DNA from: Candidatus Obscuribacteraceae bacterium
GTDB taxonomy: Bacteria > Cyanobacteriota > Vampirovibrionia > Obscuribacterales > Obscuribacteraceae
NCBI GenBank assembly: GCA_044226015.1
Contig: JBGAHS010000002.1
Coordinates: forward strand, 915,435 to 979,434
Length of the DNA: 64,000 nucleotides
Direction: 5' to 3'
Within the stretch, counting starts at the first letter, position 1; the number at the start of each line of letters is the position of its first letter. The notes beneath the pieces were generated by a model, which was not told the origin of the DNA, ran no database searches, and saw only the letters and a program-made list of their open reading frames with translations. Shown in pieces: positions 1-64,000 of this stretch. Made by a program: the position numbers and the translations under genes.

Positions 1-1
1 C

Positions 2-565
2 TACGTAGAACAGGCTTTAGCCTGCTTTGAATTGCTAGTTGAGCATGGCAAATTTGTCCAAATGAAAGGGCGAGAAGATGGCGCACCATACGAAGAAATC
101 ATCTCGCTAGAGAGTGATTGCATCAAGCGCGAGGTTAACGGCTCAATGTTTTCAGAGAGCCGACGAAAAAATGAGACAGCAAACAAACCAATGATAGTCC
201 TTATTGACGAGAATACGCGCTCTGCTGCAGAGATGCTCGCTGGCGCTCTTCGTGACGTCGACCGAGCCGTGCTTGTCGGCAGACGAACTTTTGGCAAGGG
301 CGTCGTACAGTGCAGTTGGACGATTGAGCCGGCATGCTCAATCAAGGTGACTATGGCGAAGTACTTTCTGCCGTCGGGAGAGGATATAAACGGTGCCGGA
401 ATAAACCCAGACACAACACCAGATTTATACAAACAATTCTTTCAAAAAACTGGCATTGAAAAACAGAAGCAAAACAACAACGAGTCTCTGACTCAACTGT
501 TTAGAACTTTAACCCAGACTTCCGCACCTCATCGAATATCTGCTTCAACGGAAAAGTCACGGTAA
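2..565 (+). CDS. S41 family carboxyl-terminal processing protease, 3' part (5' end outside window)
   Basis: Frame open from the window edge; S41 motifs VLIDENTRSAAE (catalytic Ser), GRRTFGKG (Lys) and GINPD. Confidence 0.85.
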   Translation, partial: YVEQALACFELLVEHGKFVQMKGREDGAPYEEIISLESDCIKREVNGSMFSESRRKNETANKPMIVLIDENTRSAAEMLAGALRDVDRAVLVGRRTFGKGVVQCSWTIEPACSIKVTMAKYFLPSGEDINGAGINPDTTPDLYKQFFQKTGIEKQKQNNNESLTQLFRTLTQTSAPHRISASTEKSR

Positions 566-1124
566 CAGGCATCTCTGTTCCAGGAATATTTGCTGTTGCC
601 TCGACAAGCAATTGTCCTTTGTCATCTCGAATAATCTTAGCTTTGCCTTTCAACGGCACAATTTGCTTGACACCAAAGAAAACGATACTTACTACAAGCG
701 CCAGACCCTCGACGATTTGCAAACTCAACTCTTTGTTGTTTTCGCTAAGCTCAGCTTGCAAATGAACCAACTTATACATGCGCAAAGCTTCGATCTTGCC
801 CAATCCAACAATATCTCTGTTCAAAGGCACATCTGCTTCTTTAACTATGTGCATCTTCATGTCGAGAACGCGCATGGTCTTGAAACGAACATCAACGCCT
901 TTAAGATTAGTCGCTTCCTGAAAAACTTCCATCATTGCTTTTGCGGTAATGGAAATTTGACCACCCAATTTCTGGGCGTTATCTGAAATCGTCTTTAGTG
1001 TCTGCTCGGCCGACCCAAACTTTGACGAATCGATTGGCGGAACAACACTGAGAAATTGCTGGAAATACTTTTCCCACTCAGGTGTTTTTTGGCGCTCTTC
1101 TTTTTTACTTTCTTCGTTCATCAC
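501..1124 (-). CDS. Hypothetical protein (207 aa)
   Basis: Protein-like composition, co-oriented downstream of pit; overlaps the protease 3' end convergently by 65 bp; no family recognised. Confidence 0.7.
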   Translation of the reverse strand: MMNEESKKEERQKTPEWEKYFQQFLSVVPPIDSSKFGSAEQTLKTISDNAQKLGGQISITAKAMMEVFQEATNLKGVDVRFKTMRVLDMKMHIVKEADVPLNRDIVGLGKIEALRMYKLVHLQAELSENNKELSLQIVEGLALVVSIVFFGVKQIVPLKGKAKIIRDDKGQLLVEATANIPGTEMPVTVTFPLKQIFDEVRKSGLKF

Positions 1125-1181
1125 ATTTACTCAACTTAGAAGCTATTATGCAACATGACAACAAGTCTTGCATGAGTGCCG

Positions 1182-2219
1182 TTACAGCAGCTGATCTAAC
1201 CAGCGAAAGGCAAGGAAATAGAGGACTGCAGCGCATAGCCCGGCACAAGGAATAGTCAGGAACCAGGAAACCAGAATATCGCGAGCGACCAGCCAGCGGA
1301 CGTCCTTAAAGCGCTCTCCCGTTCCAATTCCCATGACCGTTGATGAAATTACTTGAGAGGTGGACACAGGACAGCCCGTGATAGAACTCAATAAAATAAT
1401 GGAGCCGCTTGCTGTCTCGGTGATGAAGCCATGAAGCAGGCGCAAGCGAAAAATACCAGACCCCACACGCTTCACAATTCCCGGAGCCAGAGATAAGACA
1501 CCAATGGCTATCGCAAGCCCGGAAACTATTCGCACCCAAAGCGGAATGTCGTCGCCCATATGAAGCCCAGATGAGTGCAGAGCTATCAAGATTATTCCCA
1601 TCACCTTTTGAGGGTCGTTGGCTCCATGACCGAAAGCCAGCATTGATACTGTGAGTACTTGCCCCCACTTCAGATACCTATTTATTGCAGTAGTGGCTTT
1701 TACCAGAAGCAGCATCGCAAGCTGCAGCAACAAGTAGCCAACGACAAAACCCACTACTGGCGAAGCAAACAAACTAACTATGATGCGAGAGAATCCGGTT
1801 GGATGGAAAAGATTCATTTCGCCAACAACGATATTATCGAAACCACCAGGGCTCGCGACGAATGCCCCCAAGAGCCCGCCAAAGAGAGCATGCGTTGAAC
1901 TCGATGGCATCTTCAAAGTCTTGGTCAGAAAATTCCACATTATGGCCGCTGTTAAGCCCGCCGATAAAACAGGCAGCATATGCGGATTCTCCGGAATGTT
2001 GGTCACAGATCGAACTGCATTTGCTACCGCCGAGCCACCAAATGTGGCACCAGCCAGCTCACAGGCTGCCACCAGCAAAACAGCTCTAACAGGCGTTAGT
2101 ACACGGCAGACTATGAGCCCAGCTGTCACACTGCTGCCATCTTGCAAGCCATTTGTGTATGTGAATACCAGACTCAATACAACAACGACAATGAATAGGT
2201 AGACTTCTGGTTCGAGCAC
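1182..2219 (-). CDS. pit: Inorganic phosphate transporter, PiT family
   Basis: Multiple TM segments; PiT signatures NGLQD, PSSSTHAL, HGAND, PVSTSQ. Confidence 0.93.
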   Translation of the reverse strand: MLEPEVYLFIVVVVLSLVFTYTNGLQDGSSVTAGLIVCRVLTPVRAVLLVAACELAGATFGGSAVANAVRSVTNIPENPHMLPVLSAGLTAAIMWNFLTKTLKMPSSSTHALFGGLLGAFVASPGGFDNIVVGEMNLFHPTGFSRIIVSLFASPVVGFVVGYLLLQLAMLLLVKATTAINRYLKWGQVLTVSMLAFGHGANDPQKVMGIILIALHSSGLHMGDDIPLWVRIVSGLAIAIGVLSLAPGIVKRVGSGIFRLRLLHGFITETASGSIILLSSITGCPVSTSQVISSTVMGIGTGERFKDVRWLVARDILVSWFLTIPCAGLCAAVLYFLAFRWLDQLL

Positions 2220-2223
2220 AGCC

Positions 2224-2865
2224 TCAGCTCATCTTCACGATTGCATGTAAAAGAGTTTCACCTACTCTGTCGATTCTATCTGCACTAACAACCATCGCCC
2301 TGTAGACTTCTTTTACTCTGAAGATCGTCTTAAAGTCGTCGAGGTCAAACAACTCGTTCACCGCTGGTCGATAAATTTTTCCAAAACGACTGTCGACCTT
2401 CCTCAGCTGCAAAGACTGTTCTGCTGCCTCACGAAGGTCAGTCTTCAGCGAATGAATTGCCGTCTTCATCAGAAGGGTTCCTTCCACAAGCATGTCTGCC
2501 ATCTCCAGAACCCTTGTGCCAGAAGGAGAAACATTCATCGCTTCCATTTCACGTACGACCCCCTTGGCCGAGTTTATGACTTCGTCCATGGTCCAGGAAA
2601 GCTCGTAAATGTCCTCACGGTCGAAGGGAGTGACAAAGGACACCACCAGCTTCCGCTCAAGGTCCATCTTCATCTCGTCAGCCTGCCGCTCGAGGTCCCT
2701 CACAGTCTGACAGCGAGCATCACCGTCCTCACGCAGCCAGGTCGCCAACGCGACCATACCCTCATGGGTCTTGTCAGCCTGCGTGGTCAGCAGGGCATAA
2801 AAATCGACGGTTGGTTCAAAAATTCCACTGAACCAGTGAAGGTGTTTTTTCTTCTGACCGACCAT
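2224..2865 (-). CDS. DUF47 / PhoU-like phosphate transport regulator
   Basis: LERQAD and FVTPFDREDI motifs; 4 bp from pit, the usual pairing. Confidence 0.9.
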   Translation of the reverse strand: MVGQKKKHLHWFSGIFEPTVDFYALLTTQADKTHEGMVALATWLREDGDARCQTVRDLERQADEMKMDLERKLVVSFVTPFDREDIYELSWTMDEVINSAKGVVREMEAMNVSPSGTRVLEMADMLVEGTLLMKTAIHSLKTDLREAAEQSLQLRKVDSRFGKIYRPAVNELFDLDDFKTIFRVKEVYRAMVVSADRIDRVGETLLHAIVKMS

Positions 2866-3078
2866 ATTTAACCTCAGCCTAGCTTACACAGCATAACAAA
2901 TTATCAGCAAGAAAAACCCGAAACTCTTATGTTGTCTGCGATTTCAAGAAATGCTGGCGATACGGCACAATGGCAGTGCCATCCATATCGCTGTTATATA
3001 TATTTTATGAGCAACCCTGTTATAGCAGACAGTCGCTTGGGTAAGTGAGAAATAGAAAGATGGAGGTCGTTAGCAAGG

Positions 3079-3177
3079 ATGCGTGAGCTTGGCAACTGGA
3101 TCGCTGAACTAATCAGAAAATTGTTTCCTGCAGCACCGGTGCCAGTGCGTGTTCCCGTCAAGTCAAAAAATCGCTAA
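3079..3177 (+). CDS. Putative 32-aa small protein MRELGNWIAELIRKLFPAAPVPVRVPVKSKNR (below ORF-track cutoff)
   Basis: GGAGG at 3062-3066, ATG 3079, TAA 3175-3177, then a hairpin; amphipathic helix plus PVPVRVPV tail. Confidence 0.55.
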   Translation: MRELGNWIAELIRKLFPAAPVPVRVPVKSKNR

Positions 3178-3207
3178 CGACGACTTTCAAATCTGGGCTA
3201 AAGTGGT

Positions 3208-3246
3208 TACGAAGGAGGGATTGAACAAGATCCCTCCTTCGTATTT
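3208..3246 (+). terminator. Probable intrinsic terminator after the small ORF
   Basis: 14-bp perfect stem TACGAAGGAGGGAT / ATCCCTCCTTCGTA followed by TTT. Confidence 0.6.
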
Positions 3247-3261
3247 GTGCGCCAAATAGAC

Positions 3262-3307
3262 AAAAAGATACGAAGGAGAAACTGGCAGGGATGTTTCTCC
3301 TTCGTAT
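3262..3307 (-). terminator. Probable minus-strand intrinsic terminator with no CDS immediately upstream
   Basis: 15-bp stem ATACGAAGGAGAAAC / GTTTCTCCTTCGTAT followed on the minus strand by CTTTTT. Confidence 0.55.
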
Positions 3308-3475
3308 TTGGCGAACCGAGGCATCTTGCAGGGAGCAGTACCTTAGTTCGGGGTTCCATATGTGTTTTTATCCGCCTTCAAAATATTTTGGACATATCCA
3401 TTGAAATATTTTTCTGTTTAATTTATGCCAGCAATGGGCAGGGAAAATTAGGCGGGAAATGGGGATATACGGGCG

Positions 3476-4942
3476 ATGGCGGGCTCTACAACTACTTGTC
3501 AGCGATGCGGAAAAGGCTATATGGGCGCCTCTTGCCCATTTTGCACAGTAACAGGGGTAGACCTGGAAGCTTTATTAAACGCCGAGGAGATGAAACTCCT
3601 TCGCTCGGAAGTCGACGCATCTCCGGTGTCACTGGTAGACATGGTATCTGGGAAGTCTTACCCTGTGGTTACTCCGCTCTGCAAAGTGGGTCGCGACCTC
3701 GGAAACGACATCGCACTGTCTGGCGACCGTTCAATGTCCAGGTTCCATTGCCAGATAACCCATAACGGTATCGACTATTTAATCGAAGACTGTGGAAGCA
3801 GAAACGGCACCTTCTTAAACGGCAGCCCCATCGCTACGTCCAGAAAATTGCAGAACGGCGACATTATGAGCGCTGGTGTCAGCAGATACCGATTCACTGT
3901 AAAGAGCATCGATGAGCTTTCGGCCATAGACCTCATGCCAAATACGCCTGTCGAAGAGCCGAGCCTAGAGTCGGGCGCAACAACAGAATTTGTCTCAGAC
4001 GGAGTTCCAACATCAGCCGTCACACCTGAGCAAATAAATGAGGCAAGAGAGGCCCTGCAGAAATTGCGGGGAACTGTCGAGGAGCCAGAGAATGACGGAT
4101 GGCAGGAAGCCACTCCGCCAGCGGCTCCAGCTCAGCAATCGAAACCAGTACCAGAAAAAGACAAACCAAGTTCTGCACCCAGCTTGCCGCCGCCACCAAA
4201 GCCGAGAAGCGCACCAGCAACGGCAGCATTGCCTCCGCGACCCACACCGAGGTCAGCAATGGCAGCTGCTATGTTTGGCGACGGAGTTTTGCCAGCATGG
4301 ATGGAAGAGTTTTCCATGCCAGAACTGCAAAAACTCATGCATGAGAAAGAGCGGCTTAATGGTCTGCTCGAGGAAATTCGCCAGGACATCCATCAGATTG
4401 ACAGGCGCATCGCAGCTATGCAAGGCGTTTCACAGGCGCTGCTATCAGCAGGGGGACCAGAACTGGGTCATGCCTGCAAACAAGTTTTTGAAGCAGTCGA
4501 GTGGCACACCGACATTTCGCCGAATAACCCATTCGAACTCAGCTTGAAACGTGAAGGCAAAATTGAAGCTGTGATCCGCGTCATAGTCTGCAACGGCGAC
4601 CCTAACCAGAAAGATTTTGAGGCTCTCGTAAATCAGCAAGCAGTTGTCTGGTGCCAACACAACCACGAACCGAAAGGAATTATGGTGGTTCAAGTCAGCC
4701 CCAATCTTGCGCCAAAAGACCGACCATATTTGACGCAAGAATTCCTGGAAAACATGCGGCGCAAGAAGATTTGCGTGGTGCAACCAACGCAGCTGCTAGC
4801 GATGTTCAGGCTCGCTTCTCAAACAGGTGCTGACAAAAACTATTTCAAACAAATGCTAATCACCACCAGTGGTGCCTTACCTGGTTTCGTAATGAAACCC
4901 CAAGAAGCACAAGCGCAAAATCAGCCGACACCGACGGTTTAG
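3476..4942 (+). CDS. FHA-domain protein: zinc ribbon, FHA, Pro-rich linker, coiled coil, alpha/beta C-terminal domain
   Basis: CQRC...CPFC; FHA motifs VGR, SRFH, GSRNGTFLNG. Confidence 0.85.
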   Translation: MAGSTTTCQRCGKGYMGASCPFCTVTGVDLEALLNAEEMKLLRSEVDASPVSLVDMVSGKSYPVVTPLCKVGRDLGNDIALSGDRSMSRFHCQITHNGIDYLIEDCGSRNGTFLNGSPIATSRKLQNGDIMSAGVSRYRFTVKSIDELSAIDLMPNTPVEEPSLESGATTEFVSDGVPTSAVTPEQINEAREALQKLRGTVEEPENDGWQEATPPAAPAQQSKPVPEKDKPSSAPSLPPPPKPRSAPATAALPPRPTPRSAMAAAMFGDGVLPAWMEEFSMPELQKLMHEKERLNGLLEEIRQDIHQIDRRIAAMQGVSQALLSAGGPELGHACKQVFEAVEWHTDISPNNPFELSLKREGKIEAVIRVIVCNGDPNQKDFEALVNQQAVVWCQHNHEPKGIMVVQVSPNLAPKDRPYLTQEFLENMRRKKICVVQPTQLLAMFRLASQTGADKNYFKQMLITTSGALPGFVMKPQEAQAQNQPTPTV

Positions 4943-5004
4943 CTGCTGCAAGAAATGCTGCAAGAAACAACACTTACGCCAATCACAAACAATTGAAGGC
5001 GAGC

Positions 5005-5940
5005 CTAACCCCACTTGTTCATACGTTCTTTAATCAAATCAATTGTCTTATCCGAATACAAGCGGAACACTTTGACTGGCACCTTGCCAGAAACTTTTTT
5101 CACGGCTTCTTCGCTGGGCAAATCGCAAAATACTAAATTCGCGTGTTTCATCACGTATTGAATCTCAGTTGTTTCATCTTTGCCGATGCAGCGCACTGCA
5201 ACTTCCTCGCCACGCACAGCTGCTGCCATGTTGTTCGCCATCTTCAGCAATGTTTTGCTGGCCGAAATGATTGCCAGCAAGCTGCCCGCACGAAGCTCAG
5301 TAAGCGCATTCATTTCATCGACGCCCGGCTCTACTGTGCAGACAACAAATCGAGTTGGGTCAAGGTCAAGGCTTTGTACGGGGTAAAGGTGATAGAAGCT
5401 GGTGAGTAGTAGTGAATCTGCCAGCAACCCGGAATTTTTTGCGAGTTTCTCCACGGTAATTGGTTGCACCGGAATCTCAAACTTAGGCGAAAGCTCTGCC
5501 ATCAAGATAGGGTGAAAGTCCTCATTTCTATCGACAACAAGAATTCTCTGAATAGGCTTTGACTTCAGCATGCGTTCGGCAAACTGACTGACTTGCTCGC
5601 GGGATAGCCCAGACTCAGCGGCACGCGCGAGACACTGCTTAAAAAGCGCCTCTAAACTTATTTCTCGCTGGCTGTCGCCGGACAGACTTCTGCTTGCTAC
5701 ACGAACACCGCTACCCTGGCGAATTTCGAGAAGTCCAGCTTCCTCGAGCTGGTTGTATGCCGATGTGACTGTGCTGTGATGAATGGCCAGCTTTTGCGCC
5801 AACTGACGTATACTTGGCAGCTTGTCTCTGGGTTTCAATGTGCCTGAGGCAATCTGCAACCCAATCTGTTCGATTAGTTGGTCTTTAACTGGCACCGGAC
5901 CATCTTTTGAAATACTCAACTTAATCGTGCTTGACAGCAT
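5005..5940 (-). CDS. GntR family transcriptional regulator (PlmA/YtrA-like)
   Basis: wHTH KLPSIRQLA...TVTSAYNQLEEAGLLEIRQGSG; 311 aa length fits cyanobacterial PlmA-type regulators. Confidence 0.88.
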   Translation of the reverse strand: MLSSTIKLSISKDGPVPVKDQLIEQIGLQIASGTLKPRDKLPSIRQLAQKLAIHHSTVTSAYNQLEEAGLLEIRQGSGVRVASRSLSGDSQREISLEALFKQCLARAAESGLSREQVSQFAERMLKSKPIQRILVVDRNEDFHPILMAELSPKFEIPVQPITVEKLAKNSGLLADSLLLTSFYHLYPVQSLDLDPTRFVVCTVEPGVDEMNALTELRAGSLLAIISASKTLLKMANNMAAAVRGEEVAVRCIGKDETTEIQYVMKHANLVFCDLPSEEAVKKVSGKVPVKVFRLYSDKTIDLIKERMNKWG

Positions 5941-6178
5941 ATCGCCTCGCTAAACATAGTGCAGCTACTCATTATAGCCCAAGCGAGAAAGCGCGAGGTG
6001 AGTACTTCAGACCAATAATAAGAGAACGCGCACAGCCAAAAACATGCCACCACATTTGGTAGCAAATAACAAGCAAAAGCGAGTTAAGAGAATGTCTCTA
6101 AATGCCTCGCAGATTAACATCCGCACATTTGTCAACAGCCTCAATACGCTAGGATCTTGGCAATGTTCCAGGTGCGAG

Positions 6179-7342
6179 ATGAATCAGACGCTTGATCCTT
6201 ACGCTCAAGCCCTCGAAGAACGCGTTGCACAAAGTACTTTCAGACTTTTGCGCTCTTCAAGGCCGCTTCCTCAGGGTATGCTTGAAATTTCAGGCAAGAC
6301 CCTGCTTAACCTTGCATCTAACGACTATTTGGGACTCTCTCAGGACTCGCGGCTGATTGAACGCGCTCAGGAATACGCCAGAAAATATGGCGTCGGAAGC
6401 GGCGCTTCGCGACTTATAAGTGGCAATCTCAGAATTTACGATGATATTGAGGCAAAATTGGCGAGCCTCAAAGGCAGTGAGACAGCGTTAATACTGCCAG
6501 GCGGCTATCAGACCAACAGCTCACTCATACCAACTCTTCTCAACAAAAGCAGCACAGCAGCAGCAGACAAGCTGGTACATCGAAGCATGCTAGAAGGCTT
6601 GCGCCTGAGTGAATCCAAATGGTTCAGATACAAACATGGCGATTTACAAAATATGCAGGCAAAACTCGCAAGTTTTGCAGACTCAAAAACGCGTTGGCTT
6701 TTCACCGAAACAGTGTTCAGCATGGATGGTGATTGCAGCGACTTCGATGAACTCATCTCTGTAAGTCAAAACAATGACATGCGGCTTTATGTTGACGAAG
6801 CACACGCCACAGGCGTTCTTGGGAAGAACGGCATGGGGCTGAGTGCTGGAAAGAATTTTTCGGGCATCAGCATGGGAACTTTTGGAAAGGGACTCGGAAG
6901 CTTCGGCTCGTACATCTGCTGCTCTTCCTTGATGCGAGAATTCTTGATTAACTTTTGCCCCGGACTCATTTATTCAACTGCTTTACCTCCACCCGTTCTG
7001 GGCGCCATTGACGCAGCACTCGACCTGGTTCCGGAAATGGAAGAAGATCGCGCACGCCTTCTAGACAATGCTAGTTACTTGCGCACAGCGCTGAATCAAT
7101 CAGGATTTGAAACAGGTACATCAAGCACTCAGATTATTCCTATTATTGTCGGTTCAACAGTTTCCGCACTAAATCTTTCGGCATACCTGGAAGGTGCAGG
7201 CTTCTTCATTCCTGCTATTCGACCTCCAACAGTGCCTGATGGAAGCGCACGCTTGAGAGTTTCACTGAGTTCAGTTCATACAAAAGAGCAAATAGACAGG
7301 CTAATTGGTTCGATCAGGAGATGGCATGAAAAAGAAGATTGA
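6179..7342 (+). CDS. bioF: 8-amino-7-oxononanoate synthase
   Basis: LASNDYLGL, VDEAH, GTFGK (PLP Lys), IRPPTVP; start placed at ATG 6179 after AGGTG. Confidence 0.95.
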   Translation: MNQTLDPYAQALEERVAQSTFRLLRSSRPLPQGMLEISGKTLLNLASNDYLGLSQDSRLIERAQEYARKYGVGSGASRLISGNLRIYDDIEAKLASLKGSETALILPGGYQTNSSLIPTLLNKSSTAAADKLVHRSMLEGLRLSESKWFRYKHGDLQNMQAKLASFADSKTRWLFTETVFSMDGDCSDFDELISVSQNNDMRLYVDEAHATGVLGKNGMGLSAGKNFSGISMGTFGKGLGSFGSYICCSSLMREFLINFCPGLIYSTALPPPVLGAIDAALDLVPEMEEDRARLLDNASYLRTALNQSGFETGTSSTQIIPIIVGSTVSALNLSAYLEGAGFFIPAIRPPTVPDGSARLRVSLSSVHTKEQIDRLIGSIRRWHEKED

Positions 7343-8048
7343 AATAATTCTGCAACACGGCTGGGGTTTCGACAGCTCGTGTTGGCGCGGTTGGATGCCC
7401 CACCTCAAAGAGAATCAGGACTGTGAAATTTCAGTACAAACACCTGATCGCGGCTATTTTGACACTCCTAAAGAAGTGAGCCCATTCCAGAATAACGATT
7501 CATTGAAAGTAATCATCGTACATTCCCTAGGACTTCACCTTTTGCCCGAGAGAATCATTCAATCTGCTGATCTCCTGGTCATCGCTTCGAGTTTCACTGA
7601 CTTCCACAGCGGCAGCCCGCTCGATAGCAAACGTAGTAAACGCAAAGTCGCTTCAATGCTTCGCCGTATTGATGAGTCACCGGTAGATCTCATAAACGAC
7701 TTTTACAGGACCTGCTACAGCCCTCTTTTGACCAAGCAACTTTTGCTAATGCCAACACCACGCTCAATGAATGTTGAACAGCTGCGCACAGACCTTCACT
7801 TGCTGGACACTCACGTTTTCGACCTCCAGAATCTGAAAAAAGCTGCCAAAGTTCTTTTTGTTCACGGCAGCGAAGACGATGTTGTTTCGTCTTCTCATTC
7901 AATAAGAATGAACGAAGAACTGCACAATAGCGACATAATTTTGTTTGAAGGCGCAGGTCACTCGCTGCCTTTGACACATGTTGCACCCGTATGGATTTCC
8001 CTGCGCAGCAAATTGCGTCACTTACTGGCGGTGAGCCTGAAATCATGA
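7326..8048 (+). CDS. Alpha/beta hydrolase, BioH-like pimeloyl-ACP methyl ester esterase
   Basis: HGWG, HSLG nucleophile elbow, HGSEDD, GAGH; located between bioF and bioC. Confidence 0.78.
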   Translation: MKKKIEIILQHGWGFDSSCWRGWMPHLKENQDCEISVQTPDRGYFDTPKEVSPFQNNDSLKVIIVHSLGLHLLPERIIQSADLLVIASSFTDFHSGSPLDSKRSKRKVASMLRRIDESPVDLINDFYRTCYSPLLTKQLLLMPTPRSMNVEQLRTDLHLLDTHVFDLQNLKKAAKVLFVHGSEDDVVSSSHSIRMNEELHNSDIILFEGAGHSLPLTHVAPVWISLRSKLRHLLAVSLKS

Positions 8049-8848
8049 TTAGCCAGTTGAGTGCAGACAGATTCAAAATTAGAGTAAGAGATGCGTTCTC
8101 CAGATATGCGGGCAGTTACGATAACCACGCCCGTTTGCAGGACCATGCAGCAGAACAAACTGCACGACTACTCCACCAATTGAAAGAAAAAACTGTCATT
8201 CCCGAGGGCGCAGTACTGGAAATCGGCTGTGGAACGGGATTATTCACGAATAGATTTGCGAACATCTTGCCCGAACGCACAATAGTTTGCTCGGACATTT
8301 CAAGCAAAATGGTCGAAATATGCCAGAAGCGAATGGCAGCACACAACAATTTAGAGTACTGCACTCTTGACGCAGAAGACCTGCCACCACAACCTCAGTA
8401 TGCTCTCATAGCATCAAGCTTTGCACTGCAGTGGTTCTACAACCCTGTTGAAGGAATCACAAAACTGGTCAACGCTCTCAAGCCAGGAGGACTTCTGCTA
8501 TTTTCTGTTCCGGGTGACGAAAGCTGCCAGGAATGGCGAACAGCCAGCCACAAATTGGACATTCCTTTTACAAGAAATCCACTACCGAAACTATCAGAGT
8601 TGAAAGACATTGCGCTGGAAAAGCGCATGGAATTCCGCTTGCAAGACCTCACAGTGGAAGAGACCTACTCGGATGCTGCAGCCATGTTACGCTCATTCAA
8701 AGAACTCGGGGCAGGTACCCAACGCAACAATCTCGAAATGACAGCAGGGCAGTTAAGGCAACTTCTACGTGAACTTGATTTGAATTCCAAACCGCTCAAG
8801 ACGAAGCATCAGGTGATAGTCGGCTATTACCGTAGACTTCCAAGTTAA
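8045..8848 (+). CDS. bioC: Malonyl-ACP O-methyltransferase
   Basis: FSRYAGSYD..A.LQ, LEIGCGTG, ALQW; ATGA overlap with the upstream gene. Confidence 0.9.
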   Translation: MISQLSADRFKIRVRDAFSRYAGSYDNHARLQDHAAEQTARLLHQLKEKTVIPEGAVLEIGCGTGLFTNRFANILPERTIVCSDISSKMVEICQKRMAAHNNLEYCTLDAEDLPPQPQYALIASSFALQWFYNPVEGITKLVNALKPGGLLLFSVPGDESCQEWRTASHKLDIPFTRNPLPKLSELKDIALEKRMEFRLQDLTVEETYSDAAAMLRSFKELGAGTQRNNLEMTAGQLRQLLRELDLNSKPLKTKHQVIVGYYRRLPS

Positions 8849-9507
8849 TGATTAATATGACAACGACAACAGAATTTCCGAAAGTATTTTTTGTTAGCGG
8901 CACAGATACCGATGTAGGCAAAACTGTGGTGTCCACTGTGTTAGCCCTTGGTCTCAATGCATATTACTGGAAGCCCGTGCAGTCGGGACCTGAGACTGAC
9001 AGCGCTACCCTTGAAAAAATGGGAGTCGACCCCGCTCGAATTCTTCCTGAAACATTTACTCTAAGTCAGCCTTTATCACCCCACTTAGCAGCGCGACTGG
9101 ACAACAAATACATAAGCCTTGACGACCTCACTTTGCCGATCATTCGTCCGGACCAATATCTCATCGTAGAGGGCGCAGGCGGGCTGCTGGTGCCTCTCAA
9201 TGAAGACAAATTGGTCATTGATCTAATACAAAAGCTAGAACTACCAGTGGTGCTTGTAAGTCGCACGACCCTTGGAACAATAAACCACACTTTGCTGAGT
9301 ATTGAAGCACTGAAAGCGAGAAAGATTCCCATTGTCGGTGTGATTATGTCTGGCGAACCAAACGAAGAAAACAAGAAAGCTATTGAGCAACACGGCAAAA
9401 TAAAAGTGATTGGGGTCGTTCCCAAAATGGAATCGCTAAACAAAACATCTTTGCTGGAAACCTTTGAAAGTGTTTTTGGACAAAGAGAAGCAATAAATGA
9501 AAAATAG
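8848..9507 (+). CDS. bioD: Dethiobiotin synthase
   Basis: GTDTDVGKT, KPVQSG, VEGAGG, LGTINHT; TAATG overlap. Confidence 0.96.
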   Translation: MINMTTTTEFPKVFFVSGTDTDVGKTVVSTVLALGLNAYYWKPVQSGPETDSATLEKMGVDPARILPETFTLSQPLSPHLAARLDNKYISLDDLTLPIIRPDQYLIVEGAGGLLVPLNEDKLVIDLIQKLELPVVLVSRTTLGTINHTLLSIEALKARKIPIVGVIMSGEPNEENKKAIEQHGKIKVIGVVPKMESLNKTSLLETFESVFGQREAINEK

Positions 9508-10798
9508 AATCTGGCATCCCTTCACACAAATGCAAACCGCTGACCCGCCGCTCAAGGTCACTAGCGGCAAGGGCAGCACACTTACGCTAGAAGATGGGCG
9601 AACTATAGTCGATTGTATTTCTAGCTGGTGGGTAAATTTGCATGGGCACTCGCATCCAGAGATTGCCCATGCCATTTTCGAACAGGCGAAGACGCTTGAA
9701 CAAGTTATATTTGCAGGCTTCACTCACCAACCAGCAGAAGACGTTGCCGAGTTAATTGTCGAAGCACTGCCGTCACCTCTTTCACACGTCTTCTTTTCAG
9801 ACAATGGCAGCACCTCGGTTGAAGTGTCGCTAAAAATGTCATTTCAGTACTGGCTAAACAGCGGTGAAAAGCGAACAAGATTCGTTGGTTTTGAAGGTGG
9901 CTATCATGGCGACACAGTCGGTGCTATGTCCATCGGTAGCGGCTCTCCATTCTGGAATAAGTTTTCGCCACTCTTATTTTCGATAGACCTTATTCCGTTC
10001 CCTCACACTTATGATGGTGACAACGAAGTTGATGCAAAAGAAGATGCTTCAATAAAAGCTCTTGAATCACTTTTCGAGAATGCTAGCCCCGAAAATCGAC
10101 ACGCAGCCCTCTGTATCGAGCCGCTAGTACAAGGCGCAGCAGGAATGCGAATGTGCCGTCCTGAGTTCCTGCAAAAACTAAAAGCTGTTTGTTCGAAGCA
10201 CAAAGTGCTGCTGATATTCGATGAAGTCATGACAGGTTTTGGCAGAACAGGCGATTTCTTTGCCTGCACAAAATCAAAAGTAACCCCCGATATCATATGC
10301 CTTTCCAAAGGCATAACTGGCGGCTTTCTGCCTCTTTCCGTGACCATTTGCAGCGAAGATATCTTCAACTCATTTTTGGACCACGGCAATGAAAAAACAT
10401 TTTTTCACGGGCATTCCTACACGGCGAACCCGCTTGCTTGCGCCGCAGCAGTTGCATCATGGCGCATTCTCCAGGGAAATCAAATACGTTTTCAAAGCAT
10501 GGAAAACCTTCACCGAAAGTTTGTTTCTGCAGAACTGAGTGGAAACTCTCTAATCGAACATGCTCGATTTTGTGGCACAATATTTGCCGCAGAATTGCGC
10601 ACGGGAGAGGAAGACAGCTACTTTTATAGTCTGACTCCTCAGCTAAAGAAACGCTTCATTGACCTAGGCTTCTTAATTCGCCCATTGGGAAATACTATTT
10701 ACTTGATGCCGCCCTATTGCATTTCGGACGAGGAGTTGGAATCTGCTTACAAGGCTATCAACAAAGTTTTAGAAGAGCTGAAAGCAGTTAAGAAGTAG
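9497..10798 (+). CDS. bioA: Adenosylmethionine-8-amino-7-oxononanoate transaminase
   Basis: IWHPFTQ, SSWWVNLHGH, DEVMTGFGRTG, SKGITGG, HGHSYTANP. Confidence 0.96.
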   Translation: MKNRIWHPFTQMQTADPPLKVTSGKGSTLTLEDGRTIVDCISSWWVNLHGHSHPEIAHAIFEQAKTLEQVIFAGFTHQPAEDVAELIVEALPSPLSHVFFSDNGSTSVEVSLKMSFQYWLNSGEKRTRFVGFEGGYHGDTVGAMSIGSGSPFWNKFSPLLFSIDLIPFPHTYDGDNEVDAKEDASIKALESLFENASPENRHAALCIEPLVQGAAGMRMCRPEFLQKLKAVCSKHKVLLIFDEVMTGFGRTGDFFACTKSKVTPDIICLSKGITGGFLPLSVTICSEDIFNSFLDHGNEKTFFHGHSYTANPLACAAAVASWRILQGNQIRFQSMENLHRKFVSAELSGNSLIEHARFCGTIFAAELRTGEEDSYFYSLTPQLKKRFIDLGFLIRPLGNTIYLMPPYCISDEELESAYKAINKVLEELKAVKK

Positions 10799-10902
10799 CG
10801 ACTCAGTTACTCTCATGAGCAGCCACCGCTTCGGCATACGAGCGTTTCCTTCAACCCCAGCCGCGCAAAGATGCGGTATGATTGCAATAGGAATATGAAA
10901 TC

Positions 10903-11253
10903 ATGCGAACATTTGAAGAAGCTCTGAAACTCTACCGCACGAAACACCAAACAAGAGGGTGCATAGTTACTCATATGTTTGGCGTACCAATGCTGATTCT
11001 TACCCCTTTGCTCTATCTTGCCGGGAGAAAAGGAGAATCCAAATGTTTTCTTCTGGGTGGACTTTTCTTGCAATGGTTGGGCCATGCAGTTTATGAAAGG
11101 AATACCCCGACAATTATCGAAACTAAAGACCCCATGATAATTCCGGCTGCACTTGCATTTGTTGGCGAAAAATGGGCAGACGTTGCCACGGGAAAGCCAT
11201 TCATCGAGAGTTCGGATACCGAAATCAGAGCGATTAGCGAAGATCCCCTATAA
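10903..11253 (+). CDS. DUF962 / Mpo1-like small membrane protein
   Basis: Y..KH...G....H..GVP and LQWLGH.VYE.N.P motifs. Confidence 0.75.
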   Translation: MRTFEEALKLYRTKHQTRGCIVTHMFGVPMLILTPLLYLAGRKGESKCFLLGGLFLQWLGHAVYERNTPTIIETKDPMIIPAALAFVGEKWADVATGKPFIESSDTEIRAISEDPL

Positions 11254-11358
11254 AGTCAAAGCGATTAGCGAAGATCCTCCTTAAAGTCAAAGCACTTAGC
11301 TGAAGATCCTCCTTAAAGTCAAAGCACTTAATTGAAGATCCTCCATAAAGTCAAAGCA
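11227..11358. repeat. Tandem repeat: 4 copies of a 31-32 bp unit plus a partial copy
   Basis: Units start at 11227, 11258, 11289, 11321; core GAAGATCCTCCTTAAAGTCAAAGC; first unit encodes the gene's C-terminus; a 9-bp-stem hairpin follows at 11355-11377. Confidence 0.9.
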
Positions 11359-11586
11359 CCACGTGGTGCGTGGTGCTCTGCTGAACTCGGGTTAAGGCTT
11401 GGGTTCGTTTACAACTGTACCTCCAGCAAGCTTTTCTCTATATGTGCGTTTATGCATTTTTGCGTGCGCCCTTTGCCAGATCCGCAGTGGGAGATCGTTT
11501 TGCAACATGTGCCACTCTGCTATAGAACTCTTTTTCAAAGCCCGATAGAATTAGGGGATCTAGTTCGAAGGGAAAGAGGAGCGCTC

Positions 11587-12132
11587 ATGAAAACTCCAGT
11601 GGCTATTTTGCTGTCTTGCTGTGCTTTGTTTCAGTTAAGCACTGCCTGGTCAAGCGCGGCAGAAGAAAAATCAGCCAGTGCACCACCTGAGGTATCACAA
11701 CGAAACGACTCCTCTGAATTGGAAAAGCTTCCGCTCAAGCGCTCTATTAGCCTGAAAGACCTCTCTTCTGAGAAGTCCATAAACATCTCCGCAGTGTGGA
11801 AAGGCAAAGTTCAAAAATATACTGGAGTGCCACTGCGAACGTTCTTCAAAGAGATGATTTCAATTCCAATCGAGAATATGGCAGATTGGAAACAGCTCTC
11901 TCGCTATGAATTAGTAGTTGAAGTGGTCGGAAAGGACGGTTATCCGGCGCTGGTCAGCGCAAGCGAAATGGCTATGAATGAAAAGGGAAACAAGTTCGTC
12001 TTATGCAAGAACACAGAGGGTAAAGAAGAAAGCATTCTGCTTGTATGCAAAGACGACGATTACCGCGTTAGATGCGTGCGTGATGTTGCTTATTTGCGAA
12101 TTGTTCCAATATCAAAAGCAAAATCCGAATAG
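11587..12132 (+). CDS. Exported protein with oxidoreductase molybdopterin-binding-like domain
   Basis: AGAGGA then ATG; signal peptide; YTGVPL and GKDGY motifs and a terminal R.VR.V. Confidence 0.65.
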   Translation: MKTPVAILLSCCALFQLSTAWSSAAEEKSASAPPEVSQRNDSSELEKLPLKRSISLKDLSSEKSINISAVWKGKVQKYTGVPLRTFFKEMISIPIENMADWKQLSRYELVVEVVGKDGYPALVSASEMAMNEKGNKFVLCKNTEGKEESILLVCKDDDYRVRCVRDVAYLRIVPISKAKSE

Positions 12133-12229
12133 AAATAGTTCCTTGCAAATTAGACAGCGGCAACGTGATTTTTGCTGGCATGATCAGCTACAGTCAGGTC
12201 CCGTAAGCAAATGCGCTGGTACTACTTCC

Positions 12230-12829
12230 CTAGCTGCAACGGCGGCGACGCCAGGTCATGTTTTCCACAAGAAGTCGCTTATCGAGCGAACCGTTCCAAC
12301 TCACATCGAGTCCATTGCGGCGCAAAATCTCAGATATCTTCTGCGCTGTTTTGATAGCCATATCATCTGAATTGTCCACAGCGCCATACGCCAGATAAAG
12401 CGCACCATCTTCCACGGCTCGCTCGGTGTCCTGCATGTGGTAAAAAACATAACCTGAGGGCTTTGTCTCTCGTTCTTCCTGTTTTGCCTGCTCGATTTCT
12501 TCCCAAATTTCCGCATGACCACAGGTCTGGCAGCACGTAAAATTCTGCCTCGCGACAATACCGCTTTCTTCCAATTCAGAAAACGCGCGGTCGAGCCGGT
12601 CGCAATCTGTGTCGCCCTGCCAACTCTGCTCGCTTTCCTGGTGTGCCTCCATGAGTTCGCAGGCAAGTTCTTCGACTAAGTTATTGAGTTCATCGCTTTC
12701 ACCAAGCTCTTCACTGAAGCACTCAATTGCTTCCTCAACAATTTCCTCTTCAGTGTCGAAACCCTCAGCGACGCGCCGGGCTATGAAAGCACGAATTTCA
12801 TCTTTCTCTGACAGTTGAGTTGCGCTCAT
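12230..12829 (-). CDS. DUF6891-like acidic protein
   Basis: TDCDRLDRAF.EL...GIVARQNFTCCQTCG and GYVFYHMQD; GAGG before ATG 12829. Confidence 0.75.
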   Translation of the reverse strand: MSATQLSEKDEIRAFIARRVAEGFDTEEEIVEEAIECFSEELGESDELNNLVEELACELMEAHQESEQSWQGDTDCDRLDRAFSELEESGIVARQNFTCCQTCGHAEIWEEIEQAKQEERETKPSGYVFYHMQDTERAVEDGALYLAYGAVDNSDDMAIKTAQKISEILRRNGLDVSWNGSLDKRLLVENMTWRRRRCS

Positions 12830-13260
12830 AAACCTCACTCGCAAGAACTCCGAATTCATTTTTCCACGTGCAGAAGTCCATAAACCCTATTATCAGGCGA
12901 AACAGAGAAATTCTTGGGCTTTTTCGGTGTCGAATAAACCTGCATTCTGCGAGAGTCAAAGGGCACGATTTAATGAAGTTTCGGACTCGAAATATCGCCA
13001 TTTGGGCACATAAGAAATACACATTAGTATCCAGCGAGCATTGTCAAGAGGCAATTCGCGGGGTATTCCGTGTTGAAGCGAAACGAATTCCTGTCCTGTT
13101 TTCCCGGTGGTTCAATTTCTCTTGTCGAACAAGAGTAGATAAAATCCCAAGCTCAAACGAAAAAGAGTAAAGACATTTTGTCCAGAATGTCGAGTGAGGG
13201 TGTAGATACCACTGGCGGGTGCAGAGTAGGGTTCGCGGAAATTGGTCCGGGAGAGCTCTG

Positions 13261-16200
13261 ATGCCATTCGACGATAACGACAAAGCAACAAAACCTAAAA
13301 AGACTGAAGCAGACGAATACTTGGGTCTGATTCAGCGCCAGCAAGAGGAAGCAACGCGTGCTAGCGACAATTTGTCGCAAGACGCCTGGACGCCGCCTAA
13401 CCTGGAAGCAGGCAAGAGTTCCACTGACAAATCGAAGCCGGGCGACCGCGTTACTACAAAAATTGAGTTGTCGCAAGTTTATCCCATAGGCGAGCTGGAC
13501 AAGCGCGCCCAGGCGTGGAGAGACTACGGTGGTCTACTCAGCCCGTTCGATCCCAACTCACTGAGAAGCCGAAATGGAAGCACTGACCAGCAGCAGGGCG
13601 GTCAACCGGGCGCAGGTGGCGAAAAGCAACCAGGCGACAAGAAACCAGGCGACCAGACACAGGGCCCCATTCCGAACCCATATGAATATGAACCGCCATA
13701 CAAGCCAGGGCAGGACTACCAGCCACCAGCACAGCCAGAAGGCAAACCCGCAGGCAGTGACGCCGGACAATGGATCGCTGGACTGACGGCACTGGCGGCA
13801 GGCGCTTACGCACTCAGCCGGACGGTCAAATGGCTCACCAGAGAGAAGGACAATGTAGGTCCTATCGTAGACAAGGCAAGCGTAGACCGAAAAGCAGAAT
13901 ATAAGGATGCAAAAGTTGTAGCTCAAACCAAAGACAGCAAAGAAGAGCTGAACTGGAAAAAGTTTGACGGCAAAGAGTTTGAAACCAAAGACGGCAAAAA
14001 GGTCGGCATAAAAGACGTCGATTTCAAACTGCAGCTGCCTGAAGGGGCCGACAAGAACGCCGAGCGGGCTCTTAAAGCTGAATTGGAACTGCGCTTACGT
14101 GGGAAAGGCGACCTTGCCGAACAGGCAAGAAAGCTGACTGTTGAAAGCGACCCAAGCTTAAAAGGCAAGGAAGAAAAACTTGTCTACCGCGAAGGAGCCA
14201 GTGGCAAAGACTTCGAAATATTGGGAACGCGTGACGGCAAACTTGAGATTAAAGACGGCCCTACCGACTCGCGCCTGGTTGAACCAAAAGCAGAAGATAA
14301 AATCGTCTATAAAACCTCTCCCGAGAACGAGCAAGCAGCAAAGGACAAAGGCAAGCCGTTTGAACTGCTCACGCGCACGCTCAACAATGACACCAAACCT
14401 GGTGCGAGCGAACTAGGACAACTCGAGAAAGAACTCAAAGCCAAAGAGCAGGCGTTGAAAGAAGAAGAGGCGAGAATAAAGCTTGAGAAAGACCGCCTTG
14501 CAAAAGAATCAACAGCTCTTGGCGACAAAGAGAAAGCGCTAGGCGAGAAAGAGGGTTCCTTAGCTAGTGAGGAGCAAAAGCTCAAAGAAGCTGAGCAAAA
14601 AGCAACAGAAACAGCCGATAAACTCGCTCAGAAAGAAACAACACTCTCAGAACAAACACGCGCTCTCGATGAAAGACGTCAAAAACTAGAGTCCGATCAA
14701 AAAGCACTGGATGCAGAAAAGCAGAAAGCTGATGCTGACAAAACGAAGATCGAAGCAGAAGAAACTCGCCAGAAGCAAGAAAGAGAATCGATAGACCAGA
14801 AGAATCGTGAACTAGCAGACCAGGCACGACAACTCACGGACGAGAAAGCAACATTAGCAGCTGATCGCGAAGCGTTGACTGGCGAAAAAGCGAAGGTAAA
14901 TGCAGATCGAATTGCACTAAATACTGAAAAGGAACAAGTTGCAGAACAGCGCGAAGCTCTGACCAAGGCGCGAGAAGCCCTGACGAGCCAACAAGCAGAA
15001 CTACAACAAAAACAAGACACGCTGGTCAAAGACCAGGAGCAACTCGCGCAAGATCAAAGAGAGTTTCAGAAAAAGCTCGACGGTTTTGCAAAAGAGCAAG
15101 AAGCACTCCGCAAATTGCAACAGCAAAGTGAGGCGCTTCAAAGAGATCTCGATGCTCGCAAAGGCGAGCTAGACAAATCTACGCAGAAATTAGAATCTGA
15201 CCGTTCTGCTCTGGATAAGAGCAAAACAGAGGTCGCACAGGAAAAACAAGCTCTCGAACAACAACGCGATCAGCAAAATGCCGATCAAGCAAAAATTGAG
15301 GAGCGCCTCAGAAAATTAGCAGATCAAGAAGTTGCGAATAAGACTAAGGAAGAGCAGCTTAGTTCTGAGAATCAGCGTCTTGCCGGAGAACGCGAGAAGC
15401 TGGCAGACCAACAGAAATCACTCGACGGACAGAAGGCGCAAATTGCCGAAGATAGAGAAGTGATTGAGGAAGCTCGACGCGGTCTGGATGACAGAGCCAA
15501 AGCAATTGGACAAGAAGAAAGCAGACTGGTCGAAGAGAAAGCACGCCTGGCGCAAGAATCGAAAACTTTAGCCGACGAGCGCAAAGTCATCGAAGCCGAA
15601 AAACGTAGCAATGCCGATACAAAAACTCAGCTCGGTGAAGAAAGAACAGCCTTAGAAAAACAGCGTGGCGAAATCGAAGCAGCACGCGAAGCAATAGTGA
15701 GAGACAGACAAGCTCTCGATGCTGAACGGCTGGCGTTTCGCACGGAAGCAGCTCGAACTTCAGCACAACTCGCTGACGAACAACAACGACTGTCTACTGA
15801 ACGGCAAAAACTGGATGGTGAGAAAACAGAACTCGCTAAACAGAAAGAAGAATCAGCTGCAACGAAGAGAGCCCTCGAAGGCGAACAGGCTAAACTCGAC
15901 GAACGCAGCCGCAACCTCGACGCTGAGCAAGGAAGACTTGCAAAGCTCGACAGCACGCTTGCAGAGAAAGAGGGTAAGCTCAATGAACAAGGTTCTGCCT
16001 TGCAAAAAGAGGCACTAGCACTACAAACAGAAAGAGAAGTCCTCGGTCAGCAAAAACGCGAACTAGACGAACAGTCCAAGCAGCAAAAGCTTTCGCAGGC
16101 TGAAATAGAGAAAAGAAATACAGAAATTGCAGACAAAGACCGCGAGTTGAAAACGCGCGAAGAGAAACTTGCAAAAGACAATACAGCCCTGACTGAAGAG

Positions 16201-19200
16201 CGTAGCAAACTTTTAACGGAGAAAGAAGCCATTCTGGCAGATCGCCAAAAACTCACAGAAGAGCGGCAGACTTTCACCACCGAGAAGGCAAACTTGCAAG
16301 CTGAACAAGGCAAGCTAGCAGATGCGCAGATCAGACTAAATGAAAAAGAGCAAGCTCTTGCAAAATCGGAAGAAGCAATTCTGCAGCGGAAAGGCGAACT
16401 CGACAAAGCGGTCGCACAACTTACGGCCGACCAGGCTAAGCTTGCCGATGCTCAGAAGGAACTGAAGGACTCACAAGAAAAAGTAGACGCACGCAGCAAG
16501 ACTCTTGATACTCGTGCTGCTGCCATCGAGAAGAGCAGCAGCGAACTTGCCGCAGCACAAGAGACTCTAAAAACCGAACAAACAGCGCTAGAGAGAAATA
16601 GAGAAGCGCTAGAAACAGACAGAAAGCAACTGGAAGCCGACAAGAGAACACAAGGCGCTGATGCAGCCAAGCTGGCTGAACGCGAACGAGAAATCACAGA
16701 AAGAAAAGCGGCTCTCGACGCTTCAGCAGAAGCGCAGAGCAAAGAAGCTGTGCGACTAGCGGCTCTATCAGAACAAGTAAGCAGAGAACAAGCAGAACTC
16801 AGAATATCTAAAACAACACTGGCAGCAGACCAGGAAAAACTCTCAGCCGCACAAAAGGTTCTTAGCACCGATCAAGAAAAGCTTGCAAGTGAAAGAGCGC
16901 AACTGACTCAAGATCAAGAAAAGAATGCAAGCGAAAAAGCAACCTTGCTAGCCGAGAAAGAAGCACTAGGCAAAGAAAAAGAGACACTTGCTAGCTCAAA
17001 AGCTCAGCTTGAAAGCGAACGAAGCAAACTCGTCGAAGAGAAAGGTCGCGTCGCAAGCAACAAAGCAGACCTGGAGAAAGAGCGCGCACGACTCACAACA
17101 GAACAGCAAGCTCTTGATAGTGCTAAAGCAGCATTTGAGACTGAAACTGCTCAAAAATCAGCAGAACTAGCAGGAGAGAAACAAGCACTTGCTACTGAGC
17201 GACTCACCCTGGAAAGTGACCGCAGAAAAATAGAAGCTCAAAAGACAGAGCTTGATGCACAAAAGCGCGCCCAAGACACCAAAGAAACACAGCTAAGCGA
17301 AAAACAGTCTGGACTGGCGACCGAGGCAGAGCGCATAGGTAAACTGTCTACAGAAATTGAAGGTCGCGACAAGGAATCCAAAGATCGTAAAGCTGCACTC
17401 GATGCTACTGCAGCAGAGATTCAAGCCGCTCGCGAAAAACTCAGCGCAGATCAAACAAAACTGACAGAAGATCAAGCAGCAGCGAAGAAAACTGCTGGCG
17501 AACTCAGCGCCGAACAGACTCGCCTTTCTCAACTAGATGAATCATTAAAAGCTAAAGAAGCAAAACTTCTAGGTGATCGCAAAGCATACGAAGAATCTAA
17601 CACCAAACTTCTCGAAGACAAAGCAGCGCTGCTAGCAGACCAAAAGAAGCTTGCCGGCGACCAGGAAAAGCTCGCAGCTGAGCGCACACAACTGCAAACC
17701 GAAAAACAACAATTAAACGAAGAACGCGCAGCTCTTAATGCTAATGAACAAAAACTAGCTACTGCGCAAGAAGAACTGAACGCTAAACAAACCAAGTTAG
17801 CTCAAGACCTCGAACAACTAAAAGCAGATCAAACAAAACTTGCCGAAGCTCAAAAGGGACTCGGAGAAGCTCAAAATCAAATAGGTCGACGAGAACGACA
17901 ATTAGATCAACGCAGCTCAGATCTCGATCGCACTGCAGCTGATCTAAAAGCAGGACAAGACGCACTTTCAAAATCGCAAGGCGATTTACAAACAAAGACA
18001 GAACAGTTGGCTGCAGACAAGCGCCAACTCGAGGAAGACCGCAAAGCTGCAGATGCAGACACAAGCAAGCTAGCCGAGCGTGAAAAGACCATCAGCACGA
18101 GAGAAGCGGAGCTGCTCGCTAAAACCACAGCGAATGCTAAAGAAGCAGAACGCTTGCAAGCGATGAATGAAAAGCTCAACGCACAAAGAGGACAAATACA
18201 GCTAGACAAACAAGCTCTAGAACAGGAAAAGACCAAGGTAAGCGAAGCCAAGCAAGCCTTAGATACAGACAGGCAAAAGCTTGACGCTGAGAAAGCGGCG
18301 CTGAGCACAGAGAAAGCCGGTCTTGAAGCTACGAAGCAATCATTGCAAGACCAAGCAAAAGAAATAGAAACAGCGCGGGCGGAAATAAAGAAAACTCAGG
18401 GCGAACTCGCAACAGAGAAAGACGCCCTCAGCAAACGCGCTGCCGAATTGCAACAAGCTCAAACACAGCTCGATAAAGATAGAGAAGCGTTCGAGAAGGA
18501 AAAGGCAACAAACGCTGCTGACCTTGAAACCAAAACAAAAGAGCTCGCTGACCGAGAAAAAGCGCTCCAGGGCGAGCAAACAAAACTAGCTGAGGACAAC
18601 CGCAAACTTGAAACGGAGAAGACTTCTCTCAAAGATCAGCAAACAAAACTAGATTCCGACAGAGCTGCTTTAACCGGACAACAGCAAGAGCTTGCAAAAC
18701 AACAAACACAATTGGGTGAAAAAGACTCTGCACTCAAGGCACAGTCCACTGCTTTGGAAACTAAAGCCAAGGAAATAGAAGGTAACCTCACAAAACTTGG
18801 TACTGAGCGTCAAGCAATCGAAGACGAGAAAGCCCAGCTTGAAAAAGACCGTGTTGCGGTCGACGCCGACCAGAAGAAGATTGCTGAACGTGACCATCAA
18901 CTCGCTGAACGACAGACTCGTTTAACTGAAAAAGAGTCACAACTAACCAGACAAGGACAAGAAGTTCAATCACAAAGACAAACGCTTCTTGCAGATCAAG
19001 AAAAACTGAAGTCTGACCAAGCAGCAGTAGCAGAGCAATCGGCGAAGGTAGCAACAGATCGCGTTGCACTCAACGAACAAGCACAAAAACTTGCAGCTCA
19101 ACAAAGCGATTTGCTGACCCGAGAAACAACCTTGAAGACGGGACAGGAAAAACTCCTTGCCGACCAACTAACTCTCAACTCGGACAAACAAATATTGCAA

Positions 19201-21075
19201 GCAGGTCAGAAAGATCTGGAAAAAGCACAAGGAGAATTGCAGGCTGAAAGAACCGCTCTTGAAGCAGCGAAATCGGCGTTGACTACCGAGAAAGAATCAG
19301 TCAGCAAACAAGCCGGAGAGATTCAACAAAGAAAAGAAACACTCGATGCAGAAAAAACTGCGCTCGACAAAGATAAAGCTAGCTTTGAAAAACAAAAAGG
19401 AGAAATAGACACTCAAAAAGGTGAAATCGCGAAACAAAGGGAGTCTCTGCAGGCAGAAGCAGAACGCCTTGCCAGCGAAAGAGAAAGACTTGATCGCGAC
19501 CATGAGACATTGAAGAAAGAACGCAGCCAATTCATGGATGCTCGATTTGGACAAGAGTCGAAAGATGTTGATCAAAGTGGGCTCGGTAAGGGCAGATGGG
19601 GTCAGCGTATCCAAGTCACAGAAGATGGACCGGGTTGGAGAGTAGTCGGAGACAAGGGCGATGCCTTCGTCATGCTCAACGAAGACACATTCTTGAAAGA
19701 TCGCCGCGCACAAACGCCTATCGCTAAGGAGGAGTTCGCGAAGAATTACGAACCAGTAAATGTCAAATTACCAGGCGAAGAGCCCGGTACAAAGTATGTT
19801 GTTGAAAAAGATGGTTCCAAAGTCTACTCAGTTGAGAATACAACTGATGGAAAAGTAAAGCTCACCAAGATTGGCGACACATCAATTGCAAATCCGAAGG
19901 GAGAAGGTTCTAGAACCTACTCTAAACTCATGGAGCAGGAAGCAAGACAAGCAGAAGGCAAAACAGAGCCAGCGCCCACTAAACCTGCACAAGTTGAAGA
20001 GAAGCCGGTAGAGAAAACCACTAGCGTTGCCGACATTCAGAAAACACTTGAGGGAAATGCAACGTTCCGCAAACTCACAGACGAACAAAGAATGACCGAT
20101 GCTCTAAAGCAGTTAACCGACCGCGCTCTTCAAAGATTGCCGCAAACAGCAGCCGAACAATCTGAGTTCCTCACCAAGCAGCTCAAATCAGCTATGCGCA
20201 AACAGCTAGGTGCATCAACCGATGCTGATTTACCTGAAGGACTACGCAGCGTACAAATCAAAGTTGTAGAAGCAGATGGCGCAGCACCGCGTGTGGTGCA
20301 GGGCGATCCATCCAATCCAGCAGTCATTGAAATTCCATCCAAGCTTCTCGCCGAGAATCCAAAGGGAGTGCTTGTGGACGCTTACACTCAAGCATCAGGA
20401 TTGAGCGTGGTCAACCTGCTGCATGAGAAAGGAAATCGTGCCGTCACAGTACGTTCAATTTCGCCTATGCTCAACCAGATTGCCACTCAAGCAGAGAAGA
20501 TTGTCGGTGCACGTTCACTCGCACTTCAATCTCAGGAAGCAGCACCTATCAATGCTGAAGCCGCCGCTTCTGATCGCAAGATTGCATTCGATCCTAAGAA
20601 ACCGCTTGTCACCGCCTGGGATGGTGAGAACCTCGCATTCGGTGGCGAACAATTCCATGTTCGCAGCGAAATCGACAAGCTAGAAAAAGAACGCGATTCT
20701 CGCGTGAAAGATCTTGAAGAGCAAACCAGAAAAGCTCGCGAACTTGCTGATACCTCCAAGAAAGAAGCTGACATTGCTGCTGCAAAAGCTCTTGAAACAC
20801 AGCTCGCCACCGAGAAACAGAACCTTCGCGTAGTGTCAGAACTCAAACTGGCAATGGAAGGCACTCGTGGAACACAGGCACAAGAACGCGCTCGCACGCT
20901 TGTAAGAGAAGCTGCAGATCGAGCCATCGCAGAACGCTTCAAATCTGGAGAAGGAGGAGGCGCAGGACTCTCTCGCGGAGCAGCCATCGCGATGGTTATC
21001 ACAACACTTGCCTTCATGTATGTTGGCACCAACGGACCAGCACAGGCTGACGAGTACAATACCAAGTTCCGCTAA
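13261..21075 (+). CDS. Giant coiled-coil protein (~2604 aa) with conserved C-terminal module and hydrophobic tail
   Basis: Heptad-pattern E/K/Q/A/L region ~14410-19540; C-terminal ~340 aa homologous to 30416..36274; start placed at ATG 13261 after GGAGAG. Confidence 0.9.
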   Translation: MPFDDNDKATKPKKTEADEYLGLIQRQQEEATRASDNLSQDAWTPPNLEAGKSSTDKSKPGDRVTTKIELSQVYPIGELDKRAQAWRDYGGLLSPFDPNSLRSRNGSTDQQQGGQPGAGGEKQPGDKKPGDQTQGPIPNPYEYEPPYKPGQDYQPPAQPEGKPAGSDAGQWIAGLTALAAGAYALSRTVKWLTREKDNVGPIVDKASVDRKAEYKDAKVVAQTKDSKEELNWKKFDGKEFETKDGKKVGIKDVDFKLQLPEGADKNAERALKAELELRLRGKGDLAEQARKLTVESDPSLKGKEEKLVYREGASGKDFEILGTRDGKLEIKDGPTDSRLVEPKAEDKIVYKTSPENEQAAKDKGKPFELLTRTLNNDTKPGASELGQLEKELKAKEQALKEEEARIKLEKDRLAKESTALGDKEKALGEKEGSLASEEQKLKEAEQKATETADKLAQKETTLSEQTRALDERRQKLESDQKALDAEKQKADADKTKIEAEETRQKQERESIDQKNRELADQARQLTDEKATLAADREALTGEKAKVNADRIALNTEKEQVAEQREALTKAREALTSQQAELQQKQDTLVKDQEQLAQDQREFQKKLDGFAKEQEALRKLQQQSEALQRDLDARKGELDKSTQKLESDRSALDKSKTEVAQEKQALEQQRDQQNADQAKIEERLRKLADQEVANKTKEEQLSSENQRLAGEREKLADQQKSLDGQKAQIAEDREVIEEARRGLDDRAKAIGQEESRLVEEKARLAQESKTLADERKVIEAEKRSNADTKTQLGEERTALEKQRGEIEAAREAIVRDRQALDAERLAFRTEAARTSAQLADEQQRLSTERQKLDGEKTELAKQKEESAATKRALEGEQAKLDERSRNLDAEQGRLAKLDSTLAEKEGKLNEQGSALQKEALALQTEREVLGQQKRELDEQSKQQKLSQAEIEKRNTEIADKDRELKTREEKLAKDNTALTEERSKLLTEKEAILADRQKLTEERQTFTTEKANLQAEQGKLADAQIRLNEKEQALAKSEEAILQRKGELDKAVAQLTADQAKLADAQKELKDSQEKVDARSKTLDTRAAAIEKSSSELAAAQETLKTEQTALERNREALETDRKQLEADKRTQGADAAKLAEREREITERKAALDASAEAQSKEAVRLAALSEQVSREQAELRISKTTLAADQEKLSAAQKVLSTDQEKLASERAQLTQDQEKNASEKATLLAEKEALGKEKETLASSKAQLESERSKLVEEKGRVASNKADLEKERARLTTEQQALDSAKAAFETETAQKSAELAGEKQALATERLTLESDRRKIEAQKTELDAQKRAQDTKETQLSEKQSGLATEAERIGKLSTEIEGRDKESKDRKAALDATAAEIQAAREKLSADQTKLTEDQAAAKKTAGELSAEQTRLSQLDESLKAKEAKLLGDRKAYEESNTKLLEDKAALLADQKKLAGDQEKLAAERTQLQTEKQQLNEERAALNANEQKLATAQEELNAKQTKLAQDLEQLKADQTKLAEAQKGLGEAQNQIGRRERQLDQRSSDLDRTAADLKAGQDALSKSQGDLQTKTEQLAADKRQLEEDRKAADADTSKLAEREKTISTREAELLAKTTANAKEAERLQAMNEKLNAQRGQIQLDKQALEQEKTKVSEAKQALDTDRQKLDAEKAALSTEKAGLEATKQSLQDQAKEIETARAEIKKTQGELATEKDALSKRAAELQQAQTQLDKDREAFEKEKATNAADLETKTKELADREKALQGEQTKLAEDNRKLETEKTSLKDQQTKLDSDRAALTGQQQELAKQQTQLGEKDSALKAQSTALETKAKEIEGNLTKLGTERQAIEDEKAQLEKDRVAVDADQKKIAERDHQLAERQTRLTEKESQLTRQGQEVQSQRQTLLADQEKLKSDQAAVAEQSAKVATDRVALNEQAQKLAAQQSDLLTRETTLKTGQEKLLADQLTLNSDKQILQAGQKDLEKAQGELQAERTALEAAKSALTTEKESVSKQAGEIQQRKETLDAEKTALDKDKASFEKQKGEIDTQKGEIAKQRESLQAEAERLASERERLDRDHETLKKERSQFMDARFGQESKDVDQSGLGKGRWGQRIQVTEDGPGWRVVGDKGDAFVMLNEDTFLKDRRAQTPIAKEEFAKNYEPVNVKLPGEEPGTKYVVEKDGSKVYSVENTTDGKVKLTKIGDTSIANPKGEGSRTYSKLMEQEARQAEGKTEPAPTKPAQVEEKPVEKTTSVADIQKTLEGNATFRKLTDEQRMTDALKQLTDRALQRLPQTAAEQSEFLTKQLKSAMRKQLGASTDADLPEGLRSVQIKVVEADGAAPRVVQGDPSNPAVIEIPSKLLAENPKGVLVDAYTQASGLSVVNLLHEKGNRAVTVRSISPMLNQIATQAEKIVGARSLALQSQEAAPINAEAAASDRKIAFDPKKPLVTAWDGENLAFGGEQFHVRSEIDKLEKERDSRVKDLEEQTRKARELADTSKKEADIAAAKALETQLATEKQNLRVVSELKLAMEGTRGTQAQERARTLVREAADRAIAERFKSGEGGGAGLSRGAAIAMVITTLAFMYVGTNGPAQADEYNTKFR

Positions 21076-21091
21076 TTTGCTATTGCGCAAA

Positions 21092-21646
21092 TCAAGTCCA
21101 GAGCTGTTTCGTCAACTCAACCATTTCTGATTCGCGTAGAGTTATCGCATAACCTTCACTCTCGAAAAGCCTGATGAGCTTGGCATTCGATTCAGCTGTG
21201 TTGTACACAATTTTTCTCACAGCAAATGTACGAAACCAGGTTTCCAATGCGTTCATGAGAGCGGTTGCTACTCCACTTCGCCTTGAATTGGAATCTACAA
21301 AAATAGTAGAAAAGAAACCATAAAAATCCCCGTTCTCATCGCGTTCTAACCTGCCTATCGCATGTCCACAAATTTCGTGTTTTGAGTCTTCGCAGACAAG
21401 AACTTTTCCGGTGGTCTGGGCTGACAAATGAAACAAGACTCTTTGCACCAGCCATTCCATGGAATACATCGACTTGCCCTTCTCGTCACCTAGCACTTCA
21501 ATCAACGTAAGTTGCATGCGTTTGGCAACGAGTTCCACTTCCTCGGTTGAGGACTGATCTAGATCGCGAATTATTCCGCCAGCAAGATCAAAGCGATGCA
21601 ATCTTTCGCTTCGACTTTTGTTTCGCTCTTCAATCATCTGATTCAC
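21092..21646 (-). CDS. GNAT family N-acetyltransferase
   Basis: IFVDSNSRRSGVATALM acetyl-CoA motif; N...IRLFESEGY. Confidence 0.88.
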   Translation of the reverse strand: MNQMIEERNKSRSERLHRFDLAGGIIRDLDQSSTEEVELVAKRMQLTLIEVLGDEKGKSMYSMEWLVQRVLFHLSAQTTGKVLVCEDSKHEICGHAIGRLERDENGDFYGFFSTIFVDSNSRRSGVATALMNALETWFRTFAVRKIVYNTAESNAKLIRLFESEGYAITLRESEMVELTKQLWT

Positions 21647-22089
21647 TCATGGTTATGGCAGTTCGAGCTGTGCAATGGAGTTACATCATATCCAAAATGA
21701 GTGAATCCAGTTGAATTCTGGACGATATGTATCTTGGCAGTTTCATATACAAACAGCCAGATTGCGCGACTCAATAGTCCGACCATCTATTTACTCTATC
21801 GCGTTCAACCATTCAATAAATAGGTATTGAATCGAGAATACAAATAAAACACCAATGCACCAGATATCCGAAGTTACGCTCGGACAAAAGTAGAATGACC
21901 ATTAAATCTTTCGATCAGTGTTTCTTGCTGAAATCAGAAGTAGATCAATCCACCCAACAAGAAATACAGGTACGGCAACTGATCTCAGTTGAAGCCGAAG
22001 GAGTTACAGTCTTCACACTAAATCTGATTCTGGGTTCAAAAATAGAGCAAGTGACATTTCATCCCTATTTTAGTGGGGAGAAACCCCAC

Positions 22090-22176
22090 TTCTACCTCCC
22101 CAATGTTCATGTATAATCTGCAAAAAAAGTTAGGACAAACGCGCCTACCTTATTTACATGCAAATTAGACTAGGAG
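22090..22176 (+). promoter_or_regulatory. Putative sigma70-type promoter and RBS of the giant exoprotein
   Basis: Perfect TATAAT 22112-22117, weak -35 TTCTAC, AGGAG 22172-22176. Confidence 0.45.
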
Positions 22177-22183
22177 AAACCTT

Positions 22184-25100
22184 ATGAAGCTCCGGAATCG
22201 TTTACTTCATGTGCCGGCCCTAGTTATGGGACCAGCACTTGCCTGGTCAAGTTTGCCGTGTTTTGCTGAGCTAAATCTGGATTTAGCTAGTAAAAACAGG
22301 ACTGTGGTTGTTGGTGCCGACCAGCTTTCAACGCCAACCACTATTCAGGCAGGTGGCAAAGCGCATGTAATCACGCCAGGGGCGATGCTCACTCCTGCTG
22401 AGTTCGTCGCATTAACACAAGTCATCAACACTGGAAAACAGGACCTCAAATTAGACGCGGCTGGAAGGGCATCTGGTGGCAGTTTCATTTTGAACAGCGT
22501 GCCAAATGTGGCTGACCTGAGTGGGCTTACGATACCATCACGAGTAACTGCTTTACATGATTTTGCGAGCACAGCTGGAACACTAAATCTGAGTGGCAAT
22601 CTCGTAAACAGTGGTAATTTCTTTGCTTTGTCCACTAACGCAGCCACGAACTCCGCTAACATTTCAGCAGCCAATATTTTCAACAATCCACACGCATTAC
22701 TTAGCACCGTGCTACCAGCCGGTGGACTCCCCTCATTTCTCAATGCTATTTCAAATTTGAATCTGAACTTGAATGCGGCTTCTAATATCATGAATGCCGG
22801 TACTATAACGAGCGCCGGAAGCCTGACCGCCACCGCCGGTGGTTCTATCATAAACGCACTCCCTACGGGCATCATAGGACTAGCTCCTGTAATGCAGGCG
22901 ACACAGAACTTAAATCTCAACACTTCGCACTTGGTCAATTCGGGCGTAATAACGTCGGCAAATGCAAACATCAATATTGTGAATCAGTCAATTTCCAATT
23001 TGTTAGTGAACAATCTGGGTGGCACCATGAAGGCTCTCTCAGGAAGCATTAATGTGGGCGACCTATTAACCACAACGAATGCCTCGTTGAGTGGAGGTAA
23101 CTGGCTCAGCAATTCGCTAAATATAAATGTAGGGAGTGAAGCAAATCTGAATATTGGACAGGTGAGCGGAATAATAAATGCTGCGGCAAACGACCTACAT
23201 ATCACCGCCAGCACTGACGCACTTCGCTTAGGAAACATATGCCTGAAGGGCGACCCAACCTTCTACAATCTAGCTGGAGATGTCCTGCTGAATGATGGTT
23301 TTGATTTGACCACAAACGGAGAAGATCTCGCAATTGTTGCCAAAGGCGATATCAAAGTTGATGATTTGGCCCTTAACCCGGTGCAAATCGACACTGACGG
23401 GGGAGACGTCTTGATGGTAGCCGGGGCAAATTTCACAGTGCCCTCTGGTGATGACATTACAATTTTCGGTACAAGTCCTGAAGGTGGAGAAATAGACCTT
23501 TCTACAGGACCAGGTTGTGACCTCTTCAACACAACACCCACGGCATCAAACTCCAATGGCGGCAATATTACGTTAGTGGCATTTGGTGGTGAATCTGGCA
23601 CATCGTCTGTTTTAGCAGGCAAAATCACTTTGCCTTTGCTTGGACTGAATGTAACTAGCGGCGGCACCGGGTCTGGTGCAAACGGCAACTTCACCGCAAT
23701 TGCTGGTGAACTATCAGCTGACTCCACTTCGATTATCATTGGTGGAGTAGATACAAGCGGTGGCACGGGTTCAGGTGGCCAAATAGGGCTGTACACCTCT
23801 ATTCCTGTATTGACAGTCGGAGGAAATCCAAGTTCTTCAATAGACATAGTGAACCACTCGCTGCTTGCAGGTCACGCAATCACAACTGATACTACAAAGA
23901 ATCTCCAGAACAACCACATAACTGCGTTCAGCCTCACGTCTACTGGTCGCCAAGGAACATCAGTTATTGCAGGTGGAAACATATTTTTTACAAACGCAAG
24001 CTATGTTCCCAACGGAAATGATGGACCACTGACTAATGTAGACGGACCACATATAGACCTCATCGGTGGAGCTAGCGGAATAGTTCATCAGTTGGGTGCA
24101 ACTCTAGCGCCTAATGCCCAGTTGAATATTCAGGCGGGCTCACAAGGGTTTATAAGTGATGGAGATATTTCTGCTGGTGATATCAAAGTAGAAAGCCAGG
24201 GAATCATTACGGTCAAAAATGTGACCAGCACCGCTGGGGCTTACACAATAAATGCAAAAGGCGAGCCGATTGAAGTTAAGTCTGCTTCGCTTCGATCCAT
24301 TGGTGCCAGTAGTGGAGACATAACAGTTCTGGGAACCATTTGTTGCAATCAAGTATTTTTGCAATCAACCTTCGGAAATGTTGGAAGTATCTCAAACAGG
24401 GTAAACATAGCCGCAAACGTGGCAGTGGATGTGGGGGTCAATAGCGGCAGCGCGTTTCTGACTGGACTTGGCGATCTGACTCTTTTCCCAACTAGTTTCG
24501 TAGGAAAGTTGAGTAGCAATACACTCGATGTTGAAACAAAAAACAATGGTGATATCGTCCTGGGTGGACTCGACTCATTTGGCGTATTTCTAACTGGCGC
24601 TGTTCCGAATATCAATTTCTTGGGTGGACAGAATTCGCTAAAACTCACTGCCGATGGAACAGGGGAAATCAGACAATCTGACTTTGTCCAAATCCACGCG
24701 GGGCAAGCAACTCTTACTTCGGGAACCGGTGACATTGGTTTTCACAACTTAGATGTTAATGGAAAAGAGACCGGACTCTGGATCTTCGCTTCTAGCATCG
24801 AAGCAAAAACGGGAGGCAACGTTTTCCTGACGCAAGCAACTGTTCCAGACGGCAAGCCTCGTGCATCAGTTCTCATCAATAACGTACCAATAGCCGATGG
24901 AAAATCATTCTTATACAGAACAGATTATTCAGCTACTCAGGTAGAACTAAGCAAGGTAAATGCCGGCAATAACTCAAGTATCACGGTAAATTCAGCTGGA
25001 AAAATTGTTGTTCTAGACAAAGTGAGTGTCGGCACCGGTTCGTCCATTGACATAGGTACGCAAAGTGACCTTGTTCTGTCAGCACCAACAGGTGTTGTAG

Positions 25101-28100
25101 AGGGCGACGTTGGCTCGAACATTACCTTAAATGCTGGAAAAAGCTTGCTTCAAGGAACGAGCGTGCTTGTTTCCGCAGGTGGTTCAATTTCGGTTACAAC
25201 AGGACAAGATATCCAGCCGACGTCAGCCACAGTTAAGCTTGGAGCGGGTTCCGTTTTTCTTGACGCCCCAGGTGATATCGGCAGTCCAAGTTCACCAATC
25301 AATACATTTACTGAAAAACTCACTGTCAATTCTTCGACAAATGCCTATATAAATTCTGAGGCATCTTTTCCAATGGAATTAGGCATTGTCAATTCAAACA
25401 ATTTCAATTTCACTACCGAAGGTGATCTCACTCTGACAAATTCAATGTCAGGTGCTGCCGCTTCCATAAGCAGTAATAGTGGTTCCATAACCGTCAACTC
25501 AAACATGAGTTTCGGTGCTCAAATTTCATTGATAGCTAACAAAGGCTCCATTACAAACAATGCAAATGGTCCAGTTATACAGATTGGTAAAACAGGCAGT
25601 CATGTATTCATCTCCACACCTCAGTTAAAAAACAATGGCATCATAGTTGGTGAAACCATCAATGTTAGCAGCCCCACAGGCATTGACTTGCATATTTCGG
25701 GTACAGGGAAATTCACGTCCAATGACACACGCCTTGCCGCGCCAGGTGATCTTGATGATACCAACACCATTACATTTGACAATCTTTCGAACCAGCACTT
25801 TTTCGGGCCAACAACCTTCATTGCCAATGGCGATTTACAGCCAAACATTTTGATTGACAATGCGGTCGTGGTAGTAGATTCTCCTCTCTCACTATTGGCA
25901 CACGGTTATACAAAGAATTTTGGAAGCTTAAGTGCCGATCCTATCAGGCTAATTACACCAAACGGGGCTGGGATAATTTCCGTAGGGCAAGGCGATGTTG
26001 TTCTTCAAAGCAATCTCATTTTTGAGGGAAAAAATCTCACAATCATATCTCCCGGAAATATTTTCGCTACCGCTGCAGTAACAAAAATAGAACTAAAGAG
26101 CAAAGACGGAACCGCAGGAAACCTTACCTTGATTGCTGGTTTTGATTTTACGAAGAGCCCAGCGGGAAGCCCCTTTGATCAAAGACTCACATTGAATTCG
26201 ATCAACACAGTGACTGGACCCTCTAGCCACGGGGGCTCCATTGTATTGCCCAAGGTAGCGATCGATACGTCAACCCAAGGTACCGGGTTTATCTCCGCAA
26301 TAGGTGGAAATGTAGTTGCAGTTGCACACAAAGGAAGTGAAAACATAGGCGCCATTTTACTCAAGTCTGTTACAGCAACAGGTGGCGCGCAAGGCAGGGG
26401 CGGAAACGTAACGTTGATTGGCCAAGGCGGAGTTAAAGCCACTGGACTCATTGATACCAGCGGTAGTACTGGTGGAAACGTCACAGTTGCTGGCGCAGAA
26501 CCCATCATTGTAGGTGGACCAATTGTCTTTCAAAATGGTTACTTACGCTCAGCTGGAGTGTTTGTCGCATTGCCAGTTGACGAAAAAAATGGTGCCAGCG
26601 TTATTATTGGAAGCACTAAAACAAGTGGGTCATTCAAGTTCGGCGGTGATGTTAACATCAGATCCGATTCGCAAGTCAGCGTCGGAAACATAACGGCAAC
26701 AGGAGCGGGCAAAGCCTTAGACGGAATCTCTGGTGGGTCCGTAACAATTTCTTCGCTGGCAAACCAGGTTAACGCAGCAAACATCGACGTTAGTGGCATG
26801 CCTTATGCTACATTTCCCACAGCTCCTGTTGTCTCTACTCATGCAGGGAGCATTGTAATAACGGCCTATTCTGGAATAAGCGTCGGAAACTTGATCGCTC
26901 ATGGAGGAGCCCGCCCAGGTAAGGGAAGCGGCGGAAATGGCGGCCAAGTATTTGCCTCAACCGCAAGCGATAACATCAAAGGTTATTTTACAGGATCGAT
27001 ATTAGTTGATGGATATATTGACACCAGAGGTGGTGACGGCAATCTGAAAGTAGATGACGGTTCATCAGGCGGAGCTGGTGGTTCTGTCTTCTTAAATGGT
27101 GGCACGGTTCAGGTGCTCAAGGCTCTTTCAAATGTCAGCATTAACGTGGCCGGCGGAACAGCCAAGAATTCAGCTAATGGAGGCAGCGGCGGCACAGTTC
27201 AAATCAACACATACGGCGTTCAGCCATTTCCCCGGAACTTTGATTTAATAAGCAGTATAGCTTCTGAAGCAGTTTTGCCGGGTGGACTATTCACAGTTGG
27301 CGCTCCAAAGGTCGGCACAGCTCTGGTAAATGCAGGCAAGCCTCCAATAAATGGTACCGTCGGATGGATAAACTCTGGGTCAATCACGCAGGCTTTGAAA
27401 GTTTCTAGCTTGACTGATACAAACCCAGCTGGTGACGAGTACAACCAGCTGGGAGTTAGTATCAACATCACAGGCGGCAGCGAAACCTATAAAGTGATTG
27501 TGAATGAATCTACGACCCCCGCTCTTCAATTCCGTTCCGGGACGGCAACGGTTTCGGGCTTGCGCCAATTCGTCACCCCTGCAGCTGCGGTAGCCCTCTA
27601 TCAAGTATCAAGAGGTCTAGATCAGCAGATAGGAGTCCTCGGAAGCAATGGAGTTGGTGTAGGGCGAAATCCACAATTCTCCACCACGACTCCTGGATTC
27701 TCACCGGCAATCATTCAAGTAGATGAAAGGGATATTCGAGGTCGATTTACGAACTTCAATCTCAGCGTTCTCAATACAACAAATTCAGCGTTAGCTGGAG
27801 ACGCTGAACTAAATGTCAGCGGTCTTTTACCGGTGATTGATCTCTCGCTGACAAAACAGAAATCGATAAACGGACGCGTCATGTTTGAGACACCAGATGC
27901 GGTGTCTATGATCTTCGGCGCCAAGTCGCTCGGTTCCCCATTGGGTAGCATTACGACAGCTCCCACTGGAACACTGGTGATTGGAACCACTGAGGCAAAG
28001 ATACTGAATCTAGGAAAGATCGGGGCAGGTAAAATTGCTTTTCTTGGTACTGGAAGCTCATTGATGATCGACAACGGACTCTACAGCCCTTCGCCGGCTA

Positions 28101-30079
28101 CAACCTATTCACCGTCAATTTCCGGAGTATTGCATGCCACAGATCCACGCGTCATTATTCCTACCACAGGAACTCTGCCAGCTTACAATTTCAAGACAAG
28201 CCGGGCATCTTTCCTTACGCCTATTTCGTTTGAAACCTTCCAGCTGCCTACATCGTTCGGGGCAGTTGGCACACGAACTTTACCCACAGCCGATGTTCGC
28301 AATGTAAGAATCAGCGCGCTCAACACTTCGCTAGGAATTGGAAACACCTACGTACCAGGCAACGTGACAATTCGAGGAGAAGTTCTTGGAGGGGACATCT
28401 CCATTAATACAATCACGGACATTGGACCAACTAAAGCTGCGACTAACTTGATTTTCGACACAGGGGCATATGTTTACTCCATCGGCGGCACGAGTATTGT
28501 CTCTGCCGGCACACTGCAGTTGAATGACTCAACTGTAAATGGGGGCAACAAAACAAAGCCACTGACCATCACTGCAGCTGGCGATATCACCACAAACAAC
28601 TCGTCCATTTTCAGTAACTACAAGGGCAGCATTACGAGTCAGCACGGAAGCTTCACCGACCTGGGCACTGGCAGTCATGGTTCTTACGACGACAGCCTCT
28701 CTATAACCGCAGAAAGTAACATCACTTTCAATTCAGCTAGTTCTTTAGGTACGGTCAAAGGGCTTACCATTCAGTCAAAGAATGCAGGAATTACACTGTC
28801 CGGCAATTTATTCAATGCAAGTGGAGTTCTTAGGGTTGTTGCAGCTAAAGGAATCTCTGTCGGGGCAACACTTTCCTCAGGAGAATTAACCCCAACAGCA
28901 CCAAGCACAGGAAACCTTAGCAAGAATGATATTGCCAAAATGTTTGATGGTGTCACCGCAAAAGCTGGAAGCATTAGCATAATTTCCGGAAGCAAGACAA
29001 TGCCTCATAGTATCGCCGTGTTAGCCAACGCCAAACTTACATCCAACGGAGGCAATGTAAGCTTAGCCAGCTTCAATGACATCAGCCTTAGTACTCCAGC
29101 AACAATTTCTGCTAATGGCGGAAATGTGTTCTTGCTCGCAATGGGAAGCGTTGAAGACAGTAACAACGTCTTTAGTTCAAATGTTGTAAAAGTCAGTGCT
29201 CGTGCAATAGGCACAGCAGCCAGCTCTACGGGTGGCGTAATTGAGATTGGCTCGGGGCTGACTGCACCGACGATCGCAAGTCCCCCAGCCCAAACATCTA
29301 CCGTTAGCCAATCCGCACTGACACGCGGACCAGGATCTGTGACAATAAATGGAACTGGTGCTCTCAAGGTAAACGTAAGTTCCCAGGGTAAGGTAGAGCT
29401 AAACAATTACAGCAATAGCGCTGTCATTAACATGAGCGGTGGAGCAATCGTAATAGATGCGAAAAGTACCACACCAGGAAAGGGCGTAATCTTCGACGGA
29501 ATACAACTTGACGTAAGCGCGTTTAAGCCGATTGCCTTCGTTCAAGAACCGGAGATCAGAACTGCATTAATCGTGTCCGAGCGCGACGCGGTCATTGATA
29601 CTGCATACGGTGCAATTCAAGTAAAGCGCGGCGCCGTCCTCACATTGGAAACCTCCAATGGAATCATAAGGGTTCAGTCTTGCAGCGGACCTCACGATGT
29701 CTCTATCAAAGTTGAGAATGGAACCATTCCTGTTGCGCCTGGACAGGAAGTTTTGTTGACTGGTGCAGAACCAAGGGAGTTCGAGCGACATCCATACGAC
29801 GGCATCGGACGACGAGGTACGGTCAGCTACAAAATGGGCAAGACTCACCTGACAATTTCAGATTTCTCGATTATCTCACTCTTGCAAAATGCTGATTATC
29901 TTTCAGAACTAAAGGCAAGCAAAAACAACAGCGAAAGACGAATTCTAAGCAAGGTACTCAAGACAGCCGCTGCAGTTCAAACACTCACCGCCGGCAAACG
30001 TGGCGCTTACAATGCCAAACCGAAGGTACCAGGGTCCATGAAACACCAGCGCAGGAAAGATACGCTGGCTCAACTTTGA
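22184..30079 (+). CDS. Giant secreted filamentous-haemagglutinin-like beta-helix protein (2631 aa) with FecR-like C-terminal domain
   Basis: Signal peptide; G/S/T/N/I/V-rich beta-strand repeats (GGNVTL, GSITI); N- and C-terminal domains shared with 41862..51506. Confidence 0.85.
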   Translation: MKLRNRLLHVPALVMGPALAWSSLPCFAELNLDLASKNRTVVVGADQLSTPTTIQAGGKAHVITPGAMLTPAEFVALTQVINTGKQDLKLDAAGRASGGSFILNSVPNVADLSGLTIPSRVTALHDFASTAGTLNLSGNLVNSGNFFALSTNAATNSANISAANIFNNPHALLSTVLPAGGLPSFLNAISNLNLNLNAASNIMNAGTITSAGSLTATAGGSIINALPTGIIGLAPVMQATQNLNLNTSHLVNSGVITSANANINIVNQSISNLLVNNLGGTMKALSGSINVGDLLTTTNASLSGGNWLSNSLNINVGSEANLNIGQVSGIINAAANDLHITASTDALRLGNICLKGDPTFYNLAGDVLLNDGFDLTTNGEDLAIVAKGDIKVDDLALNPVQIDTDGGDVLMVAGANFTVPSGDDITIFGTSPEGGEIDLSTGPGCDLFNTTPTASNSNGGNITLVAFGGESGTSSVLAGKITLPLLGLNVTSGGTGSGANGNFTAIAGELSADSTSIIIGGVDTSGGTGSGGQIGLYTSIPVLTVGGNPSSSIDIVNHSLLAGHAITTDTTKNLQNNHITAFSLTSTGRQGTSVIAGGNIFFTNASYVPNGNDGPLTNVDGPHIDLIGGASGIVHQLGATLAPNAQLNIQAGSQGFISDGDISAGDIKVESQGIITVKNVTSTAGAYTINAKGEPIEVKSASLRSIGASSGDITVLGTICCNQVFLQSTFGNVGSISNRVNIAANVAVDVGVNSGSAFLTGLGDLTLFPTSFVGKLSSNTLDVETKNNGDIVLGGLDSFGVFLTGAVPNINFLGGQNSLKLTADGTGEIRQSDFVQIHAGQATLTSGTGDIGFHNLDVNGKETGLWIFASSIEAKTGGNVFLTQATVPDGKPRASVLINNVPIADGKSFLYRTDYSATQVELSKVNAGNNSSITVNSAGKIVVLDKVSVGTGSSIDIGTQSDLVLSAPTGVVEGDVGSNITLNAGKSLLQGTSVLVSAGGSISVTTGQDIQPTSATVKLGAGSVFLDAPGDIGSPSSPINTFTEKLTVNSSTNAYINSEASFPMELGIVNSNNFNFTTEGDLTLTNSMSGAAASISSNSGSITVNSNMSFGAQISLIANKGSITNNANGPVIQIGKTGSHVFISTPQLKNNGIIVGETINVSSPTGIDLHISGTGKFTSNDTRLAAPGDLDDTNTITFDNLSNQHFFGPTTFIANGDLQPNILIDNAVVVVDSPLSLLAHGYTKNFGSLSADPIRLITPNGAGIISVGQGDVVLQSNLIFEGKNLTIISPGNIFATAAVTKIELKSKDGTAGNLTLIAGFDFTKSPAGSPFDQRLTLNSINTVTGPSSHGGSIVLPKVAIDTSTQGTGFISAIGGNVVAVAHKGSENIGAILLKSVTATGGAQGRGGNVTLIGQGGVKATGLIDTSGSTGGNVTVAGAEPIIVGGPIVFQNGYLRSAGVFVALPVDEKNGASVIIGSTKTSGSFKFGGDVNIRSDSQVSVGNITATGAGKALDGISGGSVTISSLANQVNAANIDVSGMPYATFPTAPVVSTHAGSIVITAYSGISVGNLIAHGGARPGKGSGGNGGQVFASTASDNIKGYFTGSILVDGYIDTRGGDGNLKVDDGSSGGAGGSVFLNGGTVQVLKALSNVSINVAGGTAKNSANGGSGGTVQINTYGVQPFPRNFDLISSIASEAVLPGGLFTVGAPKVGTALVNAGKPPINGTVGWINSGSITQALKVSSLTDTNPAGDEYNQLGVSINITGGSETYKVIVNESTTPALQFRSGTATVSGLRQFVTPAAAVALYQVSRGLDQQIGVLGSNGVGVGRNPQFSTTTPGFSPAIIQVDERDIRGRFTNFNLSVLNTTNSALAGDAELNVSGLLPVIDLSLTKQKSINGRVMFETPDAVSMIFGAKSLGSPLGSITTAPTGTLVIGTTEAKILNLGKIGAGKIAFLGTGSSLMIDNGLYSPSPATTYSPSISGVLHATDPRVIIPTTGTLPAYNFKTSRASFLTPISFETFQLPTSFGAVGTRTLPTADVRNVRISALNTSLGIGNTYVPGNVTIRGEVLGGDISINTITDIGPTKAATNLIFDTGAYVYSIGGTSIVSAGTLQLNDSTVNGGNKTKPLTITAAGDITTNNSSIFSNYKGSITSQHGSFTDLGTGSHGSYDDSLSITAESNITFNSASSLGTVKGLTIQSKNAGITLSGNLFNASGVLRVVAAKGISVGATLSSGELTPTAPSTGNLSKNDIAKMFDGVTAKAGSISIISGSKTMPHSIAVLANAKLTSNGGNVSLASFNDISLSTPATISANGGNVFLLAMGSVEDSNNVFSSNVVKVSARAIGTAASSTGGVIEIGSGLTAPTIASPPAQTSTVSQSALTRGPGSVTINGTGALKVNVSSQGKVELNNYSNSAVINMSGGAIVIDAKSTTPGKGVIFDGIQLDVSAFKPIAFVQEPEIRTALIVSERDAVIDTAYGAIQVKRGAVLTLETSNGIIRVQSCSGPHDVSIKVENGTIPVAPGQEVLLTGAEPREFERHPYDGIGRRGTVSYKMGKTHLTISDFSIISLLQNADYLSELKASKNNSERRILSKVLKTAAAVQTLTAGKRGAYNAKPKVPGSMKHQRRKDTLAQL

Positions 30080-30415
30080 TTAGCGAAGTTTGGGCAGTCA
30101 CACTCAGCTTCCCAAGTTGACTAGACCCTTTCACAGCGCAAAAAAGGAAGCGAATACGCAGCGATAGGTTCGGGTTTGCCCGTCTAAGATCACGATGAGC
30201 TCACATTGTTTTTTTTTCAGATGCCCGGCATCCGGACACCTGACTCCTGCTACTTCAAAATCTGGATTATCTTTGGGCTGAGGCAGGATCAGTGTTCCCC
30301 ATGCGGGAATAAGAGAATTAATACAGCGTTTGCGGACTTGCGCCTTGTCGACCTTAACAAAATCTCAGACAATCGCAAGTGTCAGTGCCTGCAAGCTTTC
30401 TGCCGGGTGAGCTCA

Positions 30416-33400
30416 ATGAGTTCGGAAAAGTCAGCCATTAGCAATAGCGAGCAATCGGACCAAAAGTCCGTCGCCGCAGACCGTGCTGTTGACAAGCTAA
30501 GCCTGGAAGCGAACCCGAACCCAGACGCAAAAGCCAGAACAGAGCAGACCAATAGTGTCGCACTCCAATCACAGAATGAATTAAGCACAAAAGCAGGCTC
30601 TGTCCCAGAGCTCAAACGACTTCTCAGTGATGCTGGAAGTTTAACAAGCCCAGAAGCCGGTAAAATGGCTGCTGCAGACAAAACCAAAACAGCTCTAGTA
30701 CAGGAATCAACAAATTCCGCTGACCGCAGCTCGCAAACTGATAATGGCGCAAGTGACGCAGGCTCGGCGCTGGCGAGGCTAATTCGTGCCGCCAGCGATA
30801 ATGGTCTCAAGTGCGCAGACAAAGCTTGCAATTTTCTCGGTGAAAAAACAGCTCTCTATGGCTTCGACGAGCAGACAGGTGCAGGAATTGTTTCCAGAGT
30901 GCTAAATAAGTTCACTCAGCAGATTCAGCGGCATGAAGCAGACACCAGCAGTGGTACCATGCGAGACATCGGTGGTCGACCCTACACAGAGATAAAACTA
31001 AATGGCAATGCTCTCTATCAAGCTGCTGATGGAAGCATCTACAAGAAAGAGACTAGCGATAACAAAACATTCCTTGAAGAAATACCTGGGCTCAAAGCAG
31101 TTAGCGCGGACAAGCTGTCCATAGATGGCGTTACAAGAAATGGACTGAGAGAAAACACAACACGACAGAACTCGAATCTCGATTCATCTGCAAGTAGCAG
31201 CGAGTTGAAGACGCTGTTTACTTTAATGAAGCAACCTCACGGATTGCTCGAAAGATTGGGCAAGACAGAGACTCCAATCGTCAAACCATTTGTTGAACAG
31301 TTTGCATTCCTCGACAAACTCAAAGATTTCGCCTGGCAGTCACCATTGGAAAGCTTGAGTGGAAAACTCTCATTGCCAGGTGATACCACTTTAAGCTCTG
31401 CGCAGCTTTCTCTTAAACATCAGTTTTCCGCAGCAAGAACCGAAAGAACACTTCAAGAAGTTCAAGAGAAACAAGAAAACAGCCGTTCCACAGAACGTCT
31501 TTCCCCTAAAGCGCTCGCACAATCAAACGACTACGCCACACAGCATTTGCTAAGCGAACCCCTGCAAGATGGTTTTAAGACTGCCGGACAGTTCAGAACC
31601 TTCACCGCAGATGGTGCCTTCAACGGTAGCGATCGAGCCGCAACGGTCGTGGATCGCTCGAAGGACCAGAAGCTTAACGAGATCATCGCAGACGCCAAAG
31701 CAAAATTCGCTGAGTTGCCAGACCGCGAAAAAGCAAGAGCTCTTGCAGACTACGTGAACAAGATCATGGGACCCGCAGACGGCAATGAAAAGGCTCTGGA
31801 TGAGCGCTATCGCGCAATGATGACAGAGAATGCCGGCAAGTCGATGATGTTAAGCGAATTTCTGGGGAATGGCTCTTGCACACAACGAGCTTTGTTGCTC
31901 AAAGTTCTCGCTGATGAGATGGGGCTCAAAAGCGACGTGGTGAGAGGCAATGGTGGAGCGCATGTATGGAACACATTCAGCTTCAACGACGGAAAGAAAG
32001 AAATATTCGACACGAGAGCCCAAATCTATGGCGTCGAGACATCGCCAATGCACAAACCCATGCAGGGTTCAGCTGAGACCGTAAACAGCTCAACGTACAC
32101 AGCAGGGCAAATAGTCAACACTGAAGGCAAGAGCTGGACAGTAAAGGGCTATAACAATGAAGATGGTCGCCTTGTGCTTGAGAGAAGAGATGAGAAAGCT
32201 CTGAATGCTCAAGAAATGGCAAAATTAGCAGGTGCACAAGCGAAGGAAATAAACACGCTTGGCTCTAAGATTACACTCACAAATGAACAAGGCAAGCAGG
32301 AAGATTGGACATTCGATGGCAAAACTGCGGATGGGAAATACAAACTCAGTCGAGCAGAAGAAAAGCACGTAAGTCCTCACGACCTTTCCGAATCAGTTCT
32401 CGAAATGGCAGGTGGAAAGCGCAATCCTCACGTAGATTATCTGCAAAGCAATTGGAAACAGCTGGTCACTGACAATCCGAAGCTCTCCACACAACAGAAA
32501 GAAAGCCTTGAGACATCTCGCCGTTTGCTAGAAGAAAACGCAAACAATGCGGGAGACTTCCGCAAAATTGTAGACGCAATCTCCAAGCTTGGGCAAAGCG
32601 GTGCACCCGACGCTGGTGAACGCATAAATGCGCTTACAAAACTTGCTAATACGGCTGTCAATTATGCTGATGCTGTACATCTACCAATCGAACGCATCAT
32701 AGCACCTGATACAAACTTGACTGCACTAAAACAAGTTGCTGAATCTTTTGCACAAAGCGCACCATTTGAGATGTCTGCCCCAACAATGATGGATGGCACA
32801 CCGGCTAGAGATGGTGATGCATACGAACATGCGGCAAGTCAGGCGCTGCAAAAGGCTCTACAAGACCAGTACACACTTGACCGGTTAGTAAAAGAAGGCA
32901 AATTTCCACCAGGAGAATGGGTCTTCGTTCCTTCATCAAAAGGCTCTGTCGCCGACGACATGAAGATAGATGGCATGCTTGTAGATTTGAAATCAGATAG
33001 AGCAATCTTCATCGACTTCGCACGGCAAGATGACAAAGGTGGCTACTCCAAACTTATCGACAAACTAGACCCGAGCAAATCTGGAAATACTTTCAGCGAT
33101 GGCTCACTCAAACATCCATATGCATTAACTCTCGACCACAGCAGCATTGGGTTCAACCCGACGACTGGTGAGAATAGCGGAAAGGTCAGTGCAACGAAAG
33201 TTCTTGAAAGAGTAGGCGCATTCATGCGTGGCACGCAGCTTAGCGAGCTCGGCATCAGACAGGTGCAACAAGGTCCGGCAAAAGAGTTCAGCATCTCACG
33301 CCTGAAATCAGCTTTGGGCGGAAGATTTTTCAATTTTGCACCAGTGAATGGCGAAACGGAAGCAGCCGTAATTTCACGAGAAACTGGCACAAAAACTCTG

Positions 33401-36274
33401 GCAAGACAGACTGAACTTGAAGACATTGCGAAGAGATCGAAATCGAATCCCGAGCTTCGCTTTTTCGGTAATGCTGCCAGTTCAGCTGTTCAAATTGCTG
33501 ATGAACCTGCGCATGGAGTCGATTTTTTTGCAAATGGCTTGCGCGCTGCTGTAGAAATGGACAAACAGGGACTAAGAGACACTGTGTTTCCTACAGACAA
33601 ACCGATGACGACAAGCATATCAGTTGGCAACGACACAGAGGGTCCTACTCGCTATAAGAACCAGCCATTCATCAAAATTGTTGCTGATGATAGAACAAAA
33701 TCAGAATACAGAATCTACCAAAACGGCGATGTTCTGGTTAAAGCAAATGGTGGCAGAGACTTTCATCCAATTGGAAGCCTGGACAGCCTTAGCCAGAAAT
33801 TGGGTCAGGCTCTAAGACAAGCCGACATGGACAACGCAGACTTTGCTCCGAAGTTGAAAGAGTTGCGGCAGCTGAAAGGACGTGCTTTCCAAACCGCCAT
33901 GAACGACATCGAAGCTTTAGGCAAAAAGGAAATTTCCGCTCAAGAGTTCTATAAGCGTCAGCCTGGATTGAAACTGCTTGCAGAGGGTCTCGAACACGGT
34001 TCTGAGGTTCAGCGAAGCGCCCAGGAATCAGGGCAAAAACTAGAGCTTAGATCGCAAATTGATAAGGACGAAAAACTCGCATCACTTTCTGAAGCAGCTC
34101 GAAATGAAATAGCTGCTAAATATTTACAGCTCAAAGCACAAGGAAGAACTGATTTAAGTTTCAGAGAAATTGCTAGAGTAATCTCACTTGAAAAAGCAGG
34201 AATGAAGATTCCAGATGCAGTCGACGCAACACGTTTCCAGGCTAAGCTCGGGCCGGCTGCAGAAGCATGGACAGCAGAAGAGATAAAAACAAACTTTGAG
34301 AGCGCGAAAAAAGCGCAAGAGACCGACTACCGATCTGTAAATGAATTGACCGAAGTATTCAAATTACAGCAGCTCCAAAAGCAATTCAGCGCCACTCCTT
34401 CTGAGGCGCGCCTGTATTCGAATCTGATAAAAGAGGTTCCTACAGCTTCCAACTCGGAACTCATCGAAATGAAGCGAATGTATGATGCGATGAAAGCTAA
34501 CGAAGTGAGAGGCACAAACGCTGAACTCACCGCAAACACATTTAAGAAGTTCGGCGCCATGAGCAATGAAGCCATAGCAGAATGGGGCAAACTCACCAGC
34601 AGCCTGAAGAAGTTGCCCAGCGATCAGCTGGCAACAATGGCAGTCAACAATCTAAAAGCGCAAGCCCTTTTCGGTGTTGACGCAAGCAAAGCTGCCGAGA
34701 TTAATAAAGCAGCAAGCGATCTCGCAAAAACCGGCACAGCACCTGAGCTTGCGCACGAAGTTGCTGCCTTGCAAGTGCTGAAGAATATTAAAGGCGCTGA
34801 TGCGTTAGACCAAGCAAGATTGATATCGGAAATGCGCTCAAGATCAAGCGGAAATACGAGCTACGATAATCTGCTGGCTAGCAGCCGAGTTCTTCAGAGT
34901 GTTCGCGCTCTGGCGCCAGAGTCAATTCGTGCCGAGATGGAAACATTGATAGCCGAATCAATCAAGAAAAACGGCGCTGACCTAGCGGCACTCAAGACGA
35001 ACATCAGCGAAGAACTGTTCAATCGAGGAACATCGCAAGGCGCAAATGAAGCAGATTGGGCAAAACTTTTTGATCATGTCGATAGTACTAAATCAGTCGA
35101 TGAATTCGCCAAATTGCTCAACCTCCCTGGCGAGCAAGCAGAACGCGCAGCCGCCCTGGATGCATACAGACGTTCATACATTCCAGATAGCGGCGACAAC
35201 GCGCCTGCGACTCCTTCCGCTGTGAGCGCAAGCGATTTAGAAGCAAGACTAAAAGGCAACCAAACCTATGAAAGATTAACTGATGCAAGTCGCATGACAG
35301 ATGGACTCAAGCAGCTGACAGACAGAGCCTTACAGAGAATGCCAGAAGCTAACAATGAGAAAGCCGAATTCTTGAACAAACAGCTGAAGGCAGCCTTACG
35401 CAAGCAGCTCGGTGTGAGCACTGACGCAGAGCTTCCCGAGTCCATTCGGAATATGAAAATTAAGATCACAGACTCAAACGACAAAGCACCAAAGCTGGTG
35501 CAAGCCGCTGCGGGTGACCCTGCCACCATCGAGATACCTGCTTCTCTACTGAAAGACAACCCCAAAGGAGCACTCGTAGATGCCTATACCCATGCATCTG
35601 GACTTGGAATAATCGACGCGCTCCATCAGAAAGGTAATGAGGCTGTCGGCATACAAGCATTGAAACCAGTTCTTCAAAAAATTGCATCACAAGCAGAATT
35701 AATTGTCGGAGCACGCTCACTGGCTTTGACGGCAGATAAGCCGGCAGTCCCTGTGAATACAGAAGCGGCTGCTTCAGAACGCCCAATTCGCATTCCACAG
35801 AATCAAACCCTGGTGAGCAGCTGGGACGGAGAGAATCTCGTTTTTGGCGGCGAAAAATTCCAACTTGGCAAAGAGATTCAAGGTCTGGAAAAGGAACGCG
35901 AAAGCAGGGTGAAAGCCCTCGAACAAGAACTGAAAAAAGCGCAAGAACTTGCAGAGCAATCAAAGGCAGAATCAGACATCGCGAAAGCCAAAGAATTAGA
36001 AACCAGACTTGCAGCTGAACAGCAAGATTACAGAGTAGTATCAGAGCTAAGAGCAGCAATGGAAGGTCAAAGAGGTGCAAACGCCCAAGAGCGGGCACGC
36101 AGCTATGTAAAAGCTGCAACAGAAAAGGCAATACAAGATCGTATGAGCAATCGTGGTGGCGGAGCAGTATTCAGCAGGGCCAATGCTGCAGCCCTCGTTA
36201 TCACCACTCTTGCATTCATGTACGTAAACAGCGCCCCAGCACAAGCCGAGACCTACACAAGTTCATTCCGCTAA
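30416..36274 (+). CDS. Large multidomain protein (~1952 aa): transglutaminase/EDR1-like domain, PD-(D/E)xK-like motif, helical region, shared C-terminal module
   Basis: GSCTQRALLLKVLAD...HVWN...IFD; KIDGMLVD...IFIDF; C-terminus homologous to 13261..21075; start placed at ATG 30416. Confidence 0.85.
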   Translation: MSSEKSAISNSEQSDQKSVAADRAVDKLSLEANPNPDAKARTEQTNSVALQSQNELSTKAGSVPELKRLLSDAGSLTSPEAGKMAAADKTKTALVQESTNSADRSSQTDNGASDAGSALARLIRAASDNGLKCADKACNFLGEKTALYGFDEQTGAGIVSRVLNKFTQQIQRHEADTSSGTMRDIGGRPYTEIKLNGNALYQAADGSIYKKETSDNKTFLEEIPGLKAVSADKLSIDGVTRNGLRENTTRQNSNLDSSASSSELKTLFTLMKQPHGLLERLGKTETPIVKPFVEQFAFLDKLKDFAWQSPLESLSGKLSLPGDTTLSSAQLSLKHQFSAARTERTLQEVQEKQENSRSTERLSPKALAQSNDYATQHLLSEPLQDGFKTAGQFRTFTADGAFNGSDRAATVVDRSKDQKLNEIIADAKAKFAELPDREKARALADYVNKIMGPADGNEKALDERYRAMMTENAGKSMMLSEFLGNGSCTQRALLLKVLADEMGLKSDVVRGNGGAHVWNTFSFNDGKKEIFDTRAQIYGVETSPMHKPMQGSAETVNSSTYTAGQIVNTEGKSWTVKGYNNEDGRLVLERRDEKALNAQEMAKLAGAQAKEINTLGSKITLTNEQGKQEDWTFDGKTADGKYKLSRAEEKHVSPHDLSESVLEMAGGKRNPHVDYLQSNWKQLVTDNPKLSTQQKESLETSRRLLEENANNAGDFRKIVDAISKLGQSGAPDAGERINALTKLANTAVNYADAVHLPIERIIAPDTNLTALKQVAESFAQSAPFEMSAPTMMDGTPARDGDAYEHAASQALQKALQDQYTLDRLVKEGKFPPGEWVFVPSSKGSVADDMKIDGMLVDLKSDRAIFIDFARQDDKGGYSKLIDKLDPSKSGNTFSDGSLKHPYALTLDHSSIGFNPTTGENSGKVSATKVLERVGAFMRGTQLSELGIRQVQQGPAKEFSISRLKSALGGRFFNFAPVNGETEAAVISRETGTKTLARQTELEDIAKRSKSNPELRFFGNAASSAVQIADEPAHGVDFFANGLRAAVEMDKQGLRDTVFPTDKPMTTSISVGNDTEGPTRYKNQPFIKIVADDRTKSEYRIYQNGDVLVKANGGRDFHPIGSLDSLSQKLGQALRQADMDNADFAPKLKELRQLKGRAFQTAMNDIEALGKKEISAQEFYKRQPGLKLLAEGLEHGSEVQRSAQESGQKLELRSQIDKDEKLASLSEAARNEIAAKYLQLKAQGRTDLSFREIARVISLEKAGMKIPDAVDATRFQAKLGPAAEAWTAEEIKTNFESAKKAQETDYRSVNELTEVFKLQQLQKQFSATPSEARLYSNLIKEVPTASNSELIEMKRMYDAMKANEVRGTNAELTANTFKKFGAMSNEAIAEWGKLTSSLKKLPSDQLATMAVNNLKAQALFGVDASKAAEINKAASDLAKTGTAPELAHEVAALQVLKNIKGADALDQARLISEMRSRSSGNTSYDNLLASSRVLQSVRALAPESIRAEMETLIAESIKKNGADLAALKTNISEELFNRGTSQGANEADWAKLFDHVDSTKSVDEFAKLLNLPGEQAERAAALDAYRRSYIPDSGDNAPATPSAVSASDLEARLKGNQTYERLTDASRMTDGLKQLTDRALQRMPEANNEKAEFLNKQLKAALRKQLGVSTDAELPESIRNMKIKITDSNDKAPKLVQAAAGDPATIEIPASLLKDNPKGALVDAYTHASGLGIIDALHQKGNEAVGIQALKPVLQKIASQAELIVGARSLALTADKPAVPVNTEAAASERPIRIPQNQTLVSSWDGENLVFGGEKFQLGKEIQGLEKERESRVKALEQELKKAQELAEQSKAESDIAKAKELETRLAAEQQDYRVVSELRAAMEGQRGANAQERARSYVKAATEKAIQDRMSNRGGGAVFSRANAAALVITTLAFMYVNSAPAQAETYTSSFR

Positions 36275-36582
36275 AGAGCCCAAGCTGATGTCGACGAATA
36301 ACTCAGAGCAATTGTCGCAGTTTGACGTGTGGTTATTCCCAAGCACATTGAAATTGAAGGTATTGCCCTAATGATGAATTTGGTATAACCTGCAATAAAG
36401 TTCACCACATGTGCAGCTGCGTTTGTTTTTGCGTAAGTCAGAAGCACAAATTGCACTGCAAAAAAAAATAATCGCTTGTTGAGATTCCCAATCTAACAGC
36501 GCACTATTTGTCGCTCGTAAGAGCGCAGCTTCTCTTCTCTGAGAGGCAGCCTTGTCTTGGCTTCATCAGGGGTAATACACAA

Positions 36583-39534
36583 ATGAAACTATCAGAACCT
36601 ACTGGCACGGAAGAGTGCCAGAGCAACAGCAGTGAGCAAGATCTCGCATCTATTGCCGCGGACTTGAGAAAAATTGAGGGATTTGACAGCGGCAGCAAAT
36701 CGTTTTTGCGAGAGCCTACTCTCTACTTTTCGATCCTCGGAATATTCGCAGTTTGTGCTGCAACACTGCTAAATTCGCCTACCACATTTTGGATAACGTT
36801 TTGCGCTTCATCTGCATTCATGGTCATTTTGCACATAGTTGCAGAGCGATATTTGTTCAAAGCTAAACCAGAGAATCTTATCTATGATGCACCCTATGAG
36901 GGCTCGTTCGTTGCAATCTTTGGCTCAATACTGCCGGGCATCAGCTTTATTACATATTCCATTTTTGCACTCGTCAGTTCAGCGCGAACTAACATTCCTT
37001 TAGAACTGTGCAAAATAGCACTTCTTCTTGCCGTACCATTTTGCAATTTTGTTGTTTGGAAAACCATTCGCAAGCGCTACATAAAAAAGCCGCGACTCAT
37101 TGGAATGATGAATGGAGTAGCTGTCGGTCTATCAGCGACTTGGACAATAATTCTCTTCAAAGTACTTTCAACCCCTGCAGCCGCAGCGGGATGCAAATTC
37201 GGCTGGATGTTTCTGTTGAGCACTTCGCCTTTCTTACTCATATCAGCACTGATGTTGCTAGTAGATCTTCATCTGAAAACCGAGAAACACATTGCTCGCA
37301 TCACGGCTGCTTTCGCTTCAATAGGATTCGTCTTGTCGTCGCTGATTGCATTTACACCAGCCATTCACACGATGCTGACCGAATCAACAATAAGCGAGGC
37401 TCGAAATGCAAGTTCGCAAAATAGAGCTGAAGCAGTCAGCAAGTTAAGCGCAATTGCAAGTGAAGATGATATTCGCCCATCAGAGAATTCGATTGATGGC
37501 TTCAGTCTTTCCTCCTTGCTAATTGGAAAAGAAGGGCTGGAACGCAATCAAGATCAAGATATGGAAATATATTTCAGACTAACAGGAAAGCCTTTTCATC
37601 AGAAAGGACAGAAACCGTACAGCCCCTCAACGTGGCACCCTGAGGATGATAGACGAACAACCATTTTCATAGGCGATAAAGCATACGGATTAGCCATGAG
37701 CAAATCGCAGATGACTGGTTTTCTGGACGCAGCATCGCTGACTGGAAGCCTAGACTGGACTATCAGCCTCTATAATTCGAATAACGCAGATGCAGATGGA
37801 AGAGCAGAAATAGTACTACCTCAAGGTTCTGTTATTTCAGGCGTTTCGTTATGGGTGAACAATCACCAACAAAGCATCAATCTCGTACCTACCGAAATAC
37901 AAAATGCCACAATGCATGTTCCCACAATATTGAGTAATACAGCAGGCGGAAAGATCATTCTCAAACACATCCCCGTAACCGCAAACGGTGGCGAATCACG
38001 GGTTAGCCTCCACATCACAATACCCCTTAGCTCTTGCAACAATCTGGCGCAGGCATCACTACCGAAAATTGCCGCGAGCAATTTCTCTCAGACCAAGCGC
38101 ATGCATCTCAGCCTCAGAGCATCCAGCGAGTTCGTGCGTACAAGAACTTCCAAGACCAGGAAAACCAACAAGACCTACTTCTTTGAAGATTTACTGAAAG
38201 ACGAAATGCTCGAAAAAACAGCTGACTATCCCATCGCAGTGAAAATTACCGCGCCGTTTCAAGCTCTAGCATACAAAGACGAAAATGCAGACAAGCAGTA
38301 CATCATTGAAAGATCGCAAACAACAAAACAGATCGGGCCAGATCAATTAGCGATAGTCATAGATCCCTCCGCAAGCATGAAACAGGTTGCCGAAGAAATT
38401 AAGAAATGCATTCTAACCCTACCTCAGAAATTGCATGCAGTGGTTTACTTTGCGAGGACACAAGAGATTGCAAGCCACGAGAAAATAAAGTACCTGCCCC
38501 TAAAGACTGCCGCGAATGAAATCAATTCCGAGCTATTTGAAGGAGGCAACGACAACAGTGCAGTATTGCGAACCGCAATCGAAAACACAGCAGAGAAGCC
38601 AAACTCAGTTGTTCTGTGGATTCACGGACCGCAGCCAGTACTATTCAGCGAAATAGAAAACACTCCTATGGACTTAATTTACCCAGTAAAGTTAGTTGAT
38701 CTTGCCATCCAGGAAGGACCCGATAAGGTCACGCCAGCGCTGCGACTTGGCTCCACTGATATAAACAAATCATGCGCATACAGTAAATTAGATCGAAGCG
38801 GAAGCCTGGAGAACGACCTTAACGCACTAATCAAAGATTGGACTGTAGAAAAAACTGTCACAAAGCTGGTACGCGTAGCATCTCAATCACCGGAGTCAGC
38901 AACTCTAGTCGACGCTCCTGAAACCGCGCAGCAAGTAGCCACACTCTGGGCAGAATCGCAATATCGATACTTGCTCGAATCGGGAAGAACCACTCAAGCC
39001 ATAGCACTAGCGAGGCATTATGAGATCCTCACACCAGACACTGAGTACATCCTATCTCTGAAAAGTGCTCAGCAACTTCATCCAAGATCCTACAAGCCCG
39101 AAGTAAGCGAAGAAAAAATCAGCTACGTGGGCAACGCTGTGATTAAAACAAAAGCTATTCAGAAACCAGTAGTGATTGCTGGCGAGAAAGATCAGCTTGA
39201 AGCTGTTGAAACTGTGACACCTCCCCAATCTTCAACGCCGGGTCCAGGGCTAATAGGAATGCCAGTTGACCCACGCTACGGACAGTCTAACGAAGTAGGC
39301 TCACTAGCAGACTACGGTTATGACACTGCCAGAGATATGTCACGCGCCATCACCTTGATTGTAACCGTCATCAACTCACTGTTTTGCCTGAAGAACGCCT
39401 ACTTGTCTATCAAACGAAACGACAAACCAGGCCTTGGTAAATCCATAGCTCTATTTATCATAGTTCCAACGGTTGTCCATCTTTTCGGAACCTTCTTAAT
39501 CAACAATTTTGGTGGTCTCGGTGGTGGGCTCTAA
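36583..39534 (+). CDS. Polytopic membrane protein with VIT-like and vWA-like domains
   Basis: About 7 N-terminal TM segments; GRAEIVLPQGSVISGVSLWVN (VIT-like); IVIDPSASM (MIDAS-like); two C-terminal TM segments. Confidence 0.75.
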   Translation: MKLSEPTGTEECQSNSSEQDLASIAADLRKIEGFDSGSKSFLREPTLYFSILGIFAVCAATLLNSPTTFWITFCASSAFMVILHIVAERYLFKAKPENLIYDAPYEGSFVAIFGSILPGISFITYSIFALVSSARTNIPLELCKIALLLAVPFCNFVVWKTIRKRYIKKPRLIGMMNGVAVGLSATWTIILFKVLSTPAAAAGCKFGWMFLLSTSPFLLISALMLLVDLHLKTEKHIARITAAFASIGFVLSSLIAFTPAIHTMLTESTISEARNASSQNRAEAVSKLSAIASEDDIRPSENSIDGFSLSSLLIGKEGLERNQDQDMEIYFRLTGKPFHQKGQKPYSPSTWHPEDDRRTTIFIGDKAYGLAMSKSQMTGFLDAASLTGSLDWTISLYNSNNADADGRAEIVLPQGSVISGVSLWVNNHQQSINLVPTEIQNATMHVPTILSNTAGGKIILKHIPVTANGGESRVSLHITIPLSSCNNLAQASLPKIAASNFSQTKRMHLSLRASSEFVRTRTSKTRKTNKTYFFEDLLKDEMLEKTADYPIAVKITAPFQALAYKDENADKQYIIERSQTTKQIGPDQLAIVIDPSASMKQVAEEIKKCILTLPQKLHAVVYFARTQEIASHEKIKYLPLKTAANEINSELFEGGNDNSAVLRTAIENTAEKPNSVVLWIHGPQPVLFSEIENTPMDLIYPVKLVDLAIQEGPDKVTPALRLGSTDINKSCAYSKLDRSGSLENDLNALIKDWTVEKTVTKLVRVASQSPESATLVDAPETAQQVATLWAESQYRYLLESGRTTQAIALARHYEILTPDTEYILSLKSAQQLHPRSYKPEVSEEKISYVGNAVIKTKAIQKPVVIAGEKDQLEAVETVTPPQSSTPGPGLIGMPVDPRYGQSNEVGSLADYGYDTARDMSRAITLIVTVINSLFCLKNAYLSIKRNDKPGLGKSIALFIIVPTVVHLFGTFLINNFGGLGGGL

Positions 39535-39543
39535 CACGTGTGG

Positions 39544-39603
39544 CCGATACGATCAGGATCCATCTGGCACGATAATACTCCACCTGGCACGATCAGGATC
39601 CGC
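39544..39603. repeat. Degenerate 20-bp tandem repeat, 3 copies
   Basis: CCGATACGATCAGGATCCAT / CTGGCACGATAATACTCCAC / CTGGCACGATCAGGATCCGC. Confidence 0.75.
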
Positions 39604-39613
39604 CTAACAAATC

Positions 39614-39646
39614 AACACCTCTGGAGCGCCTTCTTCAGAGGTGTTT
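39614..39646 (+). terminator. Terminator-like hairpin
   Basis: 10-bp stem AACACCTCTG / CAGAGGTGTT after the VIT gene. Confidence 0.5.
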
Positions 39647-39853
39647 CAATCTTTGAGAATGATGTCCGAAAATGGCGAGTCTTCATCTACTGATGCTGAT
39701 AGACTTTATTTCATCAAGGACGCGAGTAACTAAAAGAACAATACTGAAATCAGCAATAGACCAAGTCAACGAGCAAACTAACAGCGACAAGATTTGAGTC
39801 GCTTAAGGGTTCTCTTTGCTGGCTACCGCTATACTGTTTTGAAGGAATCAAAA

Positions 39854-40369
39854 ATGCTTACAATGACAAAACAATCTGTACACAAGAAAATAAAATCACC
39901 TAGTGGAATGCTCACGCTTATATCCAACGGCTCTGCACTCGCTGCTATTCTCTGGGAAAATGATAGTCCCGATAGAGTCAGAATTGAGAAAGGAGAGCAA
40001 AGTGAAACTGACCCTATACTAATTGAAGCGGAAAAACAGTTGCTCGAATACTACGCCGGTCGCCGTACTAGTTTTGACTTGCCCTTAGACTTCCAGGGTA
40101 GTGACTTCCAAAAGTCGGTATGGAAGGCTCTGTTGGCTATTCCCTATGGCGAAACCAAAACCTACAAACAGATCGCATCAGAGCTTGGCAAAGAGCAAGC
40201 AGTAAGAGCAGTTGGAACGGCTATCGGCAAAAATCCTCTCTCGATAGTTGCCCCGTGCCACCGCGTCATCGGCTCTGATGGTGAATTAAGAGGCTTTGCT
40301 GGCGGGCTTGAAACAAAAGCACAATTGCTAAAGCTTGAATCGAATACTTCGCTGCAATCGGTGCTATGA
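39854..40369 (+). CDS. ogt: Methylated-DNA--protein-cysteine methyltransferase
   Basis: FQKSVW, IPYGET, RAVG, PCHRV active site; AAGGA before ATG 39854. Confidence 0.95.
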   Translation: MLTMTKQSVHKKIKSPSGMLTLISNGSALAAILWENDSPDRVRIEKGEQSETDPILIEAEKQLLEYYAGRRTSFDLPLDFQGSDFQKSVWKALLAIPYGETKTYKQIASELGKEQAVRAVGTAIGKNPLSIVAPCHRVIGSDGELRGFAGGLETKAQLLKLESNTSLQSVL

Positions 40370-41865
40370 AAATGAACTTGAGCTCAGACCTCTGCTACCA
40401 GGCGCTACTAACTCGAGACAGACGATTCGATGGATTGTTCTTCGTAGCTGTTAGCTCCACAAAAATCTACTGCAGACCGATTTGCACTGTTAAGGCCCCG
40501 CAGCAAAAGAATTGCTCATTTTATGACAATGCAGCGAGTTGCGAACGCGCAGGTTTTCGCCCTTGCTTAAAATGTCGCCCTGAATTAGCCCCAGGAAATT
40601 CCATTGTAGATTCACGAAGCAGACTAATCACTGATGCCCTGAGCCGCATCGAAGACAATGCTCTTGCTGCAGATTCACTCGAAGAACTTGCGAACGAACT
40701 TGGTGTCAGCAGTCGCCATTTGCGGAGGGTGTTTGAGTCTGAAATTGGAGTTTCGCCAGTTGAGTACATCCAAACCCAACGCCTGTTAGCCGCGAAGAGA
40801 TTGCTCACCGACACAAGTATGCCTGTAACTCAAATTGCGCTGGCTAGTGGCTTTGGAAGCGTCAGGCGCTTCAATGCACTGTTTCAAGAAAGATATCGCT
40901 TAAGCCCGAGCGAACTCAGAAAGTCTCGTTCTGACGAGTTGGGAGGACCATCTGATACTTTCACATGCTCTTTAAGTTATCGCCCACCATATGATTGGGA
41001 ATCTATGCTGTCCTTCCTTCGGCTACGGGCCTGCCCAGGAATCGAAAGCGTCACGGAGAAGGCATACTCCAGAACCGTGTCGATAGATGAAATAGATGGC
41101 TGGTTAAGTGTAGAACAATCCCAAAAATCACCAAACTTGATAGTGACTCTCTCCTCATCACTGGCACCAAAGTTTCTGCAAATAGTTAACAGGCTTAATC
41201 GCCTTTTTGACCTTCAAGCAAAACCAGACCTGATAGAGACACAACTCGGAAAACTGGCAAGCGACTTTCCGGGATTGCGCGTTCCTGGTGCATTTGACCC
41301 CTTTGAAGTCTCAATCAGAGGAATACTCGGGCAACAAGTGAGTGTCAAAGCTGCTACAAATCTGGCGGGCAGATTGGCAAACAAATATGGAGCTAAGATT
41401 GACACACCAATTGACGAACTCAAGCTCTTAAGTCCAACAGCAGAGAAGCTCAGCAAAGCCACCACAGAGGGTATCAGTGAGCTTGGCATAATTTCAACAC
41501 GCGCAAACACTATCATCAATTTCGCAAAAGCGTATGCAAAGGGAGAACTGAAGCTCTACCCGGGAGCCGACTACGACGCAACCGTGAAGACACTAGCCTC
41601 ACTGCCAGGCATCGGAGAATGGACTGCTGACTATATTGCTATGCGCTGCCTGGCATGGCCCGACGCATTTCCACATGGGGATCTTGGTATCAAGAAAGCG
41701 CTAAATAATAACAGCAAGAAAGAAATTCTCGCCCTGGCAGAAGCTTACCGCCCCTGGAGAGCCTACGCAGCGATGCACCTCTGGAAATCACTGGATAAGC
41801 TCGCCCCAAAGTCCAAGGCAAAGACACAGACAAAGGCGAAGTCCAAGAAAATATTGCCTTCCTAG
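40366..41865 (+). CDS. alkA: Ada-type Zn/AraC regulator fused to AlkA DNA-3-methyladenine glycosylase
   Basis: YCRPIC and FRPCLKC Zn ligands, AraC HTH, GQQVS, HhH LPGIGEWTA, PWRAYA; ATGA overlap with ogt. Confidence 0.92.
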   Translation: MKMNLSSDLCYQALLTRDRRFDGLFFVAVSSTKIYCRPICTVKAPQQKNCSFYDNAASCERAGFRPCLKCRPELAPGNSIVDSRSRLITDALSRIEDNALAADSLEELANELGVSSRHLRRVFESEIGVSPVEYIQTQRLLAAKRLLTDTSMPVTQIALASGFGSVRRFNALFQERYRLSPSELRKSRSDELGGPSDTFTCSLSYRPPYDWESMLSFLRLRACPGIESVTEKAYSRTVSIDEIDGWLSVEQSQKSPNLIVTLSSSLAPKFLQIVNRLNRLFDLQAKPDLIETQLGKLASDFPGLRVPGAFDPFEVSIRGILGQQVSVKAATNLAGRLANKYGAKIDTPIDELKLLSPTAEKLSKATTEGISELGIISTRANTIINFAKAYAKGELKLYPGADYDATVKTLASLPGIGEWTADYIAMRCLAWPDAFPHGDLGIKKALNNNSKKEILALAEAYRPWRAYAAMHLWKSLDKLAPKSKAKTQTKAKSKKILPS

Positions 41866-44800
41866 TATTGACTGTAATTACCTTTTCTAAGATTTAGCGA
41901 TGTGAGAATACAAGCATCTTTCACAATTTGCGAGTAATGCTTTTGGTCAGCCTTCTCCTTCGACTGGCGCAGAGCCTGCAAGGTTTTGTCATTTACAAGA
42001 GCTGCTGTGACAGAGAACTCGCTGCTGTGAATTCTCATTCCATTTGCAAGCGTCTGACTGCTGAGGTTACGGACTGCAACCCCTGTTGAGTGGCAAAAAT
42101 CAAGCGCCGGTCTCTGAGTCTGATTTGTCGCCACCGCCTGCCAACCAAGGTTTACTTCAATCGCATCGTTTCCGCTAATTAACCTCACGTCCCCAGGCTT
42201 TCTATCATGAAGCGTGCGCACAGCTGTGAATTCAGCGGAAGTCTCAACAATTACTTTAGCACCTGCCGCAATTTCGAGCGCACCGTGATTGGTTTTCAAT
42301 ACGACATTTTTGGATGGAGCAAGCAAGAGCGCGCCTGACTCCAATTCGAAATTAGAGCGTCCCTTTCCTGCTCGAATCGAGACCCCAGCCCTCGCCAATT
42401 TACTCTTCAAATCAGAGGTGAATACCGAATCTGATACCAGGTTTGCAACAGCAGTTTTTGCCACCGCAGCTCTGTATGACTCATTCAGCTCAGCCTCTGA
42501 TGGAACCACTTCAACAAAACTGATTCCTTTCAATTCGCTCTCTTCCGTCGAACCCTCAGCACCAGACATTGCAAGATTTGTGCCTGAAGCGAGTGGCAAC
42601 TCAAGTCCCCTGAAAGTAATGAATGTCTTGCTTCTCTTTTTCGCAAAAGGATTTTCCTCAGATTCACCTGGTGACCAGGGAACCAGAGACGTCAGGATTG
42701 TGCCGGGCTGACCAGCTTTGCCTTGTGGAGACACGGTGCCATCTTTGCCGGGCGTTAGACCAAGACCTTTCAACCCAGCTACGCCAAGCTGAAGTCCAGC
42801 TAAGCCCCCAAGACTTGTGGGTGGAGAGAAGGAATTTCCACCACTAATCGTGATGTCTCCACCATTTCCACCATTGCCGGACGGATTAACATTTCCGCCA
42901 TTTCCTCCGGTTCCTTTTATAGTTGGACTGGTTGATGCGTCGCCACCTTTTCCTGCGACACCAAGCTGGTCGCCACCTACACCACCATCGGCAGAAATGC
43001 TACCCGTTATCGTGATTGAACTACCCGCTGTGATACTTATGGCTTTAACAGAAGGCAAAAGTACAACCTTACCACCGGCATTACCTGCCCTATCTACTGT
43101 TCCACCGTCGCCACCATGGAGAGGATTGTTGCCACCATCACCTGCAATACCGAGATTATCGCCACCATTGCCACCAAGGACAGTGACACTTCCCGTAATG
43201 TTGATGTCCGAACCAGAATTCAAGACGATTCCCGGAACACCTGCAACGACGCCAGACGCACCTCCATCTCCGGCTCTGCCAATGCCACCACCGTTGCCAC
43301 CAGTAGAGTCTCTGCCACTGGAAGAAGCATCTCCGCCAGACCCGGCACTGCTAACCTGTGAACCACCATCACCTTGATTAGCAAGAACAGAACCAGAAAT
43401 TGTCATGTCGCCAGTCAGAGCCTTCAGCGTGACGGAACCGCCTTTGCCTCCGTCGCCAGCATTGAGCACATTGCCGCCAGCACCACCAGTGCTACCACTA
43501 TCTCCACCACTTCCAGCAACACCATAGTTGTCTCCGCCCTTGCCGCCATTGGCAGTTACACTTCCGCCAATAAGCAAATTATTCGAAGCTGATATTGTAA
43601 TAGAGCCACCAGGTCCTATCACAAAGCCAGCGCTGCCGGCGTTCCCCGCATTACCAACATTGCCTCCGCTGCCTCCTCCCCTCGCGTCTTCGCCAGTGTT
43701 AGATACTGCACCAGTTCCGCCTATGCCGTTCTGAGTGCCACCATTGCCCTGATTAATCGATACCGACCCTGTGATTGTTACGTCGCTATTTACAGATTCA
43801 ACCGAGATAGCACCAGCTCTTCCTCCATCACCTGCGTCGAGAACCTTACCTCCAGCGCCACCTGAGAGCCCTGTACCTCCACTACCACCAACCGCATAAT
43901 TATTGCCACCATCTGAACCTTCCGCGATCAGGCTACCTGTGACTGAGACAAGATTGTCGGATTTAATGCTGATAGTACCACCAGCGCCGCCATCAGCACC
44001 AGAACCGGCATTACCGCCCGAACCGCCCGCCTTCGTGCTGCTGCCACCATTACCGGAAATACCTTTATTATCTGCAACACCGCCGCCACTCGCACTTATG
44101 TTTTGACAGGTCAATTTAGAGGAACCAAGCCCAGCAAACGTGAACGAACCACCAGCCCCAGCGCTTCCATTACCGCTTGTGTCACCAGCTGCGCCACCAC
44201 TGGCCCCGCCAACGCCTCCATTTCCGCTCTTTCCTGCATATATGCCCAGCACGCTTCCACCGTTGAGATTTATATCAGCGTTTATGGTGGCGTCAAGCTT
44301 AGTGCTGATACTGATTGAGCCGCCACTGCCAGCCTTGCCGTTGCTTCCCACGAACCCACTACCACCACCAGCGCCACCAACTATCTTTCCAGCAGTTGGA
44401 GCACCAGTACCGCCGTCGGCGCTAGTTCCATTATAGGCACCGACAGAACCACCCGAGAAATTCCAGGACGATGTAGGGTTAGCAAGGAAAGTTCCATCAG
44501 TAGATATAGTGAGGGAACCGCCTGCACCCGCATCTCCATTCTTGCCGACAGCGCCGCTCTTTCCACCATCGCCATTTTGCGCAATTTGCGAACCGGGTGT
44601 CAAACTCTTGGCGTTCATGTTGCCGACACTGCCACCGTGAGCATCCACCGTAGTTGTGCTAACAGCTCCACTTATACTTGTGATGCGAACATTGCCGCCA
44701 CCACCACCCGCACCATTGTCGAACACAGAGCCACTTGCGCCACCGGCTCCGCTGAGAGAGCCGGCATCGCCGCCAGCACCACCGCTGCCATCAAAATCAC

Positions 44801-47800
44801 CGTTAATAGAGCCTCCACTCGCCAAAATGACCGTGAGCCCTATGTCGGACTTGGAAGAAATATCGATAGCGTACAAGCCAGGTTTGTTTAATGAGGAACC
44901 AGCATCGCCCCCACCACCTATATCTCCACCAACCCCTCCCGCTCCGTTTGCTTTGCCATCGCCACCATTGCCACCGATTTGCAATATACCGAAGGAATCA
45001 CCACCCCTGGCGAGTATTCCGCCTGCACCAGATATAGTGCTCTGCCCATCAAGGACAACACGACCGCTGTCACCGCCGTGACCTGCTTTCGCTACAGAAC
45101 CGCCAGCACCGCCTCCGCCACCTATCTTCGAGCCTAAGAGCGGCGACACTCCATTGCCACCATTGCCTCCAGTCTGATTTACCAAGCCACGCTGTCCGCC
45201 ATCAACCGACAACAAACCATCAATTAATATTTGATTTGCCTTGGAAGTCAATTTGATTAAGCCGCCCGCACCGCCACTTCCAGCAGAATCAATCTTTCCA
45301 CCGCTACCACCGCCGGCTATCTGAGAGACATTACTTCCACCATTTCCACCATTGCCAGCCACTCCAACGTAAGCACTGGCGTTTCCACCTGAGGCAAGTA
45401 TGAGTGGACTCGAGGCAGTAATCGATATGGATGCCGCACTAACTTCAAGATTTCCACCACGTCCGCCGTCTCCCTGAGCTCCTAATGAGCCACCAGTGCC
45501 ACCCGGCTTGGTGTTAGTACCGTTGCCTCCACTGCCAGTCAGAGTCGGCAAATAAGCACCACTATCGCCGCCATACACACTAACAAGCGGCAGTTGAACT
45601 GTGCCACCATCCATAGTGAAGACATATTTACCACCTTTACCACCGCCTCCGGCGTTTAAGATATCCCCACCTTTACCACCAGCGCTATCTCTGCTTGCAA
45701 GCCCGAGACTGTTACCACCGTTTCCGGACTTCCCTGTGACGTCACCGCCTCTGCCACCATAGGCGCGGAGACCTTCGTTTGCACCACAATCAAAAGTGAC
45801 AGGGCTAATTGACAAACTGTTGATTTCAACTGTTCCACCATTTCCACCCGAGCCCGAAGCCAGATGAAACGAACTATTAATATCGCCCAGAGCTCCGCCA
45901 TCACCAGCGGCACCGAGACCATAAACAGCGTTGCCACCATTACCGGCAACTCCCTTGTTGGAACCACCACTACCACCAATAGCATCAACAGTACGAACAA
46001 TTAAAGAAGGCCCTGCCTCTGCCGTAAGCTTGATGTAGTTCGCGTCTCCACCACTGCCGGCAGAACCAACGCTACCACCTTTTCCTCCATTTTTATCACC
46101 ATTTCCGCCATTACCAGCAATACTCGCCTGGTCGCTTCCGGCGCCACCATCCACGGTGTACAAAGATGAGCCCGGAATACTCTTTGCCGCATCAATTTTA
46201 ATGCTTCCACCAACGCCACCCTGAACAGCGTTACCTATAGTGCCGCCATTACCGCCGATTCCCCCTTTGCTTGAATCGCCAATTGCGTTACCACCGTTGC
46301 CGGTGTGCGCATTAAAAATCGTGGGACCGAGATAGGTTCCATCTTTGGTATAAATTCCGGTGGTACCACCGAAAGCAAAAATTTGCGCTGGAGTAATGTC
46401 ACCGTTGGTAGATGTAATCGACACATCGCCACCATTGCCCGCAATACCTTCATGATCAATATCGCCAGCATTTCCGCCTTTGATGGTTCCATTACCACCA
46501 TTTCCAGTAATTGGAGCATAATTTTGCGAAGCCGCATTACCGCCGTATGCCGCGATTACCTCTCCACCGGTAAAATCGCCTCCACTCGTGATAGATAGAG
46601 TGCCACCTAGACCACCCTTGCCGCCTTTACCGATGCTTCCACTGTCGCCTCCTACACCATTTACGGTACTACCACCGTTGCCGGTACGCGACAGATTTCC
46701 ATTGGCGACTCCTCCACGAAGAATGATAACGCCTACATTAGATGCCGTTCCTGTGTCGGTGCTCAAACTGACTGAGCCAGCGTCGCCACCATTTCCGGTA
46801 AACGATCTATCCGCATTTATTGCTATGGAACCACTCTTACCACCATCGCCCTTCACGGAGACTGAGCCACCGTTACCGGTACTAGCCGAGTACAAGCCTC
46901 CATCACCGCCCGTAGCTATAACGCTTCCTTTAGGTGTGAATATATTTCCAGATTTACTTATGGCGATGACAGTGCCACCTACGCCGCCCTCACCACTGCT
47001 GCCGATATCGCCGCTGTTCCCTCCGTTACCAGTACTAGCGTCACCGCCCTTGCCGGTAGTTGGAGACGCAGCGCCGACCGCTCCACCCGCGACAAGCCAG
47101 GTTGCAGAGGTGTTGCCAGATATACCTATTTGACCAGAATCACTGCCAAGCAAGATATATCCACCCTTGCCAGCATTTCCGTTATTTTCAATAAGACCGC
47201 TGTTTCCGCCCCGTCCCGAAGTGCTTCCCCCTCTGCCACCATCACCGGTGACAGGATTCCAACCTTGTTCTACGTCTCCTCCAGGAGCTATTAGAGGAAC
47301 CAACAAGATTTTTCCGCTGCTCGTGCCAATGCTTATTATCCCACCGTTACCAGCATTTCCATTGCCACGGATTATGCCGCTGTTACCACCAACACCAATA
47401 ACATTGCCACTACCGCCCGCGCCAGAATGCGGTGATGCAGCCGAAACATGCCCCCCGGCAACTGCCAATGTGCCAAAGCCGCTAATGTCACCGGTTCCGC
47501 CCAATATGGTGATCGATCCTCCTTTGCCCGCATTGCCGTTGGAAAGAATCTCGCCTCCATTGCCACCCCTTGTGTTGGCGTTGCCCTTAGCACCAGCATT
47601 TCCGCCCGAGCCGCTACTAGCAAGATTGAAGAAAACATCACCACCACGCGCTCCGATTAAGTCTTGCTCTCCGGTGGTGCTGGAGGTGAAAGCGTTTGAG
47701 ACGCTTATTTGAACGAAGCCACCAGCGCCGCCGGAACCGCCATGCCCTACCATGCCTCCGTTGCCACCGTTACCGCTGCCACCGCCGTCTCCGCCGTTTC

Positions 47801-50800
47801 CAGAGCGTCCAAGAGTCAAATTGAATCCGAGGGCGCGGCCGCCATCGGCATATATGTGTCCTTTGTTGGTGAGATTGGCAACGAAATCAGTGGCAGTGAT
47901 GAGAACCTGGCCACCTTGCCCTCCGGTACCCTGGTCACCAAGCCTGCCTCCGGCACCGCCGCTTCCATTGCTGGCATTGCCACCGTTTCCGCCAAAAGCA
48001 TTGTAGGCTCCTGCAAAACCGCCGTTTGCGTCGATTTGAGACGTATCACTCAACGTAATAGTTGCAGTTCCCAGCTGTGATGTCGAAATCTCTATGCCCC
48101 CGAAACCAGTGGCACCACCACCGGCACCACCAGCCCCACTGTTGCCGACTGCACCTCCGGCTCCACCGCTGAGCCCCGAACCACCAACGCCTCCACTGGC
48201 AAACTGAGCACCACCATCTCCACCATTTGCGTTAATAAGACCCGGAATGATATTCGCCACTCCGGTAATTTTGATGTCACCACCGGCGCCGCCCTTTCCG
48301 GCATCAAGGACGGCACCCCCAGCGCCTCCGGCAGCAGTGCTACCCTTGCCACCATCGCCAGCTTTTGCGAACAAACTGCCGCCCGAACCGCCACCAGCTG
48401 AAAGCGCAGGCAGTGTGATGTCACCTTGCTGAGAACTTATGGTGATAGATCCACCATTGCCACCATCGCCTGATGCGCCGACCTGACCACCCTTGCCACC
48501 TGCAGCACCGTCACCACCTATGCCAGCATTTGCAACGAGCGATTTTCCGACTGAGCCGACTGAGCCACCAATGCCACCCAGAGCGGAGAGCGGCTCTGAA
48601 AGTGTGATGCTTGAGTCCGTAGTCAGCTTTATCTGCCCACCTTTGCCTCCGGCTCCAGCTCCAAGTATTGAGCCGCCGGCACCGCCCTGCTTAGAGCCAG
48701 CAGCACCCGCGCCAGCATCCGCCAGAATGCTTCCTCCCGAACCGCCATTAACTTTTACCTCGACCCCAGCACTGATGGCTGCCAGTCCGGTAACCGCGGT
48801 TAGCTTGCCACCACCGCCTCCCTTGCCAGCGGGACTGATGTCACCGCCCGCACCACCCATTGTCGTCCCTGCACCACCTGCGCCAGAGCCGACGAGAATG
48901 TCGCCGCCAGAACCAGCACTCATATCCATAGAACCTAAAAGAGTGATAGTCCCCAATTTAGAGTTCAAAGTGACGGTACCACCATCACCGCCATCACCAG
49001 ACCCCATCACAATGCCGCCAGAACCGCCATTAGCACCGCTTCCACCTGCACCGCTCTTTTCAGGGCTAGCACCAGCACCACCTTTTGCATTGATTGTGTC
49101 AATCAATATGTTGCCCAAGATTGTCGTAACACTAATGGAACCGCCCGCAGAGCCATCAGAGGGCGTACCACTATTGCCGCCTTTGCCGCCAGTCGATTTT
49201 CCTGGACCACCATCTGCTCCGGCTCCACCCGCTACGCCAGCTCCACCACTGACATCTAAACCAAAGAGGATAACGTCACCAACCTTTGAACTTACAGTAA
49301 TCTTCCCGCCTGTTTGAGAAGCACCGCCTGCGCCACCACTACCCCCGATGCCTCCAGCGCTTGCAAGAACGCCGCCAACTCCGGCAGCACCACCTACGCC
49401 ACCAACACCACCAGTTCCGCCTTTGACACTTATCACGGTGAATGGCAGCTGTGTTAAAGCGGAAGTATCAACAGTCAAGTTAACCGAACCTGCGCGACCA
49501 CCTGCGCCACCTGCACCTCCGATGCCACCACCTTTACCAGATCCACTTCCGGCACCGCCCGCTCCACCGGCGCCTCCTGTGCCACCATCAGAGAGAATGC
49601 TTGCAGCAAGAGTAATTCCAATAGGTGCTGTTAAATCAACTTTGCCGCCACTACCGCCACCCTGCCCGGCTTTGCCATCGGCACCACCGACACCTGCTGC
49701 TCCAGCTGTTCCTGCAGCGCCAGAAGCCAGTATCGACGACAACACATTTATTGTGTTTCCTTTTATTGTTATGTCGCCACCATTGTGTCCGCCAGAAAAG
49801 CCAGCAGAAATCAGTTCAGCCTGAACGTCAACCTTTCCACCGCTTATTAGAGTTATAGAGCCACTCTCGATAGCAATTTGCTTATTGATTGAGATATCAA
49901 AATTATTCGGTATAGTCGAATATTGAACCAGTCCCTTTCCCGTGCCAGTGCTGTCGAAAGACATAGCAACAATCGGCTTAGCTGCCACCAACTGAACTGA
50001 GCCAGCAGTGGCACTGTTACCCCCGACAGAAAAGACGCTGATGTTATCAAAGGCTTTGCTCGTCGAAGGCAAGGAGCCGCCCGCTACAGCCAGCAATGAG
50101 CCATTTTTTCCAGTCCCCGAGCCACCCGACAGCACAGACAAATTGCCTATACCGCCGTTAGATCCATTAGCATAGGCGATAAGCAGGACATTGCCACCAT
50201 CCTGATTTAAACCGGTAGAACTTGAGTTCAATACAGCACCGGAGAGATCAATATTACCCCCCTTGGCTGATGCTCCCTGCACTGTCACTGTTTGTCCTGA
50301 CAAAATGCTGCCACTCAGCGGAGGAATCGCTGATACAGCAACGGCACCGCCCGTTGCAAGAAGCGAAGCACCTGCTATCAAACTGATATCGTGACCCTGT
50401 TTCGTCGTCTTGTCTTGAGCTGTGATGCTTATATTTGGAGACGCTGTGATATCACCACTAGCTAATATCGCCAGATTTTCATCAACCTGAATGTTCGAAG
50501 TTATCTGTATATTTCCATTATCGTTGAAAAATGTAGGGTCTTTAACGTCGATAGCACCCAAATACAAAGTGTCTGAATTTGAACCGATGTGAGCTGCATA
50601 ACCGGTTACATTCGTCACACCATTGGCGGTGTCAATGAAACTTCGGATCTCACCAAGTCCGGAATTATAATTTATTTGAGGAGCATTAATTGAGCCTCCG
50701 AGCAGCGATAACACAGAATGTGCTTTCAAGCCGCTGCCGCCAACGTTAACTGCACCATTCAATGCTTCAATAGTTCCACCACTATTATTGATGTTTACGA

Positions 50801-51506
50801 ATTTCGGCAAGGAACTTGCAAGGTTCAGCCCCAATTGCTGCACAGAGGTTGTGTAGAGTGATGGGTTTGCAAGATTTACGGCCCCGTTTATTGATGAGAT
50901 CAATCCAGAATTGGCCACTGCACGCGACAGAACATTCACATTATTGGCTGCTTGCAAACTTGCCAAAACGGAAGAACCAGCGACGCTAGTGTTGCTTATG
51001 CTGCCACCTGCAACGAGACTCAAGCTGTTGGCACTGCGGATTGTGCCCTGATTGACGATGTTTTGCAGAGCTACAAGAGTCAAACTCAGATTTGGAATAG
51101 CATTCGAAAAACCGGCAAGACCGCTTTGAGGAAGCACTGTGGTTATCAATGCACCTGGCGCGTTGAAGATGTTTCTGGCAATAAGTGTGGCAGTCGTCGT
51201 TAAAGGGTTTGTTGAAACGACATAAATGGTGCCGAGATTTGAGAGGTTACCATTCATCTTGTGAATAGGACCATTGCTCACATCGATAACGAATGTGCTG
51301 CCAATCGGAATATTCATACTAGACCCGGTTGTGGAAGCCTTAGAGCCTGGTCTTAGTGTTGAAGAAGACAAAAGATTTGTCGTTGGAACAATTGGGTCAG
51401 CCACCGCATTCGGTGCAAATACTAAAGAGGAAACTTGAGAAAGACTTACAAAAATGACACACGCAGATGCAGCCGAAGCCACCGGCTTTGTTGAGCCCTT
51501 GTTCAT
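41862..51506 (-). CDS. Giant secreted PGRS-like glycine-rich / beta-helix protein (3214 aa) with FecR-like C-terminal domain
   Basis: Signal peptide ending AVA-D; long GGxGGxGG tracts alternating with beta-strand segments; termini homologous to 22184..30079. Confidence 0.88.
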   Translation of the reverse strand: MNKGSTKPVASAASACVIFVSLSQVSSLVFAPNAVADPIVPTTNLLSSSTLRPGSKASTTGSSMNIPIGSTFVIDVSNGPIHKMNGNLSNLGTIYVVSTNPLTTTATLIARNIFNAPGALITTVLPQSGLAGFSNAIPNLSLTLVALQNIVNQGTIRSANSLSLVAGGSISNTSVAGSSVLASLQAANNVNVLSRAVANSGLISSINGAVNLANPSLYTTSVQQLGLNLASSLPKFVNINNSGGTIEALNGAVNVGGSGLKAHSVLSLLGGSINAPQINYNSGLGEIRSFIDTANGVTNVTGYAAHIGSNSDTLYLGAIDVKDPTFFNDNGNIQITSNIQVDENLAILASGDITASPNISITAQDKTTKQGHDISLIAGASLLATGGAVAVSAIPPLSGSILSGQTVTVQGASAKGGNIDLSGAVLNSSSTGLNQDGGNVLLIAYANGSNGGIGNLSVLSGGSGTGKNGSLLAVAGGSLPSTSKAFDNISVFSVGGNSATAGSVQLVAAKPIVAMSFDSTGTGKGLVQYSTIPNNFDISINKQIAIESGSITLISGGKVDVQAELISAGFSGGHNGGDITIKGNTINVLSSILASGAAGTAGAAGVGGADGKAGQGGGSGGKVDLTAPIGITLAASILSDGGTGGAGGAGGAGSGSGKGGGIGGAGGAGGRAGSVNLTVDTSALTQLPFTVISVKGGTGGVGGVGGAAGVGGVLASAGGIGGSGGAGGASQTGGKITVSSKVGDVILFGLDVSGGAGVAGGAGADGGPGKSTGGKGGNSGTPSDGSAGGSISVTTILGNILIDTINAKGGAGASPEKSGAGGSGANGGSGGIVMGSGDGGDGGTVTLNSKLGTITLLGSMDMSAGSGGDILVGSGAGGAGTTMGGAGGDISPAGKGGGGGKLTAVTGLAAISAGVEVKVNGGSGGSILADAGAGAAGSKQGGAGGSILGAGAGGKGGQIKLTTDSSITLSEPLSALGGIGGSVGSVGKSLVANAGIGGDGAAGGKGGQVGASGDGGNGGSITISSQQGDITLPALSAGGGSGGSLFAKAGDGGKGSTAAGGAGGAVLDAGKGGAGGDIKITGVANIIPGLINANGGDGGAQFASGGVGGSGLSGGAGGAVGNSGAGGAGGGATGFGGIEISTSQLGTATITLSDTSQIDANGGFAGAYNAFGGNGGNASNGSGGAGGRLGDQGTGGQGGQVLITATDFVANLTNKGHIYADGGRALGFNLTLGRSGNGGDGGGSGNGGNGGMVGHGGSGGAGGFVQISVSNAFTSSTTGEQDLIGARGGDVFFNLASSGSGGNAGAKGNANTRGGNGGEILSNGNAGKGGSITILGGTGDISGFGTLAVAGGHVSAASPHSGAGGSGNVIGVGGNSGIIRGNGNAGNGGIISIGTSSGKILLVPLIAPGGDVEQGWNPVTGDGGRGGSTSGRGGNSGLIENNGNAGKGGYILLGSDSGQIGISGNTSATWLVAGGAVGAASPTTGKGGDASTGNGGNSGDIGSSGEGGVGGTVIAISKSGNIFTPKGSVIATGGDGGLYSASTGNGGSVSVKGDGGKSGSIAINADRSFTGNGGDAGSVSLSTDTGTASNVGVIILRGGVANGNLSRTGNGGSTVNGVGGDSGSIGKGGKGGLGGTLSITSGGDFTGGEVIAAYGGNAASQNYAPITGNGGNGTIKGGNAGDIDHEGIAGNGGDVSITSTNGDITPAQIFAFGGTTGIYTKDGTYLGPTIFNAHTGNGGNAIGDSSKGGIGGNGGTIGNAVQGGVGGSIKIDAAKSIPGSSLYTVDGGAGSDQASIAGNGGNGDKNGGKGGSVGSAGSGGDANYIKLTAEAGPSLIVRTVDAIGGSGGSNKGVAGNGGNAVYGLGAAGDGGALGDINSSFHLASGSGGNGGTVEINSLSISPVTFDCGANEGLRAYGGRGGDVTGKSGNGGNSLGLASRDSAGGKGGDILNAGGGGKGGKYVFTMDGGTVQLPLVSVYGGDSGAYLPTLTGSGGNGTNTKPGGTGGSLGAQGDGGRGGNLEVSAASISITASSPLILASGGNASAYVGVAGNGGNGGSNVSQIAGGGSGGKIDSAGSGGAGGLIKLTSKANQILIDGLLSVDGGQRGLVNQTGGNGGNGVSPLLGSKIGGGGGAGGSVAKAGHGGDSGRVVLDGQSTISGAGGILARGGDSFGILQIGGNGGDGKANGAGGVGGDIGGGGDAGSSLNKPGLYAIDISSKSDIGLTVILASGGSINGDFDGSGGAGGDAGSLSGAGGASGSVFDNGAGGGGGNVRITSISGAVSTTTVDAHGGSVGNMNAKSLTPGSQIAQNGDGGKSGAVGKNGDAGAGGSLTISTDGTFLANPTSSWNFSGGSVGAYNGTSADGGTGAPTAGKIVGGAGGGSGFVGSNGKAGSGGSISISTKLDATINADINLNGGSVLGIYAGKSGNGGVGGASGGAAGDTSGNGSAGAGGSFTFAGLGSSKLTCQNISASGGGVADNKGISGNGGSSTKAGGSGGNAGSGADGGAGGTISIKSDNLVSVTGSLIAEGSDGGNNYAVGGSGGTGLSGGAGGKVLDAGDGGRAGAISVESVNSDVTITGSVSINQGNGGTQNGIGGTGAVSNTGEDARGGGSGGNVGNAGNAGSAGFVIGPGGSITISASNNLLIGGSVTANGGKGGDNYGVAGSGGDSGSTGGAGGNVLNAGDGGKGGSVTLKALTGDMTISGSVLANQGDGGSQVSSAGSGGDASSSGRDSTGGNGGGIGRAGDGGASGVVAGVPGIVLNSGSDINITGSVTVLGGNGGDNLGIAGDGGNNPLHGGDGGTVDRAGNAGGKVVLLPSVKAISITAGSSITITGSISADGGVGGDQLGVAGKGGDASTSPTIKGTGGNGGNVNPSGNGGNGGDITISGGNSFSPPTSLGGLAGLQLGVAGLKGLGLTPGKDGTVSPQGKAGQPGTILTSLVPWSPGESEENPFAKKRSKTFITFRGLELPLASGTNLAMSGAEGSTEESELKGISFVEVVPSEAELNESYRAAVAKTAVANLVSDSVFTSDLKSKLARAGVSIRAGKGRSNFELESGALLLAPSKNVVLKTNHGALEIAAGAKVIVETSAEFTAVRTLHDRKPGDVRLISGNDAIEVNLGWQAVATNQTQRPALDFCHSTGVAVRNLSSQTLANGMRIHSSEFSVTAALVNDKTLQALRQSKEKADQKHYSQIVKDACILTSLNLRKGNYSQY

Positions 51507-51826
51507 TTTTATGCCCCCGAAAGATGGTTTGGTATTTTTTGACCCTTTATTCAGTATACAGAGGGGTATTCAAAGAGCATATACATTTCTATGCCTCTCG
51601 ACCGGAAATGTTGGCTAGCAACAAAGTGCTACCGATGCAGACTAGCCAGACACGAATTTAAAAGATATCTCAGCTAAGAACAGAGTCCTTGTCACATCAT
51701 TACTCTGGCGAAATAGATGCCCAAACCAGGTAAATGAAGTGCTCTCAGGAGAGACAGAAGTTGTCAACACAAGAATTCCCGGTTGTCGCAAAATTTGCGA
51801 CTGAGCACAGCGAGCTTGCAAAGTAG

Positions 51827-51875
51827 AAGCCCTCTCGCTCTGTTTTGCAGGATCAAGCGGAGAGGGCTTTATTTG
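51827..51875. terminator. Hairpin, possibly a bidirectional terminator
   Basis: 10-bp stem AAGCCCTCTC / GAGAGGGCTT with short T-rich tails on both strands. Confidence 0.5.
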
Positions 51876-52148
51876 GTAGACCTGAACTACAAACCGACTA
51901 ATCCAGAGAACGATCACCGGTAGGATAAAATGTCGGCTCGTAAGAGCTGCGTTCATCAAGATGCAGCCTGATACCATCTGCAGTATCACCATTAAGTTCC
52001 AGGTCTGGACCAAATTCAACCACTTCGTCCGCACCGCTAACTCCAACTCCCGCAGCAATTCGCGAACGAGAACCCAGCGCGACTTCAGCACCAGCTCTAA
52101 CGCCAGCGGCGTCTTCAATTCCCTGATTGCCGCGCAGTTAGCTTCGTC

Positions 52149-52167
52149 GTAAACAACAAATAAACAA
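52149..52167 (+). promoter_or_regulatory. Candidate operator, copy 1 (TAAACAA direct repeat, 11-bp period)
   Basis: GTAAACAACAAATAAACAA, 18/19 identical to 52771-52789. Confidence 0.55.
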
Positions 52168-52244
52168 GTCCTTACTATATTGAAATCATACAACTACTCA
52201 AATGTGCCATGAGACTCACTCATCAATTGGCAAAGTGATGCAAT

Positions 52245-52721
52245 ATGGAAAGGAACAGAACAAAACTGGTCTACCTCGCTCTTCTACTCGCTCTATTTAC
52301 GTTAGCACCAGCTGCAGAAGCACAGATTTCAACAGAGAATAACAGAAATACAGCGAGTTCAGAGACAAATTTAGAAGCACCCTCCGATGATAACGCCTCG
52401 AAATGGCGATCAACAGTCCCTGACGGCAGCAAAGGCTTGATGCGAAGCAATGCAACACAACAAATTGCATACGCTACACGTCCAGAAATTCAAGAAGCAG
52501 CTTCGAGCATTCTTCGCATGGTTTCGGAAATTTCCAGACGAGGGGAGATAGTCGTCGTAAAGGTTCCAGCGTACAACTTCCTCGGCGTACTGCAGGAAAT
52601 GCAAAACAGAAAGGCACGTTTTCTCATGCCGAACAGCAAGATACCAGCCTACGCTAGAGCAGTTTTCCGACTTGAGTCCGAACAAGCAGGACTGAGTCAA
52701 TTAGTTTACTTGCCAAACTGA
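52245..52721 (+). CDS. Exported hypothetical protein (158 aa)
   Basis: Sec signal peptide ending AEA-Q; no family recognised. Confidence 0.75.
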   Translation: MERNRTKLVYLALLLALFTLAPAAEAQISTENNRNTASSETNLEAPSDDNASKWRSTVPDGSKGLMRSNATQQIAYATRPEIQEAASSILRMVSEISRRGEIVVVKVPAYNFLGVLQEMQNRKARFLMPNSKIPAYARAVFRLESEQAGLSQLVYLPN

Positions 52722-52770
52722 AGTCTCTTCCAGCGCTGTCGTTCAAGGCGGCGCTAACTTCAGTTTACCT

Positions 52771-52789
52771 GTAAACAACATATAAACAA
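52771..52789 (+). promoter_or_regulatory. Candidate operator, copy 2
   Basis: GTAAACAACATATAAACAA upstream of 52844. Confidence 0.55.
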
Positions 52790-52843
52790 CACAAGTCTAA
52801 ATTACTAAACATAAGCCACAGCGCACCTACAAGGATTAGAGCA

Positions 52844-54178
52844 ATGGGACACGGACATCACGAACTGGTTGAGAAAAATAGCGACTCCAAGGTCAGCGGG
52901 TCATCACTGGCAAAGACAGTAAACGCTGCCGATGAATCATTCAATGACTTATTCAAGAAAGCAACCAATGCTGTTGAGCAAATTCCAATTGCGATGATTA
53001 CAGGAAATATGACAGGCATCACGAAGGCTCTTGAAAGTGGAGGAAAGGTTGCTTCTGACGCGATCCTAGTGTCAACCAATGGTTTATTCACTGACTCAAG
53101 ACTGATGGAAGGTCTTATGCAAGGTTTGACAAAAGCGCTTCACGACAACGAAGTTGCAGAGCACCGTCAACATAAGATTGCCGAGAAAGCGCTTCACGAC
53201 CCAAAAACTCAGCAAGTTCGAGAAATACATAATGGTCAAGCCGTCGAGACAGTTGTTGTTGAAAAGAAAGATGGCTCAGTGCAAACATTCAAACCAGATG
53301 GAACGAAAATCGTCGAAACAGCAGACGGTACAAAAACTACCGAGTACCCCAAAGATGTTGATGGGACCGTAGCGAAGGTCATTGAAAAGTCTAACGGGGA
53401 GAAGGAAACGATTAATCGTGACGGCTCAAAGGTTTATGAATCTCCTGAACTTCAAGGAAAGAAAATCAAAGTAGATAGAGATGGCACCGAAACCGAAATT
53501 CGCCCTAATGGCACGCAAATCATCACCAGACCGGACGGAACACAAACAAAAATTACTGCCGATGGTACAAAGCTAACCCGCAAGCCAGATGGAGAAGAAA
53601 TACTGGAAAAGCCTAACGGTGACCGGGTTGTAACTCGTCCTGAAATGATAGAAGATGACGGTACGAAAGTATGGACAAAAGACAATGGCACCGAAGTTCG
53701 TGAAGGCAAAGACGGTAGCAGAACAACCATCTACCCCGAATCTGTCAACAAGAACGTGGAGTCGATAAAGGTCAGCAAGAACGGCGACGTAGAACAGCAC
53801 CTCAGAGATGGCTCAGTCATCAAAATGGACCACAAAGGTGGAATGGAAATCACAAATAAAGATGGCAGCACATCAAAGTTCAAAGCAAACGGTGATATCG
53901 AAGTACATGACGCTCACGGCAACGGCTTCAAAATGCACAAAGGGGTCATGACCGTCGACTCAGGAGATCTGAGCACAACGTACCACAGCAAAGGTGTCAC
54001 AGAGATAAGAGACCACAAAACGGGCGATCGCACCATCAAGACCTCAGACGGAAAAGAAATGGTCATACACAAAGATGGCACGGTCGAAGAGCGCGGCAAG
54101 AAAGACGAAGACCTCGGCGGCACTCTAGTAAAAATCGCCAACAAGGCAGCAGAACGAATTATGCGCGGCGGCTTCTAG
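52844..54178 (+). CDS. Beta-hairpin repeat protein (xPDGT/xKDGS repeats, Tcp10/CenJ G-box-like)
   Basis: More than 20 D/N-G turns at ~9-residue spacing; AAGGA RBS; no signal peptide. Confidence 0.8.
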   Translation: MGHGHHELVEKNSDSKVSGSSLAKTVNAADESFNDLFKKATNAVEQIPIAMITGNMTGITKALESGGKVASDAILVSTNGLFTDSRLMEGLMQGLTKALHDNEVAEHRQHKIAEKALHDPKTQQVREIHNGQAVETVVVEKKDGSVQTFKPDGTKIVETADGTKTTEYPKDVDGTVAKVIEKSNGEKETINRDGSKVYESPELQGKKIKVDRDGTETEIRPNGTQIITRPDGTQTKITADGTKLTRKPDGEEILEKPNGDRVVTRPEMIEDDGTKVWTKDNGTEVREGKDGSRTTIYPESVNKNVESIKVSKNGDVEQHLRDGSVIKMDHKGGMEITNKDGSTSKFKANGDIEVHDAHGNGFKMHKGVMTVDSGDLSTTYHSKGVTEIRDHKTGDRTIKTSDGKEMVIHKDGTVEERGKKDEDLGGTLVKIANKAAERIMRGGF

Positions 54179-55334
54179 CGCGTACTTCACAGGCTTGAGC
54201 AATATCATATTGCTTGCGGTAGAGAGACTCATACATTGGCACCAACCTATCGGCGGAGAAGAAATTCTCCGCCCTGATTTTTCCGTTTTTGCCAAGGCGC
54301 TCACGTAATTCTTTATCGCTAATGAGCCTCTCTACTTGCCTTGCAAGTGCATCAGCATCCCCAAAATCGACAAGAAGCCCACACTTATTCTCTATCATAA
54401 GCTCAGGAATGCCACCAACCCTGGTAGCAACACTTGGACAGCCAAATGACATAGCTTCCAATATGCTCAGACAGAAACTCTCTGATTCTGAGGTAAAAAG
54501 TCCAATATCAGCAGCTTGCATATAGCTTTCTACTTCAGGAACACTTTCTCGGACAATAATGCGATCTTGCAATCCTAGCCGCTGCACCATTTCCACATAA
54601 GGCGAAAAACTGCCGCCAGCCACAATGACCAATCTGAATGAATCAGATGGGCGAATTCTTGCGACTGTCTCTAGAAGCAGATCTATGCGCTTGACTGGTC
54701 TCAGGTTAGAGGTGTGAACAAGCATGACCTGATCGTCCCTGATACCTAGCTCTGCACGCAAGGACTCACGCGATTGCAGCGGTACGCCTCGTTCGTAGAA
54801 ATTATGAATGACCTCGATTGGACCATCGAACCCAATTACTCTTCTTGTTTCGTTCTTCAAAAACTCAGATACGGTCGTCACTTCATCCGAGTGCGTCAAT
54901 GCATGATGAATAGCAGGACCGTAACCGGGGTCACTTCCCAGTAGCGTAGTGTCCGTACCGTGCAAAGTAGTCACAATTCTGGGTTGCTCGTGTGGAGCCA
55001 GCATACAATGCGCAAGAATAGCGGCAGTTGCGTGTGGCACCGCGTAGTGAACATGCAAGACATCTAATTGATAATTTCGACTGACTTCGGCCATCTTTAC
55101 GGACAGAGGCAAAGTATAGTCAGGATATTTGAACAACCCGTAGGTATTGATAGCAACGGGATGAAAATGAATCCTTTCTGCTTTTTCAGGCAAGCGAAAC
55201 GGGCGGTCATAACTAATGAAATGAACCTCATGACCGCGCTTTGCCAGTTCAATACCCAAAAGCGTTGCGACAACGCCACTACCACCTATTGATGGATAAC
55301 AGCTCATACCAATTCTCAAAGGGCAATTTGACAT
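54159..55334 (-). CDS. bshA: N-acetyl-alpha-D-glucosaminyl L-malate synthase (GT4)
   Basis: CYPSIGGSGVVAT.LG, LHVHYAVPHA, TTLHGTD, SNLRPVKR, ESFCL. Confidence 0.93.
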   Translation of the reverse strand: MSNCPLRIGMSCYPSIGGSGVVATLLGIELAKRGHEVHFISYDRPFRLPEKAERIHFHPVAINTYGLFKYPDYTLPLSVKMAEVSRNYQLDVLHVHYAVPHATAAILAHCMLAPHEQPRIVTTLHGTDTTLLGSDPGYGPAIHHALTHSDEVTTVSEFLKNETRRVIGFDGPIEVIHNFYERGVPLQSRESLRAELGIRDDQVMLVHTSNLRPVKRIDLLLETVARIRPSDSFRLVIVAGGSFSPYVEMVQRLGLQDRIIVRESVPEVESYMQAADIGLFTSESESFCLSILEAMSFGCPSVATRVGGIPELMIENKCGLLVDFGDADALARQVERLISDKELRERLGKNGKIRAENFFSADRLVPMYESLYRKQYDIAQACEVRARSRRA

Positions 55335-56050
55335 TAATACTGACGCGCTCCTCTGCCTGCACCGTCAAGCGATTCAAAAATGAGTGGGTCATTCGAATAC
55401 AAAGCCATTGCGTATTGAACACCAGCACGCTCTCCCCAAACTCGGGCGCGCGCTAACTGCAGTTCGACATAATTACGAGAAGACGTTTGGGTCAAATGCG
55501 CTTGCATTGCTTCTGTCCAGCTCTGCACAATTTCCGCATTTGAAATGTCAAACAGACTAGGCGACACACCTTCCGGTTCTCCCTCAGGAGTAACAGCATA
55601 ATAAAATAGCTGACGAATCGAATGTGCATTCGAACCTTTCAATTCTTTGAGTCCACCATAACGAGCTAAGCGGCAAGCATCACGAACTAGAAGCCCAAGA
55701 CGAGAATGATCAGGATGTTGATTTGGTGCATGACTCGGCGCAAGAATACTGGATGGTCGTATTCTCCTGATGATCTCAGCAATCTTGATTGCATGTTCAA
55801 CCTTTACTTCTAAATGAGCATCACCGTCTAGTTCAAAAAACTCGATTTCAGCACCCAAAATTCTTGCAGCATTTCGGGCCTCTTGCTCACGCTGTTCTGG
55901 CGAACCATGGGTGCCCGTCTCACCCCGAGAGCAGACATAGAGATGTACCTTTCTGCCCCGTTTTGACTCCAGAGCTACAATGCCACCGCAACCAAACTCA
56001 ATATCGTCGGGATGAGCACCAAACACGAGCAATGGGTCGCTATCAAACAT
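55334..56050 (-). CDS. bshB1: Bacillithiol biosynthesis deacetylase (PIG-L family)
   Basis: AHPDDIEFGCGG, HPDH, G.RAGVQYA; TAATG coupling to bshA. Confidence 0.88.
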   Translation of the reverse strand: MFDSDPLLVFGAHPDDIEFGCGGIVALESKRGRKVHLYVCSRGETGTHGSPEQREQEARNAARILGAEIEFFELDGDAHLEVKVEHAIKIAEIIRRIRPSSILAPSHAPNQHPDHSRLGLLVRDACRLARYGGLKELKGSNAHSIRQLFYYAVTPEGEPEGVSPSLFDISNAEIVQSWTEAMQAHLTQTSSRNYVELQLARARVWGERAGVQYAMALYSNDPLIFESLDGAGRGARQY

Positions 56051-56813
56051 CGATGTATGCCTCGTCAGATCGCTCTATTTCCTCACGGGTAACATACTGT
56101 ATTTCAGGAGCATCTTCTTTGCGCAAATAGTTCGCCTCTCCAGCGCCAGTGACGTAATGAGTGCAGTGTATTACGGACTGCATCCATTTCAAGCGACTGT
56201 CTCTCGTGGGACTGATTTGCCTTTTCTCAAACTTCACAGCAGGCACATCCACATAAACATCGCCACCTTCGTGAAGCTTGAAGGAACCGTCAGTAGCGTG
56301 TCGGGCACGAACAATCTCGCCGTCTTTTTCAATATCTACAAAAAACTCGTCAACATCACAGGCAGATTCACGAACTTCAGTATCACTAGACCTGAGCACT
56401 CTTACACCATCAAGAAGCCCCATCTTCGCGTACATTTCAAGACAGAACTCAGAAACAGTATTGCCCTGCGTCTCTTTGAACATGTTGATCAATTTGTGCT
56501 CAACATAATTCGGCAACTGTCCCGTGGTCTTGTTTTGCCAACCTTCAGGAATTCGCTTGGCATACAAAGGCGAGAATTTGCGTTGAAGCTTATTTTCAAA
56601 AGTGAAATTGAGCATAGCTGGCTCATTTGTTTTGCGATGTCGAACAACCGTTCTGGTCTCCCGGGGGTCATGATCACTATCATGATAAAAGAAAACTATC
56701 TCGCCCCCGATTTCTTGCTGAAGCTTTCGTGCTGTGAAAATTTTGGCAACGAGAAACCTCTTCGGAAAAAAGCCTGAGGGTTGCTGACCAAAACAAATGA
56801 TTGGAGAACTCAT
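56043..56813 (-). CDS. Compact BshC-like protein (256 aa)
   Basis: GQQ...K...VFFYHDSDHD and ISP...MQ...YVTGAGEANY correspond to the BshC motifs GQQ, EDHD and GPGEIAY; overlaps both neighbours. Confidence 0.72.
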   Translation of the reverse strand: MSSPIICFGQQPSGFFPKRFLVAKIFTARKLQQEIGGEIVFFYHDSDHDPRETRTVVRHRKTNEPAMLNFTFENKLQRKFSPLYAKRIPEGWQNKTTGQLPNYVEHKLINMFKETQGNTVSEFCLEMYAKMGLLDGVRVLRSSDTEVRESACDVDEFFVDIEKDGEIVRARHATDGSFKLHEGGDVYVDVPAVKFEKRQISPTRDSRLKWMQSVIHCTHYVTGAGEANYLRKEDAPEIQYVTREEIERSDEAYIDV

Positions 56814-58519
56814 TCGCTAATAACCCTTCCGCCATTACTTCTATCACCAATTGCCATTTGGAGTATCCAACTTAATACCACACAAATAGCGCAGCCAATA
56901 AGAGGATACCAGAGGTATGAGATGCTCAGAGTGAAATAAAGAATGAAAACAATTGATTGAGCAATCAATGCAGCCCAAAAGATAGCATTGCCACCAATTC
57001 TGCGGAAGAAGAATGCTACGACAAAAAGACCCAACATAACGCCATAAAAAATTGAACCAAGAATATTCACGGCTTGAATGAGGTTCTCAACAAGATTCGC
57101 ATAAAGCGCAAAAATTATCGCGAGCACTCCCCACAGGGCAGTAAAAATTCGCGTAACTCGCACGTAAGTGGCATCATTTTCTTTTGGGTTGAAATGCTTG
57201 TATATGTCGATGCTGGTGCTTGCTCCAAGAGCATTTAGCTCAGCAGCCTTTGATGATAATGCAGCGGCAAAAAATGCGGCGATCAAAAGGCCTATGACTC
57301 CGTGTGGCAATTGCTGCAATATGAATGTGATGAACACATAATCGGCATCATTTGCTTTTGCACCAGCTGTCTTACTGGAAATGATCTTAGAAGCTTCCGC
57401 TTTTATTGCGTTTGCTTTTTCTTGCGATTCCAACGCAAGAGCGAAGGACTTTTTCTCAGCTTCGAGATTCGATTCTTTGCGAGCTGCCACCCAATCTTGC
57501 AGGTTCAGCTTCAAGTCCTTGCGATTCTTCTTATAGCTCTGGTCCAAATTACCCAACTGCGGGTCTGCTGCATTTGCATCCATGAATCTCCTTGATGATG
57601 ACTCGAAGAACATCGGAGCTTCGTTAAACTGATAAAAAACGAACATCAAAACGCCAAGCATCAAAATAAAAAACTGCATCGGAATTTTGCATACTGCATT
57701 GAACAAAAGTCCCAGTCGACTTTCTCTCAAAGATGATCCCGAAATATATCTCTGCACCTGAGACTGATCCGTCCCAAAGTAGGAAAGCATTAGAAAGGTA
57801 CCACCAAGAAGTCCAGACCAAAAGGTATAGCGTTCTTGCAGATTCGGGTAAAAATTCACTGCATTCAATTTATGCATGCCGCCAGCCAGCGCGAGGGTTC
57901 CACCAAGGTCAAGCCCCGTCGGCATTTTAGAAATCAAAAGACAAGCAGCACTAATCATTCCTGCAAAAATGATCAGTAGTTGATACCGCTGCGTCACCGT
58001 AACTGCCTCGCACCCGCCCATGACTGTATAGGCGATAACAAGAAGCCCACAGCTAATAATCGTGGGGTTCAAGGGCCATCCAAAGACCGTTGTCAAAACG
58101 ATTGCCGGTGCATAAATTGTCAGCCCAGCACCAAGTCCCCGTTGCAAAAGAAACAGAACTGCACCGAGCAATCTCGTCTTAAAGTCAAAGCGTTTCTCCA
58201 GGTATTCATACGCAGTGTAGACATTCATTTTCCGAAACTTGGGGAGAAAAAATACCGAGATGATTATCAGCGCGAGAGGCACGCCAAAATAAATCTGAAT
58301 AAAGCTCAGCCCACCAAGATAGCCCTGACCAGGAGTGGAAAGAAAGGTAATAGCACTTGCTTGTGTCGCCATCACGGAAAGCCCGATTGCGTACCACGGA
58401 GTTTGGCTGCTACCTTTTAGATAACTGTTCAAATCACCAGGGTGGCGGGTTCTCCACATTGCGTAAGCCGCAATGCCAACTATAGTTCCAATCAAGACAA
58501 CATAGTCCAACGTGTTCAT
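56810..58519 (-). CDS. Sodium:solute symporter (SSS family)
   Basis: LSVMATQASAITFLSTPG, TAYEYLEKRF, GTDQSQVQRY; GGAG before ATG 58519. Confidence 0.92.
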   Translation of the reverse strand: MNTLDYVVLIGTIVGIAAYAMWRTRHPGDLNSYLKGSSQTPWYAIGLSVMATQASAITFLSTPGQGYLGGLSFIQIYFGVPLALIIISVFFLPKFRKMNVYTAYEYLEKRFDFKTRLLGAVLFLLQRGLGAGLTIYAPAIVLTTVFGWPLNPTIISCGLLVIAYTVMGGCEAVTVTQRYQLLIIFAGMISAACLLISKMPTGLDLGGTLALAGGMHKLNAVNFYPNLQERYTFWSGLLGGTFLMLSYFGTDQSQVQRYISGSSLRESRLGLLFNAVCKIPMQFFILMLGVLMFVFYQFNEAPMFFESSSRRFMDANAADPQLGNLDQSYKKNRKDLKLNLQDWVAARKESNLEAEKKSFALALESQEKANAIKAEASKIISSKTAGAKANDADYVFITFILQQLPHGVIGLLIAAFFAAALSSKAAELNALGASTSIDIYKHFNPKENDATYVRVTRIFTALWGVLAIIFALYANLVENLIQAVNILGSIFYGVMLGLFVVAFFFRRIGGNAIFWAALIAQSIVFILYFTLSISYLWYPLIGCAICVVLSWILQMAIGDRSNGGRVISE

Positions 58520-58658
58520 GAATAGAACTCCGTCAGTAATATCAGCAAACTGATCCACAGAATGAAAGCAAGAAACACAAAGCCATATACTGCTTTCCAG
58601 GTCTTTAGCAAAGGCAGTCCCGGGTTTTCATTCTCATCCAAAGTACTGCCCTCACTCT

Positions 58659-61208
58659 TCACTTTCCGATCGAAAGCATGTTTGCAAACAGCTTGTAGGC
58701 TCCAGGTACACCAGCGGGAAGTTCTCTGAAGAACACCAAACCGGTGTACATGTAATAACCTTTGCCGTAAGGTGCTATCAGAAGATTGCCTTTGACGGAT
58801 TCCTCGCCGACGTCGTTGCAGGCAAGAATGGCGGTAAAATGGCCGTCATACTTAGCTGGGCAATAAATTGATCGCTCTTGCACCCAACCGTCAAAGTCAC
58901 TCTGTGTAATTTTGTTGGGAAAATTTAAGACCGGATGTTCTGGTGCTAGAAAGGTGATCGGAGCTTTCTCGTCTGTCACGCGAGCTGCAGAAATCTCAAG
59001 GTCATATGGTGCAATTTTCTCCGCTTTGAGGTTATCGGGTCGATTGTATTGAACGATTAAAGTGCCACCATTTTTAACGTATTCGAACAAAATCGGAACA
59101 GCGGCACCAATGTTCTTCTTGACGTTAAAGGCTCTCACTCCGAGAACCACGGCGTCTACACCCTCTAATTGTTGAGCGTTGAGACCTGATTCATCGAGCA
59201 CTTTCACTGTATACCCAATCTCTCCTATGTTCTCAGGCAGACTGTCTCCCGCGCCGGCAATGTACCCCACAGTTTTTCCACGAAAGGCAATATTGGTACT
59301 GACTGCCTTCATCGATGCTTCCGGTTGCAACAATTGAACGGGCAAGTGTTCGTAACTAACTTCTGATCGGTGGTTTCTATAACTGACACCGTTCATGCTC
59401 GCTTCCGCGAGGATTCTAACAGTACCTTCCTTCTTTGGAGAGCTAATGTCGAAACTCAACTTACAAGTGTCGCCCACCTTCTCAAGTCGAAATTCGCGCT
59501 TCGATGGAATTGCCTTCCACCCAGAAGGAAGAACTAATCTTAAGGATCCTGCAGATTGCGAGCGTGAAGCAGTCATCTCAAGCTCGACAGTTCGTGTAGT
59601 ACCTGGCTTAAAGAGCACAACTTCTTTGCTGAAGTTCAAAGAAACTGGTGGTATTACATCAATTCGTCGAGTAATTTCTGCATTGGAAACCTTAGTTGCA
59701 TTGAAAGGCTCAACTTCAATATCGAGCCTGTGGCCCAATACCTCAAAACTGTCCACAACAGGGAAAGCTGCGGTATTTTCCGGGCTACCAATTAGTTCAT
59801 CGTCCTCAACTCCAAACAGCCCCGAAGTACCCTCCTTGCGAAGCCACCAGGGCTGTGAGAAGGCAGTTGAAACTGGAATACTTTCTACGGCTTCAAAACT
59901 GACTTCCTTGTCCCGCTCAAGGACCAGATGTTTCTTCTCCTCTTTATTCAGGCTCGGATACGTCGTCGAAACCCACACAACAGGCAAATCAGCTCGTAGC
60001 AATGCAGTATGAACTATTTTAATTGCCTCACCAGGAACAAAATTCTGTTGAACAGTTTTTGCATTCACTGTCAAACCTATACATTCTTGCAAAATCTTGT
60101 CTAACAACTTGCGTTTTTCAGCGATGATCGAGTCGTTCGATTTTAACGAATCGAGCTCAGTGCGCAAGTCTAAAATTGCAAGTGCGCTAGCAGCAGGGTT
60201 TTTCGCATCAAACTTAGCAATAATCGAATCGATTGCCTGCTGAATCTTATCTCCGCCTGGTACGCGGTGCCAGGTGGTGTCGACACCATCCATAATATCA
60301 TTTTGTGCTTGTTCACCATCGAGATTTTGAAAAGATTCCAGGCGCGGACCCGCACTAACATTCTTAAACTGGAATGCATCAAACCCCTGAGTCTTGTGCA
60401 TTGCTCGGCTCTTCGCAGCAATATCCATAAACGTCTCGGCGCTAACAGAATCAATTCCACCTACGTCGATCTTCAACGCATTTACGCCCACGGCTTTATC
60501 TTTTTGGAATGTCGAAATATTCCACATTATTCGTTTCGCCTGCCATGGCGCTAACTTTTGCTCTGGAAATGCCTTGGGGTCCGCAGCAGCCTTGAATGCC
60601 TCCAGGGCAAGCACAGTGGACGCCGTATGGTGCCCATGAGTACCGCCAGGGCTCGGAGAAAAGCGCGTGATGATCACATCAGGTTTGAACTTCCTGATAA
60701 TGCGAACCACATCGGAAAGTACTTCTTGTTTATTCCAAACTTTGAGAGTCTCAGCATAATTTTTCGAGAAACCAAAATCAATCGCGCGCGAAAAGAACTG
60801 TTGTGCACCATCTAACTTTCTTGCTGCAAGAAGTTCTTGGGTACGGGCAACACCGAGCTTCGCGCCCAAATCGGCTCCCAAGACATTCTGCCCACCGTCA
60901 CCACGAGTCAGCGACAAATATGCCGTACGATAATCACGCCCACGAGACAAATAAGTCAGCAACTCGGTGTTTTCGTCATCGGGATGAGCAGCTATGTATA
61001 AAACACTGCCCATTTTTCTAAAGCACTCGAGCTCATGCAAAATGGCGGACTGCCTGCTATGCACAGCCACACTAGTTTCCTGATTCATTTGGGCTCCCAG
61101 AGTCATATTCGACGCGAACGGCGACATGCACAAAAGCGCAGAGACAAGTGCATGCCGCCAGTTAACGCAGACTAGCTTTTTCCATTTAGTGGAGTGATTG
61201 GATTTCAC
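58659..61208 (-). CDS. Exported large PIG-L/LmbE family deacetylase with Ig-like (NEW3-like) and class I glutamine-amidotransferase-like domains
   Basis: Signal-like N-terminus; AHPDDE, TRGDGGQN, HGHH; C-terminal GGTLIVQYN, FRELPAGVPGAY. Confidence 0.85.
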   Translation of the reverse strand: MKSNHSTKWKKLVCVNWRHALVSALLCMSPFASNMTLGAQMNQETSVAVHSRQSAILHELECFRKMGSVLYIAAHPDDENTELLTYLSRGRDYRTAYLSLTRGDGGQNVLGADLGAKLGVARTQELLAARKLDGAQQFFSRAIDFGFSKNYAETLKVWNKQEVLSDVVRIIRKFKPDVIITRFSPSPGGTHGHHTASTVLALEAFKAAADPKAFPEQKLAPWQAKRIMWNISTFQKDKAVGVNALKIDVGGIDSVSAETFMDIAAKSRAMHKTQGFDAFQFKNVSAGPRLESFQNLDGEQAQNDIMDGVDTTWHRVPGGDKIQQAIDSIIAKFDAKNPAASALAILDLRTELDSLKSNDSIIAEKRKLLDKILQECIGLTVNAKTVQQNFVPGEAIKIVHTALLRADLPVVWVSTTYPSLNKEEKKHLVLERDKEVSFEAVESIPVSTAFSQPWWLRKEGTSGLFGVEDDELIGSPENTAAFPVVDSFEVLGHRLDIEVEPFNATKVSNAEITRRIDVIPPVSLNFSKEVVLFKPGTTRTVELEMTASRSQSAGSLRLVLPSGWKAIPSKREFRLEKVGDTCKLSFDISSPKKEGTVRILAEASMNGVSYRNHRSEVSYEHLPVQLLQPEASMKAVSTNIAFRGKTVGYIAGAGDSLPENIGEIGYTVKVLDESGLNAQQLEGVDAVVLGVRAFNVKKNIGAAVPILFEYVKNGGTLIVQYNRPDNLKAEKIAPYDLEISAARVTDEKAPITFLAPEHPVLNFPNKITQSDFDGWVQERSIYCPAKYDGHFTAILACNDVGEESVKGNLLIAPYGKGYYMYTGLVFFRELPAGVPGAYKLFANMLSIGK

Positions 61209-62065
61209 TTCTTGAGGCTTTTAATTAGGTCAGCATTGAGTTTTACAAAACTGGGGTCACTAGCTTTCTCAGCCAGCTCACTCGACTGCTTTGCGGCCGC
61301 AATCGCACCTTCTTTATCGCCAAGCTTTGCTAGAATCTCGGCTTTCAAATAAACCATATAATGAGCTTCTCGTTCGGCAATTGCTTTGTCAACCCATTCC
61401 TTGGCTTGCTTCAAATCTTGCCCATGATTGTAATAAAACATGGCCGCCTGATAGTACGGCTTTTGCTTCGCATCTGAAGCCATCACTTCTTTGATTTGCG
61501 AAAGAACCTTTTCTGTCACATCAACTTCAATCTTCACTGGTACTCTGGTTTTGTCCCAGCTGAGATCCATCTCGGCTGACTCATCGCGCAAATTATCGAA
61601 GTCGATGGTGAAACTCTCAACAGCCTGAGATAAATTGACCGGCTTAGCTTTAATTCTGGCAAGGTCACCTTTCTCATCGTATTTGTAGGCGCCCCACTGG
61701 TCAGACCCTTTGTTTATGATTACCGTCCATTCGTCCTTTCCAGGAATAGTCATCAAGGCATAGGTTCCTGCCGGTATCTCTGTTCCGTTAAGCTTAACTG
61801 CAGTACTGAAGGTAATCTTCGTAGCTTTGTTAGCCCCGGTTCTCCAGACCTTTCCGTAAGCGATCATGCCACCAAAAATTTCGCGACCTTTTACACTTGG
61901 TCGGGAATACTCGATTTCTACATCGGTTAGTCCAACGCGCTGTTTGATGGTGCAAGCAGGACTTGGAGCAGGAAACTCAACTTTAGGAGCATCCGCGTAG
62001 GCTCCTGCAGCAGAACCAGCGAAGCAACAAAGTGCAAAAGCTAAAGACAAATTCTTTAAGTTCAT
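61205..62065 (-). CDS. Exported DUF2911-domain protein with TPR-like tail
   Basis: Signal peptide; PSP, YSRP.VKGR.IFG, VWRTGAN..T, WG; GTGA overlap with the PIG-L gene. Confidence 0.88.
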   Translation of the reverse strand: MNLKNLSLAFALCCFAGSAAGAYADAPKVEFPAPSPACTIKQRVGLTDVEIEYSRPSVKGREIFGGMIAYGKVWRTGANKATKITFSTAVKLNGTEIPAGTYALMTIPGKDEWTVIINKGSDQWGAYKYDEKGDLARIKAKPVNLSQAVESFTIDFDNLRDESAEMDLSWDKTRVPVKIEVDVTEKVLSQIKEVMASDAKQKPYYQAAMFYYNHGQDLKQAKEWVDKAIAEREAHYMVYLKAEILAKLGDKEGAIAAAKQSSELAEKASDPSFVKLNADLIKSLKK

Positions 62066-62376
62066 AACTCTTCCTATCTCGTTTCCAATAAAAACGATTG
62101 CCGGTGAACAACAATGAGATAGTACTACCGACATGAGGTACCGATTACACAGTTTTGCTGAAAATTTGCAGAGCATCTAGCGACTTGAATAACTAGTGTG
62201 CTGACAACAAGAAATGATCCTTCTGAGAATTCCCATATTCACTGCCAGCAACAGCATTTAAGAATTGACCATTGATGGGTCTACAAACAATTTTTGAAAA
62301 ACAATTAAACAGAGCAAACTGTCACATTCAGACCTAATACTTCAAAAACAAAGACGGTATCAAAACCTATACCTGC

Positions 62377-63999
62377 TCAGCCAACCAGCTTTCTAGAGGA
62401 TTCATCGCTCAGCTCGGCGGTTTCATTTTTTGATTTAGATTCTGCATGTATTGGAAATTTGAACCAGAATGTACTGCCACCACCATCGGTGGCTCTCACA
62501 GCTATTTCTCCCCTATGCGCTTGCACAATAGCTCTGCAAATTGGCAATCCTAAACCCGTACCTTTTGTTCTTTTATTGCTGGAACTATGAGCTTGGGAGT
62601 ATTTTTCAAAAATTGCTTCTTCATAGCCTTCAGGAATGCCCGAGCCATGATCAATCACCCGCAATTCGGCGAAAGTACCATCCACAAACGTGACAAGCTC
62701 TACTTCACTATCATCGTCTGAAAATTTAATCGCGTTTGAAAGTAAATTGACGATGACTTGAACTATACGATCAGGGTCAGCGTACACATCCCTTTCATCG
62801 GCGCTGCCATCATATTTCAAGCGAACGCCTTGCAGTTCTGCAAAACCGCGCACGGACTCAATTGCACGCTCGACGATTTCGGCAAAGCAGACGTTCCTAA
62901 ATTTCATTGAGAGCTTTCCTGCTTCCATTTTCTCCATGTCGAGAAGATCATTTATTAGCAAGATTAGCCTCGATATGCCGACCTCTGCGCCTTTTATTCT
63001 CTTTTCTGCCACGGGCGTTATAGGTCCATAGGTTCCATTTAAAAGAAGGTCGAGAGTCATTTCCAGCGAGGTCAGCGGGGTGCGCAGCTCGTGTGAAACG
63101 ACGGCAACAAACTCCTGCTTCAAGCGCTCAACTTCTTTCCTGTCTGTAATGTCGTGCGCTACACAAAAGAAAGATTGCTCTTCTTCAGACCATCGAATTG
63201 ACCATAAAGTAAAGATCGGACGTCCATCGCTTGCCAGAACTCTGTTTTCCAAATTGAAAAGAACAGCAGAGCCCCGATTTTTTTCCAGACCATCTTTGAA
63301 TTTTTCGACATCATCTTTGAACAATAAATCCGAAACGTGCTTTCCGATCAGCTGCTCTGGTTGAATACCCCAAACCTGTTGGGAGGCAGGGTTCATAGCA
63401 CTAAAAATACTGTCTTTGCTGATTGAACAAATCACATCCACAGCATTGTCTAAAATAGCTCGTTCTTTTCTTGTTGCTTCAGCCAGGTCTTTTGCCATCT
63501 GATGAAAGGTTCTATCAAGCTGAGATATTTCATCGTCACCGGCAAGCTCAGGCAATAACTCCTCTTTTCGCGAAAGACGCAGTGTGTTGTCCATCAGCAA
63601 GCCTAGCCTGGAAGTAGTGCTGCGATTAAAGTTTATCGTCAGGAAAGCTCCGATGCCGATAGCGGCAGCAACTCCAAATAGAATCCAGGCTTTAACGAAA
63701 GCGCGAGTTCGGGCTTCTTCGGCTGAATTAATGCGATGCTTTGAAGTTTCGTGAGCTACAAGTTCTTCAAGTTTCGCGGTGAAGGCAGCACCAACCATAT
63801 CAAGTTGCTTGTATAAGAGCCCCACTTCCAGCTCGCTAAGCCGCTCTTCTCCTGCGATATGGCGCTCATATCTGCTCATGAGATCCATTCCGGTCAATGA
63901 TATCTTCTGCAATTTTTCAAGTTGCTTTACTTCAACACGATCATCGCCCATCAAGTTCCTGAGCTCAGCAAGATTTTGGTTCGTTCTCTTGATCTTCTC
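62377..63999 (-). CDS. Sensor histidine kinase (TM-HAMP-PAS-HisKA-HATPase), 5' end outside window
   Basis: SHELRTPLT, NLLSNAIKF, DHGSGI, GTGLGL; frame open to the window edge. Confidence 0.95.
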   Translation of the reverse strand, partial: EKIKRTNQNLAELRNLMGDDRVEVKQLEKLQKISLTGMDLMSRYERHIAGEERLSELEVGLLYKQLDMVGAAFTAKLEELVAHETSKHRINSAEEARTRAFVKAWILFGVAAAIGIGAFLTINFNRSTTSRLGLLMDNTLRLSRKEELLPELAGDDEISQLDRTFHQMAKDLAEATRKERAILDNAVDVICSISKDSIFSAMNPASQQVWGIQPEQLIGKHVSDLLFKDDVEKFKDGLEKNRGSAVLFNLENRVLASDGRPIFTLWSIRWSEEEQSFFCVAHDITDRKEVERLKQEFVAVVSHELRTPLTSLEMTLDLLLNGTYGPITPVAEKRIKGAEVGISRLILLINDLLDMEKMEAGKLSMKFRNVCFAEIVERAIESVRGFAELQGVRLKYDGSADERDVYADPDRIVQVIVNLLSNAIKFSDDDSEVELVTFVDGTFAELRVIDHGSGIPEGYEEAIFEKYSQAHSSSNKRTKGTGLGLPICRAIVQAHRGEIAVRATDGGGSTFWFKFPIHAESKSKNETAELSDESSRKLVG

Positions 64000-64000
64000 T

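Follow-up and report, generated by a model that had tools for sequence, protein, structure and literature searches.

The window analysed here is a 64,000-nt stretch of a source genome that we label G000, and it contains two giant genes, A and C, whose products end in versions of the same module. The open reading frame of A (13219-21075, + strand) is open from GTG 13219 and encodes 2618 aa, and that of C (30206-36274, + strand) is open from TTG 30206 and encodes 2022 aa. Judged from the N-termini of homologues, the likely starts are ATG 13261 (MPFDD) for A and ATG 30416 (MSSEK) for C. The features of the two genes are as follows.

13261..21075, + strand: gene A, with an acidic leader, an internal hydrophobic helix, a coiled-coil rod of ~1700 aa, a small beta-rich domain and a module of the window's subtype (M)
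13771..13815, + strand: internal hydrophobic helix of A (residues 185-199), followed by basic residues in orthologues and predicted N-out/C-in
14422..19548, + strand: coiled-coil rod of A, with heptad periodicity (peaks 6.95, 7.07 and 3.5)
20047..20544, + strand: N-half of the module in A, a predicted zincin-like alpha/beta domain with no HExxH, with YTQASG at the motif position within 20368-20403
20602..20970, + strand: module core in A (beta-hairpin, coiled-coil hairpin, helix, Gly-rich linker), common to all subtypes
20971..21072, + strand: tail of A (Arg, hydrophobic helix 20971-21027, PAQA 21037-21048, terminal octapeptide 21049-21072)
30416..36274, + strand: gene C, with an acidic leader, a papain/transglutaminase-like peptidase, a nuclease-like domain, a helical region and an M-type module
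31502..32020, + strand: EDR1/CTR1/ARMC3 peptidase-like domain in the cargo of C (PF14381, E 4.8e-12)
32756..33208, + strand: domain with three invariant Asp in the cargo of C, restriction-nuclease-like by motif only
35249..36274, + strand: M-type module in C, with the tail helix at 36173-36229, PAQA at 36236-36247 and the octapeptide at 36248-36271

The stretches 20047-21075 and 35249-36274 (+ strand) comprise the last 342 and 341 codons plus stop of A and C, respectively. The initial annotation had described them as aligning almost without gaps and as about half identical by eye, and BLASTP indeed gives 201 identical positions of 343 (59%, 3 gaps, E 4e-144), with the quoted motifs present. 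Because the DNA identity of the pair is 59.7%, the two modules are not the outcome of a recent duplication. The upstream parts, already taken to be unrelated, gave no BLASTP match better than E 1.7 (residues 1-2250 of A against 1-1665 of C). By hydropathy, neither protein has a hydrophobic N-terminal signal segment, in line with the annotation, but A has the internal hydrophobic helix at residues 185-199. A third close copy of the module lies at G000 C6:53790-54788 (43%, tblastn; the C6 copy), and three diverged copies are found elsewhere in the genome; the GNAT gene and the 2631-aa protein that separate A from C lack it. A small beta repeat common to the upstream parts of A and C was dropped after its profile found only the seeds and near copies, and we make no claim for a common N-terminal leader motif, which was weakly enriched (18 of 3722 proteins at residues 40-80; a second pattern gave 5 matches).

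The surroundings of the module differ between the two genes. In A, the rod gave SMC/HmpF-type coiled-coil matches below the cut-off, differs strongly in length between orthologues and, like long membrane tethers, sits between two predicted membrane helices. Orthologues of A range from 889 to 3057 aa and keep their locus; the gene after A, on the opposite strand, encodes a GNAT protein, and biotin genes, DUF6891, HtrA and gyrase-region genes occur near module loci. A-type and C-type genes adjoin in other genomes, convergently in G002 (L016:5441-15707) and in tandem at L028:2920-16665, and in the window the GNAT gene and a giant gene stand between them. The giants at 22184-30079 (+ strand) and 41862-51506 (- strand) both have N-terminal signal-like segments and resemble each other in an N-terminal region (36%) and, separately, in a C-terminal cap (25%), and they are unrelated to the module; dozens of giants resembling this pair are present in G000. 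In C, Cys558, His586 and Asp602 may form the catalytic triad of the peptidase-like domain. The three-Asp domain recurs in the C6 copy and in six other G000 proteins. We take it to be restriction-nuclease-like from its motif, a reading that Pfam and PDB searches did not confirm (no significant match), and a weak Atlas lead pointed to HinP1I (0.88). Directly 3' of C lies a gene for a 1008-aa multi-pass membrane protein (36508-39534) with a weak VIT-domain-type match and several paralogues in the genome.

When related genomes were searched with an HMM, as the initial annotation had proposed, a 15-row M profile recovered 15 copies in seven genomes (G000 and six of the seven other genomes of the genus), hence the module is not a one-off duplication in two genes. 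The same profile gave one weak match (E 5.9e-4) in the other 96 family genomes and 17 matches among 1.84 billion representative proteins, and a metagenome pattern scan found one locus; the relatives with an M module come from sources named Candidatus Obscuribacterales or Obscuribacteraceae. The weak match falls within a giant of 4962 aa that itself ends in a C-terminal region laid out in this way (subtype Y), and the three diverged G000 copies constitute subtype X, one of the three being located inside a protein of 5856 aa. Of 104 genomes, 10 have Y and 9 have X-like sequences. Profile-profile support between the subtypes is modest (M-X 79%, M-X2 56%, X-Y 56%, M-Y 1%), and M versus Y was not significant by hhalign. 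With the best nine or fewer candidates per genome considered, a shared-core profile gave matches in at least 26 genomes among the 103 of the family and in 2 among 297 further genomes of the class, and in a phylum sample it matched 0 of 400 genomes at E<=1e-7. Twelve non-seed core matches were examined: all 10 within the family have a Gly/Arg linker and a hydrophobic helix at their end (8 of them 8-35 residues before the stop, one internally and one at a contig end), and the 2 outside it were discarded, being no more than coiled coils. In this one family of uncultured bacteria, related versions of the module form the end of dozens of giant proteins. A stand-alone 137-aa Y core remnant, resembling an orphan cassette, lies just upstream of a full Y-module gene (L102:8409-8819, G089 C6).

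The module is a real, undescribed family. The annotation had recognised no family for it, and Pfam, PHROGs, NCBIfam and ESM Atlas gave no usable family match; in the first three, no characterised domain emerged. Foldseek yielded no match at E<=0.001 in the PDB or viral models, and the whole module matched only generic helical hairpins in VIA. For the N-half, 16 of the 50 VIA rows listed were zincin-type, with SPRTN first, the family labels being in part our own attributions. Comparison of the N-half with local active zincins by hhalign was not significant. No M row contains HExxH, the motif position mostly reading Y[TAS][QH]A[SA]G, and subtype Y retains FH[QE]LxQ. The zincin core is described in the available text of Iyer et al. 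(2017, PMC5512222) as a three-stranded sheet with one helix before and two after it, and the order of elements in the structure model of the N-half appears to agree with that description. The N-half is therefore predicted, from this model, to be a zinc-peptidase-type fold that has lost its catalytic motif and may act as a docking scaffold, and the second half is predicted to be a coiled hairpin spacer.

The tail resembles a signal peptide. Once 5 near-duplicates had been removed, 21 of the 27 non-redundant M tails showed Ala-x-Ala after the tail helix, as did all four internal module copies. Among control helices of G000, the motif follows 420 of 3940 that are internal, 38 of 393 that are C-terminal and 316 of 896 that are single and N-terminal. 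Of the terminal non-M tails, only 5 of 26 have it. The tail counts are descriptive, since related sequences are not independent. The remaining 6 of 27 M tails lack Ala-x-Ala, some having Pro at the site, and most Y tails also lack it. The segment before the helix has a positive net charge in all 30 non-M tails scored, and in none of the 27 M tails is its net charge negative. The best non-self match of the tail profile is an N-terminal hydrophobic segment, and G000 has two SPase I genes. Most M tails and the four internal copies have the features of SPase I substrates (basic residues, hydrophobic helix, Ala-x-Ala), and their Ala-x-Ala motifs are candidate cleavage sites. By the positive-inside rule, the basic residues before the helix (predicted N-in) would place the cargo on the cytoplasmic side. 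Hydropathy indicates a single membrane segment in the C and C6 type. Many members, A included, have a second, upstream helix with basic residues after it, near residue 150-280 in the A-type, and this helix is predicted to leave a signal-less N-terminal domain outside, for which we see no explanation by ordinary Sec insertion. Beyond the candidate site, Tyr337 is invariant in 15 aligned modules, the octapeptide pattern D/E-x-Y-x-x-x-F is kept, and Pro-x-Tyr recurs in other subtypes. A 376-aa protein directly upstream of a P-family gene (see below) consists of an Asp-motif domain and the tail only, with Gly/Arg, a hydrophobic helix and PSQA (L065, G000 C8:499025-500155), and the tail may be able to move between proteins independently of the other module parts.

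As a whole, the module behaves as a C-terminal building block that has been swapped between unrelated cargoes. M modules occur on coiled-coil rods (889-3057 aa), on C-type cargo with or without the peptidase, on an Asp-motif class of ~950 aa, on P0009 and on P0022. In the other direction, C matches a Y-module protein of G002 (L100) with 45% identity over residues 433-1538 and an X-module protein of G096 (L110) with 37% identity over residues 480-1652, and the cargo of the X-module gene at G000 C9:320228 is 50% identical to another Y-module protein. In G001, a Y-module gene with an N-terminus related to A occupies the locus of A, beside DUF6891, biotin genes and HtrA. The best argument for regarding the subtypes as equivalent units is this occurrence of the same cargo on different subtypes. 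The initial idea of interchangeable cargo on one module was right in that the cargo varies but was too simple, as the same cargo bears other subtypes elsewhere. A quick tree of 29 M modules, which leaves out the fragments P0020, P0021, P0023 and P0024, needs 7 cargo changes against a minimum of 3, and no strongly supported branch forces them.

The cargo repertoire includes PRTase-CE, Tc-R-P phosphatase, zincins, methyltransferase, papain-like peptidase and FHA domains, and a single giant of G087 combines phosphatase, PRTase-CE, methyltransferase and zincin domains. P0009 cargo recurs, with 45% and 39% identity, as the C-terminal tip of two G000 proteins that lack the module and end in this uncatalogued domain (L118, C6:278345-280246; L119, C11:283638-285929); from its motif we presume it to be RelA/SpoT-like, which Pfam and PDB did not confirm. 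The 5856-aa protein (L052, G000 C9:323696-341266) contains FHA, peptidase-like and Asp-motif domains, an internal X module and then P, HEAT-like and TPR-like regions, as well as a domain that we read from its motif as kinase-like, and a second X-module gene directly follows it. G000 also encodes module-less giants of 2500-7750 aa with acidic signal-less leaders (C11:406378, C12:364671, C5:113839, C6:382299, C11:1122786, C3:280331 and C3:294415), which bear various mixes of FHA, RHS-repeat, phosphatase, PRTase-CE, annexin or LysM domains.

Outside the M subtype, the module is linked to a partner, P. In G000, G095, G096 and G098 it is followed in frame by P, a conserved helical domain with Gly-rich hydrophobic segments, and in other genomes P begins the gene after the module gene. 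P is present in 60 of 103 family genomes: every one of the 26 with the module has it, as do 34 of the 77 without. Among the P matches listed, with many contigs short, at least 31 of 45 non-M copies have P no more than 13 kb away (3' of the module in at least 29), as against 0 of 15 M copies, there being 85 weaker P matches beyond those listed. By gene neighbourhood among these matches, M is thus an orphan branch. P itself forms a large family that is absent from the catalogues; a genome can have as many as 16 matches, and most often these begin proteins of 1500-3900 aa.

We favour, at about even odds (probability roughly 0.5), the reading that the module is a signal-peptide-type tail anchor holding interchangeable enzyme- or rod-like cargo at the membrane. 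The tail helix would insert into a membrane, the inner membrane of the producer being the simplest choice, and leave the cargo facing the cytoplasm, and the dead zincin and the hairpin would serve as docking scaffold and spacer. SPase I would clip at Ala-x-Ala, freeing the octapeptide in the window's subtype; in module-P fusions, the helix would be an internal signal that exports and frees the first domain of P. Taken together, cargo and P resemble a membrane-staged conflict arsenal. Of the interpretation given in the initial annotation, the idea of a C-terminal unit that is used repeatedly stands, with five or more unrelated classes of cargo now known, and anchoring fits the anatomy, but the likeness to T1SS, T4SS and T9SS C-terminal export signals is not supported by a tail made of basic residues, a helix and usually Ala-x-Ala, in a genome in which none of the markers VirB4, SctV/FlhA, VipA, WXG100 and sheath was found.

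A rather doubtful alternative is that the module is a docking or entry tip for delivery into a neighbouring cell, with the dead zincin binding P for passage and the tail entering the target membrane. The cargo repertoire is indeed like that of conflict effectors, P0009 cargo forms the tip of two ordinary polymorphic-type G000 proteins, P, with its Gly-rich hydrophobic helices, is close to at least 31 of 45 non-M copies among the matches listed, and signal-less domains predicted N-out would fit insertion into a target membrane. In G000, however, which is 92% complete, one marker each for T3SS, T4SS, T6SS, T7SS and contractile sheaths (SctV/FlhA, VirB4, VipA, WXG100 and sheath; PF00771, PF03135, PF05591, PF06013 and PF04984) was not found, whereas two secretins were. 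Nor do the 700 bases that follow each of the three M genes scored (A, C and the C6 copy) contain a small immunity-like ORF, and the M copies have no neighbouring P among the matches listed. Since Ala-x-Ala separates module and P in the fusions, the two are suggested to lie on opposite sides of one membrane, which also argues against delivery.

Even if the tail is a membrane anchor, it could be the C-terminal part of an ordinary lineage-specific structural or oligomerisation domain on membrane signalling proteins of the cell's own Ser/Thr network, with no role in trafficking or conflict. FHA and phosphatase cargo, the lack of immunity-like genes after three M genes and the constant locus of A orthologues would agree with this, but cargo and module are swapped at high divergence, the genes are arranged in tandem, a domain resembling a toxin tip is used more than once and linkage to P is conserved; we consider it unlikely. 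Least probable of all seems the release of a short peptide signal by the M subtype, in which the tail, as a signal peptide, would have the conserved Tyr-containing octapeptide as its sole passenger and a cytoplasmic effector would be freed after intramembrane cleavage. The invariant Tyr337, the D/E-x-Y-x-x-x-F pattern and Pro-x-Tyr in other subtypes point this way, but 6 of 27 M tails and most Y tails lack the site, and no receptor gene is conserved nearby.

The tail-anchor reading can be set beside known systems. Polymorphic toxin systems, as presented in the available text of Zhang et al. (2012, PMC3482391), join a trafficking part to exchangeable effector domains, RelA/SpoT-like and metallopeptidase domains among them. 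Domain exchange is common to both, as one module is found on five cargo classes and one cargo on M, X and Y; moreover, two G000 proteins of the polymorphic type have one of the present cargoes as their tip. Classical polymorphic toxins, however, have a constant N-terminus, a variable C-terminus and an immunity gene directly downstream, whereas the part shared here is C-terminal, membrane-spanning and present in swapped subtypes, with no immunity-like ORF after the three M genes scored and no marker of the listed secretion systems found. Polyvalent proteins of phages and conjugative elements are described by Iyer et al. (2017, PMC5512222) as large proteins with many unrelated enzyme domains and often terminal zincin-like metallopeptidases; neither 'transmembrane' nor 'signal peptide' appears as a term in the main text of their paper. 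The proteins reported here likewise carry several unrelated effector domains per chain and a zincin-like domain, but the A and C loci are chromosomal with housekeeping neighbours, the module has no PHROG match and its zincin lacks HExxH. Bacterial tail-anchored proteins, according to the available text of Craney et al. (2011, PMC3087755), have no N-terminal signal, a hydrophilic N-terminus and a C-terminal helix whose topology is predicted from flanking charge. By hydropathy, the present proteins are alike in lacking an N-terminal signal, beginning with a hydrophilic stretch and having a C-terminal hydrophobic helix, and their topology is predicted in the same way, but their tail belongs to a 340-aa folded module, is sometimes internal and carries a peptidase-like site, the proteins reach ~5000 aa, and A-type members have a second upstream helix.

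In flavivirus C-prM and HCV core-E1, the C-terminal helix of one unit is a cleavable signal for the next unit. By analogy, an internal signal may operate in the four fused module-P proteins, although these are bacterial, most copies of the module are terminal, and only a short peptide follows the predicted site in these. The catalytically dead zincin-like N-terminal domain of anthrax lethal factor docks on protective antigen, which offers a possible analogy for the N-half, but lethal factor is absent among the structure matches listed and has no sequence link, and the module is C-terminal with a membrane helix. LPXTG, PEP-CTERM and GlyGly-CTERM proteins have a motif, a helix and a basic cluster plus an N-terminal signal peptide, whereas here the order is reversed (basic, helix, motif), an N-terminal signal is lacking and no such NCBIfam model matched. 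The module thus resembles polymorphic and polyvalent proteins in modularity and tail-anchored proteins in topology, but it lacks the defining features of polarity, immunity and mobile elements where these were scored. No account of the module or of Obscuribacterales effectors was found in a literature search whose reach excluded subscription journals and supplements.

In summary, the module marks a class of giant effector-like proteins in Obscuribacteraceae, uncultured relatives of cyanobacteria with large genomes and many such proteins, in which no marker of a known injection system was found in G000, and ties this class to the partner family P. It also predicts a cleavable signal at the C-terminal end or in the middle of a protein. 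If confirmed, this would add a sorting signal and a bacterial polyprotein design, and would provide a handle for mining new peptidase, nuclease-like and nucleotidyltransferase-like domains. We tentatively propose, as a possibility less likely than not, that Obscuribacteraceae have an undescribed membrane-staged effector system in which cargo proteins with the dead-zincin/coiled-hairpin/signal-peptide module act together with P, in some genomes as one polyprotein of 2,500-6,400 residues cut at an internal signal-peptidase site. If true, it would represent a new way to place or deliver enzyme effectors in bacteria without known injection systems.
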